Source: an uncultured Clostridia bacterium
GTDB taxonomy: Bacteria > Bacillota > Clostridia > Christensenellales > UBA1242
Direction: 5' to 3'
Length of the DNA: 64,000 bases
Assembly: GCA_930990975.1 (NCBI GenBank)
Contig: CAKNRR010000001.1
Span: 9,756 to 73,755, forward strand
Shown: positions 1 to 64,000 of the stretch, one piece after another
Layout: each line of letters opens with the position of its first letter
Numbering within the stretch: the first letter of the stretch is position 1
Made by a program: the position numbers and the translations under genes
The notes under the pieces: generated by a model
Database searches by the model: none
Told to the model about the DNA's origin: nothing
The model's input: the letters and a program-made list of their open reading frames with translations, nothing else

Positions 1-336
1 GGCATTGTCTTTGGTTGGTGTTAGTTCCAACATAAATTCATCACAATTTTTATTGACATACTCTTGAAGTCTTGCAAGCAGGTGAGTAATCATTGCCTTG
101 CCAATACCTTTGCCTTGATAATCAGGGTCTACCATAACATCAGTCAAAAACCCATGCGTAAAGCCGTCGCCAACCACACGAGCAATACCAACGGTTTTGC
201 CATCTTCAATGCAAGAAACTTTTAACATTGAGTTTTTAATTGATTTTTCAACCTTTTTATTATCTAAAAATTTCCATCCAAGCATTATATGCAATCTTTG
301 AAAATCTTTCACAGAAATTGAATTAATAATATCCAT
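1..336 (-). CDS. GNAT family N-acetyltransferase (C-terminal end runs off the window)
   Basis: Manual reverse-strand translation from the ATG at 336..334 gives MDIINSISVKDF...VVGDGFTHGFLTDVMVDPDYQGKGIGKAMITHLL. It has the acetyl-CoA binding QxxGxG/A motif (QGKGIGKA). It is absent from the ORF track because it is open at the window edge. Confidence 0.8.
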   Translation of the reverse strand, partial: MDIINSISVKDFQRLHIMLGWKFLDNKKVEKSIKNSMLKVSCIEDGKTVGIARVVGDGFTHGFLTDVMVDPDYQGKGIGKAMITHLLARLQEYVNKNCDEFMLELTPTKDNA

Positions 337-692
337 AATTTCATCCTTTTTTTATTAAATTTTAAGAGAAACAAGCAAAAATGATGTTTTTTTCGTTATT
401 TTTATATTAAATTAAGCTTTTTAACGATAAAATTAATAATTTTAAAACTGATAATTTAAAAATTATTTATGTTTTTTAATTTGCTAATTTATTTTTTGCA
501 TAATAATATGAATTATTACGAATAGTTTATCAATTATATATTATTTTGTCAAGTATACAATGTGGTGCAAATGGAATTTTGAAATGCAATAAGTTGAAAG
601 CCTTTTTTGCTTGCTTTTTTCTTTGTGTTTGTTATATAATAAAAGGTATTAATAACAAAGTGTTAAAAAGCATTAAATAATAGGAGAGGACA

Positions 693-3290
693 ATGGATAA
701 AAGTTATACACCAGAGTTGTTTGAATCAGAAATTTATAAAAAGTGGTTGAATAAAAATTATTTTGGCGCGACAGCTGATAATAGAGAGCATTACAGCATT
801 GTTATGCCACCACTTAATGTTACAGGGAAAGCTCATATAGGTCATGCACTTGACAATACTATTCAAGATATTTTGATTAGAACAAAAAGAATGCAAGGCT
901 TAAATACTTTATGGGTGCCAGGAACGGACCATGCAGCTATAGCAACCGAGCAGGTGCTTGTCAAAGATTTAAAAAGAAATGGCTTAAGCAAAGAAAGCAT
1001 TGGGCGTGAAGAATTTTTAAAGCGCGGTTGGGATTGGTATGGAAAGTATACTCATGTTATTTGTGACCAACTCAAGAAACTTGGCGTGTCATGTGATTGG
1101 AATCGTCTTGCTTTTACTATGGACGAAAATTTAAACAGGGCAGTCCGCCATGTTTTCTGTCAATATTATAAAGAGGGGCTTATATACAAAGGCAAGCGTG
1201 TTGTCAACTATTGCCCAAGCTGTAAGACAACAATTTCAGACAATGAGAATGTTCATATCGATCAAAATACATACCTTTGGTATATAAGGTATCCTTTTGC
1301 TGACGGTAGTGGGGAGGTGGTTGTTGCAACAACTAGACCAGAAACTTTATTTGGTGATACAGCTGTGGCAGTAAATCCAAATGACGAAAGATTCAAGGGG
1401 CAAGTTGGAAAAGATTTAATTTTGCCTTTGGTCAACAAGAAGATAAAGTTGATAGCTGATGATTATTGTGAAATGGGTTTTGGTACAGGAGCTGTTAAAA
1501 TAACACCAGCGCATGATCCAAATGACTATGAAGTTGGCTTGCGTCATAATTTGGATGTTGTAAATTGTATTGATGATGATGGAAAACTTACAGAAGTTGC
1601 TGGTAAGTTTGCAGGCATGGATAGAATAGAGGCAAGGGCATCTATAGAAAAAGCATTACAAGATGGTGGCTATTTAGTTAAAAAGGAAAAATATAAAAAC
1701 CAAGTTGGCACATGCGAAAGATGTGGCTCTTTTACAGAACCAAGAATTTCAACACAATGGTTTGTGAAGATGAAAGAGCTTGCAAAACCTGCCATTGAAG
1801 CAGTCAAGAGTGGAAAACTTAAATTCCATCCAAAGAGATATGAAAAAACCTATCTAAATTGGCTTGAAAACATACAAGATTGGTGTATTTCAAGACAAAT
1901 TTGGCTTGGGCATAGAATCCCAGTATTCACATGTGAACATGGACATACTTTTGCAAGTGAAGAATATCCAACTAAGTGTGAGGTGTGCGGAAGTGAAAAA
2001 TTGACACAAGACAACGATGTTCTTGACACTTGGTTCTCTTCAGCGCTTTGGCCATTCTCAACACTAGGATACCCAAACAATACTGAAGATTTAAAATATT
2101 ATTATCCTACATCTACCTTGGTTACAGGTTATGATATTATAACTTTCTGGGTTTCAAAGATGGTATTCTCAGGGATTAAATTTATGGGAGAAGTTCCATT
2201 TAAAGATGTTGTTATTCATGGACTTGTAAGAGATATAAAGGGCATCAAGATGTCAAAACACCTTGGAAATGGTGTTGACCCTATTGATATGATTGATAAA
2301 TATGGCGCTGATGCTTTAAGACTCAGCCTTATCAATGGTATGAGCATGGGGACTGATATCAAATATGGAGAAGAAAAGGCAAAAGAAGCTAAAATATTTA
2401 TCAACAAATTATACAATGCAAGTAAATTCGTAATTCAAAACTTACAAGGCATTGATGTTGAGGAGTTGAATAGCTTAAAATTGCAAGAAAAAGACAAGTG
2501 GATTTTGAGCGAACTTTCAAAACTTATAAAAACAGTGAATAAAAATATTGATAAATTTGCTTTAGGGGTGGCGACAAGCAATTTAATTGAATTTACTGTT
2601 TCAAAGTTCTGCGATTGGTATATAGAGCTAAGCAAAGTCGACCTTTATGGTGAGGATAAAGAAAGAAAAATGGTTGCTCAAAATGTCCTTTACTATGTAT
2701 TTGACAATTTGCTAAGACTTTTCCATCCATTTATACCATTTGTGACTGAATATGTATATCAAGAATTGCCAAATCATAGAGATACAATCATGTATACACC
2801 TTATCCTAAAAAGGTTGATGTCAAGGGACTTTCAAACAATTTTGAAAGAATAATCAATATAATAAAAGAGATAAGAAATACACGCGCACAATTTAATGTG
2901 CCAGACAATCGTCGTAGTTCATTGTATTTTATGACAGAAAAAGAGGACAAAGTTTTAAAAGAAAATCTTGAGGAAATTTCTAAACTTGCATTTGGAAGCG
3001 AGGTAAAGATAATCACAAAAGAACCTGATGAAAAATGCGCAAAAATTATAAGTGAAGAAGTTAAAGTATATTTGCCAATGGGACAACTTGTTGACAATGA
3101 AAAAGAAAAAGAACGCTTACAAAAAGAAATTGAAAAACTTGAATTTGAAATTTCTCGTTCTGAAAATATGTTGTCAAATCAAGGATTTGTTGCAAAAGCT
3201 CCAGAAAAACTTGTTGAAAGTGAAAAGCAAAAGTTGGAACACAATAGAATGATGTTGAATAAATTTAAAGAAGAAATAGCAAACTTTTAA
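693..3290 (+). CDS. valS: valine--tRNA ligase
   Basis: 865 aa with a class I HIGH motif (GKAHIGHAL) and KMSKS (IKMSKHLGN). It has the C-terminal coiled coil typical of ValS. RBS AGGAGAGG lies upstream. Confidence 0.97.
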   Translation: MDKSYTPELFESEIYKKWLNKNYFGATADNREHYSIVMPPLNVTGKAHIGHALDNTIQDILIRTKRMQGLNTLWVPGTDHAAIATEQVLVKDLKRNGLSKESIGREEFLKRGWDWYGKYTHVICDQLKKLGVSCDWNRLAFTMDENLNRAVRHVFCQYYKEGLIYKGKRVVNYCPSCKTTISDNENVHIDQNTYLWYIRYPFADGSGEVVVATTRPETLFGDTAVAVNPNDERFKGQVGKDLILPLVNKKIKLIADDYCEMGFGTGAVKITPAHDPNDYEVGLRHNLDVVNCIDDDGKLTEVAGKFAGMDRIEARASIEKALQDGGYLVKKEKYKNQVGTCERCGSFTEPRISTQWFVKMKELAKPAIEAVKSGKLKFHPKRYEKTYLNWLENIQDWCISRQIWLGHRIPVFTCEHGHTFASEEYPTKCEVCGSEKLTQDNDVLDTWFSSALWPFSTLGYPNNTEDLKYYYPTSTLVTGYDIITFWVSKMVFSGIKFMGEVPFKDVVIHGLVRDIKGIKMSKHLGNGVDPIDMIDKYGADALRLSLINGMSMGTDIKYGEEKAKEAKIFINKLYNASKFVIQNLQGIDVEELNSLKLQEKDKWILSELSKLIKTVNKNIDKFALGVATSNLIEFTVSKFCDWYIELSKVDLYGEDKERKMVAQNVLYYVFDNLLRLFHPFIPFVTEYVYQELPNHRDTIMYTPYPKKVDVKGLSNNFERIINIIKEIRNTRAQFNVPDNRRSSLYFMTEKEDKVLKENLEEISKLAFGSEVKIITKEPDEKCAKIISEEVKVYLPMGQLVDNEKEKERLQKEIEKLEFEISRSENMLSNQGFVAKAPEKLVESEKQKLEHNRMMLNKFKEEIANF

Positions 3291-4067
3291 TTGGAGAATT
3301 GTGTGAGAAAATGGATAAAATTGAGAGATTTGCCTAAAAAAGACAGGATTTTTCGTATAGTTAATTTGGGTTTTATGACTTTACAATTTTTGGCATGCGT
3401 AGGACTTGCGATATATTATTCTTGTATAGGTGACCCCAACAATAGACTTCTTACAAGCATTGGTATGGCATTTGTAATGGTTTTACCTTTGCTTTTAGAA
3501 CTTATTTTCAAGCGAAGATTGACAAACATCTTGTTCTTACTTTACCAAATTTATGCACTTATTGCTGGTTTGATTGGCTCTGTTCTTAATGTATATTATT
3601 TGGTAAGCTGGTACGATATTTTTGTTCACTGTCTTGCCGGTTACATCTTTGCTTTGGCTGGTATATTTGTGGTTTCAAGAGTGCAAGATTATAAAAAGCT
3701 TAACAAATGGCTTGTATTATTGTTTGCCTTTTGTTTTACTATGACATGCGAACTTGTGTGGGAACTTGGAGAGTGGTTCTCTGACCTTTTCTTAAATCAA
3801 ACAGCTCAAGGACTTCCAGCCGAAGGACACACAGCACCACTTGTCACCGACACAATGCTTGATATATTCTGTAATTTTAGTGGTGGACTTGTATTTGCTT
3901 TGCAATTTATCATTGGGAAAACAACAAAATGCTCTTTGGGAATTAATTTTTTAGAAAGGGAATTAGTATTAAAACGATATGATGAGTCGTTGCAAAAAGT
4001 AAACATGAGTTTGAATAATGTTTTGGCTGTTTCGGATAATGATGAAGAAGTGCAAAAAAAAGAATAA
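3291..4067 (+). CDS. polytopic membrane protein, possibly DUF2238/YjdF-like
   Basis: About 6 hydrophobic segments. It starts directly after the valS stop. The start codon is uncertain (TTG 3291, GTG 3303 or TTG 3321). Confidence 0.6.
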   Translation: MENCVRKWIKLRDLPKKDRIFRIVNLGFMTLQFLACVGLAIYYSCIGDPNNRLLTSIGMAFVMVLPLLLELIFKRRLTNILFLLYQIYALIAGLIGSVLNVYYLVSWYDIFVHCLAGYIFALAGIFVVSRVQDYKKLNKWLVLLFAFCFTMTCELVWELGEWFSDLFLNQTAQGLPAEGHTAPLVTDTMLDIFCNFSGGLVFALQFIIGKTTKCSLGINFLERELVLKRYDESLQKVNMSLNNVLAVSDNDEEVQKKE

Positions 4068-4103
4068 AAAACAATATGGATAACAAAAATGTAGAGAAGG
4101 AAA

Positions 4104-4136
4104 GAAAAGATTGAATGGAAAATCTTTTCTTTTTTA
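4104..4136 (+). terminator. rho-independent terminator
   Basis: Perfect 10-bp stem agaaaagatt/aatcttttct with a 7-nt loop and a T-run. Confidence 0.7.
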
Positions 4137-4169
4137 ATTTATAATATGTTTTATTATGTCGTATTTTGC

Positions 4170-4198
4170 TTGACGGTGGAGGGGTAGAATGGTATAAT
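4170..4198 (+). promoter_or_regulatory. sigma-A type promoter for the surface-protein gene
   Basis: TTGACG, 17 bp, TATAAT, with a TG extended -10 (tggtataat). Confidence 0.5.
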
Positions 4199-4259
4199 TA
4201 AATAATAATGAAAGAATATATTAAAAAATATTTTAAATAATATTATTTAAGGAGACATA

Positions 4260-7082
4260 ATGATAAAAAAGAATAAATTAAAAATTATTTTAATAATAAC
4301 TATTATAGTTTTATTCGTCTTTATGTTTTTTGGGGTTGGACTTGTCTTCTTAGGCGGAAGCAATAAGACATCTGCAGGAATATATGAACATTATTATTAT
4401 GTTAAAGGGTATTGTAAAACAAACGCCACTTCGTCAACAGCTAAAGAAGGGAATTATATGGGAGAAAATGGCAGCACTTACAACCCAGGTACAGTGGAAG
4501 TTAAATTTTCTGATGCCAGTTTAGATAATGATACCTGGGTAAATAGTTGGAATTGTTATGATGGAAGTGCTAATGCAAGTGATTCAAAAGCAAAGGGATA
4601 TGCTAAAATGGATTCTGGCGCATGGGGAACACCTCATTATAGATATAAGGTGGAAATTAAAGCTACAGCAAATGCTGGTTTTGGTGTTGTTGGTGTTTAT
4701 ACTCAATCAACAAACACTTCTGGTAATAGTCCAAGTTATGGTTCAAGCAAAACTGGTGTTACTACCACAAATAGCACCTCATCAACGGCATCAAAATCAG
4801 GTATAAGTGGTGAAGTTTCAGGAGGAGCAGTTGGTGGATCTACACGCAATGATACATACTATGCAATTTTTAATCCAATTTCTTATTCAGTAAAATTTAA
4901 TTTTAATGATGGCTCTGGAGGCTCAACAAGTTTGTCAACAACTTATGGAGATTATTACAATATGCCATCAAATCCAAAAAGAACAGGTTATACATTTGTT
5001 GGCTGGTTTAATACAAGCAGTTCAACTGGTGGAACTCAATATACATCAGGGAAAATAAAAGGAACAGGTACAAATGAGCTGTGGGCTCGCTGGAAAGCAA
5101 ATTCATATACAGTCAAATTTAATGGCAATGGAAGCACAAGTGGAAGTATGAGTGATCAAAGCTTCGCATATGGTACAGCGAAAAAATTAACAACAAACAC
5201 ATTTAAAAAGACAGGGTATACATTCTCAGGCTGGGCAACATCTTCAACTGGCGGGGTGTCATATAGTGATGGTCAAAGTGTATCAAATCTCACATCAATA
5301 AGTGGTGGGACAGTAACCCTTTATGCAGTTTGGACACCAAACATATATACAATAAGTTTAAATAAACAAAGTGGTTCAAACGGAACAAGCACGATATACT
5401 TAAAATACAATACAGGATGGTATTCAAATAACACAGGTACAACTTCGATTTCCGCAATAACAAAACCGACTCGGTCAGGATATATATTCCAAGGATACTA
5501 TACAGATACTGAAGGTAAAGGCACTCAAATAATAAATTCAAATGGAAATTTTGTAAGCGGAAAGTTGACATATACAACAGCCAATGACACTCTTTATGCT
5601 TATTGGACACCAATAAGCTATAGTATAAACTATGAGTTAAATGGTGGGGCATTTGGCGGGAACAGTCCAACAAATAATACACAATACAACACAGCAATAA
5701 ATGTCCCAGCACCACGGCCACCGACAGGTTATACCTTCGCGGGCTGGAGTGGAGGAACAAACTTTAACAGCTCAACAGCTCAAAGTGGCTCGGAAAGTGA
5801 TTCAATGTCAAGTTGGAGTGGAAGTTTGACAAAGAATACATACTTTAAGAATTTGACAGCAAGCGATGGAGTGACAGTAACTCTAGTAGCCAACTATACA
5901 GCCAACAATTATACAGTGACATTTGAAGCAAATGGAGGGACTGTTTCTCCAACAACCAAGAGTGTAACCTATGACAGCACTTATGGTGACCTCCCAACAC
6001 CAACAAGGACAGGATATAGCTTTACAGGTTGGACATTAAATGGAACAAAGATAACATCAACCACGACAGTAAAGACAGCAAGTAACCATACATTAGTGGC
6101 ACAATGGCAAGCAATCAGTTATACATTGACTTTTGATCCAAATGGACAAGGCGGGACAGTCAACCCAACAACCAAGAGTGTAACATTTGATACAACCTAT
6201 GGTACACTCCCAACCCCAATAAGAGCAGGGTATATATTCATAGGCTGGTATACAGATAAAAGTGTAGGAACTCAAGTATTGTCAACCACAACAGTCAAGA
6301 CAGCAAGCAATCACTCACTTTATGCCCACTGGCAAGACACATGGGCAAACCATACAGAGTCACCAAGTTTAAGAGTGCCAAGCAATCCAAACAATGCAAG
6401 CAATCCATACATAATCGACACGCCAGGAAAGTTAGCATGGCTAGCAATGCAAGCACAAACAAAGAATTTAAGTGGTTACTATGAACAAACAAAGAACATA
6501 GAGTTAGACGATTATATATGGCTACCAATAGGGACAAACACATATAGCTTTACAGGATACTATGATGGGAAAGGATATACAATAGAGGGACTACACACAG
6601 CAGAAACAACAGAAGTATCCAACTCAACCTCAGTTAACTCCTATGTAGGATTATTTGGGAATACCAACGGAGCAAAACTTAATAACATTTATATTAAAGG
6701 TGCAGACATAAAAGGTCATACAAATGTAGGTGGAATAGTAGGTTATGCCAGCGGTTCAACAGTGCTTACAAGCTGTGGTTTCAGTGGAACAATATCAGCC
6801 CAAGCAAACAGCGGAGCATTGATAGGAAGCGCAGTAAGTGGAGTGCAGATAACAGATTGTATAGTCTTCTCAGCAAATGTAGACAAGCTTAACTCAGGTT
6901 CAGCAACAATCACAAACACAGTTGATGTACTTAATGGAAAGAAAGGCTATTCAAGTGGGGAGTTTGAAAACTGGGTATATGTGAGCGGAATGTCATTCCC
7001 AGTGCCAAAGGGGTTATCTTGGCTTGCACAAGGTGGAGAACAGGCAACCATTGACGACATCAAAAATTGGGCAAATAGCTAA
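4260..7082 (+). CDS. membrane-anchored surface protein with six Listeria-Bacteroides (Flg_new type) repeats and a C-terminal GLUG-motif region
   Basis: N-terminal TM segment. Six repeats end in R/K-[TS]-GY-x-F-x-GW (RTGYTFVGWF, KTGYTFSGWA, RSGYIFQGYY, PTGYTFAGWS, RTGYSFTGWT, RAGYIFIGWY). GLUG-like segments are GLFGNTNGAKLNNIYI and VGGIVGYASG. Confidence 0.85.
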   Translation: MIKKNKLKIILIITIIVLFVFMFFGVGLVFLGGSNKTSAGIYEHYYYVKGYCKTNATSSTAKEGNYMGENGSTYNPGTVEVKFSDASLDNDTWVNSWNCYDGSANASDSKAKGYAKMDSGAWGTPHYRYKVEIKATANAGFGVVGVYTQSTNTSGNSPSYGSSKTGVTTTNSTSSTASKSGISGEVSGGAVGGSTRNDTYYAIFNPISYSVKFNFNDGSGGSTSLSTTYGDYYNMPSNPKRTGYTFVGWFNTSSSTGGTQYTSGKIKGTGTNELWARWKANSYTVKFNGNGSTSGSMSDQSFAYGTAKKLTTNTFKKTGYTFSGWATSSTGGVSYSDGQSVSNLTSISGGTVTLYAVWTPNIYTISLNKQSGSNGTSTIYLKYNTGWYSNNTGTTSISAITKPTRSGYIFQGYYTDTEGKGTQIINSNGNFVSGKLTYTTANDTLYAYWTPISYSINYELNGGAFGGNSPTNNTQYNTAINVPAPRPPTGYTFAGWSGGTNFNSSTAQSGSESDSMSSWSGSLTKNTYFKNLTASDGVTVTLVANYTANNYTVTFEANGGTVSPTTKSVTYDSTYGDLPTPTRTGYSFTGWTLNGTKITSTTTVKTASNHTLVAQWQAISYTLTFDPNGQGGTVNPTTKSVTFDTTYGTLPTPIRAGYIFIGWYTDKSVGTQVLSTTTVKTASNHSLYAHWQDTWANHTESPSLRVPSNPNNASNPYIIDTPGKLAWLAMQAQTKNLSGYYEQTKNIELDDYIWLPIGTNTYSFTGYYDGKGYTIEGLHTAETTEVSNSTSVNSYVGLFGNTNGAKLNNIYIKGADIKGHTNVGGIVGYASGSTVLTSCGFSGTISAQANSGALIGSAVSGVQITDCIVFSANVDKLNSGSATITNTVDVLNGKKGYSSGEFENWVYVSGMSFPVPKGLSWLAQGGEQATIDDIKNWANS

Positions 7083-7100
7083 AAGTTTTATATAGATGAA

Positions 7101-7128
7101 AAAAGACGGGGAATTTCCCGTCTTTTTT
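7101..7128 (+). terminator. rho-independent terminator
   Basis: aaaagacggg / cccgtctttt stem, 6-nt loop, T-run. Confidence 0.75.
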
Positions 7129-7298
7129 ATAAAATCTTATGATAAATAAAACCGATTGCTTTAATTTTAATTTCAACCATCTAAGATTTTAATGATTTGT
7201 TAAAATGTATAAAATTTATTATTTTCAAGTTGCAAGAAGAATATTTGCCAAAGAGAGTGATGTCCTTTTTCTATGCCGCAAGAAAATTATAATTATAA

Positions 7299-8138
7299 TT
7301 ATTCATCTTTTGTAAAATAACCAAAGCCATAGCACTTAGCTCCAACATGTGAGCCAACTACGCAGCCAATTTCACCAACAATAACTTCTTGGTTTTCGCC
7401 AATGATATTTTTAGCTTTTTCTTTCAATCTTTCAGCACCTTCTGGTATGTCTGAGTGAACAACATAGAAAGCATGGGATTCATCCATATTTTCGATTTTT
7501 GAAAGAATATAATTTTCTGCTTTTGGAATGCCTTGACATTTTGCAATATTCAAAACTTTTCCATTTTCAATAGAAACAATAGGCTTAACTCCGAGAATAG
7601 AGCCCATAAAAGCACCAGTAGAAGACAATCTTCCGCTATTTTTTAAGTATTTCAAATCATTGATGATTGCATAGACATGGATATTTCTTCTAAGTCTATA
7701 GAATTCTTCTTTAATTTTGTCAATATTTTGTTCTTTTTCAATAAACTTGCACAATTCAATTATGATAGCGCCTTGTCCAAGGGTGGTTGAAGCACTTTCT
7801 TCAATGAAGACATTTTTCATCCCAAGATTATCAGCTACCATTTGTGCTTGCAGTTTAGTTGTACTTAATTCCATTGAAATCACAATAGTTATAACAAATA
7901 CATCTTCTTTGTTTACATAATCTTTATAGAAATTTTCAAATTTGTAAGCATTAGGCATAGCTGTCTTAGGAATCAATCCAGTTGATTGCATTTTGTTGTA
8001 AAATTCACGAGTCTCCAGTCCTTCTGGATATAATTCATCACCAAACATTACTTCAATAGGAATGATTGTGATGTCGTATTTTTCCATATATTCTTTAGGT
8101 ATATCGCATGAAGCATCCGCAACAATTTTAAATTTCAT
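7299..8138 (-). CDS. DegV family fatty-acid-binding protein
   Basis: 279 aa. It has the N-terminal MKFKIVADASCDIP signature and the length typical of DegV. Confidence 0.85.
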   Translation of the reverse strand: MKFKIVADASCDIPKEYMEKYDITIIPIEVMFGDELYPEGLETREFYNKMQSTGLIPKTAMPNAYKFENFYKDYVNKEDVFVITIVISMELSTTKLQAQMVADNLGMKNVFIEESASTTLGQGAIIIELCKFIEKEQNIDKIKEEFYRLRRNIHVYAIINDLKYLKNSGRLSSTGAFMGSILGVKPIVSIENGKVLNIAKCQGIPKAENYILSKIENMDESHAFYVVHSDIPEGAERLKEKAKNIIGENQEVIVGEIGCVVGSHVGAKCYGFGYFTKDE

Positions 8139-8406
8139 TATCTCCTCCTTAAACTGTTGTTGGGTTAATCTATATTAAATTATATTTATTTATAAATACA
8201 ATCATATATTATCATTTTTCATTACTTTTGTAAAGCAATAATCAAATCTTGTTGCATTAAAATTGAGATAAATTTAGATTGGAACTTTTTAATATAGTAC
8301 TTGCTAGTTTTTGTTTAAACTTATTCCAAAAGCCATAGAAATATTGCTGGTCAATCACACATTATAAAAATAAAAAACAATTATTTTTTAAATTTTTAAA
8401 AAATGC

Positions 8407-8462
8407 TTGCTATTTTAAAAAGAATTATTTATAATATAGAACATAAGAGAACATTATGTTCT
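8407..8462 (+). promoter_or_regulatory. lexA promoter with a putative LexA operator
   Basis: TTGCTA (8407..8412), 17 bp, TATAAT (8430..8435). A perfect 15-bp palindrome AGAACATTATGTTCT sits at 8448..8462, with an extra AGAACAT half-site at 8438..8444. It resembles the Gram-positive GAAC-N4-GTTC box but has an N5 spacer. Confidence 0.55.
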
Positions 8463-8508
8463 TTTATAAAATGCCGTCAAATTGGAAGGTGCTAAAAGGG
8501 AGGAATAG

Positions 8509-9105
8509 ATGAAAGTAATAAACGATAAAATATTGCAAAACATTTTGCAATTTGTCAAAGTCTTTCAACTTGAAAATGGAAGAAGTCCCACATATAGAGA
8601 AATTAAAAATCATCTAAACTTGTCAAGCTTGTCAATTGTGAATAGGTATATTTCTATCTTGGTTGATAGGGGAGATTTGAAAAAGGATGATAGTGGAACA
8701 ATTGACATAACTTATAACATCAATCTAAGTCAATCAATCTTAGCCCCAGTGGTTGGTGAGGTGCGATGTGGTGAGCCTATATTAGCACAAGAAAATATTG
8801 AATCTGTTTTCAGGCTTCCAACTGAGATATTTGGGCATGACAATATTTTCCTTCTACATGCCAGAGGCGATAGTATGGAGGGAGCAGGTATAAGAGAAGG
8901 TGATCTGCTTGTGGTCAAGCAATGTTCGCAAGCAGAAAATGGAGATATAGTTGTGGCTTTGCTTGATGATAGCGCAACTGTAAAAACTTTCTATAAGAAA
9001 AAGGATTGTATAGTTTTACATCCAGAGAATGATAAGTATGAAGATATTATTACAAAAGATATAAAAATTTTAGGTGTAGTGCAACAATATATTCATAAGT
9101 TGTAA
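8509..9105 (+). CDS. lexA: LexA-type S24 repressor
   Basis: N-terminal winged helix (SPTYREIKNHLNLSS), the S24 catalytic Ser (GDSM) and Lys (ATVKTF). The cleavage-site region reads GEVRCGEP (Cys-Gly instead of Ala-Gly). Confidence 0.85.
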   Translation: MKVINDKILQNILQFVKVFQLENGRSPTYREIKNHLNLSSLSIVNRYISILVDRGDLKKDDSGTIDITYNINLSQSILAPVVGEVRCGEPILAQENIESVFRLPTEIFGHDNIFLLHARGDSMEGAGIREGDLLVVKQCSQAENGDIVVALLDDSATVKTFYKKKDCIVLHPENDKYEDIITKDIKILGVVQQYIHKL

Positions 9106-9115
9106 GGAGGCTATT

Positions 9116-9304
9116 TTGAAACTTAAATTATTTTGTCCGCATTGTGGAAGATGCCTTGGCGAATGTTTAGGTTCTGATGATTCAAGCAATTGCAGGGTAC
9201 TTATCAACAGCCCACAGCGCACAAGAAAAAAGTATTTTATTCATAATATGAAATGTTTAAAATGTAAAAATGAAATTTTTATAGTCATGGAATTTAAAGA
9301 TTAA
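9116..9304 (+). CDS. small zinc-ribbon protein (Mu Com-like CxxC...CxxC layout)
   Basis: 62 aa with CPHC...CLKC pairs. A strong RBS GGAGG lies 5 nt before the TTG start, 10 nt after the lexA stop, so it is co-transcribed. Confidence 0.55.
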   Translation: MKLKLFCPHCGRCLGECLGSDDSSNCRVLINSPQRTRKKYFIHNMKCLKCKNEIFIVMEFKD

Positions 9305-9526
9305 TATAATGATTAATAAATGAAGTTTTAAACGATTATAATTAATTATAAAAAAGTTATCATAATCAAACAAAAAAGTTTTAAATGAAATATGATGTTT
9401 AAAAAAAATGTAAATCGAAAATAAATAAAAGTTTTTACACAAAAATAAGCAGCGAACCCAGCGTTCCAGATAATTAATGTTATTTTGAAAGCTGGGTTTT
9501 TTATATGCTTATGACAATGAAAGATT

Positions 9527-9559
9527 AAAAAAGCTCAGCTTAATGCTGGGCTTTTTTTT
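9527..9559 (+). terminator. rho-independent terminator
   Basis: aagctcagc / gctgggctt stem (one G-U pair), loop ttaat, T8 run. It is preceded by a second hairpin with the same 3' arm at 9455..9502. Confidence 0.7.
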
Positions 9560-9618
9560 GTTTAAAATTTTTTTTTCGAACGGACAAGTGCTGTCCTATC
9601 GAGTTTTATACACTTAAT

Positions 9619-9993
9619 TTGAAATTAAAAGAAAGGAGGGAAAACGATAAGTTGGATTTAAAATATTCAAGCATCACTGCAGATATACTGAATGTTTTGA
9701 CTGATGGCAAAGTTCACACAATGCAAGAAATCGCAGATCAAGTTGAAGTCAGCCAGCGCACAGTCAGACGACACATACAATCACTATCCTATCGTTTTCC
9801 TATTCAGACTTTTAAGGGAGGAATTCAAAAGGGAGGTGTATACATTGAAAAAGAATTTATTTATCAAGGCAAAATAAGGACAAAAGAGGAAATTGAAATC
9901 ATCAAAGAAGCACTTGTCTTGATGAAAGAAAGGGAAGAGGAGAAAGATAAAAAATGTTTGATAGAAAATCTTATAAATGAATTTACTTTATAG
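9619..9993 (+). CDS. HTH (HTH_11/DeoR-N type) DNA-binding protein
   Basis: VHTMQEIADQVEVSQRTVRRHIQSL helix-turn-helix. The start may be the in-frame TTG at 9652, after RBS AAGGAGGG. Confidence 0.6.
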   Translation: MKLKERRENDKLDLKYSSITADILNVLTDGKVHTMQEIADQVEVSQRTVRRHIQSLSYRFPIQTFKGGIQKGGVYIEKEFIYQGKIRTKEEIEIIKEALVLMKEREEEKDKKCLIENLINEFTL

Positions 9994-10152
9994 ATAATTT
10001 AATTTATAAGAAGACAAAAAATAAAAAAAACAATATCAAAAGATATTGTTTAAGAATTTGTTTTTATGAAATTGATAATAGAAAGTTTTAATTGCTAAAA
10101 AAGTTTTAAAACAACGATGTTACCATCAAACAAAAATTTTAAAATTAGGATT

Positions 10153-10238
10153 TGGTGCCGAAGGCGGGAGTCGAACCCGCATGAAGTTGCCCTCGACAGA
10201 TTTTGAGTCTGTTGCGTCTGCCATTCCGCCACTTCGGC
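10153..10238 (-). tRNA. tRNA-Leu (anticodon CAA), type II with long variable arm, CCA encoded
   Basis: Reverse complement GCCGAAGTGGCGGAATGGCAGACGCAACAGACTCAAAATCTGTCGAGGGCAACTTCATGCGGGTTCGACTCCCGCCTTCGGCACCA folds as a cloverleaf. The anticodon loop is CTCAAAA. Confidence 0.93.
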
Positions 10239-10541
10239 TTGTACTTTTCTATTTTATCATAAATAAAAAAAAATTACAACTACATTTTACAGATTTTTTA
10301 AATTATTTATTAAAAAATGAGATGGTCATTTTTTAAACAAAAATTGTCGAATTTTGACAAAATTTATAATAACAGGTCACAAAAAGACGACTTTTTTACA
10401 CAAATCGACATTGGTTGTCATAAAATCGACATAGTTTTGTAAAATATTTTACAAAATGTTACAATATTCTGGCAGTAATAATTGACTATCATATAAATAT
10501 AAAATTATAATTCCATTGTATATTGAAAAGGAGAGGGTTAC

Positions 10542-11066
10542 ATGAAATCAAATATATGGACTAAAACAATATTATTTACTTATAAATATTTAGACAATAT
10601 AGCTGGTGCATTAGATAAATTGATAGATAGGCAAGCACTTAATTCATATTATTATTGTGGTGGGAACCAAATGGATAATGGTGTTATGGCGGTTGCAGAT
10701 AGAATAATAAAGCTTAGTCAAAGAAAAATTAAGCTTATAAATATAAAAGTTCTCGTAGAGCAGACTTTGGAGAAGTGTGATACTCTTTTGGCACAACTTT
10801 TGATTGAAAAATATGTGGATAATGACAAGAGTGAAGAGATAGCCAAAAGACATAATCTTTCAAGTCGTACATATTTCAGGCGACTTATGCAGGCAGAAGA
10901 CAGTTTTTCTTATCTTATGTCACTAAGGGGATTTAATGATGAAAAATTGAAGGATTATTTAAAAGATGAAAAATGGATTATGGAAATATATAACAAATTT
11001 TCTCATAAAGCAGTTTGTGAAGAGAAAAACGAAGAAAAAGAGATTATAGAACAACAAATTTGTTAA
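10542..11066 (+). CDS. sigma-70 region-4-like small regulator (resembles phage late-gene activators of the RinA/ArpU/DUF1492 kind)
   Basis: 174 aa. EEIAKRHNLSSRTYFRRLMQAEDSF looks like a region 4.2 HTH, and no region 2 is present. It lies upstream of a terminase gene. The family assignment is by motif only. Confidence 0.5.
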   Translation: MKSNIWTKTILFTYKYLDNIAGALDKLIDRQALNSYYYCGGNQMDNGVMAVADRIIKLSQRKIKLINIKVLVEQTLEKCDTLLAQLLIEKYVDNDKSEEIAKRHNLSSRTYFRRLMQAEDSFSYLMSLRGFNDEKLKDYLKDEKWIMEIYNKFSHKAVCEEKNEEKEIIEQQIC

Positions 11067-11181
11067 AATAGAAAATTTGTTTGCGAAAATTTGTTCGCAT
11101 TTTAAATAAGACAGATTTTGAACATATAAAAAACAAAAAAATAAAATATTAAAAGCAAGAAAGAAAACTTGTTTTTTAAAA

Positions 11182-12069
11182 TCAGTTTAAATCACTTTCA
11201 TCAAATTCGTAATAATCTCCATGTCGTTTTTTTAGTTTTGGTTTGTTGTTTAACACTTTGTCTTTAAGAAGGGTTGGTTTCACAAGAAGATAAATTACAA
11301 TGACGCATGGCAAACTTACGCCTATGATAATGAAAGTCATGGCGACACTAGATAAGCCTTTTGGCGAATCAGCATTGCCAAAAATAGGAGAGTCAATAAT
11401 AGAAAAATATTCATTGTTTACAGGAATTTCAGTAAGCTGGTCGCAGAATACCGAATAGACATAACCATATAGTGAGTTTGTATTGAGCCTGCAATAATAC
11501 CATACATCGCTTTTTTCTGGAATAGATTGTTCGCCAATCTTATATCCGTAAAAAGTCAAATCGTCAGTAAGATATGGAATTTCTGCCAGTTTGTTTTCTT
11601 CGTTAAAATACGGTGAAGAATAAAGCCCTATTCCTTCAAGTGAAAAAATTCTAAAACTGCTTGTTGCATAAGGATTTATTGGTGTGCCATCCATGACGAT
11701 TACATCACTTTTTTTGATGTAGCCATATTGGTCACTATATTGACAATAATAAAAATTTGTATTTTCTTCATCAAGGAGTTTGACAAAATATGTGTTTGGA
11801 AGTTTAAAAAGCATGTTTTCATTGCTGTCTATTGGATTGCTGTAAAAAAATGCGTTTTCATTTTGAATTTTTGCATAGTAATATTCCTGCGCATTGGAGG
11901 ATAAGGCAGGGGAATTATTGATTGAAAAGACAAAAATAAAGGATATGATAAGCACTAAACTAAATGTCAAAAATAAAAGAGATTGACAAAATAAATTGAC
12001 TTTTTCTTTTTCAGAAGTGCAGTCATTTTGTTTAGAAATATTATTTTTATTATGATTTGTGTTATTCAT
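11182..12069 (-). CDS. membrane protein with two SH3b-like repeats
   Basis: N- and C-terminal TM segments. There are two similar units (YYAKIQNENAFFYSNP...YYCQYSDQYGYIKKSDV and FRIFSLEGIGLYSSPYF...WYYCRLNTNSLYGYVYSVF). Confidence 0.6.
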   Translation of the reverse strand: MNNTNHNKNNISKQNDCTSEKEKVNLFCQSLLFLTFSLVLIISFIFVFSINNSPALSSNAQEYYYAKIQNENAFFYSNPIDSNENMLFKLPNTYFVKLLDEENTNFYYCQYSDQYGYIKKSDVIVMDGTPINPYATSSFRIFSLEGIGLYSSPYFNEENKLAEIPYLTDDLTFYGYKIGEQSIPEKSDVWYYCRLNTNSLYGYVYSVFCDQLTEIPVNNEYFSIIDSPIFGNADSPKGLSSVAMTFIIIGVSLPCVIVIYLLVKPTLLKDKVLNNKPKLKKRHGDYYEFDESDLN

Positions 12070-12155
12070 ACACTCATTTTAAGATTTAATTGTTTTATAT
12101 GCAAAGAATTATTTGTCTAAAAATTATACATTTAAAATTATTTTGGCGGTTGAAT

Positions 12156-13580
12156 ATGGAAAAAGAATTGATATATAAGTTGAATTTAGTGAGAAAGATA
12201 TTAAAAAACAGAGAAAAAGATGATAATTTATCACGATATAATAAGGGAGAAAAAGTTCATTTAAAGCAGATGGAGTTTCATAAATGCAACAAGAAAAATA
12301 GATGGGTGTTTGGTGGAAACCGTTCTGGAAAAACAGAGTGTGGGGCAGTTGAAACTGTTTGGCTTGCGCGAGGCATTCATCCATATAAAGAAAACAAACC
12401 AATTTCTTGCTGGGTGGTATCTCTTACAAAACAAGTGCAAAGAGATGTTGCACAAAATAAAATTTTGCATTATCTTCGACCAGACTGGATAGAGCAGATT
12501 GTCATGGCAAGTGGCAGAAAGGACAGCGCGGATAGTGGAATAATAGATTTTATTCTTGTCAAAAATGTCTTTGGTTCTCTCAGCAAAATAGGCTTCAAAA
12601 GTTGTGACCAAGGCAGAGAGAAATTTCAAGGGACATCACTTGATTTTGTGTGGTTTGATGAAGAGCCGCCTTTTGATATTTACCAAGAGTGTAGGATGAG
12701 AGTCCTTGATAAGATGGGCATGATTTTTGGGACTATGACACCTTTGAAAGGGCTCACATGGGTTTATAATGAAATATATTTGAATGAAAATAATGATGAG
12801 CAGGTATGGCACATCGAAATTGAGTGGGCGGACAATCCTTTTTTGAATAGAGAGGAGATAGAAAGGATGACAAAGTCACTTTCGAGTGAAGAACTCGAAA
12901 GCAGAAGGTATGGCAAGTTTATGCAGTGCGGAGGACTTGTTTACAATGAATTTGATGAAAATATCCATGTGATAGAACCATTTGATGTTCCTAAAGAGTG
13001 GTATGATAATATTTCAATCGACCCTGGATTAAACAATCCACTTTCTGCACATTTTTATGCCGAGGACTTTGACGGAAATGTCTATGTTATTGCTGAGCAT
13101 TTCGCACAAGGAAAAGATGTTGTATATCATGCAAATTCAATCAAAGAAATATGCAAACAGCTTGATTGGCACTATACAAATGGAAAAATATCAGCGCTTA
13201 TTGATAGCGCCGCAATGCAAAGGACTTTGGCGAGCAGTAAAAGTGTTGTTGATTTGTTTTATGAAAATGGAATATTGGTTAATCCTCGTGTTAATAAAGA
13301 TATGTTCAGTGGAATAAACACTGTTAAGCGATATTTTAAGGATGGAGAGGGGAAGGCACATCTTTTTATTTTTAAAAATTGTGTGAATTTAATAAGAGAA
13401 CTCAAGTCGTATTGGTGGGGAGATAATGACCTTCCAATCAAAAAAGATGATCACTGCCTTGATGAAATGAGATATTATCTCATGGATAAACAACTTTCAA
13501 GAAGAATAGCTAAAAAGAAAAATGAGATACAGCTTGATAAGGAAAGACTTATAAGAAAATTGAAAAACAATATGAGATAG
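12156..13580 (+). CDS. phage terminase large subunit (TerL), apparently intact and orphan
   Basis: Walker A GGNRSGKTECG, Walker B LDFVWFDEEP, nuclease acidic residues ISIDPG, LIDSAA and DDHCLDEMRYY. The start is taken at ATG 12156 (MEKELIYK) rather than the TTG at 12090. Confidence 0.85.
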   Translation: MEKELIYKLNLVRKILKNREKDDNLSRYNKGEKVHLKQMEFHKCNKKNRWVFGGNRSGKTECGAVETVWLARGIHPYKENKPISCWVVSLTKQVQRDVAQNKILHYLRPDWIEQIVMASGRKDSADSGIIDFILVKNVFGSLSKIGFKSCDQGREKFQGTSLDFVWFDEEPPFDIYQECRMRVLDKMGMIFGTMTPLKGLTWVYNEIYLNENNDEQVWHIEIEWADNPFLNREEIERMTKSLSSEELESRRYGKFMQCGGLVYNEFDENIHVIEPFDVPKEWYDNISIDPGLNNPLSAHFYAEDFDGNVYVIAEHFAQGKDVVYHANSIKEICKQLDWHYTNGKISALIDSAAMQRTLASSKSVVDLFYENGILVNPRVNKDMFSGINTVKRYFKDGEGKAHLFIFKNCVNLIRELKSYWWGDNDLPIKKDDHCLDEMRYYLMDKQLSRRIAKKKNEIQLDKERLIRKLKNNMR

Positions 13581-13849
13581 AAGTATAGGTAGCAATATGA
13601 GATGTGAAATATAAGATGATAGTATAAGATGACGATTTTTAAATAAAATAAAAAATAATAAAATAAAATTAATAAAACTTTTTTCATATTTTTTATTGAA
13701 TTATTTTGTCGATTTTAAAATATTTTATAATTTATTTGGAAAAAATATATTTATATGTTAAATTATATATATAAAATAATTATATATATTTAAGCGAATA
13801 TTAATGAAAAAAAATCAAGCAAAATTTTGGTTTAATAAAAGGGTGAAAA

Positions 13850-16309
13850 ATGAAAAAAAATTTATTGTTTGTTCTTTCATTTATGTTAATTTTGACTGGA
13901 GGCATCACTTCAATGTCTGCGGTGAATTTATCCAGCAATGTAGAAGTGCTATCTGATGATAATTCAGAGTATGTAGTAAAAAATATAGATACAGAGGCAA
14001 CTTTTATCTCAATAATGAGTGATACAAGCACATATGACAACAAAAACATAAAAATTGTTTTAGAAAAAGACCTTGATTTTACAAATTATGAAATGTCTGC
14101 AATCTTTGCAAGTTTAAGATGTTTCCAAGGACAATTTGATGGGCAAGGATATACTATTTCAAATATAACCCTTTCTTCAAACATGTTGTATTATGGATTG
14201 ATTCCTTATGCTCAAAATGCTACAATTGAAAATTTGAAGATTTCTGGTAATGTAAATTTCTTATTTGATGAAGAAAATACAAACCCAATTTATGCGGGTG
14301 TTTTGCTTGGATATGGCGAAAATGTGACAATAAGAAATTGCGAGCTTTATAATGTTAAAGTAGAAACTCCAATTGATCTAGATCCAGAAGAACCAGGGAC
14401 AGAAATTACAACTTATAGTGAAAATGAAAATCATGATGATGAAGTTGACCCTCAAGTAGAGGAAGAAAAAGAATTTGTAAGCACAGATTTGCAAATATAT
14501 TCAAATATAACATTTGGTGGAATTGCAGGAAAACTTATCAGCTCTGTAACAGAAGGACAACCTAATGCAAAAAGTGTTGTTTCTGATAGCATAAGTTATT
14601 ATGACTTTAATGTTTATGTAAATCGTGAAAGCCGTATTGTTATGGGCGGACTTGTAGGTTCATTGTCTAGTGGAAGCGAACTTAAAAACTGTTTAAGTTT
14701 TGGAGATATAAATGTCTACAACAATGTAACTACCAAAGTAGAATATGTTTATAATCAATATTACGGCGGAATTGCAGGTGAAATTGAGGGGACAAATACA
14801 TACTTGCTCAACACTTGCTATGGCGGACAAATCATTTTCAATGAAAATGTTGACAAAGATTGCTATAAAGGTTCTATTGTCGGCAACTTAAATTGTCCTC
14901 AAGCAGATAGATATTTTAATGTCAATTTTTCATATTGGACTCAAGGTAATATGAGCTATTATGGTGCTGGCTATGCAGTGTCATCAAACAAATTGTCACA
15001 AGTGGCAATGATAAATAGAGATTTTTTGGCAAATGTTGACAACTTTGACACAAAAGAACTGGGATTTAATTTTGAAAATATTTGGAGCATGATTGACAGC
15101 GAACTGCATTTGCAAAATTTCCAACAATATACATTTAGTTTTAATTCAACATTAGATGTTGGAAGAATAATTGAAAGTGCAACATTGAAAGTTGAAGGAG
15201 ATACTGAAAGTGAGGGGGCAACTCAACTTACTGTCAAATATGGCATAAATGTTGTAATTTCAATTAAATATACCGAAGACAATGTAGGTTACTATAGATT
15301 AAGCAATATAATGCTTAACGGGAACACCTTGGAATCAGACTATTATACAGCAAATCCAACAGAAGATGAAGGCGGATTAATGACAGGTTATGACATAATC
15401 ATTTCTGCAAATGATGCTACAGATGGGACTTATTCATTCTCATTATCAGCAAATCAATACAACTGCGTTGTTGAAATATCACAAGAAGCTATTGAAAAAT
15501 CACAAGGTGGAGTAAAAGTTGTAGGTGCAAGCTCATCAACTTCTTCAATGAATCTTTCTTTCTCAGCAACAAACAGAAATATGAGCATAACTGCAGTTGG
15601 CAATGGAATTTATAGTTTTTCACATTGGGAATTATTCTATAGAACAGAAAATGGAGAATTTTCAGACGAGCCAACTTCTATTTCAACTGATTTAAGCCAA
15701 AGCATAGTTTTAAATATTGATTATGGCAGCATGCCATTTGATAGAGAGTTTAAACTTGTGGCAAACTTCACAGATGAAGAAGCTGTGCTTGTAAGTATTG
15801 ATGCCTCTGGTATGGATAACATAAAATCAATCACTTTGGCTGGTGCAGTATATGAAGGGGAACCAATCGCAGTTTCTCCAACAAGCACTTCAGTAATACT
15901 TGAGATTGTTACACTTAAAAATTATACTATGGATATAGATGCTTTCGTAAGTTATGTTCAGCGTTTGTATGGGGATAATTCAACAGATACATTGATAGTT
16001 AGTGACCCTGTCACAAATGAAGATGGTGAAACGACATATTCGTATAGATTAAATATGCGCTATATAACAGAAATCAATGATAATAAATTGACTTTATCAG
16101 TTCAAGTTGTAAACGATGGCGGAAATATGGATGATGGCATGCTTTGGGTTTATATAGTTGTTCCAATCGTTGCTGTTATAATAATAGGTGTTGTAATATT
16201 CATTATTGTAAGACGCCGTAAGTATGGTGGTGGCGGCAGAGGCGGAAAGGGCGGAAGTTCTGGAAGCGAGAAAAAGAAACCTGCAAGCTATAAAGACTAT
16301 TATGTATAG
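13850..16309 (+). CDS. secreted, C-terminally anchored surface protein with GLUG motifs and a Gly/Arg/Lys cytoplasmic tail
   Basis: Signal peptide MKKNLLFVLSFMLILTGGITSMSAV. It has FQGQFDGQGYTISNI, FGGIAGKL, MGGLVGSL and YGGIAGEI motifs, a TM segment LWVYIVVPIVAVIIIGVVIFIIV, then RRRKYGGGGRGGKGGSSGSEKKK. Confidence 0.8.
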   Translation: MKKNLLFVLSFMLILTGGITSMSAVNLSSNVEVLSDDNSEYVVKNIDTEATFISIMSDTSTYDNKNIKIVLEKDLDFTNYEMSAIFASLRCFQGQFDGQGYTISNITLSSNMLYYGLIPYAQNATIENLKISGNVNFLFDEENTNPIYAGVLLGYGENVTIRNCELYNVKVETPIDLDPEEPGTEITTYSENENHDDEVDPQVEEEKEFVSTDLQIYSNITFGGIAGKLISSVTEGQPNAKSVVSDSISYYDFNVYVNRESRIVMGGLVGSLSSGSELKNCLSFGDINVYNNVTTKVEYVYNQYYGGIAGEIEGTNTYLLNTCYGGQIIFNENVDKDCYKGSIVGNLNCPQADRYFNVNFSYWTQGNMSYYGAGYAVSSNKLSQVAMINRDFLANVDNFDTKELGFNFENIWSMIDSELHLQNFQQYTFSFNSTLDVGRIIESATLKVEGDTESEGATQLTVKYGINVVISIKYTEDNVGYYRLSNIMLNGNTLESDYYTANPTEDEGGLMTGYDIIISANDATDGTYSFSLSANQYNCVVEISQEAIEKSQGGVKVVGASSSTSSMNLSFSATNRNMSITAVGNGIYSFSHWELFYRTENGEFSDEPTSISTDLSQSIVLNIDYGSMPFDREFKLVANFTDEEAVLVSIDASGMDNIKSITLAGAVYEGEPIAVSPTSTSVILEIVTLKNYTMDIDAFVSYVQRLYGDNSTDTLIVSDPVTNEDGETTYSYRLNMRYITEINDNKLTLSVQVVNDGGNMDDGMLWVYIVVPIVAVIIIGVVIFIIVRRRKYGGGGRGGKGGSSGSEKKKPASYKDYYV

Positions 16310-16617
16310 AAGCGATAGTTTAAATTGACTAAACCCCTTTAAGTTGACCAAACCCTTAAAGAGTGGTTATGAGATGAAATGGAAAATAAATTTATTATAA
16401 TTATTTCTTTTTCTAGTTTTGTTTTTATGTGGCTATGTAAACGAAATTTTGGCATTTGAGCCTTTCGTGTCCGACAAAAAATAACAAAAAAAAGAAGAAT
16501 TTGAAATAGATTTTAACTTATGAAATTAAACAAAAAAGAGCTTTATCAAATAAGATATTGCTCTTTTTTTATTTTTTGCTTAAAATTTACAGCATTTTTA
16601 TCTTTTTTAGATAAGTT

Positions 16618-17628
16618 TTAGGCAATTTTGTTTGCAATGCTATTGTCAACAAGTTTTTCAAAAGTCGATGAATATTGAGTTTCTTCAGTAGTTGAATTGA
16701 TAATTTCCATCATCTTATCAAAAGATTCTTCTGTCATTGCAGGGCTAGAACACCAAGCATCAATTGCAATATATTGTTCAACAGCAATTTTGAGCTCTTC
16801 ATTTGTCATACCAGAGAATGAAGGAGCTAAAGCCTCAGCAGCTTTGTCAGAACTTTGCGTTGAGATGTATTGATAACCTCTGTAGACTGCTTTCAAGAAT
16901 TTTTCAGCTTGTTCACCCTTATCTTTAAGGAAACTTTGCTTAGTTGCAAAGCAAGTGTAAGGGACATTGCCAGAGAAATCGCCAACAGCATCTAAGACAT
17001 AACCATTGCCTTCTTTTTGAAGATTGGTTGCAGTTGGTTCAAAGAGAGTGCAGAATTCACAACCGCTTGTCACAAATTCGCTTCCAATCATAGGGAATGA
17101 AACATCTGTTCTAAGATTGACTTGACCACTTGCAGTATCAGTGCCGATAGTCATTCCAGCTTGTTCTATAATATACTGCAAAACCATAGCAGGCATTCCA
17201 CCTTTTCGTCCAGCAATGATGGTTGTTCCCTTAAGCATATCAAGAGAGAAATCTTCTATTTTGTCTCTTGAAACGAAGAATGAGCCATCGCGTTGGGTGA
17301 GTTGTCCGAAGATGACAGGTTGGTCTTTGGTGCCTTCAGCATATACAACAGTTTCAGGACCAACCAAAACAATATCTGCACTACCGCTGAGAAGGGCAGT
17401 CATTGAAGCATCAGAACCTGTCGCACTTTCAATAGTGACTTCCAAGCCTTCATCTTCAAAGAAGCCTAGATTGTAAGCTGCATAAAGTGGGGCATAGAAG
17501 ATACTATGTGTAACCTCATTAAGTCTTATTTTGTTATCATCTTTACCACAGCTTATAAAAATAAAGCTAGATGCGAGGGCGATAACCAAACAAAGGACAT
17601 AGAGGGATATAGATTTGATTTTTTGCAT
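16618..17628 (-). CDS. ABC transporter substrate-binding lipoprotein (NMT1/SsuA/TauA-like)
   Basis: Lipobox FISC. It has FYAPLYAAYNLGFFEDEGLEV, typical of the NMT1/THI5-like SBP fold. No permease or ATPase is adjacent. Confidence 0.7.
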   Translation of the reverse strand: MQKIKSISLYVLCLVIALASSFIFISCGKDDNKIRLNEVTHSIFYAPLYAAYNLGFFEDEGLEVTIESATGSDASMTALLSGSADIVLVGPETVVYAEGTKDQPVIFGQLTQRDGSFFVSRDKIEDFSLDMLKGTTIIAGRKGGMPAMVLQYIIEQAGMTIGTDTASGQVNLRTDVSFPMIGSEFVTSGCEFCTLFEPTATNLQKEGNGYVLDAVGDFSGNVPYTCFATKQSFLKDKGEQAEKFLKAVYRGYQYISTQSSDKAAEALAPSFSGMTNEELKIAVEQYIAIDAWCSSPAMTEESFDKMMEIINSTTEETQYSSTFEKLVDNSIANKIA

Positions 17629-17976
17629 TTTTCCTCCTTACAAAAAACAATTTATGAAATTTATTATGCAAGTGTGAAAATTATAAGCCAAATTTTAAAT
17701 TTGACAAAAAGCGAAAAAAATGATATAAAAAGAAAAAGATAGTGCTATTTTTGATTAAAATTAAATTTTGAAGATTTGTTTAATGCACAAAAACTTGTGA
17801 AAGAAAGTTTTTTACAGGACTTAAATAAATGATATGTTGATTATATTTGCTAAAATATGTGAGTAGACTTTTAAGAATTGATAAAAAACTGAAAGATAAA
17901 TAAAAAATTGGCTTTATATAAAATTAGTCATAAAATCTTAATGATGATTTATAGAAATATTAAAAGGAAGGATTAG

Positions 17977-18522
17977 ATGAGGGTTACAGCTGGAAAGTTT
18001 AAGGGGTGCGTTTTGATAGAAAATAAATTTGAGCATATCAGGCCGACTGCAGATATGGTTAAACAAGCATTATTTAATAAGCTGGCATTTGTTGTGCCAG
18101 AAGCGAAAGTTCTTGATTTATTTTGTGGCACTGGGGCTTTGGGAATTGAAGCAATCAGCAGAGGAGCAAACGAAGTTGTTTTTGCAGATAAAGATTCAAG
18201 AAGCATCGCTTTGACAAAATCCAATCTTGAAAAATTGGGTATCAAAGATGCAAGACTTATCAAACTGCCTTATGATAAAGCCATTGACAAATTGAAAGGG
18301 GAAAGATTTGATATAATAATTCTTGACCCACCTTATAAAAGTGGAATTTATGAAGATGTCATAAAACTAATTGCAGAAAATGGACTTTTAAATGATGAAG
18401 GCATGATTGTTTGTGAACATGAAAAACGAGATAATTTCAACTATAGTCCTTTCAAGGTCGTTGATGAAAAAAGATATGGAATAAAGATGTTGACATATTT
18501 GCAAATTGAAAAAGAGCCTTAA
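17977..18522 (+). CDS. rsmD: 16S rRNA (guanine966-N2)-methyltransferase
   Basis: RPTADMVKQALFN, the SAM motif LDLFCGTGALGIEA, and DPPY. Confidence 0.88.
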   Translation: MRVTAGKFKGCVLIENKFEHIRPTADMVKQALFNKLAFVVPEAKVLDLFCGTGALGIEAISRGANEVVFADKDSRSIALTKSNLEKLGIKDARLIKLPYDKAIDKLKGERFDIIILDPPYKSGIYEDVIKLIAENGLLNDEGMIVCEHEKRDNFNYSPFKVVDEKRYGIKMLTYLQIEKEP

Positions 18523-18644
18523 TAAAACGAAAACTTACAAAATCATTCTTTGTGCTTTGATTTTATAAAATTATAAGCAAAATAGAATGTGAAATTAACA
18601 GTGTCGAATTGAAATTAAATATTTTATAGAAATATCTTTCAAAA

Positions 18645-18673
18645 CAAAAAAATGGGCATTTGCCCATTTTTTC
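18645..18673. terminator. bidirectional terminator between convergent rsmD and the GDPD gene
   Basis: A-run, stem atgggc/gcccat extended by A:T pairs, T-run. Confidence 0.7.
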
Positions 18674-18751
18674 TTTATCTCTAATTTTTGTTTTGTTTAA
18701 AAAATAATTAAATTTGGATTGTTTTTTTATTTCTCTTTATTTTTTTATAAG

Positions 18752-19480
18752 TTATATTTTGGGTTCAAATCCTTCGAAAATGACATTATCACAATACTTG
18801 ACAACTTTTAAATATTCGCTTTGATTTCTCACTGTCCAAACTAAGAGTGGAATTGACTTATATTTGCGAATAAATCTATTTGGCACTCTTTTTGCTTCAT
18901 AGCTTATGAAGTTTGGTTTTGAAATTTTCTTATTTAAAAGCATTCTTTTGAGTGCATATTTTTTTATGAATGACAATTTTTCGCCTTTGAAGAAACCTGC
19001 AAGCTGTCCACGAATTATGTTTGGTGCATGTTTGTGGAAATATTCAAGGACATAAGGATTGAAAGATTGAACAGCATATTCGCCCTTATAATTTTTTAAA
19101 ATATCAACAACTTTCTTTTCAAGTTCTCCAACTTTTCCTTGATTTTTGATTTCAATAAGGATAGGGGTTCTTCCAGCAACAAAATCTAAGACCTCTTCAA
19201 AAGTAGGGATTTTTTCTTTGCTGTCTTTCAAAGTCAAAATCTCAAGGTCTGATTTGTTAAGGAATTTTACATAGCCGTCATTATCTGTCAGTCTTGACAA
19301 ACTGTCATCATGAAAAACAATGACAGTGCCATCAGCAATCATTTGCACATCAAGCTCAATAGGGTAACCCTCATTGATAGCATTTTCGAAAGCAGATATA
19401 GAATTTTCAGGATGTTCTTTATCATGTAATCCACGATGTGCAATTGGACTTTGCACCAGCCAAGAATTAAATAAATCCAT
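18752..19480 (-). CDS. glycerophosphodiester phosphodiesterase family protein
   Basis: IAHRGL, ENSISAFENAI, IELDVQ and VVFHDD motifs of the GDPD fold. Confidence 0.85.
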   Translation of the reverse strand: MDLFNSWLVQSPIAHRGLHDKEHPENSISAFENAINEGYPIELDVQMIADGTVIVFHDDSLSRLTDNDGYVKFLNKSDLEILTLKDSKEKIPTFEEVLDFVAGRTPILIEIKNQGKVGELEKKVVDILKNYKGEYAVQSFNPYVLEYFHKHAPNIIRGQLAGFFKGEKLSFIKKYALKRMLLNKKISKPNFISYEAKRVPNRFIRKYKSIPLLVWTVRNQSEYLKVVKYCDNVIFEGFEPKI

Positions 19481-19625
19481 TTTTCAACCACCTTTAACAA
19501 TAATTTTTATATAAATATGCGAAAAAAGAACAAAATACGACAAAAATTTAGTATTTCATAGCAAAATTATATCATAAATATTGAAAAATACAAAATAATT
19601 AAGTATTAAAATTATTTTTATATAA

Positions 19626-20960
19626 TTATAAATCAATATTGTTGTCAGTTTCTGCGTCAGTTTCTGCAATATTATTATTTTCAAAATAAGTGTTAATTAT
19701 TCTTGTTTCTTCTTTTGAAGAAAGAGGATAGAGTTTTATAAGCTCGTCAGAAGAGATACCGATGCGTTTGCTAAATGCTTTTTCTCCTTCAGGAACGACA
19801 GTTGTTTTTAATCCTTTTTCTTTAAGGTATTTGTATCTTGCATACAATTTATTTTCATTTATGATGTATACATTTCTAGAGAAAAATCTTTCTTTTTCCA
19901 TACCTTCATTCATGCAAATTGCATATCTAAGCAATAATTTATTGTTAGGCACAGACAAAATTTTAGGATAATTTACAATATCTCCTTTTGTAAAACCTAA
20001 TGTTTGAATATGGTCAATTTTATTATCTATTGTTTCAGTATTGTAACCCAATGTTGCTGGGGAGTTTAAAATAAATTCTTTAAATTGCTCTTTAGATAGG
20101 TTAAGTTTATTCATATAATAATCAGCCTTTTGAAGAACCGTATCCATATTGTATTCAAGAATTGAAGGGAAAGTAGTAAATTTTTTGATAAATTCTTGCG
20201 AAGTTAAACCAAAATGTTCGTTATAGAATTTTGCTTTTTCCAAAATCAAATCTTCGCTTAAATTGAAAATAGTTGGCAAAAATGCAAGCATTTTGTTGAA
20301 TTGTTCTTTTGTTACGCTGAAGTTATCCATGTAGAATTGTCGTTTTTTAAGCAAGCTTTCTTCCTTGAAGCCCAAAATAGATGGTGATATTAAGATAGCT
20401 TTTGCAATTTTCTCTATGCTTAAACCAAATTCGTTTGACAACAATTCAACTCGCTTTTCAACTGTTTCAACAGGGTAGCATATTATAGATGGGAATATTT
20501 TAAAAACTTTAGATATTTGAGCCCTTGTATAGTTAAATTTTTTCATATAATAATCAACTTTAACCTTGACAGAGTCGTGGTTTAAATTCATTATCATAGG
20601 GTTTAAATGTAAAGTTTTTAAAAATTGTTTAGTATTTAAAGAGAAAGAAAGTTTATAATAGTTTGTTTTTTTAAGCAATGCTTCATCATCTTTAAGTAAA
20701 ATATATGGGTTTTTAAAAATAATATCATTAAGGTCAGATTTATTGATATTTAAATTTTTTTCAATAGATTCGACTTTATTTTTTATTGAATCTTCTGTTA
20801 ATGATAATAAAAATGGTGATTGTGTGACCATTTTAATAAGCTTTTCATTGCTTAAATTAAAATACTCTTTAATAAATTCGCATCTTTTTTTTGCAATTTC
20901 GCTATTTGCAGCAAGTGCGATTCTTTCTAATAATTCATTTTCATAATTTTCTGCAGACAT
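19626..20960 (-). CDS. mTERF-like helical repeat protein (nine 36-aa repeats)
   Basis: Conserved Pro at residues 49, 85, 121, 157, 193, 229, 265 and 301 (exact 36-aa period), plus 332. The repeat pattern is [FL][NG]L[ST]xxx[IF]xxxxxxxPx[IL][LF]xxxxxxxxxKxxYY, which matches the mTERF motif by eye. Confidence 0.6.
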   Translation of the reverse strand: MSAENYENELLERIALAANSEIAKKRCEFIKEYFNLSNEKLIKMVTQSPFLLSLTEDSIKNKVESIEKNLNINKSDLNDIIFKNPYILLKDDEALLKKTNYYKLSFSLNTKQFLKTLHLNPMIMNLNHDSVKVKVDYYMKKFNYTRAQISKVFKIFPSIICYPVETVEKRVELLSNEFGLSIEKIAKAILISPSILGFKEESLLKKRQFYMDNFSVTKEQFNKMLAFLPTIFNLSEDLILEKAKFYNEHFGLTSQEFIKKFTTFPSILEYNMDTVLQKADYYMNKLNLSKEQFKEFILNSPATLGYNTETIDNKIDHIQTLGFTKGDIVNYPKILSVPNNKLLLRYAICMNEGMEKERFFSRNVYIINENKLYARYKYLKEKGLKTTVVPEGEKAFSKRIGISSDELIKLYPLSSKEETRIINTYFENNNIAETDAETDNNIDL

Positions 20961-21073
20961 AATTTTCTCCTAAATAAATAATATATAATTAATTATAACC
21001 TTGATTTTATTAAAAGTCAATAGAGGTCAAAAAATATTTGATTTCTTTAAGAAAAATAAGTATAATCTTAGAC

Positions 21074-22885
21074 ATGGAAAGAATAAAAAAGATAAGAAAT
21101 TTTTGTATTGTAGCTCATATAGACCATGGAAAATCAACTCTTGCTGACAGACTTATTGAAAAGACTGGGACTTTAGCAAAAAGAGATATGCAAGAGCAAC
21201 TTTTAGATAGCATGGACCTTGAAAGGGAAAAAGGTATAACAATAAAATTGACCCCAACACGAATGCTTTACACCTATCAGGGAGAAGAATATGAACTTAA
21301 TTTAATTGACACACCAGGGCATGTAGATTTTACTTATGAGGTTTCGCGTTCTTTGGCAGCTTGCGAAGGTGCGATACTTATAGTTGATGCCTCTCAGGGG
21401 GTCGAAGCCCAAACTTTAGCAAATGCCTATCTTGCAATAGACAACAATTTGGAAATATTGCCCGTTATCAACAAAATTGACCTTCCTAGTGCAAGGCCTG
21501 AAGAAGTGAAAAAGGAAATTGAAGATGTTGTGGGCGTTCCTGCAATGGATGCTCCTTGTATTTCGGCGAAGGATGGAACAAATATTGACCAAGTGCTGGA
21601 AATGATAGTTAAACAATTTCCCAGTCCAAAAGGCGATGAGAATGGCAAACTTAAATGTTTGATTTTTGACAGCTTTTATGATAATTTCAGGGGCGCAATT
21701 TGTTTGATAAGGGTCTTTGATGGCAAGGTTAAAGTTGGCGACCGCATAAAGATGATGCACACTGGAAAAGTTTTTGATGTGACAGAGGTTGGTATTTTTG
21801 TGCCTTTTTCAAAAACTGTTGACATTTTGCAGGCGGGGGATGTTGGCTATCTTGCTGGCTCAATAAAAAATATAAGCGACATCGAGGTTGGCGACACAAT
21901 AACAAATGTTGATAATCCGATAGAAACACCACTTCCAGGTTATAAAAAAGTTCAACCTGTTGTATTTTGCGGAATTTTTCCAGTTGATGGTGCAAAATAT
22001 AATGAACTTAAGGACGGACTTGAAAAATTAAAGTTGAATGATGCTTCGCTTGAATATCAACCAGAAGTTTCGCAAGCATTGGGCTATGGTTTTAGATGTG
22101 GCTTTTTAGGGCTTCTTCACTTGGAAATTATTACGGAGAGATTGGAGCGAGAATTTAATTTGGATATAATCACCACAGCTCCAAGTGTGTATTATCATGT
22201 TTTTAAAACGAATGGAGAAATGCTTGAATTGTCAAATCCTTCTTCACTTCCAAATCCTGTTGAGATAGATTATATTGAAGAGCCAGTTGTAAAGGCTAGT
22301 ATATATGCTCCACCACAATATGTAGGCGCTATTATGGAACTATGCCAAGAGAAGAGGGGTATTTATAAAGATTTAACCTATTTGGACAGCAATAGAGTAA
22401 GGGTTAATTATGTTTTACCTTTAGGCGAAATTATCTATGACTTTTTTGACAGCTTGAAATCACGAACAAAAGGCTATGCAAGTTTAGATTATGAGATGGC
22501 TGGATTTGAAAGAAGTGACCTTGTGAGGGTGGATATTCTTTTGAATGGCGAGAAATGTGATGCGCTATCAATTATTGTGCATAAGGATAAGGCCTATACA
22601 AGAGGAAGGGCATTGACAGAAAAATTAAAGAAGATTATTCCAAGACAATTATTTGAAGTACCTATTCAAGCAGCGATAGGCAGCAAAATTATTGCAAGAG
22701 AAACAGTTTCAGCAATGAGAAAAGATGTACTTGCAAAATGTTATGGCGGAGATATAACTCGAAAGAGAAAACTTCTTGAAAAACAAAAAGAAGGAAAGAA
22801 GAGAATGCGTAAGATAGGCTCTGTTGAAATTCCTTCAGAAGCCTTTATGTCAATTTTAAAACTTGACGATGATGACAATAAATAA
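21074..22885 (+). CDS. lepA: elongation factor 4
   Basis: [18 protein letters not shown] and NKIDL G-motifs. It has the LepA-specific C-terminal region. The start is taken at [10 protein letters not shown]. Confidence 0.97.
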
Positions 22886-23029
22886 TTGAAAATTAAATGA
22901 AATTTTTAAATTTTAATATTAAAAAAATATTTTTAAATTTGTTAAAAATATTTGTAAAAACATAAAATTTAATAAAATCATCAAAAATTGACAATTTTTT
23001 TATTAAATTTTTAAAGAATGGAGGAGAAA

Positions 23030-24130
23030 ATGCTGGGAGTGTATATTCATATACCTTTTTGTGAAAGGAAATGTCTATATTGTGCATTTTCTTCTTTTGT
23101 TAATAAAAAAGATGAGGGAGAAAGTTACCTATCTCATCTACTAAAAGAAATTAACAATTTTGAAAATAAAAACAATGAAGAAGTTGATAGTATATATATA
23201 GGTGGCGGAACTCCTAGTTTGCTTGAACTTGAGGAACTTGATAGAATATTTAAAAAGTTGCACGAAAAGTTTAAAATTTCATTTGATTGTGAAATCTCAA
23301 TTGAGTGCAATCCAAATTCTTTGACAAAAGAAAAGCTGTTAGGGTACAAAAGTCTGGGCATCAATCGCTTATCAATCGGAGTTCAAAGTTTAAATGATGA
23401 GGATTTGAAATTTATTGCAAGACTACATAATCGTGCTATGGCAATAGATGCAGTGAAAAAAGCAAAAGAGTGCGGTTTTGAAAATATAAATTGCGACCTT
23501 TTAATAGGACTTAAGAATGCAAACACCGAAGACTTTTTAAATCAACTTAAGACACTACTTGACCTTGGGGTGACGCATATATCAGCATATATGTTGCAAG
23601 TTGAAGATGGCACACCTCTGCAAAATTTGGTCAAACAAAATGCCGATTTATTGCCTAGTGATGATGAATGCGTGGAAATTTATAAAAAAGCTACAAAATA
23701 TTTGCAAAAATATGGGATTAATAAGTATGAAATATCAAATTTTGCATTAAAAGGTTATGAATGCAAGCACAATCTTAAATATTGGTCAGGGGAGAATTAC
23801 ATAGGGTTTGGCTTATCAGCACATTCTTATATAGATGGAATAAGATTTGCAAATTCAAACAATTTTAAAGATTATTATGCTCAAAAACTTGCTTTAAAAG
23901 AAAAGTTGACGACCAAACAGCTTATAGAGGAGCATATTATGCTTGGATTAAGATGCTGCTTGGGCGTTGATTTGGACTATCTTAAATCTTTGAATTATAA
24001 TTTAGAAAAAAATGAGAATTTAATTTATTTTTTAGAAAAAAATATAATTTATAGAGAAAATAACAGAATTTTCTTGAATCAAGATTATTATGGTATAAAT
24101 AATTATGTAATAATAAAATTAATGCCATAA
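23030..24130 (+). CDS. hemW: radical SAM heme chaperone HemW (HemN-like)
   Basis: CERKCLYCAF radical SAM cluster. It is about 366 aa and has the classic position downstream of lepA. An alternative ATG lies at 23018. Confidence 0.88.
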   Translation: MLGVYIHIPFCERKCLYCAFSSFVNKKDEGESYLSHLLKEINNFENKNNEEVDSIYIGGGTPSLLELEELDRIFKKLHEKFKISFDCEISIECNPNSLTKEKLLGYKSLGINRLSIGVQSLNDEDLKFIARLHNRAMAIDAVKKAKECGFENINCDLLIGLKNANTEDFLNQLKTLLDLGVTHISAYMLQVEDGTPLQNLVKQNADLLPSDDECVEIYKKATKYLQKYGINKYEISNFALKGYECKHNLKYWSGENYIGFGLSAHSYIDGIRFANSNNFKDYYAQKLALKEKLTTKQLIEEHIMLGLRCCLGVDLDYLKSLNYNLEKNENLIYFLEKNIIYRENNRIFLNQDYYGINNYVIIKLMP

Positions 24131-24211
24131 TAAACTTAGACAAATATTGACAATTTTAAGTTGGCATGATATACTTAAATTAATAATTAAGATTGATTTT
24201 TAGGGGGCAAA

Positions 24212-26815
24212 ATGGTGGAACAAATCAATAACAATATGAATGATGTTGATGACAATTTCTCAAACAATGGTCAGCCAATGACTAAAGAAGAAATCATGGC
24301 TGAAGAGCAAAGAATCATCGAAGAATTCAAATATGGCAAGAAAGGTAAAAAACATAAACCTGAGAAGAATAATGAAGAACCTACAGGTAAAAAGAGCGGC
24401 GGGAAAGGAATAATATTTGCAGTTGTCTTTGTCATTGTTGCTGTTATTGTGGGGCTATGTGTTTACTTCTTTGTTATAAAAGACAATGATAAAGAAGAAA
24501 CAACAGAGAAAGGTCAATATGGTGTTTACAGCAATAATGAGGACTACGGCATTGTAGATTGCATATACTCAGAAGGAAGTGGTGACCTTACTATGACTGC
24601 TTATCCAAAAGGACAAAGTGTATTTTTAGGTTGGGCACAAGATAGCGTATATGGAGAAATTGTTTCTCAAGATGCAACCATGACAGTAAATTTTGATGGC
24701 AACAAAAATGTCAAATATTATGCCTTATTCAATCTTACAACAACAAATTATAGTTACAGAAACATTAATTATACATTATTTGTAGAAGCTAGACTTGCAA
24801 CTGCAACAGGGCTTACACAACAATATTCAAACGCTACACTTGAGCTTCCTAAATATGTTCAAGCAACAAGTGCAGACTATATGACTTACAAAATAGCAAG
24901 CAATGCTTTTAATAGTGATAAAGTCACTCAAATAAGACTTCCATCAAGTATAATAGAAATTGGCGATGAAGCATTCAAAAACTGCAAAAATGTTGAGTCA
25001 GTTTTTATAGATGAACAAAATAAGTTCTATGATGATATGGATGGAAAGGGAATTTTAGACAAAAATACAAATAATGTTGTTTTTGCGACAGCATCAGTTA
25101 GCGAAATCCCAGATGGTGCTACTGAGATTGCTGATGGGGCTTATTATGGAAAAGATATAGAAACAATAATTATCCCAGCAAGTGTTGAAAAAATTGGTGA
25201 AGAGGCTTTTGCGAATTGCTCAAATTTGACAGAAGTTATTTTTGAAGGGGACTCAAATTTAAAAATCATTTCAAACAAAGCCTTTGCAAATACTGCTATA
25301 AAAAACATTACATTGCCTGAATCATTGTTAGAAATTGGTGATGAAGCCTTCTACGGCTCAAGTTTAAATCAAATAACTATTCCTGCAAGCACTACAAAAA
25401 TTGGACAGAAAGTTTTTGAAAACAACAAATCTTTGTCAAGAGTGATTATAAATTCTCAAATTACAGAAATTTCTTCATCTACATTTAAAGGATGCAACAA
25501 CTTGTTGAGCGTGATTCTTCCAGACAGTTTAAAAGTTATAGGAGAGAGCACATTTGAAGATTGCACGAAACTTGAAAGCCCTGCTTTCCCAACAAATATT
25601 GAAGATATAAAAACAAATGCTTTCAAAAATTGTGATGCAATAACTAATATTGATTTGACTGGAATTTCTACTTTAAAATCAATTGGAATAAGTGCATTTG
25701 AAAGTTGCGATAAATTGGCAGCGGTAAAATTGCCTGCAAATTTGCAAACTTTAGGAAATGCTTGCTTTAAGAATAACCCAGTTTTAGACGAAGTTGAATT
25801 CGCAGAAGGAATAAAATTGACTTCAATACCTGACCAATGCTTTATGGGTGCAGGCGCTTTAAAGACAATAGATTTGCCTTCAACTTTGACCAAAATAGGA
25901 AACCAAGCTTTTGAAGGCTGTGACTTTACTGTATTAACTCTTATAGGTGACTTGACTTCAATTGGAGAGAAAGCTTTTGCAAACAATGAAAATTTAAGAC
26001 TTGTTAAATTAACTTCTTCAGATTGCACTCTTGCAAATTCAAATGCTTTTGAAAATGCCAACATTGCATTGGTAATAATTGTTCCTAAGGCTAATATAGA
26101 CACTTATAAGTCAGAAAATGGTTGGAGTGATATTTCAGATAAAATCTATGCTATTGAAGATACTGTTATAGATGGAAATGGTTTCGTTTTTACAATTAAT
26201 CATTCAATAGAGCCAAAAAGTGCAATTCTTTTAGGAACTAATAGTGATGCAGTCCTAAATGCAAATATTCCTGAAAAAATTATTATTGAGCAGGTTGAAT
26301 ATTATGTTGAAAAAATCAAAGCTCACGCATTCAATGATTGCGCAAAGATATCAAGTGTAAATATTCCTGCAAGAGTTTTTGAAATAGGCGAGGGTGCGTT
26401 CTTGGGATGTTCAAACATTCAAAGTATAGAAGTTTCTGATGAAAATAAAATATTTAAGGACGACAACAGAAATTTAATTGTTTATAAAGATTCAGGGAAA
26501 CTTGTTTTAGGATGTTCTATGAGCAAACTTACAGATTCTGTAAAAACTATTGGTAAATATGCTTTTGCAAATGTGACTATGACAGAACTTGAAATGCCAG
26601 CAGTTACAAACATTGAAGAGGATGCTTTTGTGGGGGCAAACATAAATGTCATTATAATGGGTTCCACAACACCTCCAACAATGAATAATGATGAGTTTGC
26701 TGATATGAGCAATTTATCAAAGATATATGTTCCAAGTGACAGTGTTGATGCTTATAAAACTCATCCAGTTTGGTCTAACTATACTGATTTAATTGATGAT
26801 ATTGCAAATAAATAG
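24212..26815 (+). CDS. membrane-anchored BspA-type leucine-rich repeat (LRR_5) surface protein
   Basis: N-terminal charged region plus TM (IIFAVVFVIVAVIVGLCVYFFVI). Many repeats are of the form IP.SV..IG..AF..C..L..V (IGDEAFKNCKNVESV, IGEEAFANCSNLTEV, and others). Confidence 0.85.
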   Translation: MVEQINNNMNDVDDNFSNNGQPMTKEEIMAEEQRIIEEFKYGKKGKKHKPEKNNEEPTGKKSGGKGIIFAVVFVIVAVIVGLCVYFFVIKDNDKEETTEKGQYGVYSNNEDYGIVDCIYSEGSGDLTMTAYPKGQSVFLGWAQDSVYGEIVSQDATMTVNFDGNKNVKYYALFNLTTTNYSYRNINYTLFVEARLATATGLTQQYSNATLELPKYVQATSADYMTYKIASNAFNSDKVTQIRLPSSIIEIGDEAFKNCKNVESVFIDEQNKFYDDMDGKGILDKNTNNVVFATASVSEIPDGATEIADGAYYGKDIETIIIPASVEKIGEEAFANCSNLTEVIFEGDSNLKIISNKAFANTAIKNITLPESLLEIGDEAFYGSSLNQITIPASTTKIGQKVFENNKSLSRVIINSQITEISSSTFKGCNNLLSVILPDSLKVIGESTFEDCTKLESPAFPTNIEDIKTNAFKNCDAITNIDLTGISTLKSIGISAFESCDKLAAVKLPANLQTLGNACFKNNPVLDEVEFAEGIKLTSIPDQCFMGAGALKTIDLPSTLTKIGNQAFEGCDFTVLTLIGDLTSIGEKAFANNENLRLVKLTSSDCTLANSNAFENANIALVIIVPKANIDTYKSENGWSDISDKIYAIEDTVIDGNGFVFTINHSIEPKSAILLGTNSDAVLNANIPEKIIIEQVEYYVEKIKAHAFNDCAKISSVNIPARVFEIGEGAFLGCSNIQSIEVSDENKIFKDDNRNLIVYKDSGKLVLGCSMSKLTDSVKTIGKYAFANVTMTELEMPAVTNIEEDAFVGANINVIIMGSTTPPTMNNDEFADMSNLSKIYVPSDSVDAYKTHPVWSNYTDLIDDIANK

Positions 26816-26888
26816 GATAAGGTTTAATTTAAAAATATTTTGGTGGTTTGATTGTAAAGTTAATTGATTTAAAAGCATGGATTAAAGT

Positions 26889-26992
26889 GTGCGGAGAAAG
26901 CAAAAAAAGTTTGAAAGAAATTTTCAAACTTTTTTTAACGCAAAATTATGCGTTGCCATAAAGCCAAAAGGCTTTATGGGCTTTCTCCGCAC
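26889..26992 (+). other. candidate structured RNA/DNA element: perfect four-way junction (copy A)
   Basis: P1 is 26889..26901 paired with 26980..26992 (13 bp, gtgcggagaaagc/gctttctccgcac). P2 is 26902..26936 (15 bp, loop gaaat). P3 is 26937..26954 (6 bp). P4 is 26956..26979 (10 bp, loop aaaa). Only one junction nucleotide is unpaired. Confidence 0.55.
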
Positions 26993-27246
26993 CAACAAAC
27001 TAATCTAAACCCCACGCCATCTACGCCAATACCTCAGCCAATATTCAATGCTAAACCCTCACGCCCAAAATCATTCCAAACCACTCCAATAAACAGCACC
27101 AATGAATTCTGCTAGCGACCTGTATTATAAACTTTATATATATAACCCCAGCCATTTATTCCTAAATCTTTCTTTATAAAGAAGGTTTTTATGAAAAGCG
27201 AATTTAAAAACAATTTTCTTAAAATAGTCAAAATTGATAAAAATGC

Positions 27247-27275
27247 TTGATTTATAAAAATATATGTGTTATAAT
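27247..27275 (+). promoter_or_regulatory. sigma-A type promoter for ylxM-ffh
   Basis: TTGATT, 17 bp, TATAAT, with a TG extended -10 (tgttataat). Confidence 0.5.
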
Positions 27276-27313
27276 GCACAAGTAAAGTTAATTTGCTTTA
27301 CAAGGAAGGCAAA

Positions 27314-27598
27314 ATGAAAATAGATGAAAAATTGCATCTTTTTAAATTGTTTGACATCTATGGCAAACTTCTAAGTGAGGGACAACAGGAGATAATTTCA
27401 TACTATCTGAATTATGACCTTACAATAAGCGAAATTGCAAGCAATTTAGGTGTGTCTAGACAAGCTGTGAAAGACAGCATAACAAAAGGACAAAGCAAAC
27501 TTGAGTTACTAGAAGAAAAGCTTTCTTTAGCAAAAAAAATAGAAATGCTTGAAAAGAAAATAGAAAATCTTGAGAAACAAGACAAAAAGGAGGATTAA
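27314..27598 (+). CDS. ylxM: YlxM/p13-like putative DNA-binding protein (UPF0122)
   Basis: Conserved position immediately upstream of ffh. HTH segment LTISEIASNLGVSRQAVKDSI. The start is taken at MKIDEKL after an AAGGAAGG RBS. Confidence 0.85.
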   Translation: MKIDEKLHLFKLFDIYGKLLSEGQQEIISYYLNYDLTISEIASNLGVSRQAVKDSITKGQSKLELLEEKLSLAKKIEMLEKKIENLEKQDKKED

Positions 27599-28908
27599 TG
27601 GCACTATTTTCATCACTATCAGATAAATTTAACCATATATTCTCTAAACTTACGAAAAGAGGGCGTCTTACAGAACTTGAAATAAAAGAGGCAATGAGAG
27701 AAGTAAGAATAGCTTTGCTTGAAGCAGATGTAAACTATATGGTTGCAAAAGATTTTGTAAATCAAGTGTCTGCAAAAGCTGTTGGCGATGAGGTTTTGAA
27801 GAGTTTGACCCCATCACAACAGGTTATCAAGATAGTAAGAGATGAGCTTACAAATTTAATGTCGTCAAACAATCAAAAATTGTCTGTTGCATCAAATCCA
27901 CCAACAATAATCATGATGTGTGGGTTGCAAGGTGCAGGTAAGACAACAATGTGTGCGAAGCTTGGCGCATACTTAAAGAAATCAGGCAAAAAACCTTTGC
28001 TTGTCGCATGTGACATTTATAGACCTGCAGCAATCAATCAATTGCAAGTTGTTGGCAAACAAGCAAATGTTGAAGTGTTTGAAAAAGGCACTCAAAATCC
28101 AGTAAAGACGGCAAAACAAGCCATCGAGCATGCAAAAAAACAAGGTTTAGATACAGTAATCATTGATACAGCAGGAAGACTTCATATAAATGAAGAGCTG
28201 ATGGATGAGCTTAAAAACATCAAAAAAGAAGTTTCTCCAACGGAAATTCTTTTAGTGGTTGATGCAATGACTGGTCAAGACGCTGTTACAGTTGCAGATT
28301 CATTCAATAAGGATTTGGATATCAGCGGTGTAATCTTGACAAAGCTTGATGGTGATACAAGAGGTGGTGCTGCATTATCTATCAAAGCCATCACAGGCAA
28401 GCCTATAAAGTTTACGGGCGTAGGTGAAAAGATTGGGGATATTGAACCATTCTATCCAGATAGAATTGCAAGCCGTATTCTTGGAATGGGAGATGTATTA
28501 TCCCTTATTGAAAAGGCACAAGAAGCTGTAAGTGAAGAACAAGCAAAAGAGATGGAGAGAAAATTTAAAGAAAATTCATTTACTTTTGATGACTACTTGC
28601 AACAGATTGACAGCTTAAAGAAAATGGGGAATATAAAAGACATCTTGGGGATGATTCCAGGTCTTGGCGGAAAGGTTAAAAACTTGGATATTGATGAAAG
28701 ACAAATGCTTGTAAATAAAGCGATTATTCAATCAATGACCCCACAAGAGCGTCGAAATCCAGAAATAATCAAAGCTAGCAGACGCCAAAGAATTGCAAAA
28801 GGAAGTGGAACTTCAATTCAACAAGTAAACCAACTTTTAAAGCAATTTGAACAATCAAAAGAACTTATGAAACAAATGAAAAGTGGCAAATTTAAGAAAT
28901 TCTTTTAA
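27598..28908 (+). CDS. ffh: signal recognition particle protein Ffh
   Basis: GLQGAGKTT, DTAGR and TKLDGD motifs. It has a Met-rich M domain (LGMGD, MIPGLGG). Confidence 0.97.
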   Translation: MALFSSLSDKFNHIFSKLTKRGRLTELEIKEAMREVRIALLEADVNYMVAKDFVNQVSAKAVGDEVLKSLTPSQQVIKIVRDELTNLMSSNNQKLSVASNPPTIIMMCGLQGAGKTTMCAKLGAYLKKSGKKPLLVACDIYRPAAINQLQVVGKQANVEVFEKGTQNPVKTAKQAIEHAKKQGLDTVIIDTAGRLHINEELMDELKNIKKEVSPTEILLVVDAMTGQDAVTVADSFNKDLDISGVILTKLDGDTRGGAALSIKAITGKPIKFTGVGEKIGDIEPFYPDRIASRILGMGDVLSLIEKAQEAVSEEQAKEMERKFKENSFTFDDYLQQIDSLKKMGNIKDILGMIPGLGGKVKNLDIDERQMLVNKAIIQSMTPQERRNPEIIKASRRQRIAKGSGTSIQQVNQLLKQFEQSKELMKQMKSGKFKKFF

Positions 28909-28980
28909 TAGAAATGATAATTGAGCTATATCCACGATTTAAAAAATCGTTTAAGATATAAATTTTTAAAGGAGGAAATT

Positions 28981-29232
28981 ATGGCAGTAAAAATCAGACT
29001 TACAAGAATGGGCGACAAAAAATCACCTTTTTATAGAGTGGTAGTAGCAGATTCAAGAGCTCCAAGAGATGGAAAATTCATCGACATTATTGGAACTTAC
29101 AATCCACTTACAGACCCAGCACAAATCAACATAGATGCTGAAAAAGCAAACAAATGGCTTAAAAACGGCGCTACTCCAACTGATACAGCAAAGAGTCTTC
29201 TTGTAAAAAGTGGAATAATTGAAAAGAAGTAA
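28981..29232 (+). CDS. rpsP: 30S ribosomal protein S16
   Basis: [37 protein letters not shown]. The upstream TTG extension in the ORF track was rejected. Confidence 0.96.
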
Positions 29233-29320
29233 AAATGTCAGTTTAAACTGGCAATTTTTGCTTTTACAACAAGATAAAGACATCAATTTTTATACTTAAA
29301 TAAAAAAAATAGGAGAGAGT

Positions 29321-29551
29321 ATGATTGAACTTGTAGAATATATTGTAAAAAGTTTAGTTATAGATGAAGATAGCGTAAAAGTAACTCAAACAGAGGATGA
29401 AGGAGCGACAATAATTCATGTTTTTGTTGCACCAGATGATATGGGAAGAGTTATTGGAAGAGCAGGAAAAATTGCTTCAAGTATAAGAGCAATAGTAAAC
29501 TCTGTTTCTTCAAGACAACACAAGAAAGTTGTTGTAAAATTTGGAGAATAA
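29321..29551 (+). CDS. khpA: KH-domain RNA-binding protein (YlqC/KhpA)
   Basis: 76 aa with GRVIGRAGKIASSIRAIV (the GxxG KH motif). It has the conserved rpsP-rimM position. Confidence 0.88.
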   Translation: MIELVEYIVKSLVIDEDSVKVTQTEDEGATIIHVFVAPDDMGRVIGRAGKIASSIRAIVNSVSSRQHKKVVVKFGE

Positions 29552-29553
29552 AA

Positions 29554-30039
29554 GTGATCGAAATTGCGAAAATAGTAAAACCGCAAGGAATAAAAGGCGA
29601 AGTGAAAGCTTTGCCTTTAACTAATGTCCTTGCTGTTTTTAAATCATTAAAAAATTGTTTTGTCGGAGATAAAAATATGAATATAGAACATATTTCTCTC
29701 AGACAAGGATTTTTGTATATAAAATTTAAAGAAATCAAAACAAGAAATGATGCCGAGCTTTATAGAAATCAATTCATAAAGGTTGACAAACAACTTCTTG
29801 AACAAGCAAAAAATGAAGATGAATTTTTGGTTGATGACCTTATAGGAATGGTTTTATATGACACACAGGGCAACCTTTTTGGACAAATTGTTGATGTAAT
29901 CAATTATGGTTCATGTGATATATTTGTGATAGAACACGAAAATAGACATTATGAAGCACCTTATGTAGATGAAGTGTTTATAAAACAGGGGGACAAACTT
30001 GTTGTCGACAGTGAAAAACTCAAAGAGGTTTTGATATGA
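29554..30039 (+). CDS. rimM: 16S rRNA processing protein RimM
   Basis: GTG start after GGAG. It has IVKPQGIKGEVK and a PRC-barrel C-terminus. The stop overlaps the trmD start (ATGA). Confidence 0.9.
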   Translation: MIEIAKIVKPQGIKGEVKALPLTNVLAVFKSLKNCFVGDKNMNIEHISLRQGFLYIKFKEIKTRNDAELYRNQFIKVDKQLLEQAKNEDEFLVDDLIGMVLYDTQGNLFGQIVDVINYGSCDIFVIEHENRHYEAPYVDEVFIKQGDKLVVDSEKLKEVLI

Positions 30040-30701
30040 TAATCGACATACTTACACTCTTCCCTGAAAGTTTTTCATATCTTGACAGTTCTATTCTAAA
30101 AAGAGCAAAGGAAAGCGGAATTTTAGAAATAAATTTGATTGATATAAGACAATTTTCAAAAGATAAACATAAGAAATGTGATGACTACCCATTTGGAGGA
30201 GGGGCTGGAATGCTTATGAGTGTACAGCCTGTTTATGATGCGATAAAAAGTGTAATTAAGGATAATACAACACTTATTATGCCTTCGCCAAGCGGAGAAA
30301 CTTTTGATGTGAACTTGGCAAGTGAACTTGCGCAAAAAGAACACTTGGTTTTCATTTGTGGGCATTATGAGGGAATAGACCAAAGAATAGTAGATATTTT
30401 CAATCCTCTTGAAATTTCAATAGGAGATTATGTGCTGACGGGCGGAGAACTTCCTGCAATGGTCATGGTTGATTGTATATCAAGATTTATAAAAGGTGTG
30501 ATAAGCGAAGAAAGTTTGAAAGAAGAAAGTTTTTCAAGTGACAGACTTGAATATCCTCAATATACAAGACCAGCTGATTTTATGGGATACAAAGTTCCCG
30601 AGGTTTTGCTTTCTGGCAATCATGCCCAAATAGAAAAGTGGCGCAAAGAGATGTCAGAGAAAATTACAAAAGAAAAACGACCAGATTTGCTGAAAAAATA
30701 A
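30036..30701 (+). CDS. trmD: tRNA (guanine37-N1)-methyltransferase
   Basis: Has DILTLFPE, DDYPFGGGAGM, CGHYEGIDQR, and GNHAQIEKWR near the C-terminus. Confidence 0.96.
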   Translation: MIIDILTLFPESFSYLDSSILKRAKESGILEINLIDIRQFSKDKHKKCDDYPFGGGAGMLMSVQPVYDAIKSVIKDNTTLIMPSPSGETFDVNLASELAQKEHLVFICGHYEGIDQRIVDIFNPLEISIGDYVLTGGELPAMVMVDCISRFIKGVISEESLKEESFSSDRLEYPQYTRPADFMGYKVPEVLLSGNHAQIEKWRKEMSEKITKEKRPDLLKK

Positions 30702-30874
30702 AAAAATATTAAAATTTTATATAAATATTAAAAAAATAAAAAATAAATAAAAAAAATAATTTAATTATTAAATTAAAATAATTATTTAATAAAAAAATAA
30801 AACAATAAAAAATATTAAATAAATTAATAAATAATTTTATTTATTTTTTTAATTAATTTTTTAAATAATAAATA
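30702..30874. other. 173-bp tract that is essentially pure A/T
   Basis: Between the trmD stop and the rbgA RBS I find a single non-A/T base (C at about 30803). It occupies the slot where rplS normally sits. Confidence 0.9.
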
Positions 30875-30890
30875 GGAAAAGGAGGGTATT

Positions 30891-31706
30891 ATGAAAATAA
30901 ATTGGTTTCCAGGACACATGACAAAAACATTGAAAGAGTTGAGAGTTCTTTTGAATACAACTGATGTTGTCATATATGTTCTTGACAGCAGAGCACCAAT
31001 CTCATCAATCAATCCTTCTTTAAACAAATTATCACAAAACAAACCAGTTCTCTATGTTTTCAATAAACTTGATCTTGCTGATGAAAAAAGAGTTAGAGAG
31101 ATTGCAAAGACTTATAAAACACAAAACAGTGACTATGTTTGCCTTAACAGCACAATGTCAGGGGCTGGAAAAACTATAAAAGAGAAAATCAATCGCCTTG
31201 CAGCAAGCAAAATTGAGAAATTCAAAAGCAAGGGGATAAGGGTTGTTGTAAGAGCAGTTGTTGTTGGAGTGCCAAATTCTGGTAAGAGCACGCTTGTAAA
31301 TAATCTCTGTGGGAAAGCAAAGTTGGTGACAGGCAACAGACCTGGTGTTACAAAAATGACGCAATGGATATCAATTGGTGACAATATAGAGTTGTGTGAC
31401 ACTCCAGGCACACTATATCCAAACCTTGAAGATCAAGAAATCGCCAAAAAACTTTTCTTTATAGGAAGCATTAAAGATGAAATCATTGAAGATGTGGCCT
31501 TGCTTTCACAAGAATTTTTGGATATGACAAATGAAAAGTATAAAGATTTGCTTGTAAAAAGATTTGGAGAAAATTTAACTCTTGAAGATATAGCAAAGAA
31601 AAGAGGCTATTTAATATCTAAAGACGAATATGATATTGACCGAACTGCACAAGCCGTGCTTGATGATTTCCGTAAGGGAAGAATTGGAAGAATTACTCTT
31701 GATTAA
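30891..31706 (+). CDS. rbgA: ribosome biogenesis GTPase A (YlqF)
   Basis: Circularly permuted GTPase with WFPGHM, NKLDLAD, GVPNSGKSTLVN and DTPG. Confidence 0.92.
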   Translation: MKINWFPGHMTKTLKELRVLLNTTDVVIYVLDSRAPISSINPSLNKLSQNKPVLYVFNKLDLADEKRVREIAKTYKTQNSDYVCLNSTMSGAGKTIKEKINRLAASKIEKFKSKGIRVVVRAVVVGVPNSGKSTLVNNLCGKAKLVTGNRPGVTKMTQWISIGDNIELCDTPGTLYPNLEDQEIAKKLFFIGSIKDEIIEDVALLSQEFLDMTNEKYKDLLVKRFGENLTLEDIAKKRGYLISKDEYDIDRTAQAVLDDFRKGRIGRITLD

Positions 31707-31771
31707 GAAAAAGCAAAAGAAAAAGGGCGGATTTAAAATCTGAATGTTAAGAAAATAAAAAAGAGAAGATT

Positions 31772-32116
31772 ATGAAAGAGAAAAACAAAGTTTTAGGCTT
31801 GACTGGAGAAATTACAGCAGCTAAATATTTGCAAAAACAAGGTTATAAAATATTAAAGACCAATTATTCTTGCAAGTGTGGAGAAATAGATTTGATTGCA
31901 ATGCAAAAGGATGTTTTGATTTTTGTTGAAGTTAAAAATAGGGATACTTTAGCATTTGGGTTGCCTAGTGAAGCTGTAAATTTTCCCAAACAACGCAAAA
32001 TCAGAAAAACCGCACAATATTTTTTACTTGAACAGAAACTGCGCGATGTTGCATGCCGCTTCGATGTTATAGAAATCATAGGAGATAAAATCAATCATAT
32101 TGAGAACGCTTTTTAG
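31772..32116 (+). CDS. YraN family (UPF0102) endonuclease-like protein
   Basis: 114 aa with GEIDLIA and FVEVKNR motifs. Confidence 0.85.
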   Translation: MKEKNKVLGLTGEITAAKYLQKQGYKILKTNYSCKCGEIDLIAMQKDVLIFVEVKNRDTLAFGLPSEAVNFPKQRKIRKTAQYFLLEQKLRDVACRFDVIEIIGDKINHIENAF

Positions 32117-32278
32117 TAGGTGTTCTTTTTTTATTACAGGATAACTCTTTAAACTCAAAATATAAGTCTTTTCAAAATGTAAGCATTTTTATATTGTTGT
32201 TTAGCTTCTATGTTTAAAGTGCATTAACAATGTAAATAATATATAACAAATAAATAATAAAAGAGATAAGAGGTCGAT

Positions 32279-32794
32279 ATGGTTTTAAAGAAAACAAGAA
32301 ATATATTTTTAATTGTTCTTTTGTTGGTGGTAAGCTTGACTGCGTTTGCATGTGAAGATTCCACTCAACTTAGATGTGCAACAATAACTGAAATTACAGC
32401 TGCGGGAAGTGAAAACTATGGTGTAAGAATAAGTTTTTTACAAGATAAAAGATTGCAAGATAAGTATGTTGATGTTCAAGTGAAATTTAATAAAACGGGC
32501 GAGATAACATTTTGGGAAGAAAATCAAGAAAAAATGGAGTTTATTATTGAAGATTTTGACGAATGGTATTCAATAGAATATCTCAAGGCAAAGGCGACTT
32601 CAACCGAAGGTAGTGAAAAATTTGAAAAGTTTGAGAAAGCTTTGGCAAGAACGTATTTGTTTAATTATGATGGCAAGATTGAGCTTACATTTAGAGTTGT
32701 CGCAGGGGATATAGAAGACAACAGCACAGAAACTGGAGAAATTCTTGTTGGAAGCGAACCTATATCGAAACAGTTTACTTTAAAAATCAAATAA
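32279..32794 (+). CDS. hypothetical lipoprotein
   Basis: Signal and lipobox LTAFAC. RBS AAGAGG. A terminator hairpin lies at 32794..32822. Confidence 0.6.
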   Translation: MVLKKTRNIFLIVLLLVVSLTAFACEDSTQLRCATITEITAAGSENYGVRISFLQDKRLQDKYVDVQVKFNKTGEITFWEENQEKMEFIIEDFDEWYSIEYLKAKATSTEGSEKFEKFEKALARTYLFNYDGKIELTFRVVAGDIEDNSTETGEILVGSEPISKQFTLKIK

Positions 32795-32876
32795 AAGCAA
32801 AAATTGCTTTTATTTTTTTTGTATTTGTAGTAATATATTAAAAGAAAGATACTTTTATTTTTTATGAGGAGAAATT

Positions 32877-33566
32877 ATGATAAAAATTAAAGATTTATAT
32901 TTGAAATATACTAGAGAATTTTTTGCTTTATATGATATAAATATAAATATTGCCGAGGGAGAAAAAGTTGCACTTGTTGGCGAAGATGAAAGTGGAAAGA
33001 CAAGTCTTTTAAGAATTCTTGCCAAGTTTGAAAAAATTACTAAGGGAGAGGTCTATATAAGGGATATTCCTTTGGATAAATTAAATTATAAAACCGACAT
33101 CAGTGCAGGTTATATTCCTGCAACTCCAATATTCAAAGAAAAAAAATCTGTATATGAGAATTTTAGGTATTCTTTAAAATGCTGGGGATTTAATGAAACT
33201 GAGATAGAAAACAAGATAAACAAGACAATCATTGAGTATTCACTTGAGAAAATCAAAGATACCAAAGTGAAAGATTTGACATTAGAAGAGAAATATGTGC
33301 TTTCTTTAATAAGACTGACTTTTAGAGATCTTGATTTGTTGATGGTTGACAATATTTTTGATAAACTCAGCCAGCCAACCCTTGAAGTTGTTGTAAATTT
33401 GATAAAATCATTGCTTGGCAAAAAGACAACACTCATGGTCGCAACAACCAAAGAAGAAATAGCTGATATGTTGTGTAAGCGAAAGATTTATTTCAAATAT
33501 GGTTCAATCGTGTCAAATCTGGATGAAGAACCTGCTAAAAGTAATGTTGATAAAAAAGATAAATAA
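32877..33566 (+). CDS. ABC-type ATPase-like protein with degenerate catalytic motifs
   Basis: Walker A GEDESGKTS is present. The signature is LTLEE instead of LSGGQ. Walker B is LLMVDN (no catalytic Glu), and no H-loop His is present. Confidence 0.65.
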   Translation: MIKIKDLYLKYTREFFALYDININIAEGEKVALVGEDESGKTSLLRILAKFEKITKGEVYIRDIPLDKLNYKTDISAGYIPATPIFKEKKSVYENFRYSLKCWGFNETEIENKINKTIIEYSLEKIKDTKVKDLTLEEKYVLSLIRLTFRDLDLLMVDNIFDKLSQPTLEVVVNLIKSLLGKKTTLMVATTKEEIADMLCKRKIYFKYGSIVSNLDEEPAKSNVDKKDK

Positions 33567-33582
33567 GTTATAAAGCCCAATT

Positions 33583-33616
33583 AAAAAAGTTGTGTTACTA
33601 AGACACAACTTTTTTT
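33583..33616 (+). terminator. rho-independent terminator
   Basis: aaaaaagttgtgt / acacaactttttt stem with a 7-nt loop. Confidence 0.75.
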
Positions 33617-33791
33617 GTATGGTATTTTTTGATTTTTTATGTGATATGTTTTAATTTTCCAAAAATTATATTTTATTTTTAACAAATTTCCGCAACTATA
33701 TAAATTGGCTTTAAATCAAAAATTGTTTTAAATTATTAAAATTGGGTCTAAAAAGGATAAGTTGAGTTAAAACCAAAATTGATGTTTTTCA

Positions 33792-34247
33792 TTAAAGCAA
33801 AATTTCATCATCAGGGGAAGAGTCTCCTTTTGAAGGCTCATTTTTATTATCATCATTTTGAGTAGACTTGTTGAAATTGCTCATAATCTCAGATAAAGAC
33901 GAAAGATTTTTATTGCCAAAAAGCGAAAGAAGCATAGGTAGGATATTTTGATTGTTTTGTGAATTTGCAAAGTTTTGTTGATTATTTTGTGGATTCTCTT
34001 GATTGAAGTTGAAGGCTTGCGCGTTTTGATTGATGTTTGATTGATTGTTTATTCCATTATAGAAATTGCTATTGTTTTGTGATGTGTTTTGATTTGAATT
34101 TGTAAAAACATCTTGAGGATAATAATTGAAAGAGGGGTTGTTAAAATTGTTTGTTTGGTTATTTTGACTTGCCTCATTATTAAAAGAATTATTGTTATTC
34201 ATATTGCCAAGCAATTTTGAAAACATATCAAACATTGAATTATCCAT
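33792..34247 (-). CDS. Asn/Gln-rich low-complexity protein
   Basis: 151 aa. The central ~90 residues are dominated by N, Q, S and F (NNQTNNFNNPSFNYYPQ...QNNQQNFANSQNNQN). No strong RBS is seen. Confidence 0.5.
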   Translation of the reverse strand: MDNSMFDMFSKLLGNMNNNNSFNNEASQNNQTNNFNNPSFNYYPQDVFTNSNQNTSQNNSNFYNGINNQSNINQNAQAFNFNQENPQNNQQNFANSQNNQNILPMLLSLFGNKNLSSLSEIMSNFNKSTQNDDNKNEPSKGDSSPDDEILL

Positions 34248-34353
34248 ACTTAGATATATTCAAGATGCTTCAAAATGTTGATGAAATTTGATTTAATAAT
34301 TCAAAATAGACAATTATAAAATTTTAATGCATATATTGAAATAGGAGATGATT

Positions 34354-34650
34354 ATGACAAAACTTTCAAACTACACAAGACCGCCAAAACCGAGCGACGA
34401 GCAAAAATCAAAAGCACAAAATGAAAATAAGAAAAATATTTCTGAAAAAGATATAATGGATAAATACAATGAGTATAAAGATTTGTCAGCCAGCCAATTG
34501 AATGACGAACTTTTTAAGGAAGTGGCAAAGCAAAAGCAAGATGGTTCATTCAATTATGCTCAGCTTGAAAATATGGTTGAAAGCTTAAAGGGCTCACTAT
34601 CTCCAGAAAACTATCAAAATATGAAAAGGATTTTGGAAAGCTTGAAATGA
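34354..34650 (+). CDS. hypothetical charged protein, translationally coupled to the S8 peptidase
   Basis: RBS AGGAG. The stop overlaps the next start (ATGA at 34647..34650). An alternative ATG lies at 34348. Confidence 0.55.
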   Translation: MTKLSNYTRPPKPSDEQKSKAQNENKKNISEKDIMDKYNEYKDLSASQLNDELFKEVAKQKQDGSFNYAQLENMVESLKGSLSPENYQNMKRILESLK

Positions 34651-35798
34651 TAAGGGAAAAGATTGATAAAGCCTTGCTTAACATCGTGCAGCTTCTTCAA
34701 GATGGGAAGAAATCTCAATGTATCGTAAAGGCCTATGATTACAAAAGATTAAAAAACATATTGCTACATAGACAAGTTCCAATTTTAAATGAATATCCAT
34801 TTATCAAGTCTTTTAGGGTGCTTGTTGATAAAAACCAGCTGTCAACGCTGTCAAACTTAAGCCAAGTGAAATTCTGCTCTTCAGTCAGCACTGCCTCGAC
34901 ACTTATGCGTGTGTCTAAAAAGATTCTTGGGGCAGATAAGTTGGATTTGACAGGAGAGGGCGTGACAATAGCCTTTATAGATACAGGAATTTATGAGCAT
35001 GGCGACTTTTGTATAGGGCAAAAGAGGATAATTTGTTTTAAAGATTTTATAAATGAAAAAGAAAAGCCCTATGATGATAATGGACATGGCACTTTTGTTG
35101 CTGGTGTTTGCAGCGGAAATGGAGCACTATCAGGAGGGCTTTACAGTGGGATAGCTCCAAAATCAAATATAATTTCATTAAAAGCATTAAATGGACTTGG
35201 CGAAGCATCAGCAGAAAAGATTTTGAATGCTATGCAGTGGGTATACGATAATCATAAAACTTATAATATAAGAATTGTTTGTATGAGTTTTGGAAGCGAG
35301 CCTCTTGGATATAATGACCCAATTATGAGCGGAGCTGAAGCTCTATGGAAGGAAGGGATTGTGGTTGTTGCTGCTGCAGGCAACAGCGGACCTGAATATC
35401 AGACTATAAAAAGTCCTGGAGTATCAAGTCAGATTATCACGGTGGGAGGATTTGACGACAATAGGATAGATTTTGACGATTTTGATGAAAACTTTTTTGA
35501 AATGGCAAAATTTTCTTCAAGAGGGCCAGCATTTTCAAGATTTAAACCAGATTTGGTTGCACCATCAGTTGATATAATATCATGTGGAAGGAAAAAACCT
35601 TATGTGACTTTAAGTGGAACATCTGTGGCAACACCAATGGTTGCAGGAATGTGTGCTCTGATGCTAGAAAAAAATAGCAATTTGCGACCTGTAGAGATAA
35701 AAAGAATGCTTTTGACCTGCTGTCATCCCATTACATACAACAAAAATATAGAGGGGTATGGATACCCTCAGTTAAAAAAGCTGTTTGAACAATATTAA
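34647..35798 (+). CDS. S8 family (subtilisin-like) serine peptidase, no signal peptide seen
   Basis: Asp (AFIDTGI), His (HGTFVAG) and Ser (GTSVATPMVAG) triad in subtilase order. Confidence 0.88.
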   Translation: MIREKIDKALLNIVQLLQDGKKSQCIVKAYDYKRLKNILLHRQVPILNEYPFIKSFRVLVDKNQLSTLSNLSQVKFCSSVSTASTLMRVSKKILGADKLDLTGEGVTIAFIDTGIYEHGDFCIGQKRIICFKDFINEKEKPYDDNGHGTFVAGVCSGNGALSGGLYSGIAPKSNIISLKALNGLGEASAEKILNAMQWVYDNHKTYNIRIVCMSFGSEPLGYNDPIMSGAEALWKEGIVVVAAAGNSGPEYQTIKSPGVSSQIITVGGFDDNRIDFDDFDENFFEMAKFSSRGPAFSRFKPDLVAPSVDIISCGRKKPYVTLSGTSVATPMVAGMCALMLEKNSNLRPVEIKRMLLTCCHPITYNKNIEGYGYPQLKKLFEQY

Positions 35799-35910
35799 TG
35801 AATTTTTAATGTTATTTGTATATAATTAAATATGATAAAAATAAAAAAGACTTTATTTTCTAGTCTTTTTATTTTTTAATTGTTAAAAAATTTGTTGAAT
35901 TAAATATTTT

Positions 35911-36960
35911 TTATTTAATTTCTACTTTTTTAATAAGTTCAACAATATTTTGGCTTGCGTTTTCTATTTTGCAATTATTCATGTTTTTTATATAGTATTC
36001 TTTGTTTTTATAAAGATTGTTGAGCTTGATTTTGAATAAGTTGTCATCATAATCTTCTTCTAAAAGCATGTCACAATATCCGAGTTTCGCAAACAATTTT
36101 GCATTTTCAATTTGGTCGCCTCTTGAACATTTTTTAGATAGGGGGATAAGTAGCATTGGTTTTTTGAGAGCTAAAAATTCGTTTATTGCTCCAGAGCCTG
36201 CACGCGAAAGTATGATGTCTGCAATGTCAAGATAATCTCCGATATTGTCAGCATACTTTATTTCAAAATAGTTTTTGTGGATATGTTCTTGTTTGTTTTG
36301 TTTGCCTGTAATGTGAATTATGTTATAAAATTTTGTCAGTTTATCAAGATTTGCCCAAATTTTTTCATTTATAAACTTTGCACCTGTCGAGCCTCCAATA
36401 ACCAAAAGGTTGGGCTTGCTTTTATCAAGTTTGCAATAGAATTCAAGATGTTTTTTGTTTCCATTTAAAACCTTTTGACGAATAGGCTGACCTGTAAAGA
36501 CGCATTTCCCATTTTGTTTGCTGGTAAGTTCAAATGCTGTTGCCATATAAGTGCAAAATTTGAGAATAATCTTATTGGCAAGTCCTAAAGACAGGTCTGA
36601 TTCATGACTTACAATAGGAATTTTTAGTAATTTTCCAGCTATTACGACAGGCACAGCGACAAAACCGCCTTTTGAAAATATAGCACAGGGTTTGATTTCT
36701 TTTAAAATTTTTTTAGCTTGATTGATGGCTTTTAAAAGTTTAAATGGAATAAGGAGGTTTGATAGGGTAAGTTTTCTTTGAAGTTTTACTGCATCAATTT
36801 GATAGTATTTTATGTCTTTTTCTTTTTCCACAATGTCTTTTTCCATGCCTTTCCCGCCTATGAAGTGGACATTGTATTCATCTCCAAGACACTCTCTGAC
36901 AGCTAGAGCAGGGTAAACATGCCCGGCAGTTCCTCCGCCAGTCAAAACAATATTTTTCAT
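35911..36960 (-). CDS. murG: UDP-GlcNAc--undecaprenyl-PP-MurNAc-pentapeptide GlcNAc transferase
   Basis: LTGGGTAGHVYPALAV N-terminus and the GT28 C-terminal domain (GGSTGA, RAGSGAINE). Confidence 0.92.
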   Translation of the reverse strand: MKNIVLTGGGTAGHVYPALAVRECLGDEYNVHFIGGKGMEKDIVEKEKDIKYYQIDAVKLQRKLTLSNLLIPFKLLKAINQAKKILKEIKPCAIFSKGGFVAVPVVIAGKLLKIPIVSHESDLSLGLANKIILKFCTYMATAFELTSKQNGKCVFTGQPIRQKVLNGNKKHLEFYCKLDKSKPNLLVIGGSTGAKFINEKIWANLDKLTKFYNIIHITGKQNKQEHIHKNYFEIKYADNIGDYLDIADIILSRAGSGAINEFLALKKPMLLIPLSKKCSRGDQIENAKLFAKLGYCDMLLEEDYDDNLFKIKLNNLYKNKEYYIKNMNNCKIENASQNIVELIKKVEIK

Positions 36961-37379
36961 AAAATCAAAACCTCCTTAATTTTAATTCGAAGCTTGCCAA
37001 GCTTATTCAGCTATTTGTGTTGTTGTCTTTTTGTGTGTTTCTTATATTGTGTTGAAAAGATTGAATACAAGTTTAAATAAGCCCAGCGCTCTCTTAGTAT
37101 AATACGCAAAATATACCAAATTATGCCAAATTTCGACAAGCGTATAATATTGCATAAAAATGTATAAATATACATCACAATGTATGATTATGCAAAAAGT
37201 CAGAGGCGAATATGTGGATATTAATTATATAAGTTTGAGTTTGATTTTGTTTTAAAGTTAACTATGCAAACTAATTGTATTGATTGAGAAAATGGGGAAT
37301 TATTAATGTGAAATTTTTATTGTTAAAATGAGGATTTTATGTTATAATAATAAAGGAAAAATTGTTTATAGGAGCTTTT

Positions 37380-39332
37380 ATGAGTGAAAAAAAATACAAT
37401 GCTGAAGATATAGTCGTTCTTGAAGGTTTGGATGCGGTAAGATTGCGTCCTGGAATGTATATAGGAACGACTGGCTCAAAAGGTATGCACCACTTATTGT
37501 GGGAAATAGTTGATAATGCTATTGATGAAATATCAAATGGTTATGGCGACACAATAAAGATTACTTTAAATACTGACAATTCTGTGACGGTTGAAGATAA
37601 TGGAAGAGGTATTCCAGTTGATGAACATCCAACTCTTCATAAATCTGGCGTAGAGGTTGTTTATACAACTTTGCATGCTGGTGGTAAGTTTAATACAGAC
37701 AACTACAAATTCTCTGGTGGGCTGCATGGGGTTGGTGCGTCAGTTACTAATGCTTTATCAAAATGGTGTAATGTTACTGTTTATAAAGGCGGAAAAGAAT
37801 ATTATATAGGTTTTCATTCTTTCACCGATGAAGATGGAAAGGTGCACAGCGGAATACCAGTTGAGCCTCTGAAGTTTGTCGGCAAGACTGACAAAACAGG
37901 GACAAAAGTTACCTTCTTGCCTGATAGCGATATGTTCGGCAATATCAAATTTAATTTTGAAACAATTTGTAATAGGGCAAGAGAGCTTGCATTCTTGAAT
38001 AAAGGTTTGAAGATAGAACTTGTTGACCTTAATACTGATAGAGATGAAAAATATCACTATGAGGGTGGAATATCAGACTTTGTAGAATATTTGGTTGAAG
38101 GAAAAAATAAGATGTTCAGCAAACCAATATATTTTGAAGGAGAGGACAAAAATTTCAATTTGGAGGTTGCTTTTATTTATACAGACAGCTATACAGAGAA
38201 TTCCTTTTCTTTTGTAAATAATATTCCGACTATTGAAGGCGGAACTCATGAAACAGGTTTCCGTACAGCCTTCACAAAGGTCATGAATGAATATGCCAGA
38301 AACAACAATCTTTTGAAAGAAAAAGAGCAAAATTTGTTAGGCGAAGACTTTAGAGAGGGTATTACTGTTGTTCTCAATGTCAAAATGAACAATGTTCAAT
38401 TTGAAGGACAGACCAAGACAAAACTTGGAAATCCAGAGGCAAAGACTCTTGTTGAAAATTTGACAATCAAATGCCTGTCTTTGCTAATGAAAGATAAAAA
38501 GAATTCAACTGCTGCAGAAATCATTGTCAATAAAGCTAAGGGGGCAGCAAAAGTTCGTGAAGCTGCCAAAAAGGCAAAGGAACTCACAAGAGCTAAAAAC
38601 TCTGCTGAAAATTTCAACTTGGTTGGGAAATTGGCTGCAGCTACATCAAAAAACAGAGAAAACGCAGAATTATTTATTGTTGAGGGAGATTCTGCGGGTG
38701 GTTCTGCAAAACAAGGAAGAGATAGAAAATTTCAAGCTATACTTCCACTTAGAGGAAAACCATTAAATGCTGAGAAAAAACGCATTGACCAGGTTTTAGC
38801 AAATGAAGAGATAAGAACAATAATTTCTGCTTTAAATACAGGCATTGGGGAAGACTTTGATTTATCAAGTTTGAGATATAACAAGGTTATAATCTTAAGC
38901 GATGCTGACCAAGATGGAGCACATATCAGAGCGATTCTTTTGACATTTTTCTTTAGATATATGCGTGAACTTATCAATGACGGACATGTATTTATAGGGC
39001 TTCCTCCACTTTATAAAGTTTATAAGAAAGATTATACTGAATATGTTTATTCTGATTATGAATTGCCAGATGCAATAAATAGAGCAGGAAGGAATTATAG
39101 TCTTCAGCGCTATAAAGGTCTTGGAGAAATGAATCCTGAACAACTTTGGAAAACTACAATGGACCCTGAAAAAAGGAATTTGATTCAAGTGACAATTGAA
39201 GATGCTGCTGAAGCTGAAAAGATGGTCAGCACATTGATGGGCGATGATATTGAAGCTAGAAAGAAATATATCAATGAACATGCAAATTTTGATAGAGAAG
39301 ATGAATTCTTGAAAAATTACAAAAAAATATAA
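37380..39332 (+). CDS. parE: type IIA topoisomerase subunit B, probably topoisomerase IV ParE (a GyrB paralogue)
   Basis: GHKL ATPase (LEGLDAVRLRPGMYIG, GLHGVGASV), Toprim EGDSAGGS and PLRGKPLN. The subunit assignment follows its partner gene. Confidence 0.7.
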   Translation: MSEKKYNAEDIVVLEGLDAVRLRPGMYIGTTGSKGMHHLLWEIVDNAIDEISNGYGDTIKITLNTDNSVTVEDNGRGIPVDEHPTLHKSGVEVVYTTLHAGGKFNTDNYKFSGGLHGVGASVTNALSKWCNVTVYKGGKEYYIGFHSFTDEDGKVHSGIPVEPLKFVGKTDKTGTKVTFLPDSDMFGNIKFNFETICNRARELAFLNKGLKIELVDLNTDRDEKYHYEGGISDFVEYLVEGKNKMFSKPIYFEGEDKNFNLEVAFIYTDSYTENSFSFVNNIPTIEGGTHETGFRTAFTKVMNEYARNNNLLKEKEQNLLGEDFREGITVVLNVKMNNVQFEGQTKTKLGNPEAKTLVENLTIKCLSLLMKDKKNSTAAEIIVNKAKGAAKVREAAKKAKELTRAKNSAENFNLVGKLAAATSKNRENAELFIVEGDSAGGSAKQGRDRKFQAILPLRGKPLNAEKKRIDQVLANEEIRTIISALNTGIGEDFDLSSLRYNKVIILSDADQDGAHIRAILLTFFFRYMRELINDGHVFIGLPPLYKVYKKDYTEYVYSDYELPDAINRAGRNYSLQRYKGLGEMNPEQLWKTTMDPEKRNLIQVTIEDAAEAEKMVSTLMGDDIEARKKYINEHANFDREDEFLKNYKKI

Positions 39333-39430
39333 AAATAATTATCAGAAAGCAGTTTATTTATAAAAATATTTTTATGGATAAGAAAAACTACTTACAAGAG
39401 TGCTAATGTTTTTATAAAGATGAATTGAAG

Positions 39431-39509
39431 GCCGAGAAGCAAATTTTGCATGCAAAATTTAAAAATGCTTACGCATTTTGCACAAACGAAAGTTTGTGCG
39501 CTTCTCGGC
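39431..39509 (+). other. candidate structured RNA/DNA element: four-way junction (copy B)
   Basis: P1 is 39431..39440 paired with 39500..39509 (gccgagaagc/gcttctcggc). P2 is 39441..39460 (20-nt palindrome). P3 is 39462..39479 (7 bp, loop ttac). P4 is 39480..39499 (8 bp, GAAA loop). One junction nucleotide is unpaired. Confidence 0.55.
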
Positions 39510-39587
39510 AGTTGACCCGCACCCGCCGACTTAAAGGCAAGGCATATTACCCGCAAAAAGCTAAATAAAACAACGATAGGAGAGTTT

Positions 39588-42071
39588 ATGAAAGACTTTG
39601 AACAAGAGAAAATGGACTATGGCAATGAAGAAAATGAAGAAGAAATGATTGAAGAGAGTGCATCAGATTCATCAGGCAATGGCAATGATAAAGGCATCAT
39701 TTACAAAAGCATGAGTGAAGTGTTGCACGATTCAATGATTCCATATACAGAATGTGTTGTTATGGATAGAGCTTTGCCAAGAGTTGAAGATGGATTAAAG
39801 CCAGTTCAAAGAAGAATACTTTATTCTATGCTAGAGCTTGGTGTAACACCTGATAAACCATATAGAAAATCTGCAAGAATTGTAGGTGATTGCCTTGGTA
39901 AATATCATCCACATGGCGATAGCTCTGTTTATGATGCAATGTGTCGTATGGCACAAGATTGGGTTCTTCGAGCACCTTTAATTGACGGACATGGAAATTT
40001 TGGTTCTATTGATGGCGATAGCCCAGCTGCTATGCGTTACACTGAAACAAGAATGACACCTCTTGCAATGGAACTTATGAGAGATCTTGAAAAAGACACT
40101 GTAAGATGGAGCCTTAACTTCGATGATTCATTGAAAGAACCTGATATGTTCCCAGGAAGATTTCCAAATCTTCTTATAAATGGTGCGACAGGTATTGCTG
40201 TTGGTGTTGCAACAAATATTCCTCCTCATAATTTAGGCGAAACAATAGATGGTGTTGTTGCATATATAAACAACCCAAATATAAAAATTGATCAACTCAT
40301 TAAAATTATAAAAGGACCTGACTTTCCTTCAGGTGGCGAAATTATTGATGAAGACGGTGGACTTGAACAGGCATATAAAACAGGGAAAGGAAAGATTTTA
40401 ATAAGAGCCAAGGTTTCAGTTGAAAGAAGCGGTGATAAGAGCAGCTTGATTATCACAGAACTTCCTTATCAAGTAAATAAGGCTCAACTTTTGCAAAAAA
40501 TTGCAGAACTTAAAGAGCAAAATAAAGACAAACTCGCATCCATAACAGAAATTAGAGATGAATCTGATAGAAATGGAATGCGTGGTGTTATAAAATTGAA
40601 AAAGGATGCAGACCCTAAGAAGATACTTGAATACCTCTATAAAGCAACCAACTTGCAAATTTCATATGGAATCAATATGGTCGCAATTGCAGGTGGAAAA
40701 CCAAGACTTATGAATCTTCTTGAAATCATATCTTATTATGCAAATTATCAAAGAGAGATTATTGTAAGAAGAACCAAATACGATTTGAATGTTGCTCGTG
40801 AAAGAGCTCATATTGTAGAAGGCTTGCTTATCGCGATAAAAAATATTGATGAAGTTATCAAAATAATCAAAAAATCAGCTTCAGTAGGGGAAGCAAAGCA
40901 AAAATTAAGAGAAAAATTTAATTTATCAGAGAAACAGGCTCAGGCTATACTTGATATGCGACTTGCAAGACTTGTTCACTTGGAAGTCACAAAACTTCAA
41001 GAAGAGCTTGCTGCTCTTAAGCAAAAGATAGCAGAATATGAAGCTATACTTGCTTCAAAGAAATTGCAATATGATGTTGTAAAGAAAGAAATTCTTGAAA
41101 TTAAGAAAAACTACAACACTCCAAGACGCTCTGCCTTAGGCAATGATTCAACTGTGGTTATAGAAGAAACTAAAGACGAAGACGAGAGCGGTGGGAAAAA
41201 TTATATTGTTGCAATAACTGCTGGCAATACTATTAAAAAGGTGACATCTAAAAATTATTCAATGTCACAAAAATCGCTCACAGATAATTCAACAATCAAT
41301 GATATTCCTGTTCAAATTGAAAGCTTTACAGGTGGCGAAACAATTTTGATATTGACAAGCCAAGGCAATGCCATCAAGACAAAAGTTCAAGATTTGAAAG
41401 AATGCAAGTGGAGAGATAAAGGAGCATCCCTTCTTTCAATAGATAAAAATATTGTGTTGAACGAAGTTCCTGTCAAAATTATGAAAATGCCACAAGAAGG
41501 TTCAGTTCTCTTTATGACAAAATATGGAATGGTTAAAAAGAGCGATGTTAAAGACCTTAATGTAAATAAGAATTTCTATCAAGTTTGCAAGGTTAATGAT
41601 GGTGATGAAATCAAGAATATTGAAATTGATAAAAATGGCACAAGCATTTTGATGTTGACAAGAAAGGGTATGTCACTTAATTTTGATAAAGCTGATATTC
41701 CAACTCAGGGTCGTATTTCAGCTGGAGTAAAGGGCATAAATCTTGATGACGATGATAGTGTAATATTTGCAAAACAAGTTGATTTCCCTTATGTTGTGGT
41801 TGTGACGGATAATGGATTTATTAAAAAATTATCCACAACACAATTCCCATTATCACAAAGATATAGAAAGGGACTTAGATATATTAATTTCGCTAAGAAT
41901 TGTAAAAATGTATTCTTTGCCTGTGATGTTGAAGGAAATGCAACTTTAGCAGTAGATTTTGGCTTAAAGATTCTTCCAATGGATACAAAGAAAATTCCAG
42001 AGAGTGAACGCTTAACAACAGGGAACGAAATTATCAAAAAGAATTTCTTTACAATAAGCAAGATGGTTTAA
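39588..42071 (+). CDS. parC: type IIA topoisomerase subunit A, ParC-like
   Basis: Active-site AAMRYTE. It has [11 protein letters not shown] (Gln as in ParC/GrlA, where GyrA normally has His). I find no GyrA box (QRRGGKG) in the C-terminal domain. It carries a ~40-aa acidic N-terminal extension. Confidence 0.7.
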
Positions 42072-42088
42072 GGTTTGTTTAAATAATA

Positions 42089-42119
42089 AAAAAATAGCAC
42101 TTTTGGGGTGCTATTTTTT
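42089..42119. terminator. bidirectional terminator
   Basis: aaaaatagcac / gtgctattttt stem between convergent genes. Confidence 0.7.
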
Positions 42120-42121
42120 AT

Positions 42122-43333
42122 TTAAGATCGTTCAGCCTCTTCATTTATGGATAAAGATTTTTTTATTGCGTTTATATATTTACTTTTTACTTGTGATTTA
42201 AAATCTCTATAATCTTTTAAGTTGTTGCTCAAGTAAGGTTTATATTTTTTATATAATTCTAATTGCAATTTATATATTTCTTTTAATTCATCGCAATTTT
42301 TGCCAAGAATGACTTTTCCTGTCTTGGCGTCAAATTGATAAGCTAATAGATTTACAAACATCATATAATCTTCTGTGCTTTGTTTGAATAATTTTATATC
42401 AAAACCTAAACCTTGTTTAAAATTTAGTTTTAATCTTTCTTTATAAATTTTCAAAAAGAAAGTTTGAAGTTCAATTAACTTTTCAGCATTGTTATTATCG
42501 GCAATATCTATTAATGAGTCATTTAAATAAGTAGAAAATGATTTGCTATTTTGACCGGGGAAGGCATTTTTGAATTTTTGATTGAGTTTTTCTAAGTATG
42601 CTGTTGGATTTATGAAATAATTTTCTACAAAATCTTTTTCACCTAAGGCTTTTGGTATAAATTCAATAAGCGAAGAAATTGCAAAATTGCTTGATTCTGG
42701 ATTGTATCCGCATATGCTCTGATTTTTATAGGTTTCAAAATAGCATATTTTTTGCCCAGTTGCGTCAAGAGCAAGCTTTTCAGCCATAAGTTCTTCAAGT
42801 CGTGAACAATAGGTTGAAGCTTTAGAGTGTGAAAAAAATCCTCCATTATGTTGAGAGTAAACAAGGTCAATGCTTTTATCATCGCCAGCAGCATGATTAA
42901 ATTCGTGTATTATAATTTTGTCTGCGAGATTTTTTTTGAATTGTTTTAATGCTCCTTCATCTTTCAAAAGTTCGCGTATTTCAGGATTAAAAATATTTGA
43001 AATATTCCAATGTCTTGCTTGATTGTTTATCCTGTCAGGATTGAATGTTATGGCCTTAGAAGAGTGTTCATAAGCACCTTTTACATTTGTATTTTTGTCA
43101 ATAATGATTTTTTTGACATTGTTTATTATCCTGTTTAAATAAATTTCTCCAAGTGACAAATCTTTTTGATGTGAAAAAACTTTTAAAAATTCGCCATCAA
43201 CAATTTTATCTTTGCTTACTCTTTTGTAGTTTAAATCTAAATAATTTATGACTTTATATAAATCATCTATGATCCTTTGAGAAGGGAAAAAATTGTTTGC
43301 TGAAAGGATTTGTCTTAGTTTTTCTTTTTCCAT
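42122..43333 (-). CDS. hypothetical HExxH zinc-metallopeptidase-like protein
   Basis: H143-E-F-N-H147 (nt 42893..42907 on the minus strand) with a downstream LEELMAE. No signal peptide. Very low GC. Confidence 0.55.
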   Translation of the reverse strand: MEKEKLRQILSANNFFPSQRIIDDLYKVINYLDLNYKRVSKDKIVDGEFLKVFSHQKDLSLGEIYLNRIINNVKKIIIDKNTNVKGAYEHSSKAITFNPDRINNQARHWNISNIFNPEIRELLKDEGALKQFKKNLADKIIIHEFNHAAGDDKSIDLVYSQHNGGFFSHSKASTYCSRLEELMAEKLALDATGQKICYFETYKNQSICGYNPESSNFAISSLIEFIPKALGEKDFVENYFINPTAYLEKLNQKFKNAFPGQNSKSFSTYLNDSLIDIADNNNAEKLIELQTFFLKIYKERLKLNFKQGLGFDIKLFKQSTEDYMMFVNLLAYQFDAKTGKVILGKNCDELKEIYKLQLELYKKYKPYLSNNLKDYRDFKSQVKSKYINAIKKSLSINEEAERS

Positions 43334-43419
43334 AATTTCTCCTAATTTTGACTGCTTTTCATATTAAATTGAGTGTTTCTGTAAATAAGCTAAAAAATTT
43401 AGTTTTTTTGTTTTGATAT

Positions 43420-45087
43420 TTATAGCTCTCTTTCTTCATCAAAGTTTTCGTTTTCAGATTCAATTCCAAGTTTCTCTTTACGGAATTTTTCTCTGCTGTC
43501 TAATGAAGAGTTTACAAAATTTTCAATTTCTTTTTCATCGGTTATTCCATTTATTTTAGCCACGGCTTTAAGACCATTTTTAAGTAGTTGTGTAGGCACG
43601 ACAAGACCACGATTGAAACGCTCGTATTTTGCTTTTAATTCATCATTGTGGTTTTTAATTATTTCTGATAGTTTTTTTTCATGTATAGTTCGATAACTTT
43701 TATATTTAAATTTGTTGCGTACATATTTTCCAACAATAATATCTTTTAGGGGAGACATAATATTCAAATTAATCTCTTTTGCTCTTTTTTCAAGTTGATC
43801 AAAGATTTCTTGATTATTGCATTTGAATTCTTTGAATCTTTTTAGAATATCATAGTCAATATTATTGATGTCAATATTATCTAAATAGTCTTGAAATTCT
43901 TTAAGCTCTGGATATTGTTGTAATATTGTTTCAGGGTAAAATGATGGAACTTTTAGTTCAGCTAAATCATTTAAATTGTGATTTTTAAGAGAAGAAATCA
44001 ACCTTTGTTCACAGCCAGCTTTAAACTTTTCCCTTTCTTGATTATATTTTTCTTCATCAGCTTCAATTTTTTTCTTTAAATCATAGTCTTTTATTATACT
44101 TTCTAAATTCTTCATGTTGAAAATATCACACAGAAAATTATCAGCTGTTTTAACGCTGCTAGGAATAAAATTAATTGAATTGTATTTATATTCATGTTTT
44201 TTATCAATATAAATTTTGTTATTATCATAGAAAATTGGACTTTCAAACATATAATTTGTGTTTTCACCATGTAATTTATAAGAAAATATGTCATTTGGAT
44301 TTAGCATAAAGAAATTAATGGTTGGCAAAGCATTATTACCTTTTTTGCAATCCCAACAGCTATCGTTGTATGTTATATGGTTGATGTTATAAAGAGGGTC
44401 TTTTATATAAACAATATTGTTTGCATGCCCACCAAGCCACTCTTTATTTTCATCTTTGTATACACTAAGCCCTTGATCGAAACAAACAAGCTCATCCTTT
44501 TTGAAAGTACGGTCGCATAGCATTTTCAAAAGAGAGGCAAACCCAGAACAAATTACATGATTAGATGCCAAAACTCCAATCCAATTTCTCATATCATCAT
44601 CAGCAAAATTTTCATTTTCATTATAAACCCGATTTGCTGCAAAGTTATAAACAACTACAAATTTTTCTGCAACAGATAGTTTTCTTTCTTTGCCATTTTG
44701 GTCTTTGATTGTCATGTTGTTAACTTTATCTACAAATTCATCAATAATGTTTTTGGCTATAGTAAAGTTTTTATAGTTGCCAATTCCGTTTTTTAACAAA
44801 AGAACGCAGTCGACACCATTTTCTTCGCAAACTTGATTATAATTTTTTATTTGGGCTAACTCTTGTTCGTCATCAATATAATCTTTTTTGAGATACAAAA
44901 GGATTTTTTCTATTTTTATATTTGTGTTCTTAAGTTTTTCTTTCAGTTTGTCAATTTTGCTTGAACTTGAAAGTTCATATGTAAAAACACGCAAAGAACA
45001 TGGTTTATTTTTCGCGATGATTTTATCCAATGTTAAATCATATAAATAGTTTATTTTTTCATTATCTAAATCATAATTATAGATCAT
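43420..45087 (-). CDS. hypothetical transglutaminase-like (papain-fold Cys-His-Asp) protein
   Basis: C180 (HVICSGFASLL), H221 (WLGGHANNIVY) and D242 (YNDSCWD), with spacing typical of the transglutaminase core. No signal peptide. Very low GC. Confidence 0.5.
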   Translation of the reverse strand: MIYNYDLDNEKINYLYDLTLDKIIAKNKPCSLRVFTYELSSSSKIDKLKEKLKNTNIKIEKILLYLKKDYIDDEQELAQIKNYNQVCEENGVDCVLLLKNGIGNYKNFTIAKNIIDEFVDKVNNMTIKDQNGKERKLSVAEKFVVVYNFAANRVYNENENFADDDMRNWIGVLASNHVICSGFASLLKMLCDRTFKKDELVCFDQGLSVYKDENKEWLGGHANNIVYIKDPLYNINHITYNDSCWDCKKGNNALPTINFFMLNPNDIFSYKLHGENTNYMFESPIFYDNNKIYIDKKHEYKYNSINFIPSSVKTADNFLCDIFNMKNLESIIKDYDLKKKIEADEEKYNQEREKFKAGCEQRLISSLKNHNLNDLAELKVPSFYPETILQQYPELKEFQDYLDNIDINNIDYDILKRFKEFKCNNQEIFDQLEKRAKEINLNIMSPLKDIIVGKYVRNKFKYKSYRTIHEKKLSEIIKNHNDELKAKYERFNRGLVVPTQLLKNGLKAVAKINGITDEKEIENFVNSSLDSREKFRKEKLGIESENENFDEEREL

Positions 45088-45292
45088 ATCAGCCTCTAAT
45101 TAATTATAGTTAAGATAAGTAAAAAAGTCAATAAATAAAATTCTTGAAAAAGTCATATAAAAAAATAAACTACATAAATATATCTTGTAATGGGAAAAAA
45201 TTCGACATTATTCAACTACTTTTATTTGTAATCAACATTTTTCTCATTGCTAATTTTTTAATAATATTTTATCATTAAAAGCGAGGTTTGTA

Positions 45293-46057
45293 ATGCCATT
45301 TTGCGTAATCAAATCAAGAACCATCAAAATCTTTTTAGCCATGCTTGCCGTAGTTATTTTGCTGTGTATATCCTTTGAAGGGGGCGCGTGTGCACAGGTG
45401 TGGTTTGGCAATTCATCAAGACTTGTTCCTATTTATAGAGTAGACACCGAAGAGAAACAGGTTGCAATATCTTTTGATGCGGCATGGGGAGCGGACAAAA
45501 CACAACAAATTTTAGATGTACTAAAAGAATATGAAGTGACTGCAACATTTTTCTTAGTCGGCTTTTGGGTTGATAAGTATCCAGATATGGTGAAAGCAAT
45601 CGACGAAGCTGGGATGGAAATAGGCACGCACTCAAACACACATCCAGACATGGTAAAATTAGATAAGTCGACAATATTAAGTGAGCTTGAAACTTCAATA
45701 TCCAAAATAAAGGACATAACAGGCAAAGAAGTCACAGTTTTTAGAGCTCCTTATGGTTCATATAACAACACTTTATTAAAGACAACGGAAGAGTTGGGAC
45801 TAAAAACAATACAATGGGATGTCGATTCACTTGACTGGAAAGGATTATCAGCAGCTCAGGTTACTGACAGAGTGATGAAAAATACTCAAAATGGTTCAAT
45901 TATACTCATGCACAACAATGCTGACAATGTTGTTGAATCGCTGAGATTGACACTTGATTGGCTTAAGATGAAAGGGTATAAAATCACCAGTGTTGGAGAA
46001 CTTGTATATGGCGAAGATTATACAATAGATTCAAATGGCGTACAGCACAAGAAATAA
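45293..46057 (+). CDS. polysaccharide deacetylase (NodB homology domain, PdaA/PdaB-like)
   Basis: N-terminal TM or signal. It has ISFDAAWG, TFFLVG, HSNTHPDM, FRAPYG and IILMH motifs. Confidence 0.85.
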   Translation: MPFCVIKSRTIKIFLAMLAVVILLCISFEGGACAQVWFGNSSRLVPIYRVDTEEKQVAISFDAAWGADKTQQILDVLKEYEVTATFFLVGFWVDKYPDMVKAIDEAGMEIGTHSNTHPDMVKLDKSTILSELETSISKIKDITGKEVTVFRAPYGSYNNTLLKTTEELGLKTIQWDVDSLDWKGLSAAQVTDRVMKNTQNGSIILMHNNADNVVESLRLTLDWLKMKGYKITSVGELVYGEDYTIDSNGVQHKK

Positions 46058-46068
46058 AAGGAGAAAAT

Positions 46069-46746
46069 ATGAATAATACGACAGCAATAGCAACACCAAA
46101 TAACAAAGGACAAATCGTGGGAAAACTTATAGATGGGGCAGAGAATGTCTTTGAGGTCGAGGGCGAAAAATTTTACGAAGGAAAAATTGCGGTCGAAAGA
46201 TTATCAAATGCAGTTGATTTGTTGCCAATAACCATATCAGAAAAATTGATAAAAGCAAGCAAGATTAAATTTGAAAAGGGAACTTTTCTTGCTTTAGGTG
46301 GCGAACTGCGAAGCTATAACAGACAAATTGATGGGAAAAGTAGACTTATTTTATCATTTTTTGTAAAAGAAGTTTTGGATAGTCAAGATGTTGAGGAGGA
46401 TTGCACCAACAACTTAACATTGACTGGATATATTTGCAAAGAACCCAATTATAGAGTGACTCCTTTTAATAGGCAAATTTGCGACATACTTGTTGCAGTC
46501 AATAGACCAAATTTTAATAAGTCAGACTATATTCCTTGCATTCTCTGGGGAAGAAATGCAAAACTTATGCAAAGCCAAAAGATTGGAACGAAGATAACTT
46601 TGCAAGGTCGAATTCAATCAAGGAATTATAGAAAAGAGATAAAAGAAGGGATATTTGAAGAAAAGACAGCCTATGAAGTTTCTTGTCAAAAATTGTTGAT
46701 AGAAGAAAAAGAAGATGCTGTGACGACAGACGAAGTGAGGGCATAG
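46069..46746 (+). CDS. SSB-like protein with two OB folds
   Basis: The second half matches the SSB pattern (LTGYICKEPNYRVTP...ILVAVNR...DYIPCILWGRNA...LQGRIQSRNY). The first half is a more divergent copy (LPITISEKL...LGGELRSYN). No acidic C-terminal tip of the DDDIPF type is present. Confidence 0.6.
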   Translation: MNNTTAIATPNNKGQIVGKLIDGAENVFEVEGEKFYEGKIAVERLSNAVDLLPITISEKLIKASKIKFEKGTFLALGGELRSYNRQIDGKSRLILSFFVKEVLDSQDVEEDCTNNLTLTGYICKEPNYRVTPFNRQICDILVAVNRPNFNKSDYIPCILWGRNAKLMQSQKIGTKITLQGRIQSRNYRKEIKEGIFEEKTAYEVSCQKLLIEEKEDAVTTDEVRA

Positions 46747-46912
46747 TACAAAACAAAGTTTGTAAAAAGAATCAATGATATAATTTATAAAAAAGGACAT
46801 AATTTATAAATTTTGATTTTTTATTGTTTAAAGAGCATAAATGCTCTTTTTTTTGTTGTTGACATTTCTCTTTGCGCATGTTAAAATAAAATGTCAAAAA
46901 AAGGGGGATAAT

Positions 46913-48826
46913 GTGGGTAAAAAGAAAGAAAAAAATAAAAAAGAATTAAATAATGATGAAAATACTGAAAATTTAGATAATATAAAAGAAAAAAATGATA
47001 AAAAAACAAAAAAGAATAAGATGTCAAGAAAAGAATTGAAAGCTTATAGAAAAGAAAATAATATACCTACATTATGGACTTATTTAAAAGATTACAAATT
47101 TGCAATATTTAGTTATATTTTAATTACGGCAATTTCAATTGGAGCAGGGGTTTATACAACAATTTTGGCTGCTGATGCACTCGCTGATGTGACTGAAGGG
47201 TTTTATCGAAATTCAATTATAAAATTTGCAATAATGACAGGACTGATGATATTTTCAAGAATACTTAACTATTTGCTGAACTTGATCTATTTTAAGTATT
47301 CAACAAAGATTGTATCAAGAATGAATAATGATTTATCTTATCAGGCATTCAAGTTTAGTGCAACCACATATGCGAATAATTCTACTGGGACTTTTGTATT
47401 GAGGATTGTAGATGATCCTAATAGAATTATTGCCCAAATAACATCGGTTGTAGATATAATTGGGAATATAATTGCAAGCGTTATAATAACAATTTATATC
47501 CTTACTTTGAATTACATGGTAGGATTATCTCTAGTTGCATGTGCAATAATATGTTATTTTATCGAAAGTTATAGGATTAAACTTAGAAAGAAGAACAGAA
47601 GAATATCAAACAAAAAGCGCGACAAAATCAATTCTTTAACAACTGAAATTGTAAAAAGCGAAAGAGATATTAAATCTTTAGGACTTGAAAACAAATTAAA
47701 AACAATTTCAAAAGAATATTATGATGATTACAACAGTTTTAATTATAAAATGTCAATGCAAAACACTTCGCTCGTAACAACACGCGCAGTTATAACATTT
47801 ATTTTTTCATTTATTGCTTTATTGCTCGGAATAATATTACTTGAAAAATCATTGCTTGTTTTGGCATCATTTATGGTTATTTATTCCAATAGATCAAGCA
47901 TTATTAATGTAATTTCATTTGCGGGGAATTTATTTGATATTATAAGTGATGTAAAGGTTTACGGAAAGAGGGTTTTTGAACTATTTGATAAAAATGTATT
48001 TCCTGTTGAAACATTTGGGGCTGTTGACTTGCAAGATGTTAAAGGGGAAATTGAATTTAAAAATGTTAGTTATGCTTATGAAGATAAATTGAAAAACAAG
48101 GATGATTTGAATAAAGAAGATGAAGATAGTGAGGTTGTAAAAAGAGATAAAGTTCTTGAAAACTTATCTTTCAAAATAGAGCCAAACACAACAGTTGCTT
48201 TTGTTGGAAAATCTGGAAGTGGCAAATCTACAATTTTGAGTTTGATGTCAAAAATGTATTCAGTTGACGAAGGCGAAGTTCTTATAGATGGCATAAATAT
48301 AAATGACTTAAGTAAAGAGTGCTTAAGAAACAATATTTCTCTTGTAAACCAATTTCCATACATATTTGATATGACAATATATGAAAATCTTTTGATGGCG
48401 AAAGGAGATGCGACAGAGCAGGAGGTGAACGAGGCTATTGAAAAGTCATATTTAAAAGAGTTTATTGATGGCTTGGCTGATGGAATAAATACAGTCGTTG
48501 GAGAAAGCGGAATAAAGCTATCTGGTGGGCAAAGACAGCGACTAGCCATTGCAAGAGCGCTTTTAAGAAAATCAAGGATTATAATTTTTGACGAAAGCAC
48601 AAGCTCACTTGACAATGTTGCACAAGAATATGTGAAGAAAAGTATAGACAATTTGAAAGGGAGCAGCACAATAGTCATAGTGGCTCATAGATTGTCTACT
48701 ATAAAAAATGTTGATAAAATCTTCTTCTTAGAGGATGGCAAAATTACAGATAGCGGAACATTTAAAGAACTGTTTGATAATAATGAACATTTCCATCACA
48801 TGTTCTTAGCGGAAGAAATTGAATAA
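46913..48826 (+). CDS. ABC transporter, fused permease/ATP-binding exporter (MsbA/bacteriocin-exporter type)
   Basis: GTG start after RBS AAGGGGGA. Lys-rich N-terminal tail and 6 TM segments. Motifs are GKSGSGKST, LSGGQRQR and IIIFDESTS. Confidence 0.88.
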   Translation: MGKKKEKNKKELNNDENTENLDNIKEKNDKKTKKNKMSRKELKAYRKENNIPTLWTYLKDYKFAIFSYILITAISIGAGVYTTILAADALADVTEGFYRNSIIKFAIMTGLMIFSRILNYLLNLIYFKYSTKIVSRMNNDLSYQAFKFSATTYANNSTGTFVLRIVDDPNRIIAQITSVVDIIGNIIASVIITIYILTLNYMVGLSLVACAIICYFIESYRIKLRKKNRRISNKKRDKINSLTTEIVKSERDIKSLGLENKLKTISKEYYDDYNSFNYKMSMQNTSLVTTRAVITFIFSFIALLLGIILLEKSLLVLASFMVIYSNRSSIINVISFAGNLFDIISDVKVYGKRVFELFDKNVFPVETFGAVDLQDVKGEIEFKNVSYAYEDKLKNKDDLNKEDEDSEVVKRDKVLENLSFKIEPNTTVAFVGKSGSGKSTILSLMSKMYSVDEGEVLIDGININDLSKECLRNNISLVNQFPYIFDMTIYENLLMAKGDATEQEVNEAIEKSYLKEFIDGLADGINTVVGESGIKLSGGQRQRLAIARALLRKSRIIIFDESTSSLDNVAQEYVKKSIDNLKGSSTIVIVAHRLSTIKNVDKIFFLEDGKITDSGTFKELFDNNEHFHHMFLAEEIE

Positions 48827-48872
48827 AAAATATTAAGAAAGCTAAATATTTCAACAAAAAAACACAATACTA

Positions 48873-49064
48873 TTATTGTGTTTTTTTGTTATAGATATCA
48901 TGTTTAGAATTATTGCTTGAATTATCCGCAATATTTTCTTCGACAACGACTTTAAATTTTTTGCCGTCAATCAATTGAATTGTGAAAATATTCCCATTTT
49001 GAGTAATTTTTGCATTTAAGTCTTCTTCAAGTGTTAAAGCTAAAATATCTATAATATCGTTCAT
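48873..49064 (-). CDS. small hypothetical protein
   Basis: 63 aa with a good RBS (AAAGGAGAAC). The 3' end runs into the terminator hairpin at 48855..48888. Confidence 0.4.
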   Translation of the reverse strand: MNDIIDILALTLEEDLNAKITQNGNIFTIQLIDGKKFKVVVEENIADNSSNNSKHDIYNKKTQ

Positions 49065-49219
49065 AATGTTCTCCTTTGTTTTTAAATTTTTATACTAGCG
49101 GTAGAAAGTCTACGCAAGTATTATACCTTATTTTTTATTACAATTAAAGAGAATTATTTGACTTGTTTTGTCGGTTGATAAGCTTTTTTGTCGAATATTT
49201 TTTATTAAATGGGGAATGA

Positions 49220-49657
49220 ATGAGCTTTAGTGAAATTTTGAATGATTTAATCATAGATAATGGCTTAACAAAAAGACAAGTTGCTATTAAATGCAAGATT
49301 ACGACTTCGCAAATGACCTCGTTTTTGAGAGGGGCAATACCAAGCATAGAAACAGCAGTGAGAATAGCAAACTATTTTTCATGCTCTTTAAACTATTTGA
49401 TGGGAATTGATGAATATAAAGACCAAACAAAGATTACAAATGAGGAATATGATTTAGAAAATTTTTTTGATAGATATAATAGGGTGTTGGAGCTAAATAA
49501 AATAAGCCATTGGAGGCTTTGCCAAAACTTGGAGATAAGCGAGTCTAACATAAGAGGTTGGAAGAGAGGCGCAGTTCCAAAACTTGATACTCTTGCAAAA
49601 ATATCATCTTACCTTAATTGCTCAATTGATTATTTGCTTGGAAGAGCAAAAAATTAA
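49220..49657 (+). CDS. XRE-family regulator with two HTH_3 domains
   Basis: Two copies of the LT/ISxxxxAxxxxISxSxISxWxRG-type HTH (GLTKRQVAIKCKITTSQMTSFLRG and ISHWRLCQNLEISESNIRGWKRG). Confidence 0.8.
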   Translation: MSFSEILNDLIIDNGLTKRQVAIKCKITTSQMTSFLRGAIPSIETAVRIANYFSCSLNYLMGIDEYKDQTKITNEEYDLENFFDRYNRVLELNKISHWRLCQNLEISESNIRGWKRGAVPKLDTLAKISSYLNCSIDYLLGRAKN

Positions 49658-49676
49658 GCGAAGTGAAAGCTTATTT

Positions 49677-50042
49677 TCAAATTGAGTGTTCTTCAATTTG
49701 TTTTTCAATCCAAGCCATAATAAGACCAACAATAAAATTGATTTCTTTTTCATTTAGTGTTTTATTCATAGAAATTTTGTGCCATTTAAATAGGCAGTTT
49801 CGACAGCAGGTTGCCGTGGCATGTTGTGCTATGAAAACAGGGTGACCTTTCATAGGTGTTTGCTTTCCATCATTGATTGGATTTGCTGGAGCTAGGCGCT
49901 TAGATATAAAGTCATAAGCATGGACTTTGATTGTGTCAAAACCCTTTTTATTGATATAATCAATGTCGTTTTCTTTTAATATAAACTTGCTTCTAAATTT
50001 AGAAGATTTTAATTTTAATAAGATTTCGCTGTAATCGTTCAT
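49677..50042 (-). CDS. DUF4186-like protein
   Basis: GHPVFIAQHATATCCRNCLFKWH motif, as I remember for DUF4186. Confidence 0.65.
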   Translation of the reverse strand: MNDYSEILLKLKSSKFRSKFILKENDIDYINKKGFDTIKVHAYDFISKRLAPANPINDGKQTPMKGHPVFIAQHATATCCRNCLFKWHKISMNKTLNEKEINFIVGLIMAWIEKQIEEHSI

Positions 50043-50076
50043 GTTTTCATTTTATCATAATTCGACATTAATTAAT

Positions 50077-50106
50077 AAAAAAATCACGAAATTTCGTGAT
50101 TTTTTA
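50077..50106 (-). terminator. terminator downstream of the M60 peptidase gene
   Basis: aaaaaatcacgaaa / tttcgtgatttttt palindrome flanked by A and T runs. Confidence 0.7.
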
Positions 50107-50112
50107 TGCTTT

Positions 50113-53100
50113 TTACCAAATTATTATTGAATCTAAATTAAAACTCCCTTTTGTTTTAATTTTAATTTCATGTTCTCCGTCATTCAAAACATTGGATAAG
50201 AAAACAATTTTGTTTGCCTCTTCGTTTGCTATATTAGAAATTGTATCAAATTTTTTGCCGTCTATATAGACATCAAATGAAGATATTTTTTCTCCTGCAA
50301 AAGACATGATTGCAAATTGTGAACCATTGAAATTAAATTTTAATTCAATATTTTCTCCAACATAATTATGCCCAAAAGTAGATAAGTGATTTTCGATTTT
50401 CCAATTTCCAAAATATTCTATTCGCTTGTCGTCAGGGGATAACTGTGTTCCATTTTCAATATTGTATGAAAATTCTGCATATCTATAAGCAATATATTTG
50501 GTTGCAGGTGCTGTTGTATCAGTTACAACAAGTTTGTAATATCTTAACGATGTTAAAGCAATGTTTAACACGACATTGTTGCCTGTGATACTTAGATTTT
50601 CTTGTTCATTGATTAATTCAAGGTTGTCAAGAGTTGTCCCTGCGTAAAGCTTGAATGTTTTTGGGAGATATTTTTTTGAAGGTTCACCATAAATTGTGAA
50701 TGTGTTTGCAGTTATGGTTTCACCCAAATCAACAGTTAGCTCAAATGGATTGTTGCTATTAATTGGTGTTCTGTTTGAGTGAATGAAGTTGGTTTTGTTG
50801 TCATCAAAGAGGTTTGATATAGGGTAATTTTCATCCCATGGTTGATAATTTGTTTCAACTAAAGTTTGTGCTTTATCTGGTGTGTCATGATAAGTATAGG
50901 CAAAATTGTGTGTATAAAAATATTCTGAAGTGAATTCCTCATATTCATAAGAATTTCTATAGGCATTAAGATAGCTTACAGATACATTGTCACCATTAAA
51001 TTTGCCCCAGCCAACACCAATGAAGCTTCGTTCATAAGTTACCATAAGCGTAGCTTTGAAATACAACCACTGTCCTTCTTCAAGTGATAAATCATGATAA
51101 TGTTCAGGGTTTGTTAAGTCAAAATCTGGACTGTTTGTTTGATTGTTGACTTTCGCAACACAATTAAAGGTTGTTCCGTCTGTGGATATATAGAGATTGG
51201 CATATCTTCGTGCTCTTAAAGCAATTCGATATTTTCCTGTATCTTTGATAAGAATTTTACCCTTTATTTCCATAATTGCATTGTTTGTTGGCTTTGGATC
51301 CCATATTTCTGCGTTTCCATTTTGGACATTGTTGATATTGTCCTCATATTTTACTGTTTGATAACCTGCATAATTGTTTTTATAAGCTTCATCAAGTGAA
51401 GAATACATTGTATCGTTTGTATAAGTGTAAACTGTTCGTTCGAGCATGCTGCTGTCAACAGCTTGTTCAAATTCAAGCACTAAGTCGACATCTTCAACAT
51501 TGAAGGCTTTGTCATCTTTTGTGATTGACAATGTAACAATGATTTCACCTGATGCTTTTTGAGTTTCGCTTGGAATGTAAGTGTAAGTACCATCAGTATT
51601 GTCGACTATTCTTCCATTTTTAGGGGAGGTTATATTTTTGATTTTATAAGAAAAGCCACTTGGCAAAATAATATTGTTTTTAAGGTCAATCAAAAAGTTT
51701 TCATTTGCTGGAATTTGATAAGGTTGGACAGTCTTGCTGAACTGTTTTTGACCTTGATACAAAAAGCTTCGACCTGTTTGATAAATTGTGGCAACTGGGA
51801 CATAGATAGGATAACCTTTGCTTTGCACTTCTTGTTTTACATTGTCAGATATTGTTTGATGTAACAGGCTTTCAAAATAATAAGTCATGTCATATTGCAT
51901 TGTTTCACAAAGAGATTTATACCATGTATCAGCACCGCCAGAGCCATTGCCATATTGAGTTGCCTTGATGAAGAGTTCTTGACCAAAAGTATGCAAAATG
52001 TTCGCATAAGTGTCAAGATTGCTGTTTTTTGATGATGTGTTCAGCGTTTGCTTTAAAACCCAACTTGGATTTGTATATCTGTTCCAACTTGTCGCATAAT
52101 TACCTTGGTTTGCATTGGCTAAAGAGCGTCTTGAAGAAATTTTTGTGAAAAGACTATAAGAAACAAGACTTACTGCGTTGTTTGTTACTTCATCGCCAGG
52201 CGAAAATCCGAATTTTTGATAATGATGGTTAAACTCATGGATGCAACCCCAGAAAGGATCAGAAGCATTCGTCACAGCACTTTCATAATCAAGTGCAGCT
52301 GTAAGACAATTGAGAGGGCAGTTTACTGTATAACGCCCAACAAATGCAACCATACTTCCGGCTGCGATGAAAGGATCATATAAGAATGTTATCCCAACAT
52401 CTCCAGGAGAGCCGGAAGGAACATTATTTGAAACAAGTGCGATTTTGTCCCAAAGCACTGCGGCTTTATATAGGTCATAATAATCAAATTGTTTGACTCT
52501 GCTGTTTGGTCCAGAATGTCTTACTCCATCATACCAAACTTCCAAATCAAAATAAGGTGCAGAAGATTGATTGAATTCAAACTCTTCTTCTGATGTGTAA
52601 CCAAGGATAAAGTGTGAATATTTTACAGCTCCTGAAATTGTTATAGTAAAAGTTGTGTTTTTATTGATTGGCTCTACATAAATTGGTCCGCCAAGATAAG
52701 AGCCGACATAAGCAGTCGATGAATTTATGGTCATGGTATTGACAATGTATGGCATACGATTAAAATCTCTTTCCAGCCAAATATTGTTTGCTTGACCATT
52801 TGTTAAAATCTGACCAATATGGATTTTTACTCCACCAGTTTTTGCCAAATCGTCTTCTGAGATTTCTATTTTTACAACTTCACCAGCAGGTGCATATAAA
52901 CCCGTAATATGATTTCCTCTGCTTCGTGATTTGATTGTCATTCTTTTTATAACTGCTTCTTCACTGTCACTAACATTGCCTTCATACATTCCAACTGAAG
53001 CGGTATGTTTGTATAGATGTCGACCTGTGGACACACCATTAAGGTAAAGGTTTCCTTGTTCATCCATGCTATCATAAGATGATGAAGAGGCATTTAAAAG

Positions 53101-53397
53101 TTGATTTTCATTTGTTATTGCTTGCTTTTCTTCTTTAGTTGCTCCAGACAACATTTGCCCATAAACAGGGTAGCGAGCAAGCCCTTCGTTTGATAGCTCT
53201 GGCAAGCTTCTTTTTGTCGTTCCTAAATATTCGGCTTGATATCCAACTTTGCTAAAGTTTGGATAAGAAAAAGAGAAGCCTTGCAAGTTTTCTGATGAGC
53301 GCGGTTTAAATATAAAAATAAAAACACCTGTCAAGACTAATAATAAAATTAATGCGATAATAGCAATGATAATTTTGCTCTCTTTTGTTTTTTTCAT
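50113..53397 (-). CDS. M60 (enhancin-like) zinc peptidase with PA14-like and F5/8 type C (discoidin/CBM32-like) modules
   Basis: Start at MKKTKESK after a GGAG RBS. Signal anchor. The zinc site is HEFNHHYQ...GDE. A PA14-like segment (GKYRIALRARRYANLYISTDG) and a discoidin-like segment (ISNLFDDNKTNFIHSN...FTIYG) are present. Confidence 0.8.
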   Translation of the reverse strand: MKKTKESKIIIAIIALILLLVLTGVFIFIFKPRSSENLQGFSFSYPNFSKVGYQAEYLGTTKRSLPELSNEGLARYPVYGQMLSGATKEEKQAITNENQLLNASSSSYDSMDEQGNLYLNGVSTGRHLYKHTASVGMYEGNVSDSEEAVIKRMTIKSRSRGNHITGLYAPAGEVVKIEISEDDLAKTGGVKIHIGQILTNGQANNIWLERDFNRMPYIVNTMTINSSTAYVGSYLGGPIYVEPINKNTTFTITISGAVKYSHFILGYTSEEEFEFNQSSAPYFDLEVWYDGVRHSGPNSRVKQFDYYDLYKAAVLWDKIALVSNNVPSGSPGDVGITFLYDPFIAAGSMVAFVGRYTVNCPLNCLTAALDYESAVTNASDPFWGCIHEFNHHYQKFGFSPGDEVTNNAVSLVSYSLFTKISSRRSLANANQGNYATSWNRYTNPSWVLKQTLNTSSKNSNLDTYANILHTFGQELFIKATQYGNGSGGADTWYKSLCETMQYDMTYYFESLLHQTISDNVKQEVQSKGYPIYVPVATIYQTGRSFLYQGQKQFSKTVQPYQIPANENFLIDLKNNIILPSGFSYKIKNITSPKNGRIVDNTDGTYTYIPSETQKASGEIIVTLSITKDDKAFNVEDVDLVLEFEQAVDSSMLERTVYTYTNDTMYSSLDEAYKNNYAGYQTVKYEDNINNVQNGNAEIWDPKPTNNAIMEIKGKILIKDTGKYRIALRARRYANLYISTDGTTFNCVAKVNNQTNSPDFDLTNPEHYHDLSLEEGQWLYFKATLMVTYERSFIGVGWGKFNGDNVSVSYLNAYRNSYEYEEFTSEYFYTHNFAYTYHDTPDKAQTLVETNYQPWDENYPISNLFDDNKTNFIHSNRTPINSNNPFELTVDLGETITANTFTIYGEPSKKYLPKTFKLYAGTTLDNLELINEQENLSITGNNVVLNIALTSLRYYKLVVTDTTAPATKYIAYRYAEFSYNIENGTQLSPDDKRIEYFGNWKIENHLSTFGHNYVGENIELKFNFNGSQFAIMSFAGEKISSFDVYIDGKKFDTISNIANEEANKIVFLSNVLNDGEHEIKIKTKGSFNLDSIIIW

Positions 53398-53667
53398 AAT
53401 ACTCCTTTGCTTTTTAATGTATTTTAATGATAACACATTTATTTAGAAAAAACCATAGTTATGGACAATATTTTTATAACAAAAGATCAGCTTTCTCTTT
53501 ATATTGCATGAATTGAAATTTTAAGTTTGATTCAAATTCTTTTGCTAAGCTATAAAAACTGCATGATAAAATAAAGAGGGTTGGAAAATAAAAAATGAAA
53601 ATAGTAATAAAAAATAATAAAAATTACAATAAAAAAACTATGACATGTGCCATAGTTTTTATTTTTC

Positions 53668-54018
53668 TTAGTTGTTGTCTGCAGATTTGATTTTTGCAGC
53701 TTTTCCAGTCAATTCGCGAACATAGTATAATTTTGCTCTTCTTGGGCTACCTTTTCTCACAACATCAATACTTGCAACGATAGGTGAGTGTAAAGGGAAA
53801 GTTCTTTCAACGCCAACACCATTAGATATTTTTCTAACAGTGAAGCTTTCTCTAACAGCGCCATTTTTACGAGCGATAACAACGCCTTCATAGGCTTGGA
53901 TTCTTTCTTTATCGCCTTCCTTGATTTTAACACCAACTCTAACAGTATCACCGATGTTAAATTCAGGTATAGACTCTTTCATATTTTCCTTTTCAATTTG
54001 GTCAATAATGTTAGCCAT
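53668..54018 (-). CDS. rplS: 50S ribosomal protein L19
   Basis: [34 protein letters not shown]...RTFPLHSP. A terminator hairpin lies at 53631..53662. Confidence 0.96.
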
Positions 54019-54085
54019 TGTAATTCTCCTTTTAATAGATTTTTATAAAGTGCAATTTTGCACAAGGTATGGTAAAAAATTGATT

Positions 54086-54280
54086 TTAGCCTCTTTTTCT
54101 AGCTCTTTTGCGAGCGGCTTCTCTTTTCTTCTTTTTAGCAACGCTAGGCTTATCATATGCTTCTTTTTTTCTTATATCACCGATAATACCATCTTTTTGG
54201 CATTTTCTTTTAAATCTTTTTAAAGCACTTTCAAGACTTTCGTTTTCGCCTACTTTAACAGTTGTCAATCTTCTCACCAC
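54086..54280 (-). CDS. rpsU: 30S ribosomal protein S21
   Basis: [25 protein letters not shown] plus a basic C-terminus. The true start may be the TTG at 54268, after RBS AAGGTGGTGA. Confidence 0.93.
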
Positions 54281-54387
54281 CTTCTAATTTTAATAGTCTT
54301 ATATAATATAGCATAATGAGTTTAGGATTGTCAAGGGAAAATAAGATTTAAATTATGAAAACATGAAAAATATAATACTTTAAGCTA

Positions 54388-54416
54388 TTGACTTTTATGA
54401 TTAATAAGGATATACT
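54388..54416 (+). promoter_or_regulatory. sigma-A type promoter for the tandem-HEPN gene
   Basis: TTGACT, 17 bp, TATACT. Confidence 0.5.
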
Positions 54417-54433
54417 AAGATTAAGAAGGGTAT

Positions 54434-56218
54434 ATGGATTATAGTTTTAATATAGATGATTTAACATTAGATGCATTTAAGAGATTGATTAATAAAAAGA
54501 AAACTATTTTAATTAATGAAAAAAATAATAATGAAACTTTAAGCGAAGAAGATATAGATATAATAAACCTATATCATAATATAAGAATGGTTTTGTATAT
54601 CAGAGAGAAGAAACTAGATTTTATCAATTTCAAGAAACTTTCGCAAGATGAAGATTATAAAAAATTAAAAGAAATATTGTTTAATTCATTGATGGGTAAA
54701 GACGACTTAGATTTATGTTGTGATATACGAAATTGTTTTGCACATAATAGTTTTGATATTGAAAAGAACAATGGGAAACTGAGAATAAACTTATATTTTG
54801 ATGGTACAAATTCAATTCCTGTTACCCCAGAGGAATTAAATCAATATGTTTCGCTTTTAGTTAAACATATTGATAAAAATCTGATTGAAAAGAATTTTAA
54901 TATTATTACTGATAAGAAAAATAAGATAGATATGCTTGACAGATTTGATGCAATGGTTGTGAAAGATCTTTTATTAAAACTTTTAAACAAGAGCGACAGT
55001 GTTACTTTTGAAAACGGAAATATTAAAGTAAAAAATAATATAATGTTAGATTTGAATGAAGGGGATTTGCCAAATAGCATATTAAAAAAAGATGTGTTAT
55101 ATAAAAAAGTAGAAAAAGATTTGATAAATTTCTTAAACAAATATTCACAGGCAAATCAAAAAGATAAAGAAAACATTGCTTCTGACATATTAAAACTTTA
55201 TAAGTTTGATAGAAATGACGAAAAATTTTTAAGATCAATAATAAACAATGGTAAAAATAGGATTCCTAAACGAGATAAAAACAAAATTAAAGATATTTTG
55301 GTCAAGAACAATGTGTTAAAATTAATTAATGATTTAGAACGAGATAAAATTTTGTCTATTTTAAAGATTAAGGATAGGAAGAAGAGCCTTTTATTCAACA
55401 TATTATCAAAAGAAAACAAATCGGCAATAAAAAATTTTTATATTGATGATATAAAATATGATCAACTTATGTCTTATGATATAGTAAACAATATGTTTAA
55501 TAATGAGTTATTGTTAGATATGGGAAGCAGTTATAATGAATTAATAGCAAAAGTTAATAAAAACTTAAGATTAAAGTCAAACATAGAAACAAAGCTATTA
55601 TCAAATACGGGCTACTCTATTTATAGATTCACTAATGAAAAGAAGCTGGTTGGTCAAGACATCTTAGATATGTTGTTATTTACATTTTCAAAGTGTTTTG
55701 ATAAAGATTTGGTTGATAAAACTTTATACAATAAAGATTTATTTTTACAATCGGTACTATTAAAAAACAACATAAAGGGACATAAAGTTTTTGATGAACT
55801 GCTAACTTTAAGAAACTCTATAATTCATGGCGATTATAACATTAATAAAGATGGAACTATAACTGTGTATAGTTATACTTATGATAAAAAGAATATAATG
55901 CAAAAAATAAAAAAGAATATAAAAGTTTTGCAATATAACAAAAAGCCAATAGAAGAAATTTATAAGGAAAAGCATATAGGTCGAATTTATAATTTATGTA
56001 CAAAATTCCCTTTATCTTCAATATATACTTCAATTTATGAAAAGGAAGCATGTCAAAACCCTGAGATATTAAAGGAATTGACATCGAAGACTTTATCTTA
56101 TGATGAATTGATAAAATTATGCGATATTTTAGTAAATATATATGAGAGTAATAAAATGCTTCATAATAATATAAGTTTAAATAATGTAAATAATAATTAT
56201 TTTGAGAAATCATGTTAA
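54434..56218 (+). CDS. stand-alone protein with two HEPN-type R-N-x3-H motifs (putative RNase/defence toxin)
   Basis: R99NCFAH104 and R460NSIIH465. Both motifs are followed by a similar [FY][DN]I[EN]K[ND]xGxLxIxxY-like segment. GC is very low. Confidence 0.6.
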   Translation: MDYSFNIDDLTLDAFKRLINKKKTILINEKNNNETLSEEDIDIINLYHNIRMVLYIREKKLDFINFKKLSQDEDYKKLKEILFNSLMGKDDLDLCCDIRNCFAHNSFDIEKNNGKLRINLYFDGTNSIPVTPEELNQYVSLLVKHIDKNLIEKNFNIITDKKNKIDMLDRFDAMVVKDLLLKLLNKSDSVTFENGNIKVKNNIMLDLNEGDLPNSILKKDVLYKKVEKDLINFLNKYSQANQKDKENIASDILKLYKFDRNDEKFLRSIINNGKNRIPKRDKNKIKDILVKNNVLKLINDLERDKILSILKIKDRKKSLLFNILSKENKSAIKNFYIDDIKYDQLMSYDIVNNMFNNELLLDMGSSYNELIAKVNKNLRLKSNIETKLLSNTGYSIYRFTNEKKLVGQDILDMLLFTFSKCFDKDLVDKTLYNKDLFLQSVLLKNNIKGHKVFDELLTLRNSIIHGDYNINKDGTITVYSYTYDKKNIMQKIKKNIKVLQYNKKPIEEIYKEKHIGRIYNLCTKFPLSSIYTSIYEKEACQNPEILKELTSKTLSYDELIKLCDILVNIYESNKMLHNNISLNNVNNNYFEKSC

Positions 56219-56261
56219 TATGTTTATAAAAAAGGATGTTCAAAATTTTGATATTTGATTA

Positions 56262-56291
56262 AAAAATGCTAGGTATAGTCCTAGCATTTTT
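56262..56291. terminator. bidirectional terminator between the HEPN gene and mtaB
   Basis: aaaaatgctagg / cctagcattttt 12-bp stem with loop tatagt. Confidence 0.75.
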
Positions 56292-57582
56292 ATTTTCGTA
56301 TAATTTTGACTAAAGCGCCGTCCTTAAAAGGGGATAAGATTTTGACATCAACAATGCTGTCAATGATTTCATCTTTGTTCTTTAATGATTGTATTGGGAT
56401 ATAGCATCTTATATAGTTTTTGCTGTATCCAACATAATAGTCATCTATTTTTTCTTCAATCAAAACTACTTCATTTTTGTTTTTGCTTACGAAGTTTGTT
56501 TTTAATTCTTCATTTAAGGCATTAAGCTTTTCAAATCTTTTTTGTTTGATTTGTGGTGCAAGGTCTTTATATAATTTTGAAGCAACAGTGCCGTCTCTGT
56601 TTGAATATTGAAAGATATGCAGTTGGCTAAAGTTCACATCTTTAATGAAGTTGAAAGTTTCTTCAAATTCCTCCTCACTTTCACCAGGGAAGCCGACAAT
56701 AACATCTGTTGTTATTCCAGCCAAAGGGAAATATTTTCTGATAAGTGAAACGCTTTCTTTAAATTCTTTTGCAGTGTAGTGCCTGTTCATTCGTTTAAGC
56801 ACGCTGTCACTTCCGCTTTGAAGAGATAAGTGAAAATGAGGACAAAAATTGTTAAGTTTGCTTAGTCCTTTCACAAATTCTTCACTCACAAGGCTTTCTT
56901 CCATTGAAGACAAACGCAATCGTTTGCCAAAGGTATCAAGCTCTTGAAGCAGAGTTAAAAGTGCAGGCTTACCGTCTATTTTATAGTCGGTTACATTTAT
57001 CCCAGTAAGCACAATTTCTTTTATGCCATCATCAAGCTTTGACACTTCGTCAATAATAGAGAATATTGCTCTTGACCTGCTTCTTCCTCTTAAGTATGGG
57101 ATTATGCAATAAGAGCAGAAGTTATTGCAACCATCTTGTATTTTTATATAAGCACGAGTCCTAGATTGTTGAGCAAACAAATCATCTTCATATGCTTTTG
57201 GCAATTTCAATATTCGCTCGCGTTTGCGAAGCAATCTTTTGTCGTTTTTGGCAAGTTTGTCAATATAAGTTGAAATTTTTATTTTCCCAGCGACACCACA
57301 AACATAGTCAACATTCTTTTCAAAGAATTGTTCAGAATTCTTTTGACTTGCACATCCACATATAAAGAATTTGGCATTTGGATTGAATTTTCTGCATCTT
57401 GCAATCATTTGTCGAGATTTCTTTTCAGCTTCTTGCGTGACAGCACAGGTATTGATAACATAAATGTCGGCAGGCTCAAGAGATTCTGTCGTTTGATATC
57501 CTTTAAGTTTCAAATTATACACCAGTGCATCACTTTCATATTTGTTCACTTTGCACCCAAGTGTCATTACACATATTTTCAT
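56290..57582 (-). CDS. mtaB: tRNA t6A37 methylthiotransferase MtaB
   Basis: MTTase N-domain (MTLGCKVNKYES), radical SAM CNNFCSYCIIP, and a TRAM-like C-terminus. Confidence 0.9.
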   Translation of the reverse strand: MKICVMTLGCKVNKYESDALVYNLKLKGYQTTESLEPADIYVINTCAVTQEAEKKSRQMIARCRKFNPNAKFFICGCASQKNSEQFFEKNVDYVCGVAGKIKISTYIDKLAKNDKRLLRKRERILKLPKAYEDDLFAQQSRTRAYIKIQDGCNNFCSYCIIPYLRGRSRSRAIFSIIDEVSKLDDGIKEIVLTGINVTDYKIDGKPALLTLLQELDTFGKRLRLSSMEESLVSEEFVKGLSKLNNFCPHFHLSLQSGSDSVLKRMNRHYTAKEFKESVSLIRKYFPLAGITTDVIVGFPGESEEEFEETFNFIKDVNFSQLHIFQYSNRDGTVASKLYKDLAPQIKQKRFEKLNALNEELKTNFVSKNKNEVVLIEEKIDDYYVGYSKNYIRCYIPIQSLKNKDEIIDSIVDVKILSPFKDGALVKIIRK

Positions 57583-57912
57583 AGCAAAGATATTTTAGCA
57601 AAGTTTTCAACAAAAATCAACAAATGTAAAAACAAAAATTATAAATAATAAAATCAAAAATAAAAAATAATTAAATAAATTCGACAAAAAAATAAAAAAT
57701 AAAATTAAAATTATTATTTAAAAATAAATTAATTATATTTTATTATTTTTTTAATTATTATTTTCAATTATTTTTAACTTTTTTATTAAAAAAATATTTT
57801 TTATTATTTTAATATTATTTTGATGTTTTTTAATGTTATTTTATTTGGTTTAAACAAAATTGATGAAACAACATATCTTGTAATAGGGTTGTGTAAGAAA
57901 AAAGGGGAGATT

Positions 57913-59250
57913 ATGTCTTTTATACAGCGTTATTCAACTATAGAACGAGGAGGTATTCGTTTTATAGGGAACACTTTAGGGCTCAGCAAAATTTCAAATG
58001 CTTTGGCTGCTGGTGCTTTGGGCTCTATAGGTGCTTTTACTTCGTTAACTAATAATCAGTTTTCAAATTTCCCAGTAGGCAGTACTTCAAATTATTTAGA
58101 AAATGGGTCAAGTGCAAATTTGAACTTACCAGTTGGAAGCACAATACTTCATGCAGAATTGGTTTGGGGCGGTCTTTATAGGTCGCAAACTCAAGACATT
58201 TCAAACTTGCTTGACAATGCGGTGACTTTTATAGCAGGAGGCAATTCTTTAAGCATTTCTCCTGATCCAACCACATCTCAAAATTTTTTAATACCTGATC
58301 AAGCGTTTCCATTAGGCTTTTATGTTAGAACAGCTGATGTGACGAATATTGTTTCAACAGTCTTAAACGGGCAGTATTCGCTCACTCAAGTTCCTGCACT
58401 GTTGATTGCAAATGATAATCAGACCAGCCAAACAAATCATGCTGGTTGGACTCTTTGTAATAAATTAGGAGAAAAAATATGTTTATAACCAATCAATCAA
58501 ATGTAACATTCATTTTTGTTTTGCCAGATGGAAGCACAGTTCCAGGGCAAGCTGAAAGTAATATAGTCAGCACAGAAATAATTTCTGTTGACTTCAGCAA
58601 GTTGAAAGCTACACCTCGTTCGTTTATAGAAGAGGATGAGATGACAACGCAAACTGTAACTTTGACAAACAACACACTTTATCCAATAACCAATTTGTTC
58701 TTTAACGATTCATTGGGCAATGACGCAACTCATGTTCCTGCATCAGTTGTGATAGATAATGTAAGCTATCCAGGATATGTATTGTTACAGGTTTCAATTT
58801 ACCTGATTTGCCTGTTGGCGGAAGCACAACAATTGCTTATACTGTCATAGCAGACAACCCAAAAACCCAAGACAGCGTTGATAACTTTGCTACAGTAAAT
58901 TATACTATTGACGACCCAATAAGTGGTCCTAGAGAATTTACAGAAAACACCAACACCGTTCCTTTGCTGTTATTGCATTGTCTTTAAGCGTTGTAAAGAG
59001 CGTTGATAAAGGGGTTGCGAATAGAGGAGAAATATTGACTTATACTTCGTTAATAACCAACACTGGGACTCAAACCGTTACCGATTTGGTATTCTCAGAT
59101 GTGTTGCAACCTGACATAACATTTGTGCCTAACTCAGTTAAAATCAATGATGTTTTGCAACCAGGACTCAACCCAATTACAACATTTGCATTGCCTAATC
59201 TGTCAGTTGGCGCAAGCGTAAAAGTTGAATTCCAAGTAGTAGTCAATTAA
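57913..59250 (+). pseudogene. frameshifted DUF11 (conserved repeat domain) surface or spore-appendage-like gene
   Basis: Three ORF fragments (57913..58488, 58479..58850, 58978..59250), plus an unlisted frame segment that I translated (TGFNLPDLPVGGSTTIAYTVIADNPKTQDS...). Together they read as one protein: an N-domain (IERGGIRFIGNTLGLSK) plus DUF11-like repeats (SVVKSVDKGVANRGEILTYTSLITNTG). The frame breaks near 58465..58488, 58790..58800 and 58950..58965. Confidence 0.6.
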
Positions 59251-59260
59251 AGAGGTGAGT

Positions 59261-59698
59261 ATGCAAGTGATAAATAATGTTTCAAGTGTTACAGTTTCGA
59301 CTGCAGAACAACCAACAACATTTTTTAGCAATAATGTTCAAACGCTTATAAATTCGCCAATAAATCCGTCACCATGTCCTCCAGCAATTTGCTTCTTTTT
59401 CGATTTTGATGAAAATTGTTTCTTTAGAGTTTGCAATCAAAATGATTTTTGCAATTGTTGCCCTAATAATGGGGGACAGCCACGCGATATTATGTTAGGA
59501 AATTGGGATAATAATAACAACTGCAATAATTGTAATGGTTTTGGGAATAATATGAACAATTGGAACAATCAATGTCATAAATCAAATTGCCCATGCAGAA
59601 ATTGGTGTAACTGCCAATGGAATAATTGTGAAAGAAGATGTCATGATTGCAGGAATTGTCCAATATGTGCCGCACTATTGCTGTGTTGTTTATGCTAA
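59261..59698 (+). CDS. Cys/Asn-rich small protein
   Basis: RBS AGAGGTG. The C-terminal ~100 aa are packed with Cys and Asn (CNCCPNN, CNNCNGFGNN, CHKSNCPCRNWCNCQWNNCERRCHDCRNCPICAALLLCCLC). Confidence 0.6.
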   Translation: MQVINNVSSVTVSTAEQPTTFFSNNVQTLINSPINPSPCPPAICFFFDFDENCFFRVCNQNDFCNCCPNNGGQPRDIMLGNWDNNNNCNNCNGFGNNMNNWNNQCHKSNCPCRNWCNCQWNNCERRCHDCRNCPICAALLLCCLC

Positions 59699-59761
59699 AA
59701 ATAAAAATGGAAAAGTCACATTATGTGGCTTCTTTTAATTTAAAAAATATAATTTATATAT

Positions 59762-59790
59762 TTGCAAAAAGCAATTTAATGTTGTATAAT
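59762..59790 (+). promoter_or_regulatory. sigma-A type promoter upstream of tRNA-Arg
   Basis: TTGCAA, 17 bp, TATAAT. Confidence 0.5.
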
Positions 59791-59860
59791 AGGAGAGCGG
59801 CACTCATAACACAAGCAACAATATGCTCAAAAATTTCGAGATATAAAACATAAAAGTTAT

Positions 59861-59935
59861 GTTCCCATAGTAAAGTGGATATTACAAGCCCCTCCTAAGG
59901 GCTAGTCACAGGTTCGAGTCCTGTTGGGAACACCA
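59861..59935 (+). tRNA. tRNA-Arg (anticodon CCT), CCA encoded
   Basis: GTTCCCA acceptor stem, D arm GTAA/TTAC, anticodon stem AGCCC/GGGCT with loop CTCCTAA, T arm ACAGG TTCGAGT CCTGT, and the 3' end TGGGAACACCA. Confidence 0.92.
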
Positions 59936-60084
59936 AAGTTTAAATTGAAATAATTAATTGAAAAATTAAATTGTAATTAAAAATTTTCTTATATTAATTA
60001 AAAATATTTTAAATTATATAAATATTTTAAGTTATTAACTTTATTTTATTGTTTGCTAAAGTTTATAAAAATTCAATATTTATA

Positions 60085-60114
60085 AAAAAGGTAGGAGTAA
60101 TCCTACCTTTTTTA
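60085..60114. terminator. bidirectional terminator
   Basis: aaaaaggtagga / tcctaccttttt stem with a GTAA loop. Confidence 0.75.
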
Positions 60115-60133
60115 ATGTATGTAACATTTTATA

Positions 60134-60913
60134 TTAAGTTCCAGTGCTTTTATATTTGCGTAAGCTTAAATTGAAAAATATGATGCAAGGAATAACAAAC
60201 AGCATTCCAAGTAAAGGCGATATTGCACATAGCCATGAAGGTATAGAGCCTATTTCTAAAATATATGATAATGGAAGATAGTTAAAACAAGCAATAGGAA
60301 TTATAAAAGTAAATATTCTTGTCAGCCATTTGGCATAAATATTAATAGGGTAGTAGGCAAGTTCTTTACTTCCATTTGTCAGAATGTTTAAAAATTCTAG
60401 ATTCTCAACTGTATATATGCTGATGCCTGCACTTAAAACAAATAGTCCGAAGATAACAAAAATTCCACAAATATATGTTGAAATCAATACAAGAACTTTT
60501 AATATATTCCAGTCAACATTTATATTTACAATAGCAATTATGCTTATCACAATGCCTAAAATAACGCGTGCAAGTTTTGTAAATTCAATTTTTGAGCCAA
60601 AAATTTGATAATGAATATTTACAGGTCTTATCAAGAATCTATCCAATTCACCAGATTTAATAAGCTTTGGAAATTCATCGTATCCTCGTGCAAAACATTC
60701 TGTTAGTGAGAAAACTGTGTAAACAATTCCCATCATTAATAAGGACTGATAAAATGTCCAACCAGCAACAGAGTTGAATTGACTGAAGAGTAGATAGACA
60801 GCCAATATTTCGCTTATATTAATCAAAATTTGATTGAATGTTATAAACATCATATTGTAGCGATATTGAAAGGAAGATTTTAAATGCATTTTTAAATAAT
60901 TCTTATATAGCAT
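60134..60913 (-). CDS. ABC-2 type transporter permease (COG3694/COG4587-like, DUF990 kind)
   Basis: 259 aa with 6 TM segments. It is the third gene of an ATPase-permease-permease operon. Confidence 0.7.
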   Translation of the reverse strand: MLYKNYLKMHLKSSFQYRYNMMFITFNQILINISEILAVYLLFSQFNSVAGWTFYQSLLMMGIVYTVFSLTECFARGYDEFPKLIKSGELDRFLIRPVNIHYQIFGSKIEFTKLARVILGIVISIIAIVNINVDWNILKVLVLISTYICGIFVIFGLFVLSAGISIYTVENLEFLNILTNGSKELAYYPINIYAKWLTRIFTFIIPIACFNYLPLSYILEIGSIPSWLCAISPLLGMLFVIPCIIFFNLSLRKYKSTGT

Positions 60914-60914
60914 A

Positions 60915-61715
60915 TTAACCTCCTTGAATTACTGCTTTTTTTAGAGCAGTATTTATTAAAAATTTTCCAAGCAAAATTAATACTATAAGCCAAGCAAAAC
61001 CTATTGCAAGATAGATTAATCCTTCGTTTATTCCCACATTTCCTATATAAAGCCTAAAAGGAAGATCTGATATAAATCTAAATGGTAAATAGTTTAATAC
61101 ATTTTGAATACTTTCTGGTAATAGGGGAAGAGGTATTATAAGTCCGCTTAACAAGTTTGAAATTGAAGAGACAATTCCTATAGAGCCTTTTTCTGAAAGG
61201 GTTTTAAAAGTTAAGAATACTGCAAACATTGATATAGCATGACTCATTAATAACCCTAAAATTAAACCTAAAAAGAACAGAACAAAGGCGACAAAACTTG
61301 TTGGTGCATGAAGGTTTAAGTTTTCTGGCAGTAACACTGCTATTATTATTATAGGCAGAAATCTTAAAAGTGTTGAAGCAAGTTTTTGACCTATGCCTTC
61401 CGCATACCATTGATTATAAATGTTTATGGGGCGAACAAATTTATAACAAACATTTCCATTTGTGATTTCAGTTCCAATTCGTTTTCCCATGACAATATAT
61501 CTCATAGCAAAAAATGCTTGACCAAGCCATATGTATGATGTCATTTGTGCAATTGTTAAACCATTGATAGTATCCGATTTCATAAATGCAGAGTATAAAT
61601 ATATTTGTAATAATCCCCAGAAAAATTGGGTTGCGATACCTGAGATTGCTTTTGCTCTATATTGCAATTCTCCTTTAAATTCCATTTTAAAAATTCCAAA
61701 ATATGATTTTCCCAT
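60915..61715 (-). CDS. ABC-2 type transporter permease
   Basis: 266 aa with 6 TM segments. It is a paralogous partner of the downstream permease. Confidence 0.7.
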   Translation of the reverse strand: MGKSYFGIFKMEFKGELQYRAKAISGIATQFFWGLLQIYLYSAFMKSDTINGLTIAQMTSYIWLGQAFFAMRYIVMGKRIGTEITNGNVCYKFVRPINIYNQWYAEGIGQKLASTLLRFLPIIIIAVLLPENLNLHAPTSFVAFVLFFLGLILGLLMSHAISMFAVFLTFKTLSEKGSIGIVSSISNLLSGLIIPLPLLPESIQNVLNYLPFRFISDLPFRLYIGNVGINEGLIYLAIGFAWLIVLILLGKFLINTALKKAVIQGG

Positions 61716-61724
61716 TTTGCACCT

Positions 61725-62714
61725 CTATAATTTATATTCCTTATATAGTTTTGCTAAAATTTCATCAACTCCAAGTGATGTTACTTGAAAATCAACTATT
61801 TCATATTTTTCTGATATTTGGTTTACAAAGTTTTTGGTATGGAATTCAGTTGTAGGTAAATTTTTTAATGTTGCAAATTTTTTATTATGCTCAATTGTTT
61901 CATATCCTTCTAATTCAATTGAATCATATTCTTTTGCAAATTCTATCTCAATTGTTTTTATAGAAGAATATTTATTTTTTATATTATCAAAACTGCCTTG
62001 ATATAAAATCTGTCCTTTTCCAATTAAAATTATTTTATTTGTCAAGGCTTCAATATCACTCATATCATGAGTGGTTAAAATAATTGTTGTATGCCATGTT
62101 TGATTGATATATTTAATAAAATCTCTGACTGCTAATTTTGTTACCGCATCAAGTCCTATCGTTGGTTCATCAAGAAATAAAATTTTGGGGCGGTGTAGTA
62201 ACGAGCCTGCAAGTTCACATTTCATTTTTTGTCCAAGTGAAAGTTGTCTCAATGGTCGTCCAAGCAGTTCTGAGAGATTAAGTGATTTGTTTAATATTTC
62301 AAGTGTTTCTTTGAATTGTTCATTCGGTATTTTATAAATATCTTTAAGAAGTTCAAAACTATCAATAACGGGGACATCCCACCATAATTGACTTCTTTGC
62401 CCGAATACAACTCCTATATTTTTGACAAAGTTTTTTCTATTTTGCCATGGAACCAATCCGTCAATTATACAGGTTCCAGATGATGGTGTAAGTATTCCAC
62501 TCATAATTTTTATTGTGGTACTTTTTCCAGCACCGTTAGGGCCTATGTAGCCTACAATGTCGCCTTCTTCAATAGAAAAGGTTACATTTTTTAGGGCATT
62601 TATAATTTTATGTTTTCTCATAAAGAAATTTTTAAACATACTAAAACGCCCAGTGTTCCGCTCTGGAACTTTAAAGTTTTTGCAAATGCCTGTAAAGTCT
62701 ATAATGCTTGCCAT
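61725..62714 (-). CDS. ABC transporter ATP-binding protein
   Basis: Start at MASIIDF after RBS GGAGGA. Motifs are GPNGAGKST, LSLGQKMK, ILFLDEPT and HDM. Confidence 0.88.
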   Translation of the reverse strand: MASIIDFTGICKNFKVPERNTGRFSMFKNFFMRKHKIINALKNVTFSIEEGDIVGYIGPNGAGKSTTIKIMSGILTPSSGTCIIDGLVPWQNRKNFVKNIGVVFGQRSQLWWDVPVIDSFELLKDIYKIPNEQFKETLEILNKSLNLSELLGRPLRQLSLGQKMKCELAGSLLHRPKILFLDEPTIGLDAVTKLAVRDFIKYINQTWHTTIILTTHDMSDIEALTNKIILIGKGQILYQGSFDNIKNKYSSIKTIEIEFAKEYDSIELEGYETIEHNKKFATLKNLPTTEFHTKNFVNQISEKYEIVDFQVTSLGVDEILAKLYKEYKL

Positions 62715-62959
62715 TTCTTTTCCTCCCTTTTTTAAAAAATAGGTTAAGAAAGATAAGAATAGTAGAATTTTAAGAGCATTTCTTAACTGCGAAAAACGCA
62801 ATGCTATATATTACCATATTTTTAAGAAAAAGTCAATAGGTTTATTATATTTTAATAATTATATATTAAAAATTAATGTGTTTTATATTAAAATGAACTT
62901 AAAGTTGCTTTAAATTTAGCATATTAATGTGATAAAATATCTTTAATAAGAGGGGAAAT

Positions 62960-63586
62960 ATGGTTAAAAATATAAAAATAAATTGTCATAGCAGTATTTG
63001 TATAGATGGGGACATTTACATAGATCCATTTAATATAAATGAAGAATACAATAACGCAAAGGTAATTTTTATAACACATTCACATTATGATCATTTAGAT
63101 GTAAATTCAATAAAAAATATTATTAAAATTGATACTAAAATTGTTTGCACAAAAGATAGTAGTATAATTTTAAAGCAGGAAGGTATTAAAAATGATATTA
63201 TAATTGTTAAACCAAATGAAAAAGGAGAGGTTTGCGGGATTCAATTTTCAACCTTTCCAGCTTATAATTTTGGTCATCATCATTTGAAAGAGTATGGATT
63301 TGTTGGGTATACTTTGATTATTGATAACGTAAGATATACAATTTGTGGAGATACCGATGCAACGCCAGAGCTTGAAAATGTGAAAACAGATGTCTTGTTA
63401 ATTCCAATTGGTGGAACATATACAATGGATGCAAAAGAAGCTGGAGAATTAACAAATAAGATAAATCCGAAAATTGCTATACCAACTCACTATAATTTTA
63501 TAAAGGGAACAGCTGGTAAAGAAGCAGAAAAAATATTCCAAAATGTTGTAAATAATAATATAAAAACCGAAATTTTAATCAAATAA
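62960..63586 (+). CDS. MBL-fold metallo-hydrolase
   Basis: The HSHYDHLD (HxHxDH) motif, 208 aa. Confidence 0.8.
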   Translation: MVKNIKINCHSSICIDGDIYIDPFNINEEYNNAKVIFITHSHYDHLDVNSIKNIIKIDTKIVCTKDSSIILKQEGIKNDIIIVKPNEKGEVCGIQFSTFPAYNFGHHHLKEYGFVGYTLIIDNVRYTICGDTDATPELENVKTDVLLIPIGGTYTMDAKEAGELTNKINPKIAIPTHYNFIKGTAGKEAEKIFQNVVNNNIKTEILIK

Positions 63587-63631
63587 TTCGCAAAAATGAT
63601 TAAAACTTTACTTAATTTTTTAAATTTTATA

Positions 63632-63663
63632 AAAAAATAGCATTCTTTTGAATGCTATTTTTG
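63632..63663. terminator. bidirectional terminator
   Basis: aaaaatagcattc / gaatgctattttt stem, loop tttt. Confidence 0.75.
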
Positions 63664-63671
63664 GTTGCAAT

Positions 63672-64000
63672 TTATAGTGTTGAATTTCTGCAACAGATGA
63701 ATTCATTGTCTATATAATGACTTATGAAATTCACTCTAAATTTTCTTGTTGAGCACATTGAATCTTGTAAGTTTATGTTATCTAGATTTTCTGGTAAAAC
63801 AAATTTAATACACTTAACCAAAACATCTTGACAAATTTGTCTATTATGGGCAGGTATTGCAAAAGTTTTTAAACCTCTTTGGTATTCATTGCCATCTTTA
63901 TCTATTTCATATAAAATTATACCAAGTGCGACTCGTTTATTAGGACAAATATTTTTTAATTTTACATCAATTTGAACTATTCTTCCAAGAGATTGTAGGG
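63672..64000 (-). CDS. hypothetical protein (N-terminal part lies outside the window)
   Basis: My reverse-strand translation is open to the window edge: ...IVQIDVKLKNICPNKRVALGIILYEIDKDGNEYQRGLKTFAIPAHNRQICQDV...ISHYIDNEFICCRNSTL, ending at a stop. I do not recognise the family. Confidence 0.5.
   Translation of the reverse strand, partial: LQSLGRIVQIDVKLKNICPNKRVALGIILYEIDKDGNEYQRGLKTFAIPAHNRQICQDVLVKCIKFVLPENLDNINLQDSMCSTRKFRVNFISHYIDNEFICCRNSTL

Follow-up and report, generated by a model that had tools for sequence, protein, structure and literature searches.

A dispersed family of palindromic intergenic repeats, predicted to fold into four-way junctions, in one clade of gut Clostridia

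A 104-nt palindromic element in the window (the whole stretch of 64,000 nucleotides analyzed here) was found to have counterparts in related genomes, and together these form a family of intergenic repeats whose existence, three-hairpin architecture, strand symmetry, distribution and pairing-preserving drift were all directly observed. The family is restricted to one genus-level clade, and either strand of a copy, as single-stranded DNA or as RNA, is predicted to fold into an almost gap-free four-way junction. The four-way-junction repeat family is robust and, according to our literature searches, previously undescribed. As an explanation of the element itself, we give about an even chance to the reading that it is one copy of a lineage-restricted, dispersed, structure-defined palindromic intergenic repeat family.

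The window belongs to an uncultured lineage of gut Clostridia related to Christensenellales, with a low G+C content (~31%). Refolding of the element (copy 1, 26889-26992) reproduced exactly the coordinates and anatomy given in the preliminary description, namely, a four-way junction formed by a closing stem and three hairpins. The 5' arm of the closing stem, GTGCGGAGAAAGC (26889..26901), a variant of the GGCGAGAAARC consensus, pairs perfectly over 13 bp with the 3' arm, GCTTTCTCCGCAC (26980..26992). Hairpin H1 (26902..26936) is a 15-bp A/T-rich stem with a 5-nt loop, H2 (26937..26954) has 6 bp and is an 18-nt perfect palindrome when it carries 26948T, the allele of the majority of strains, and H3 (26956..26979) is a more G+C-rich hairpin of 10 bp with the loop AAAA. 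The sole unpaired junction nucleotide is G26955, and a single G was found at the same junction in two elements from relatives (L013b and L010) after these had been placed in like orientation. The recurrence of this architecture at 39431..39509 was confirmed as well: copy 2 (39431-39509), with a length of 79 nt and located in the parE-parC spacer, has a 10-bp closing stem (5' arm GCCGAGAAGC, 39431..39440; 3' arm GCTTCTCGGC, 39500..39509) around three perfect hairpins of 8, 7, and 8 bp (39441-39460, 39462-39479, and 39480-39499), with A39461 as the unpaired junction base. The first of these hairpins is a 20-nt perfect palindrome, and all three are identical in three further assemblies of the window species.

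All pairs in the two copies are Watson-Crick, and the predicted fold was unchanged under DNA parameters and on the minus strands. Folded as RNA, copy 1 has a minimum free energy of -58.1 kcal/mol (z = -12.6), a stability reached by none of 200 shuffled sequences, and copy 2 has one of -39.4 kcal/mol (z = -7.9), again equaled by no shuffle. When the whole window was folded in sliding segments of 110 nt, the two copies were the most stable segments, at -55.5 and -46.1, followed by one at -39.6. The previous claim that the element is not a chance palindrome is supported. The stems had also been described as GC-rich, and this was true for the closing stem and H3 but not for H1, which is almost pure A/T.

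Copy 1 is located 73 nt 3' of a gene for a BspA-type LRR protein (24212-26815) and ~300 nt upstream of the ylxM-ffh promoter, and copy 2 is inside a 255-nt spacer between a parE/gyrB-like and a parC/gyrA-like gene. In four related species, ylxM is directly abutted by a radical-SAM gene, so the LRR gene and the long spacer including copy 1 are an accessory insertion of the window species. Copy 2 is absent from the parE-parC spacer of 23 relatives; two of these (L018 and L019) hold in this spacer an element of the same architecture and of different sequence. Relatives without any element were found for both window loci. The small open reading frames in both spacers were low-complexity frames only, a plus-strand promoter scan upstream of the two copies found none, and a terminator scan around them called none at the elements, neither of which has a U-tract. 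Directly 3' of copy 1 is a C-rich, G-poor tract with a rut-like look (26993..27120, plus strand), the only plus-strand stretch of such composition in the window, and this tract is possibly associated with copy 1, though it is no general part of the family. Across strains it is hypervariable in sequence and G-poor in all, and most other family copies are without a C-rich tail. It was also noted that the motif ATGRATTRAAG precedes both window copies and is not enriched in the window.

The preliminary description had stated that the element could not be assigned to any known class of noncoding RNA, and this still stands after Rfam, tRNA, and tmRNA searches, none of which gave a match at the elements. 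With Rfam release 15 at the gathering threshold, the window contained only two tRNAs, both elsewhere, and six related loci contained nothing, while permissive Rfam scans of both spacers returned noise (≤18 bits against cut-offs of ≥50). ARAGORN detected only tRNA-Leu at 10153 and tRNA-Arg at 59861, and both tRNA and tmRNA were rejected as identities for copy 1, with its helices of 13, 15, 6, and 10 bp. An integron attC site was rejected likewise, given the GGCGAGAAARC consensus, the bulge-free stems, and the housekeeping neighbors, as opposed to the R''/R' sites (RYYYAAC / GTTRRRY) and the integrase of integrons. So was a retron msr/msd or another RNA associated with a reverse transcriptase (RT), since the flanks are the LRR gene, ylxM, ffh, parE, and parC, with no RT domain in the neighborhoods. 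Copy 1 with its tail had no blastn match among plasmids and phages, and no description of intergenic repeats with a four-way or cloverleaf fold was found in the literature searched.

The family was delimited by architecture-based scans, accompanied by Markov controls, of ~1 Mb of sequence from relatives, with ~20 kb for each related genome. A seeded scan for closing stems enclosing at least two hairpins, covering the window and 46 parC loci of relatives (873 kb), gave 20 matches, all of which had exactly three hairpins, compared to 0 in a first-order Markov control. A blind scan, which chained adjacent perfect hairpins and ignored closing stems, resulted in 25 chains, each with exactly three hairpins (control, 0). 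A closing stem of at least 7 bp was present in 21, and no chain had four or more hairpins; two-hairpin chains, on the other hand, were near background (80 versus 59 in the control). When imperfect stems were allowed, 20 closed elements were found (control, 0) with hardly any decayed intermediates, and decayed copies are thus rare, as this relaxation added almost nothing. Extra members were found on a metagenome contig (L110) and at the ffh loci of relatives (L124 and L126). The architecture seen twice in the window accordingly recurs in related genomes, with a total of ~23 distinct elements (~28 instances, or roughly 1 per 20 kb), which are intergenic without exception and have three hairpins in every case. 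In the close relatives, ~26 instances were counted over ~520 kb.

Loci were grouped by the identity of their ParC to that of the window. In the strict scan, the group with at least 78% identity (439 kb) contained all 20 elements and the more distant group (434 kb) contained none; in the latter, the hairpin-chain scan detected a single element (L042) plus a tandem variant (L043). The closing-stem pattern had 33 matches among 2.9 M viral contigs, all due to chance and none with the three-hairpin fold, and a longer pattern had 38 matches among 241 M metagenome records, with L110 as the only true member; the metagenome search indicates that the family is rare outside the clade and that the pattern alone does not give the fold. 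The same spacer was occupied in some relatives and empty in others, and in a BLAST search with the flanks for empty sites the alignments ended at coding borders, the spacers being too diverged. Some closing-stem subfamilies recur at loci that are not orthologous, as in L012 and L124 and in L013b and L010. No direct repeats indicative of target-site duplication were found at 25 instances, nor was there a conserved flanking tetranucleotide, a transposase in the neighborhoods, or, in the examined DNA, any long-range pair of consensus ends that would be the sign of an autonomous parent. The preliminary description had favored a functional RNA or single-stranded DNA structure as opposed to a repeat, with a lineage-specific repeat fragment of a mobile element as the contrary case. 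What was found is a lineage-specific dispersed repeat family, so the contrary case was right about the repeat, and no parent mobile element was found.

Family members have a length of 79-125 bp and consist of a closing stem and exactly three short palindromes, with 0-2 unpaired junction nucleotides per element. Each element is bounded by its closing-stem arms, which form perfect inverted repeats of 9-13 bp or more; the arms follow the loose consensus GGCGAGAAARC / GYTTTCTCGCC, have inner halves resembling an A-tract and a T-tract, and fall into subfamilies (e.g., GYGCGAAAGT, RACTATGTGMT, and AGGAAGC). Most copies, when brought into like orientation, begin with an A/T hairpin of the AAATTTTTAAA type, followed by a second hairpin with an A-rich 5' arm and a third, more G+C-rich hairpin that begins with G, and the interior occurs in both orientations between the same kind of arms. 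Copies within the same genome could not be aligned outside the closing stem, and there were no near-identical paralogues.

Alignment of the real copies with MAFFT lost the helix register, due to differences in stem length of up to 10 bp and low sequence identity. For analysis of covariation, a normalized alignment was used with 6-8 junction-proximal pairs per helix from 20 elements. All 26 scored pairs varied on both sides and 99.6% of the cells paired, a percentage that is partly built in, as elements were picked by their pairing, which is not so for the diversity of pair types. Cells changed on both sides numbered 230, compared to 56 in shuffles, and one-sided changes were seen in 3 cells only; sliding the 3' partners out of register reduced pairing to 37-51%. 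Together with orthologues carrying double substitutions, these numbers bear out the earlier statement that structure is kept while sequence diverges.

We then asked at which level, DNA or RNA, this pairing carries its signature. G-U pairs were scarce on either strand, with 6 on the plus strand and 7 on the minus strand of ~842 pairs (<1%). Compared with its orthologue L013b, L039b has a closing stem extended by 9 paired bp on both sides, and the two differ by at least four double substitutions with no single ones; paired indels were also seen among orthologues at the hairpin tips. Such paired changes go beyond one-step point mutation. Moreover, loops with a non-complementary core of ≤2 nt made up 24 of 60, compared to 14 expected from shuffled loops, and four hairpins are perfectly palindromic through their center. 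Template switching at replication is known to generate and mend perfect stems (PMC8794818), and we read the paired indels, the loop palindromy, and the 26948T allele as its footprints. The rare and strand-symmetric G-U pairs, the two orientations, the occurrence in all types of spacers, the paired indels, the variable presence, and the uncompensated polymorphisms together point to a DNA-level palindrome over a strand-specific RNA. The functional RNA proposed earlier finds no support in the strand-equal G-U content, the two orientations and varied spacers, the absence of the element from both window loci in relatives, or the uncompensated polymorphisms of copy 1.

The evidence on constraint was mixed. 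In the genes flanking L013b and L039b, 4-fold sites are 0.33-0.45 identical (saturated), and in those flanking L006a and L016a they are 0.42-0.47 identical; the elements persist in both pairs, and no unpaired intermediates were found in them. The L010 and L013 copies are identical over 94 of 94 positions, with ~90% identity over ~30 nt of flank and 0.53-0.74 identity at 4-fold sites of the neighboring genes. Persistence past synonymous saturation and the L010/L013 identity suggest real constraint or recent transfer, and neither would be predicted for a purely selfish or neutral repeat. Within the window species, however, the stems of copy 1 carried ~8 polymorphisms among 14 strains, none of them compensated, at a density similar to that of the upstream flank. 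These include G26894A (4 strains), A26902G (2 strains), T26977G (2 strains) and C26964A with a loop cluster (1 strain), both of which break an H3 pair, A26991G (1 strain), and uncompensated 1-nt indels in the A7 and T7 runs of H1 (2 strains). Single mismatches were also found between the close species pairs L016/L040, L008/L011, and L018/L019.

A relation to transcription terminators was evident at several loci. The SSB-to-ABC-transporter spacer of the window contains a simple intrinsic terminator (46830..46857, plus strand), and its hairpin has a 14-mer, GAGCATAAATGCTC, in common with one hairpin of the L010/L013 element, which occupies the same spacer, so that the two hairpins are homologous; the 14-mer did not occur elsewhere in 1.45 Mb searched. 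In several relatives, an element stands where the window has a plain terminator; this was seen downstream of parC as well as in the SSB-to-ABC spacer and a convergent one. T-runs of at least 5 nt were found directly 3' of 4-5 of ~19 distinct copies and on both sides of L039b, and several copies adjoin an ordinary terminator. The tabulation of simple terminators under-calls hairpins flanked by A and T tracts and is of no quantitative use. Given the few T-runs, the adjoining terminators, and the missing U-tract in the window, termination is at most an occasional, co-opted role.

These observations also bear on whether the element is an RNA module dedicated to a role in cis and under selection for its fold as RNA. 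Located in 3' UTRs and between cistrons, such a module would protect the upstream mRNA from 3'-exonucleases, provide an RNase III processing site, or serve as an intrinsic terminator of elaborated, bidirectional form. Every one of the 20 copies from the first scan lies beyond a gene's 3' end, 6 of them between convergent genes, which is in line with such a module, as are the elements in the place of terminators, the T-runs, the A-tract- and T-tract-like arm halves, the orthologous persistence, and the L010/L013 identity. Nevertheless, we find this module unlikely, since its RNA would have to explain four copies in divergent spacers (L032, L042, L124, and L126; co-directional and convergent spacers hold ~11 and ~6, respectively) and the lack of an orientation bias relative to the upstream gene (13 elements one way and 6 the other), in addition to the strand-symmetric scarcity of G-U pairs, the window copies without a U-tract, the copies placed beside ordinary terminators, and the stem-breaking polymorphisms that are common within the window species. 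An independently transcribed, trans-acting small RNA, with the junction as a stabilizing 5' domain and the C-rich tail as a seed pairing with Shine-Dalgarno sequences, appears extremely improbable. It would fit the C-rich tracts 3' of both window copies and a promoter-like TTGATA-N15-TATAAT just upstream of the L010/L013 copy, conserved with it, but upstream of the window copies no promoter was found, and the tail is missing from most copies and hypervariable between strains.

Other explanations place the activity in the DNA. The folded single strand could serve as the substrate on which a structure-specific enzyme acts to copy or move the element, for example an HUH/Y1 nuclease (RAYT or IS200 type), a Rep-like nickase, or a junction-resolving recombinase, with the closing stem as the binding or nicking site and the three hairpins as the needed geometry, analogous to REP/RAYT or the T-shaped parvoviral ITR. 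Such a substrate would account for the conserved closing stem around a variable interior, the constant number of three hairpins, the absence of target-site duplications, as in HUH-mobilized elements, the two interior orientations between like arms, the subfamily members at non-orthologous loci in different genomes, and the limitation to one clade. On the other hand, Pfam lists of the neighborhoods contained no candidate enzyme gene, no flanking tetranucleotide was conserved, and near-identical paralogues in the same genome were missing, and we therefore consider this substrate role rather improbable. In Escherichia coli, BIMEs bind gyrase and IHF, and by comparison the element could serve the host at the DNA level, as a cruciform-prone cluster at gene ends that absorbs or senses supercoiling or binds a topoisomerase or nucleoid protein. 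The strand-symmetric and orientation-independent palindromy, the copies in divergent spacers that look untranscribed, the parE-parC spacer occupied in two lineages by unrelated sequences, and the slight enrichment in convergent spacers would be compatible with this role; it is nonetheless very unlikely, considering the energetic cost of extruding three cruciforms and an outer stem from duplex DNA, the lack of an identified protein-binding motif, and the absence of an element from the same sites in most relatives. It could finally be hypothesized that selection acts on the perfect four-way junction as such, formed by single-stranded DNA at the fork or by RNA, which would make the element a new class of structure-defined genetic element. 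Its reader would be a protein specific for junctions or hairpins, such as an HUH nickase, a resolvase-like enzyme, or a dsRNA-binding protein, and this protein would either copy the element into further intergenic sites or employ it in some host function. The hypothesis would explain why ~23 independent copies of diverged sequence all have three hairpins, why the closing stem is the sole conserved sequence, and why elements persist past synonymous saturation, and we put it forward only tentatively, as a minority reading.

For the dispersed palindromic repeat, which remains our preferred reading, the arms would be kept Watson-Crick mainly by a DNA-level process together with weak selection. This process would be replication template switching, alias quasipalindrome correction, in which one event is enough to repair or lengthen a stem, and copies would spread through some trans-acting activity. 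The element would then have no sequence-specific RNA function, and transcribed copies, such as those in the 3' UTR of the LRR gene and in the parE-parC spacer, may act, through their very stable junction, as an orientation-independent roadblock or processing site, perhaps as a barrier to 3'-exonucleases, a substrate of RNase III, or a helper of termination, as for enterobacterial REP/BIME. Recent transposition is weakened by the divergence among same-genome copies, which is far greater than in typical active REP or MITE families. Template switching alone does not explain the rule of exactly three hairpins, suggesting that a selection or recognition step reads the four-way junction.

REP, BIME, and MITE sequences have been described chiefly in Proteobacteria and in a few Firmicutes, as single or double hairpins with similar sequences. 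The conserved property in the present family is instead a precise architecture, kept across copies that can no longer be aligned. The family thereby offers a natural system for studying how perfect stems arise and are maintained, i.e., by template switching or by selection through G-U intermediates, and what reads four-way junctions in bacterial single-stranded nucleic acid. In practice, it can serve as a marker and as a feature for annotating genomes of this little-known clade of gut Clostridia, and it is a caution for the discovery of noncoding RNAs, as strong covariation alone is no proof of RNA function.

By analogy, the lifestyle of the family resembles that of REP/BIME or MITE repeats, while its sequence and architecture do not. 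REP/BIME sequences act as mRNA 3' stabilizers, attenuators, and protein-binding sites and are mobilized by a Y1 transposase (PMC3333891 and PMC3184786). The family shares with them many dispersed, lineage-specific intergenic copies, which are palindromes mostly at gene ends or in convergent spacers, independent of orientation, foldable on either strand, and free of target-site duplications. A REP, however, is one imperfect hairpin of 20-40 nt with a conserved 5' tetranucleotide and copies alike in sequence, whereas the present elements have 79-125 nt, four helices, perfect stems, diverged sequences, and no GTAG-like motif. Assignment to REP/BIME was rejected on structure, as the unit has four helices, its hairpins are unrelated in sequence, and only the closing stem is loosely conserved, and no RAYT gene was seen in the neighborhoods (~20 kb per related genome).

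Some MITE-type repeats are RNase III substrates or terminators. With this group (Correia, ERIC, BOX, RUP, and bcr1), the family has in common its terminal inverted repeats, a length of ~100 bp, the intergenic location, and the ability to fold as RNA. MITE-type repeats differ in having target-site duplications and similar copies, while the family has no such duplications, an unconserved interior, and always three hairpins. In surveys of stem-loop repeat families, the units described are single long hairpins or, at most, adjacent pairs (PMC2267715). Bidirectional intrinsic terminators resemble the elements in the succession of A-tract, hairpin, and T-tract and in the position after a stop codon, and differ from them in the three hairpins, the outer G+C clamp, and the U-tract that most copies lack. 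The tRNA cloverleaf likewise has four helices at one junction, but the elements have helices of 6-15 bp or more and neither D and T loops nor junction linkers. In attC sites, structure is also conserved while sequence and length are free, and the site works as a folded single strand, yet the R/L boxes (GTTRRRY), the extrahelical bases, and the cassette ORFs by an integrase are all absent from the family. The parvoviral (AAV) ITR has a conserved outer stem and internal palindromes, occurs in flip and flop forms, and is read by the HUH protein Rep. With its two hairpins in a T-shaped three-way junction at the ends of a linear single-stranded DNA genome, it differs from the family, which has three hairpins, is chromosomal and intergenic, and has no Rep gene nearby; it is still the nearest architecture known to us, as both have an outer stem that encloses palindromes and an interior that occurs in two orientations.

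The intergenic repeat with four-way-junction architecture, in which a closing stem surrounds exactly three perfect hairpins, occupies the spacer after the SSB-family gene in two related species (loci L010 and L013), where it lies within a near-identical patch of approximately 155 nt (L010 17336-17490 and L013 16268-16422) that comprises the element and some 30 nt on each side. Identity across this patch was 97 to 100%, compared to 53 to 74% at the 4-fold sites of the flanking genes. The conserved upstream flank contains TTGATA-N15-TATAAT, ending 8 nt 5' of the element. At the same position in the window, after the SSB-family gene, there is a simple terminator (46830-46857), and the 14-mer GAGCATAAATGCTC is common to this terminator and to one hairpin of the element in L010 and L013. 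No other occurrence of the 14-mer was found in the 1.45 Mb searched; a variant differing by 1 nt is located at L013 6611. The terminator would be either a remnant of an element or the structure around which the element was built.

Other structured spacers were also observed in the related genomes. In L008, the SSB-family gene is followed by an insertion (18260-18560) that spans at least 300 nt, is rich in G+C and appears structured; it had no Rfam match at the gathering score, and the close relative L011 carries a terminator alone at this place. In the L043 locus, a 157-nt unit is present three times in tandem (18130-18600) within a 920-nt spacer, each copy with a small closing stem (TGTGATG/CATCACA) enclosing three short hairpins, in addition to a further long hairpin; these units did not match Rfam either. 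Since the L043 genome is distant from that of the window (ParC 57% identical), the four-way-junction architecture may exist there in a different guise.

Within the window, the extremely A/T-rich spacer at 30709-30874, orthologous in position to the element at 1372-1467 of the related locus L039, is composed of long imperfect inverted repeats with arms of up to 59 nt that are 71 to 85% complementary. The segment at 9440-9565, which ranks third in the window for fold stability, comprises a long hairpin (9454-9499) and, 3' of it, a classical terminator (9526-9560). It precedes a gene whose start lies at approximately 9640 and may function as a leader or attenuator.

Only in the window species, in 14/14 strains examined, is the radical-SAM (HemN-like) gene separated from ylxM by the BspA-type LRR gene and the 477-nt spacer that follows it (24212-27292); in four related species (ffh loci L123-L126), the two genes are adjacent or have other accessory genes between them. 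Immediately 3' of the element copy in this spacer (26889-26992) lies a tract rich in C and poor in G (26993-27120), the sole one of its kind on the + strand across all 64 kb of the window. This tract is hypervariable among strains, with three haplotypes differing by many substitutions and indels, all of which keep the low G content. Conservation of composition without sequence is the pattern expected of a candidate rut (Rho-utilisation) site upstream of the ylxM promoter.

Follow-up and report, generated by a model that had tools for sequence, protein, structure and literature searches.

In the spacer between the two topoisomerase IV genes of an uncultured gut Clostridia bacterium we found a perfectly paired four-way junction, copy B, that belongs to a family of intergenic elements united by shape, and that lies within an RNA recovered from a small-RNA library of the chicken gut. 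The reading we favour, to which we assign a probability of roughly 45 %, is that these elements are structured repeats of the REP or MITE kind and that copy B would form a very stable block in RNA, giving rise to a stable spacer RNA. The window analysed here (the whole stretch of 64,000 nt, to which coordinates refer unless a contig or locus is named) is part of a genome of 1.41 Mb with 31 % G+C in 18 contigs. Its host is known mainly from chicken-gut metagenomes, and belongs to a genus with at least 154 species representatives and genomes of 0.6–1.5 Mb.

Copy B can be read straight from the sequence as 79 bases (39431-39509) with four arms, in which three perfect hairpins are enclosed by one closing stem. 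This stem, P1, pairs GCCGAGAAGC (39431-39440) with GCTTCTCGGC (39500-39509) over 10 bp, and encloses hairpin P2 (AAATTTTGCA/TGCAAAATTT, 39441-39460), a single unpaired A at position 39461, hairpin P3 (AAAATGC-TTAC-GCATTTT, 39462-39479) and hairpin P4 (GCACAAAC-GAAA-GTTTGTGC, 39480-39499). All 33 pairs are Watson–Crick, with no wobble and no mismatch. Using RNAfold, we obtained exactly this four-way junction at -41.7 kcal/mol (z = -6.3), a value equalled by none of 200 shuffles, and the same fold for the opposite strand at -42.8 kcal/mol (z = -5.1). The fold drawn in the original prediction was thus matched exactly, including the 10-bp closing stem, the three perfect hairpins and the one unpaired junction base, and the C-rich run that it had placed 3' of the element is present as gacccgcacccgccgac at 39514-39530. 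Copy B had also been described as a second copy of an architecture seen elsewhere in the window, and this was borne out: copy A (26889..26992) has a related closing stem, GTGCGGAGAAAGC, and lies between a surface-protein gene and ylxM-ffh, with a 137-nt C-rich, G-poor tail after it. By the ORF list, the spacer that houses copy B measures 255 nt, between the stop of parE at 39332 and the start of parC at 39588. The upstream neighbour, parE (topoisomerase IV subunit B; 37362..39332, + strand), takes its name from an earlier label and a match to a gyrB-like paralogue, and 46 orthologous loci were fetched with the downstream neighbour, parC (topoisomerase IV subunit A; 39588..42071, + strand). The sequence of copy B was found unchanged in contigs of four other chicken-gut metagenome runs, and the element is therefore not an assembly artefact.

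Throughout the 1.41-Mb genome we identified at least 12 closed three-hairpin elements, compared with none in a block-shuffled genome. Nine of these are strict elements from a descriptor scan that required three perfect, abutting hairpins within a closing stem of ≥ 6 bp, and the remaining three were picked up by a second scan alone. Closed clusters of two or four hairpins were confined, in the genome scan, to A+T-only low-complexity sequence; long tracts of such sequence, with many imperfect inverted repeats, occupy positions 30700-30880 and 57600-57830 of the window. Across the 12 copies the closing stems follow a loose consensus, being of either the GCGAGAAAGC type or the TGTGATG type, and the hairpin sequences are unrelated from copy to copy with their pairing retained. 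A covariance model built from copy B alone recognized all 12 copies, on both strands, when their loci were supplied, and copy B in turn fits the family model derived from the 12 copies of the genome. The copies could not be aligned by MAFFT, even when trimmed to equal length, and the alignment was instead obtained by fitting them to this single-sequence model. In the resulting alignment 97.1 % of 727 cells pair, against 50 % when shuffled and 37-50 % with slid partners, double changes occur at 33 of 33 pairs and wobbles (G·U) make up ∼2 % of cells; as the copies were fitted to the structure these pairing figures lean that way, but the gap is still very large. When models (R1 and R2) were used for whole-genome searches, the prefilter scored only 38-150 of ∼5000 candidates, and the covariance-model search recovered 4 of the 12 own-genome copies and none among 120 other genomes of the bacterial family. 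The descriptor scan and closing-stem patterns were used in its place. At gathering score, Rfam returned only two tRNAs for the whole window, and for 39300-39620 it gave nothing at an E-value of 10 or less, the sister loci likewise being without a match. A literature search found no description of such elements, and the repeat family is apparently undescribed.

All 12 copies are intergenic and none is found in a divergent spacer; their neighbours are core genes, and several of the sites are internal to operons. With genes recognized by eye from translations and relatives, copies were located between the cistrons parE and parC, ybaB and recR, nrdD and nrdG, and pgk and tpiA, and after gyrA, feoB, parC and groEL. 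A specificity of copy B for parE-parC is not supported, given the occurrence of the same architecture by gyrA, groEL, nrdD|nrdG, pgk|tpiA, ybaB|recR and feoB. By our own reading of the copies, three loose hairpin types can be told apart, namely A/T (AAAATTTTT...), middle ((G)AAAAC) and GC-richer, and their order relative to gene direction is mixed, at ∼6 to 5. In one subfamily, defined by the closing stem ACTATGTGATG, the copies at three loci of this genome and in another species are nearly identical, a degree of sequence identity that points to duplication or mobility. The closest paralogue of copy B, at C5:49970, shares both its closing stem and its first hairpin (60 bits with the single-sequence model). 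Additionally, a solitary hairpin, GCAAATTTTGCTTGCAAAATTT, almost identical to P2 of copy B and with no junction around it, occurs at C18:1487-1513 and also at G009:C27:1160-1186, which points to the sharing or movement of individual hairpin modules.

The family was found in this one genus of uncultured gut Clostridia with small, low-GC genomes; it is distributed patchily among the species, with its copies concentrated behind core genes or in the spacers between them. A search of 151 genus genomes with the pattern GAGAAAGC-N50-90-GCTTTCTC gave eight sites in six genomes, all eight of which were true three-hairpin junctions; a control pattern matched once. The same closing-stem pattern, applied to metagenome and viral collections as a negative control, gave 240 chance matches and no junction. 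The descriptor scan detected no element in the 260 kb covered of the closest congener, the 140 kb of a second one or the 313 kb drawn from three further genera of the bacterial family. For the 30 nearest species, loci 3' of gyrA contained six junctions in 103 kb, and loci 3' of groEL, taken as a control, contained four in 100 kb. The parE|parC spacers of 46 related species range from 17 to 350 nt and none of them contains copy B, although in two closely related species (L013 and L014) this spacer holds a different junction, of 120 nt and with a 31-bp closing stem. Among the 154 genus genomes, the closing-stem type of copy B was found in copy B itself and in an element after nifS-nifU in two other species; no orthologue of copy B was found in the 153 other genomes. 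With copy B absent from 46 spacers, and its stem type present in only 2 of 153 genomes, the element is not a conserved parE-parC regulator, and a dedicated, conserved signal for this gene pair was not supported by comparison of the spacer with that of relatives (copy B in 0 of 46). On the sequence comparison, copy B is a species-specific copy, and probably, as the simplest explanation, a duplicate of its sister copy.

Certain copies have been retained at one site in several species, and others, such as copy B, are species-specific. Three species make up the nrdD|nrdG series, in which stems are invariant and loops free; one base pair is changed on both sides, one C-G pair has become U·G on the sense strand, and one of the spacer flanks is not alignable. 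The series found after gyrA, in 5 of 30 species with our own-genome copy at C3:72991 included, retains its closing stem, GGGCTGTGAAG, and, in the middle, the CAAAAC hairpin, and the GC-richer hairpin is replaced outright. In one of its members (L396, from G010) the interior is reverse-complemented relative to L391, L403, L397 and L411 with the closing-stem arms unchanged, which is a flip/flop-like inversion between these arms. Three of the five post-gyrA copies have a GC-rich closing stem followed directly by T5-6 and, from their sequence, look like branched intrinsic terminators.

Evidence for RNA from the spacer comes from run X25, a single size-fractionated chicken-gut small-RNA library, in which 39320-39552 is covered at 100 % identity. 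This coverage consists of three contigs, each at 100 % identity, spanning 39320-39444 (depth 8.5), 39415-39449 (depth 14.6) and 39420-39552 (depth 6.8). Between 22001 and 42000 there was no other coverage, the coding regions of parE and parC being uncovered, and between 1 and 20000 only the gene of a substrate-binding lipoprotein (16618-17628, - strand) was covered, at 16928-17126 and 17487-17590, which fits very high expression of this gene. Short patches in X25 were seen for the substrate-binding lipoprotein (depth 7.7), for GroEL (depth 3.2) and for a large uncharacterized ORF of 899 aa (depth 17.9) that, from its similarity to the one after feoB, is probably a surface protein; genes with such patches are typically among the most expressed. 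At a depth of 7-15, the spacer RNA is equal to or above the GroEL and lipoprotein mRNA fragments, and in this one library, which provides assembled contigs without strand information, the junction-containing RNA greatly exceeds the parE and parC messages in abundance. Copy A, the copies at C1:184017 and C5:49970, and the post-gyrA copy were uncovered in X25. As only copy B was seen out of five tested copies, the abundance belongs to this locus and not to the family.

The coverage in X25 reaches 110 nt upstream of the junction, an extension that is not predicted by a simple exonuclease stop. On the + strand, from which we infer the RNA to be read, a consensus scan found a promoter-like site inside the end of parE (TTGATA-17 nt-AAAAAT, with TG just upstream; 39289..39317), which is a weak match in an AT-rich region. 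If active, this site would start transcription near 39324, and may thus be linked to the beginning of the RNA at 39320. No terminator was detected at the 3' end of copy B in the consensus scan. Copy B had been suggested to act as a processing, attenuation or differential-stability signal; of these, a role in processing or stability is plausible, given an abundant spacer RNA with the coding regions unseen. The attenuation part was not supported: there is no U-tract after copy B, and no match to Rho (PF07497) in the 97 %-complete genome, with control genomes positive, so that neither classical kind of attenuation is available at this site.

The tail that follows copy B (39510..39555, + strand) is C-rich and carries two boxes, CCCGCACCCGCC (39516-39527) and CCCGCA (39550-39555), with 34 nt from the start of one to the start of the next. 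There are only 10 CCCGCAC sites in the whole genome, and most family members are without such boxes. The nrdD|nrdG elements of three species have the same box pair, 35 nt apart and on the same side of the junction interior; at these loci the flank with the boxes is conserved, unlike the opposite one, and the C-rich strand is antisense to the operon. A conserved block of ∼85 nt beside the nrdD|nrdG junction (L318:1410-1495, L321:1410-1495 and L381:1430-1514) contains two GTGCGGG(T) boxes 35 nt apart together with an AAACCGC motif. The tail of copy A (26993-27130) comprises 137 nt with ∼38 % C and 5 % G, in a genome of 31 % G+C, and its boxes, CCCCACGCC and CCCTCACGCCC, are related to those of copy B. 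The complement of the box, GTGCGGG, occurs eight times in the genome, mostly inside genes, and none was seen at a ribosome-binding site. As the genome has no Rho, the C-rich tails are not Rho loading sites.

REP elements stabilize upstream mRNA and attenuate transcription, and in enterobacterial operons they protect RNA and create stable fragments. Like the REP, BIME and REPIN sequences of Proteobacteria, which are associated with RAYT Y1 transposases, the elements described here are short extragenic palindromic repeats after or between operon genes (12 of 12 copies have the extragenic location typical of REP), fold on either strand and have a patchy, lineage-specific distribution. They differ in that a closed four-way junction of three perfect hairpins takes the place of a single imperfect hairpin or doublet, in that there are ∼12 copies per genome rather than hundreds (typically over 100), and in that an architecture with a loose closing-stem consensus is shared, rather than a conserved sequence with a GTAG/CGTC head, which is lacking here. 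A RAYT or IS200 enzyme was considered as mobilizer and rejected, PF01797 finding only a truncated, 104-aa remnant of an IS200-type TnpA (C5:817-1131); the hairpin that flanks this remnant, AACCCCCAGACTATCTGGGGGTT, repeated at C5:356 and, shortened, at C5:820, is unrelated to the junctions. No mobilizing enzyme was found for the family. Pneumococcal BOX, RUP and SPRITE, small interspersed repeats of Firmicutes, and bacterial MITEs are likewise small, non-coding, intergenic and structured, and are co-transcribed with their neighbours; moreover, the closing stem of our elements resembles terminal inverted repeats, and the ACTATGTGATG subfamily is near-identical at several loci. In contrast to MITEs, however, the copies showed no flanking direct repeats indicative of target-site duplication and no parent insertion sequence was seen, the only transposase found being the IS200 remnant. 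Furthermore, most copies are unrelated in sequence, and orthologues persist across species with rewritten interiors.

Hairpin-cluster terminators are a kind of intrinsic (Rho-independent) terminator (PMC8355165). Intrinsic terminators resemble our elements in that structure is conserved without sequence and in lying after genes, and the post-gyrA series has the T5-6 expected of them; copy B and most other copies, however, are without a U-tract (the bases next to copy B read AGTTGACCCGCA after it on the + strand and CTTCAATTCATC after it on the - strand), copy B is inside an operon spacer, and a branched three-hairpin top is outside the definition of a terminator. A viral parallel may be drawn with the T-shaped repeats of adeno-associated virus, in that small palindromes are nested within a longer closing palindrome and the interior occurs in both orientations while the outer stem stays as it is. 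The inverted terminal repeats of this virus are three-way, terminal structures tied to rolling-hairpin replication, with flip/flop hairpins, whereas the elements here are internal, chromosomal and four-way, and there is no Rep-like gene.

On the reading we favour, copy B, once transcribed, would fold as RNA into an extremely stable four-helix knot composed of short helices only. Such a junction may act as an orientation-independent barrier to ribonucleases that shields the flanking RNA, which would leave an abundant spacer RNA of ∼230 nt and so let the parE and parC portions of the transcript meet separate fates; another possibility is that copy B sits in a separately promoted, long parC leader. 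The use of four short helices instead of one long duplex could avoid both the instability of long palindromes in DNA and cleavage of the RNA by RNase III-type enzymes, and some of the copies that carry a U-tract would serve as terminators too. Complementarity of the arms is probably maintained through selection, strand-switch copying or a combination of the two. Copy B is not a ligand-sensing, a Rho-dependent or a topoisomerase-specific control element.

The scarcity of wobbles, the equal folding of the two strands and the in-place inversion suggest that upkeep at the level of DNA, through strand-switch correction or recombination of one arm with the other, fits better than selection at the level of RNA, and owing to these signs a purely selfish DNA reading stays a strong rival. 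The elements would then be selfish or neutral nested palindromes, propagated, and their arms kept complementary, by strand-switch (templated) copying or by a junction-recognizing enzyme and with no role as RNA, and the spacer RNA would derive from an unrelated promoter within the AT-rich spacer. Besides the same fold on both strands, a wobble content of ∼2 % and one orthologue with its interior inverted in place, this would account for the wholesale swap of one hairpin between orthologues that keep their closing stem, for the patchiness (no element in 400 kb from two congeners or in 313 kb from other genera), for the near-identical ACTATGTGATG subfamily at three own loci and in another species, and for the fact that four of five tested copies are not abundant as RNA. 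We nevertheless regard it as less likely than the favoured reading: the same intercistronic sites in core operons are occupied across species by elements with invariant stems, and with loops and spacer randomized, which looks like purifying selection, and there is no intact transposase of the expected kind, only the truncated IS200 TnpA with its unrelated hairpins. Target-site duplications were not seen either, and 0 of 12 copies are in divergent spacers. The spacer might also contain the gene of a trans-acting or protein-binding small RNA, in which the junction would serve as scaffold and the CCCGCAC boxes as seed or protein-binding site. Such a gene would explain an RNA of ∼233 nt that is as abundant as the fragments of top mRNAs with its neighbour genes silent in X25, and the promoter-like site fits the start of the RNA; in addition, the box CCCGCACCC and a second box 34-35 nt away are common to copy B and to nrdD|nrdG in three other species. 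Firmicutes small RNAs with C-rich seeds, of the RsaE/RoxS type, are independent transcripts with a promoter and a terminator whose C-rich loops pair with ribosome-binding sites; by comparison, copy B has an abundant RNA and a weak promoter-like site, but no terminator, no complementary site seen at a ribosome-binding site and no Rfam match. Against a small-RNA gene, no terminator lies at the 3' end, most family members are without the boxes, the eight GTGCGGG sites of the genome are mostly intragenic, the C-rich strand at nrdD|nrdG is antisense to its operon, and other species have no orthologue of copy B, and we hold this reading to be distinctly improbable. Equally doubtful is the further idea that the junction and its CCCGCAC tail are the gene of a new class of abundant small RNA in uncultured gut Clostridia, in which a hyper-stable scaffold of four helices would present single-stranded C-rich boxes to a partner, either protein or RNA, and closed four-way-junction repeat families would be recognized by dedicated machinery rather than being inert palindromes.

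Two further readings tie copy B to its neighbouring genes. That of the original prediction, a cis-regulatory attenuator or processing site evolved to balance the expression of parE and parC, draws on the position between two co-oriented subunit genes, on the independent and different junction that two other species have in this spacer, and on the abundance of the spacer RNA. It appears largely refuted by the comparative data, and we consider it very unlikely, since 44 of 46 related species have a spacer without any junction, with spacers down to 17 nt, and the same architecture is found at many unrelated loci. In addition to the lack of both U-tract and Rho, neither loops nor junction offer conserved unpaired bases able to bind a ligand or a factor. 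The other reading, in which a cruciform in the DNA would sense supercoiling or bind topoisomerase and would be tied to type II topoisomerase genes, began from 2 of the 12 own copies touching such genes (parE|parC and post-gyrA), with more found after gyrA and parC in relatives. This link seemed significant within the genome itself, but was ruled out by the groEL-3' control, where junctions have the same density (4 in the 100 kb scanned, and 6 in 103 kb for gyrA); with most copies beside unrelated genes, a topoisomerase-linked cruciform has next to no likelihood.

If this picture of the family holds, the REP/MITE concept is widened to a more elaborate design, a perfectly paired four-way junction in which shape and not sequence is inherited, and which sits inside core operons of bacteria with tiny genomes and no Rho. 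The family would then bear on the ways in which streamlined gut Clostridia set their transcript ends and operon stoichiometry, on how nested palindromes stay complementary whilst being rewritten, and on whether some enzyme recognizes junction-shaped nucleic acid. For annotation, the lesson is that single copies should not be read as riboswitches or attenuators of their own locus. Of all copies, the one between parE and parC offers the best point of entry: public RNA data place it in an abundant small RNA, which opens the question to experiment.

Several smaller observations concern the C-rich tails and their boxes. Two tRNA-Leu genes have CCCGCACC as their 3' end, which was taken as coincidence, no supporting structure having been found, and a G-quadruplex on the G-rich strand of the tail was dismissed, as by eye the G-runs are not conserved among the nrdD|nrdG orthologues. 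A genome-wide window scan for C-rich, G-poor sequence was too unspecific, returning 1803 regions that were mostly the antisense strand of genes. The genus-wide pattern TTCTC..CCCGCAC was, on a rough reading, about as frequent as its control and mostly chance, with a recurrent conserved match that proved to be coding sequence; the same search yielded the third nrdD|nrdG orthologue. Lastly, at a locus 3' of gyrA (L395:84-215, from G186), two direct repeats of GTAAGGCTTTGGTGTGAGTGAGGCT adjoin a junction of the ACTATGTGATG type, and these form a further G-rich box pair (C-rich on the other strand) beside a family member.

Follow-up and report, generated by a model that had tools for sequence, protein, structure and literature searches.

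The single-chain HEPN dimer is the defining architecture of Cas13, and array-less single-chain HEPN relatives are central to the debate on the origin of type VI CRISPR systems (from AbiD/F through Cas13an/Cas13e to Cas13). The 64-kb stretch of Clostridia DNA analyzed here (hereafter the window, from whose first letter all positions are counted) contains, between two housekeeping genes, a gene for a 594-amino acid protein with two HEPN-type RNxxxH motifs. A first-pass annotation had offered this gene as a candidate single-gene RNA-targeting defense or toxin module, or as a CRISPR-less relative of type VI effectors. Which of these, if either, does the locus encode?

A lineage-restricted insertion between mtaB and rpsU

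The open reading frame (54434..56218, plus strand, ATG start) is flanked on the left by rpsU, encoding ribosomal protein S21 (54086..54280, minus strand), and on the right by a gene for an mtaB-type radical-SAM methylthiotransferase (56290..57582, minus strand). The identity of both flanking genes was confirmed, as was that of rplS (L19). Comparison of the mtaB-rpsU locus in related genomes bore out the proposal that the gene is inserted antisense between the two. In seven close relatives (L009, L010, L011, L013, L014, L017 and L018), the MtaB proteins of which are 66–81% identical to that of the window, mtaB and rpsU are separated by a gap of 70–140 bp with nothing in between, the same rpsU promoter and AAATTAGAAGGTGGTGAGAA leader being found directly after mtaB. 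Because these closest relatives have adjacent mtaB and rpsU genes and lack the gene, the segment from 54335 to 56289 is read as a lineage-specific insertion of ~1.95 kb, extending from the rpsU promoter (TTGACA-18-TATATT with a TG; 54305..54334, minus strand; 11/12 match), which marks its left edge, to the mtaB stop codon. The gene is also compositionally foreign, as had been suggested from its AT-richness: at 23.0%, its GC content falls below that of mtaB (34.3%) and of the remainder of the window (31.7%), and is the lowest among the 36 window ORFs of at least 200 codons. No mobility gene lies adjacent to it. The locus is a lineage-restricted accessory gene, not a conserved core gene of the lineage.

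A nearly orphan family at housekeeping loci

Word-indexed searches with the protein or with a four-sequence profile returned same-species proteins only; the distant relatives came from exhaustive phmmer alone, which retrieved just three among 1.84 billion representative proteins. Family-profile scans of IMG/VR and JGI metagenomes and tblastn searches of phage and plasmid collections yielded no relatives. No source gives the protein a name, and Pfam, NCBIfam, PADLOC and PHROGs hold no curated family for it. The family is extremely rare, nearly orphan and invisible to all curated profile libraries. Its members, 495–514 aa in length in the relatives versus 594 aa in the window, were found at three different housekeeping loci, next to rpsU and mtaB, to yabP, yabQ and gatCAB, or to holB and PSP1. 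Every family neighborhood thus consists of housekeeping or sporulation genes, with no defense island at any of them, and paralogues and relatives occupy non-orthologous sites. A second paralogue of the P0010 type, ~30% identical, is probably present in the same species complex at another housekeeping locus.

The 303-aa protein P0012, which has a single unit with conserved R, N and H residues, was considered as an ancestral single-HEPN form and set aside, as its contig measures 998 bp and the protein could represent just the N-terminal part of a tandem gene that was disrupted. It would then resemble the 370-aa alleles described below; no conclusion is drawn from it.

A stand-alone gene with its own promoter and terminator

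The first-pass annotation had credited the gene with its own promoter and terminator, and both were found. The sigma-A-type promoter, TTGACT-17-TATACT (54388..54416, plus strand; 10/12 match), is weak evidence when taken alone, since such sites are common in AT-rich DNA (38 found in that of the window versus 28.5 expected); a near-consensus promoter, however, lies directly upstream of every homologue, and at the P0010, P0014 and P0011 loci the promoter abuts the start codon. A Shine-Dalgarno-like AAGAAGGG, read from the sequence (54423..54430, plus strand), ends 3 nt before the ATG, and the leader of the window gene is very short (~11 nt). At the other end of the gene is an intrinsic terminator hairpin with a 12-bp stem (56262..56291), shared with the convergent mtaB and considered bidirectional because the stem is flanked by an A-run and a T-run; no terminator is present at the mtaB-rpsU junction of relatives in which the site is empty.

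No CRISPR or other repeat array was found in the 64-kb window, in agreement with the earlier reading of the flanks, and no CRISPR array was found at any of ~10 homologue loci (including L001, L004 and L008). An Rfam scan of the window returned no family besides two tRNAs, and at gathering as well as permissive thresholds neither RF03085 nor any other RNA family was detected at the window locus or at L004, L008, L089 and L090. Nor is there a candidate antitoxin gene in the operon, as already remarked in the first-pass annotation: no co-directional small ORF is present, and the neighboring rpsU and mtaB are housekeeping genes on the opposite strand. The locus accordingly does not have the layout of HEPN-MNT or other type II toxin-antitoxin systems. 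The upstream neighbors of P0010-type genes vary; a 300-aa protein encoded upstream of P0010 was discarded as a partner, as it is absent from L007 and an S41 peptidase gene intervenes in L008. The gene is stand-alone, with its own promoter and terminator and without an array, an antitoxin ORF or a leader RNA.

These results bear directly on a relationship to AbiD/F, in which a HEPN toxin would be neutralized by a cis-encoded small RNA in a type III toxin-antitoxin arrangement. In its favor, AbiD/F proteins are HEPN RNases that carry an RNxxAH motif, occur widely in Firmicutes and are regarded as ancestors of Cas13 (PMC12165695; PMC12737573). We nevertheless regard this arrangement as highly improbable here. 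Pfam Abi_2 (PF07751) gave no match at E≤10 for the protein, its separate units or its relatives, RF03085 was missing from all loci scanned, the protein comprises two units instead of a single one, and, with promoters abutting start codons and a window leader of ~11 nt, no space is left for an RNA upstream. Membership in the AbiF type was rejected on the same grounds.

Two conserved RNxxxH units on one chain

Both motifs of the window protein have the residues and coordinates originally assigned to them, R99-N-C-F-A-H104 at 54728..54745 and R460-N-S-I-I-H465 at 55811..55828 (both plus strand). They are the only two RNxxxH motifs in the 594 residues, and also its only Rx4H or Rx4-6H motifs. From the composition of the protein, 0.023 RNx3H motifs would be expected by chance, and the probability of finding two or more is ~2.6e-4. 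In both motifs, the Arg is followed by Asn, in keeping with the HEPN-type hallmark of a polar residue (N/D/H) after the Arg of Rx4-6H.

The N-terminal HEPN-like unit (approximately residues 38–150; 54545..54883, plus strand) is where all distant relatives match and is also the best-modeled part of the protein (pLDDT 70–89), with helices leading into the motif, then a beta-hairpin and a further helix. The C-terminal HEPN-like unit (approximately residues 400–520; 55631..55993, plus strand) includes a conserved FDKDxxY block. Between the two units lies a helical region (residues 151–399; 54884..55630, plus strand) that exceeds its counterpart in P0010 and P0011 by ~100 aa. The tandem relatives (25–87% identical) all retain both motifs and the beta-hairpin straight after each catalytic-type His. 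The R, N and H residues are invariant in both units of P0010, P0014, P0011 and P0046 while their surroundings vary, and those of motif 1 are invariant in P0012 as well. The protein has two conserved RNxxxH units on one chain, both R/H pairs being kept among homologues.

The further claim that the units arose by internal duplication is only partly supported. The motif blocks of the N and C units are alike, their profiles aligning over 37 columns (hhalign probability 44%, E 2.4e-4) and outscoring 199 of 200 column shuffles, but the likeness is that of a motif block, a whole-domain match being absent.

Assignment to the HEPN type

No profile match attained a curated threshold, and all HEPN matches reported here are sub-threshold. 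With the C unit, the Pfam matches were HEPN_Cthe2314 (1.6e-3; 18.9 bits, the cut-off being 27.1, and on this unit only), RiboL-PSP-HEPN (1.7e-3) and MAE_28990 HEPN (4e-3), and the PADLOC matches were Csx1 and CARF_HEPN. The N unit weakly matched the HEPN pEK499_p136, RTasHEPN and Cas13b profiles, the last through Cas13b HEPN2. In total, pEK499_p136 HEPN, DUF4209 and the PADLOC profile RTasHEPN were each matched twice. The matches converge on at least eight HEPN models; nearly all are to HEPN families, and all align the motif. An AlphaFold model from the single sequence had a pLDDT of 38; one from eight sequences was mediocre (pLDDT 54, pTM 0.51) and helical around both motifs. Foldseek searches of this mediocre model against PDB and BFVD gave no match with E<0.3, and sequence and profile searches of PDB returned no HEPN structure. 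Assignment of the protein to the HEPN type rests on the conserved motifs and the convergent sub-threshold matches, the fold itself being predicted.

With no HEPN profile over threshold and fold searches empty, one may ask whether the protein is a nuclease at all. The RNxxxH residues could have been kept for structure or ligand binding, either in an inactive HEPN domain, of which documented examples exist such as that of AbiA (PMC13064643), or in a non-HEPN helical protein acting as a sensor, scaffold or regulator. We find this distinctly unlikely, given that neither unit shows any change of R, N or H at 25–87% identity while the residues around them vary, that the sub-threshold matches center on catalytic HEPN families with R and H falling on the family motif, and that two RNx3H motifs are so rarely expected by chance.

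The proposed kinship with type VI effectors was not supported. To set the protein apart from Cas13 by its much smaller size is to overlook Cas13an, the ancestral type VI effectors of 429–577 aa, as well as array-less clusters of tandem-HEPN proteins (PMC12165695); single-chain HEPN dimers of 429–577 aa are known, some of them array-less, and three of 13 Cas13an genes have no adjacent array (PMC12165695). The window protein (594 aa) and its relatives (495–514 aa) are at or near this size range, and there is a resemblance to Cas13an HEPN2 in the HEPN2-type block RN-x-[IV]-[AI]-H-[GN]-x-aromatic, which outscores 199 of 200 column shuffles. The PADLOC Cas13b-HEPN2 match of the N unit reached an E-value of 2e-4. 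An RNA-guided, Cas13an-like type VI effector, whose array would be elsewhere in the genome or lost, is all the same a very poor prospect. The Cas13b match was dismissed as a sign of kinship, as it was not replicated with the N units of P0010, P0011 and P0012. Comparison with Cas13an gave at most 7 bits in hmmsearch and an hhalign probability of 28–30%, the alignment spanning 22 motif columns, or 72 when the full-length profile was used. Beyond the missing arrays in 64 kb and at ~10 homologue loci, the downstream spacer is just a terminator hairpin of ~70 nt that differs between paralogues. Similarity to Cas13b and Cas13an is confined to the motif and not significant, and membership in Cas13 or Cas13an, as judged from sequence and from the lack of an array, is not supported.

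Selection, frameshift alleles and cellular roles

Compared with the 87%-identical L095 allele, the window gene had a dN/dS of 0.19, with values of 0.06 for the C unit and 0.11 for the inter-unit region, and the P0010/P0014 pair had a dN/dS of 0.22. This is a genuine gene subject to purifying selection, and values of 0.19–0.22 argue that its product is functional. In L091–L094, a 1-nt deletion at codon 371 (nt 55544–55546), in the inter-unit region, splits the gene into a natural 370+182 allele; this frameshift allele was present in at least four independent samples. Because some strains carry it, the gene is dispensable. Synonymous divergence between strains was 0.0095 for the gene versus 0.148 for mtaB; the low dS suggested a recent sweep, but with identity at the locus mosaic throughout (93–100%), no gene-specific transfer is claimed.

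Strong purifying selection is also what might be expected of a cellular, non-defense RNase, for instance one acting in RNA processing or linked to stress or sporulation, and lineage-specific by chance. All family loci are indeed among housekeeping or sporulation genes, expression from the consensus-like promoter would seem to be constitutive, and a single species probably keeps two paralogues. Such a role strikes us as fairly unlikely, however, in a gene that is absent from the closest relatives, extremely rare overall, frameshifted in several strains and atypical in GC content, and whose paralogues and relatives are at non-orthologous sites. For these same reasons the gene is considered accessory rather than core.

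Proposed function

The reading that we favor, with about an even chance of being right, is that this accessory gene encodes an autoinhibited single-chain tandem-HEPN RNase serving as a toxin or abortive-infection module. The two HEPN-type units of the chain would pack together and jointly make up one composite RNase site, an arrangement known from Cas13, Cas13an and the tandem-HEPN clusters that lack arrays. With a strong constitutive-type promoter and no antitoxin, such an enzyme would have to be autoinhibited, plausibly by the ~250-aa helical region between the units, and would stay off until a cue arrives, such as infection by a phage or stress. Once activated, it may cut cellular or invader RNA (tRNA, rRNA or mRNA), leading to growth arrest. 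The logic is modeled on the single-gene HEPN defense RNases DARNA, ApeA and HepS; autoinhibited enzymes of this kind are precedented (bioRxiv 10.64898/2026.02.22.705581). The protein is, in short, probably a self-contained RNA-cutting toxin or defense protein of a family that is described in no database. The earlier proposal of a single-gene defense or toxin module stands insofar as the gene is stand-alone and selected; the neighborhood lends the defense part no support, its flanks being all housekeeping, and a defense role is inferred.

We give a slim chance to a variant in which the protein, lacking an array, is a sister or a precursor of the Cas13an/AbiD-F lineage, namely a fused two-HEPN RNase with an intramolecular active site controlled by a bound RNA, host-derived or encoded elsewhere. 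If so, it would represent a living link from HEPN toxins to RNA-guided type VI effectors and offer a new compact scaffold for RNA targeting. Should the protein turn out to be a tandem-HEPN RNase that is active and autoinhibited, it would provide an independent example of HEPN fusion and a tractable single-gene system for how such an enzyme is silenced and triggered without a guide RNA or antitoxin. In this family, a Cas13an-like size goes together with clear purifying selection and with knock-out alleles of natural origin, and each genome probably has two paralogues. Even if it is merely another HEPN toxin, a useful annotation is gained for an orphan gene of gut Clostridia.

Comparison with known systems

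Like Cas13an, the window protein has two R-phi-xxxH HEPN motifs in one small protein, with no other cas genes nearby and a motif block close to that of Cas13an HEPN2 (RNxIAH[GN]G, then aromatic or beta residues). It differs from Cas13an in the lack of a CRISPR array, in its host, a Clostridia gut bacterium, and in that similarity beyond the motif is not significant; published Cas13an proteins were compared over the first 400 aa of each.

A similar general layout is seen in two array-less prokaryotic proteins whose HEPN units dimerize intramolecularly (Yoon et al. 2024, Fig. S1, Table S2), G7MBT4 from Clostridium sp. (467 aa, 'HEPN_Cthe2314 domain-containing') and A0A1Y6ANL6 from Bacillus mobilis (509 aa). 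They share with the window protein a single chain of ~470–600 aa with two Rx4-5H units, a Bacillota host, the absence of an array and the lack of a characterized function, and HEPN_Cthe2314 is the top, albeit sub-threshold, Pfam match of the C-terminal unit of the window protein. In contrast, there was no detectable sequence similarity to either protein over the first 400 aa of each, the hmmsearch scores with G7MBT4 being negative, and the window family is set apart by the beta-hairpin that follows each catalytic His and by a longer region between the units.

AbiD and AbiF (Pfam Abi_2) resemble the window protein in their HEPN-type RNxxxH, Firmicutes hosts and presumed growth arrest; they have one HEPN per chain, form homodimers and need the upstream RNA antitoxin RF03085. 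DARNA/PD-T7-3, ApeA and HepS likewise have one HEPN per chain, assembling as dimers or higher oligomers, and gave no PADLOC match to the window protein. In their presumed logic they are nonetheless similar to what we propose here: one gene, no antitoxin, and an autoinhibited RNase, acting on tRNA or other RNA, that is presumably cued by infection (bioRxiv 10.64898/2026.02.22.705581).

A tandem RNxxxH gene inserted between mtaB and rpsU

The ORF at nucleotides 54434..56218 of the forward strand starts with ATG and encodes 594 amino acids. A regular-expression scan for Rx4-6H returned exactly two motifs in the protein, R99-NCFA-H104 (nt 54728-54745, forward strand) and R460-NSII-H465 (nt 55811-55828, forward strand), precisely where the first-pass annotation had placed them. 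The protein contains just 16 Arg and 7 His residues; the expected number of RNx3H occurrences from its own composition is 0.023, and the chance probability of two or more is ~2.6e-4. The promoter and terminator ascribed to the gene were both recovered by scanning. The former, a promoter-like TTGACT-17-TATACT at 54388-54416 (forward strand; consensus scan), is a weak feature taken alone, since such sites are not rare in AT-rich DNA (38 found in the window vs 28.5 expected), but it gains weight from the near-consensus promoter found directly at the start codon in every relative. The latter is a hairpin at 56262-56291, with a 12-bp stem flanked by A and T runs, which touches the stop codon of mtaB and thus serves the ORF and the convergent mtaB on both strands. 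As had been proposed from one sampled line, the ORF is more AT-rich than its surroundings (23.0% GC vs 34.3% in mtaB and 31.7% in the remaining window), its GC content being the lowest among the 36 window ORFs of at least 200 codons. No tandem or spaced repeat array was found anywhere in the 64-kb window and no antitoxin ORF accompanies the gene, in keeping with the same annotation; the only Rfam hits in the window were two tRNAs. By Pfam, the flanking genes encode S21, L19 and an MtaB-type radical-SAM enzyme. Two extremely AT-rich intergenic tracts (57609-57845 and 30693-30870) carry degenerate short tandem repeats with periods of 7-25 that are not CRISPR-like.

Searching with MtaB against one genome per GTDB species yielded 80 loci from uncultured Clostridia and Christensenellales-like MAGs, none of which held a relative of the ORF. 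The top MtaB match was only 81% identical, indicating that the window's own species is missing from the GTDB species representatives. Among the informative loci, the seven closest (MtaB identity 66-81%) have mtaB and the rpsU start 70-140 bp apart with nothing in between, bearing out the view that the ORF splits this neighbourhood. Empty sites run from the mtaB stop through a short spacer to the rpsU promoter and the leader AAATTAGAAGGTGGTGAGAA. The rpsU promoter is intact in the window (54334..54305, reverse strand) and matches this layout, which delimits the inserted block to ~54335-56289, own promoter and terminator included. The ORF is an accessory gene, inserted specifically in this lineage. 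In other relatives the same slot holds unrelated cargo on the mtaB strand. The encoded products are secreted and HExxH-like (~400 aa), sigma-70-like, a membrane protein or, in Christensenellaceae-like genomes, a member of the HIT family (loci L012 9338-10543, L015 9328-10512, L019 1535-2173, L016, L025, L030, L041, L045, L048, L050 and L051). The slot is thus permissive, and insertions recur there in related Clostridia.

A nearly orphan family under purifying selection

A word-indexed search of 5.8 billion proteins retrieved solely same-species sequences, 96-99% identical, and exhaustive phmmer against 1.84 billion representatives added three relatives, none named in any source: P0010 (514 aa, E 1e-13), P0011 (495 aa, E 8e-6) and P0012 (303 aa, E 2e-4). 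P0012 has one unit and may be a fragment rather than a complete single-unit protein, given that it sits on a 998-bp contig. Loss of the R/H pairs among homologues was not seen: P0010, P0011 and P0014 (83% identical to P0010) keep both RNxxxH motifs in their helix-motif-beta-hairpin-helix context, and both motifs are retained in the divergent mtaB-rpsU slot alleles P0046 (87% identical) and P0018. dN/dS was 0.22 for P0010 vs P0014 and 0.19 for the window vs the species-complex locus L095; by region, it was 0.06 in the C unit (~aa 400-520), 0.11 in the linker (aa 151-399), 0.23 in the N unit (~aa 38-150) and a relaxed 0.68 over the last 70 residues. The gene is clearly under purifying selection, and the protein is a functional one from a nearly orphan family.

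The P0010 and P0014 genes (L004 1617-3161; L008 4361-5905) lie on the margin of a variable region between hsp20 and the yabQ/yabP operon. They face a small membrane-protein/yabQ/yabP operon in convergent orientation, close to gatCAB, and what lies upstream differs: hsp20 by itself in one arrangement, genes for a HAD hydrolase, a 300-aa protein and an S41 peptidase in the other. The P0011 gene follows holB, PSP1, a methyltransferase and a glycosyltransferase in MAG CAZVYB01, where the mtaB-rpsU site is empty (L013). Neither type of locus contains a repeat array or a recognised defence gene, and in neither does an Rfam RNA or a mobility gene adjoin the family member. The tetranucleotide signature of P0010-type loci correlates with the window at r 0.88-0.94, compared with 0.925 between the window's halves and just 0.63-0.70 for the nearest GTDB relatives; of the window-type and P0010-type subfamilies, one is present in 35 index blocks and the other in 36, and sample ERR14032786 holds divergent variants of both. 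From these three observations, the two types are probably paralogues, ~30% identical, of the same species complex. Beside the P0010-type locus, a T-box leader (L004 5506-5780; L008 8258-8532) precedes a class II aminoacyl-tRNA synthetase gene (tRNA-synt_2, Asp/Asn/Lys type).

Strain variation and a split allele

Every occurrence of the gene in the species complex is in the mtaB-rpsU slot (L001-L003, L091-L097). In L091-L094, a 1-nt deletion at codon 371 (GAATTAATAGC to GAATTATAGC, equivalent to window nt 55544-55546) yields ORFs of 370 and 182 aa, broken between the two motifs. No homopolymer surrounds this natural deletion, and at least four independent samples, with two or more haplotype backgrounds among them, carry it; the gene is therefore dispensable. 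Nucleotide identity between window 44500-57500 and L001 is mosaic (93-100% per 250 bp), and synonymous divergence, at 0.148 in mtaB and 0.084 in the gene for the M60 peptidase, drops to 0.0095 in the HEPN-like gene, suggesting frequent recombination in the species.

Just upstream of mtaB, L001 13226-13591 diverges completely from window 57600 onwards, a second DUF4186 gene replacing the CLIPPER cluster; both sides of mtaB are thus structurally variable. The CLIPPER-domain surface-protein locus of the window (57820-59698) is degenerate relative to L091 8154-10728, having lost 1,145 bp internally at ~58454 and single nucleotides at 58779 and 58960, whereas in other strains both genes of the locus (596 aa and 257 aa) are intact. 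A very Cys/Asn-rich 147-aa ORF at 59255-59698 (CNCC and NNNNC runs; no Pfam match) has a conserved 145-aa counterpart in L002, L092 and L096, where it follows the CLIPPER genes.

Putative HEPN units and their possible role

The full-length protein had no significant match in Pfam, NCBIfam, PADLOC, PHROGs or PDB sequences, and no HEPN match reached a curated profile cut-off. Below threshold, the C unit alone matched the Cthe2314, RiboL-PSP and MAE_28990 HEPN families of Pfam (E 1.6-4e-3) and the Csx1 and CARF_HEPN models of PADLOC; the N unit alone matched the HEPN2 end of the PADLOC Cas13b model (E 2e-4), the whole protein RTasHEPN, the relatives' units HEPN pEK499_p136 (twice) and RTasHEPN, and full-length P0010 and P0014 DUF4209, a eukaryotic tandem HEPN according to Yoon et al. 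(PMC12165695). HEPN models made up approximately half of all sub-threshold matches, each pairing RNxxxH with the catalytic motif of the family. An AlphaFold model from eight sequences (pLDDT 54, 70-89 in the N unit; pTM 0.51) placed helices around both motifs and a hairpin after each; Foldseek with this model found nothing significant in PDB or BFVD. On this indirect though coherent evidence, HEPN-type catalytic units are the probable assignment. As to the proposed internal duplication, hhalign of the N- and C-unit profiles aligned 37 columns spanning motif and hairpin (probability 44%, E 2.4e-4), with a score exceeding 199 of 200 column-shuffled controls, a result compatible with duplication that does not prove homology of the whole domains.

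An active RNase with such a consensus-like promoter and no neutralising partner would have to be autoinhibited. In the best-supported model, which by analogy would follow the autoinhibited precedent of DARNA and its kin among single-gene HEPN defence RNases (bioRxiv 10.64898/2026.02.22.705581), the two units of this single-chain tandem-HEPN enzyme would form a composite site, kept shut, plausibly through the conserved helical linker; infection or stress would supply the cue that opens it, and the enzyme would then cleave RNA and arrest growth. A patchy distribution, sites that are not orthologous, a low GC content and naturally broken alleles fit the defence or toxin role suggested by the first-pass annotation and speak against a cellular RNase. 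The latter, to which the housekeeping neighbourhoods of the family loci would be congenial, is kept as an unlikely rival; as those neighbourhoods and the lack of relatives in phage, plasmid and viral collections leave the defence or toxin role without independent support, we give the autoinhibited tandem-HEPN RNase with such a role, taken as a whole, even chances.

Comparison with known tandem-HEPN proteins

Membership in AbiD/F (PMC12737573, PMC13064643) was rejected: no Abi_2 match appeared at E<=10, Rfam scans found no RF03085 RNA at the loci, and, with the promoter at the start codon, no leader is long enough for an RNA antitoxin. The Cas13b match of the N unit was not replicated in the relatives. 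Published Cas13an proteins, G7MBT4 and A0A1Y6ANL6 were compared over the first 400 aa of each; the latter two gave no signal, and Cas13an gave <=7 bits with hmmsearch and a probability of 28-30% over 22 catalytic-block columns with hhalign (72 with the full-length profile). Such scores leave Cas13an membership unsupported, the similarity being confined to the motif block, and the CRISPR array that defines the group is missing from the window and from the relatives' loci. The suggested kinship with type VI effectors could therefore not be demonstrated, and the gene is not demonstrably a Cas13 relative. Neither its architecture class nor its size is new, as Cas13an proteins measure 429-577 aa and ten further clusters, these array-less, with intramolecular HEPN dimers, two of them from Bacillota, have been described (PMC12165695). 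The gene represents a previously undescribed, very rare sequence family within this known kind of stand-alone tandem-HEPN proteins.
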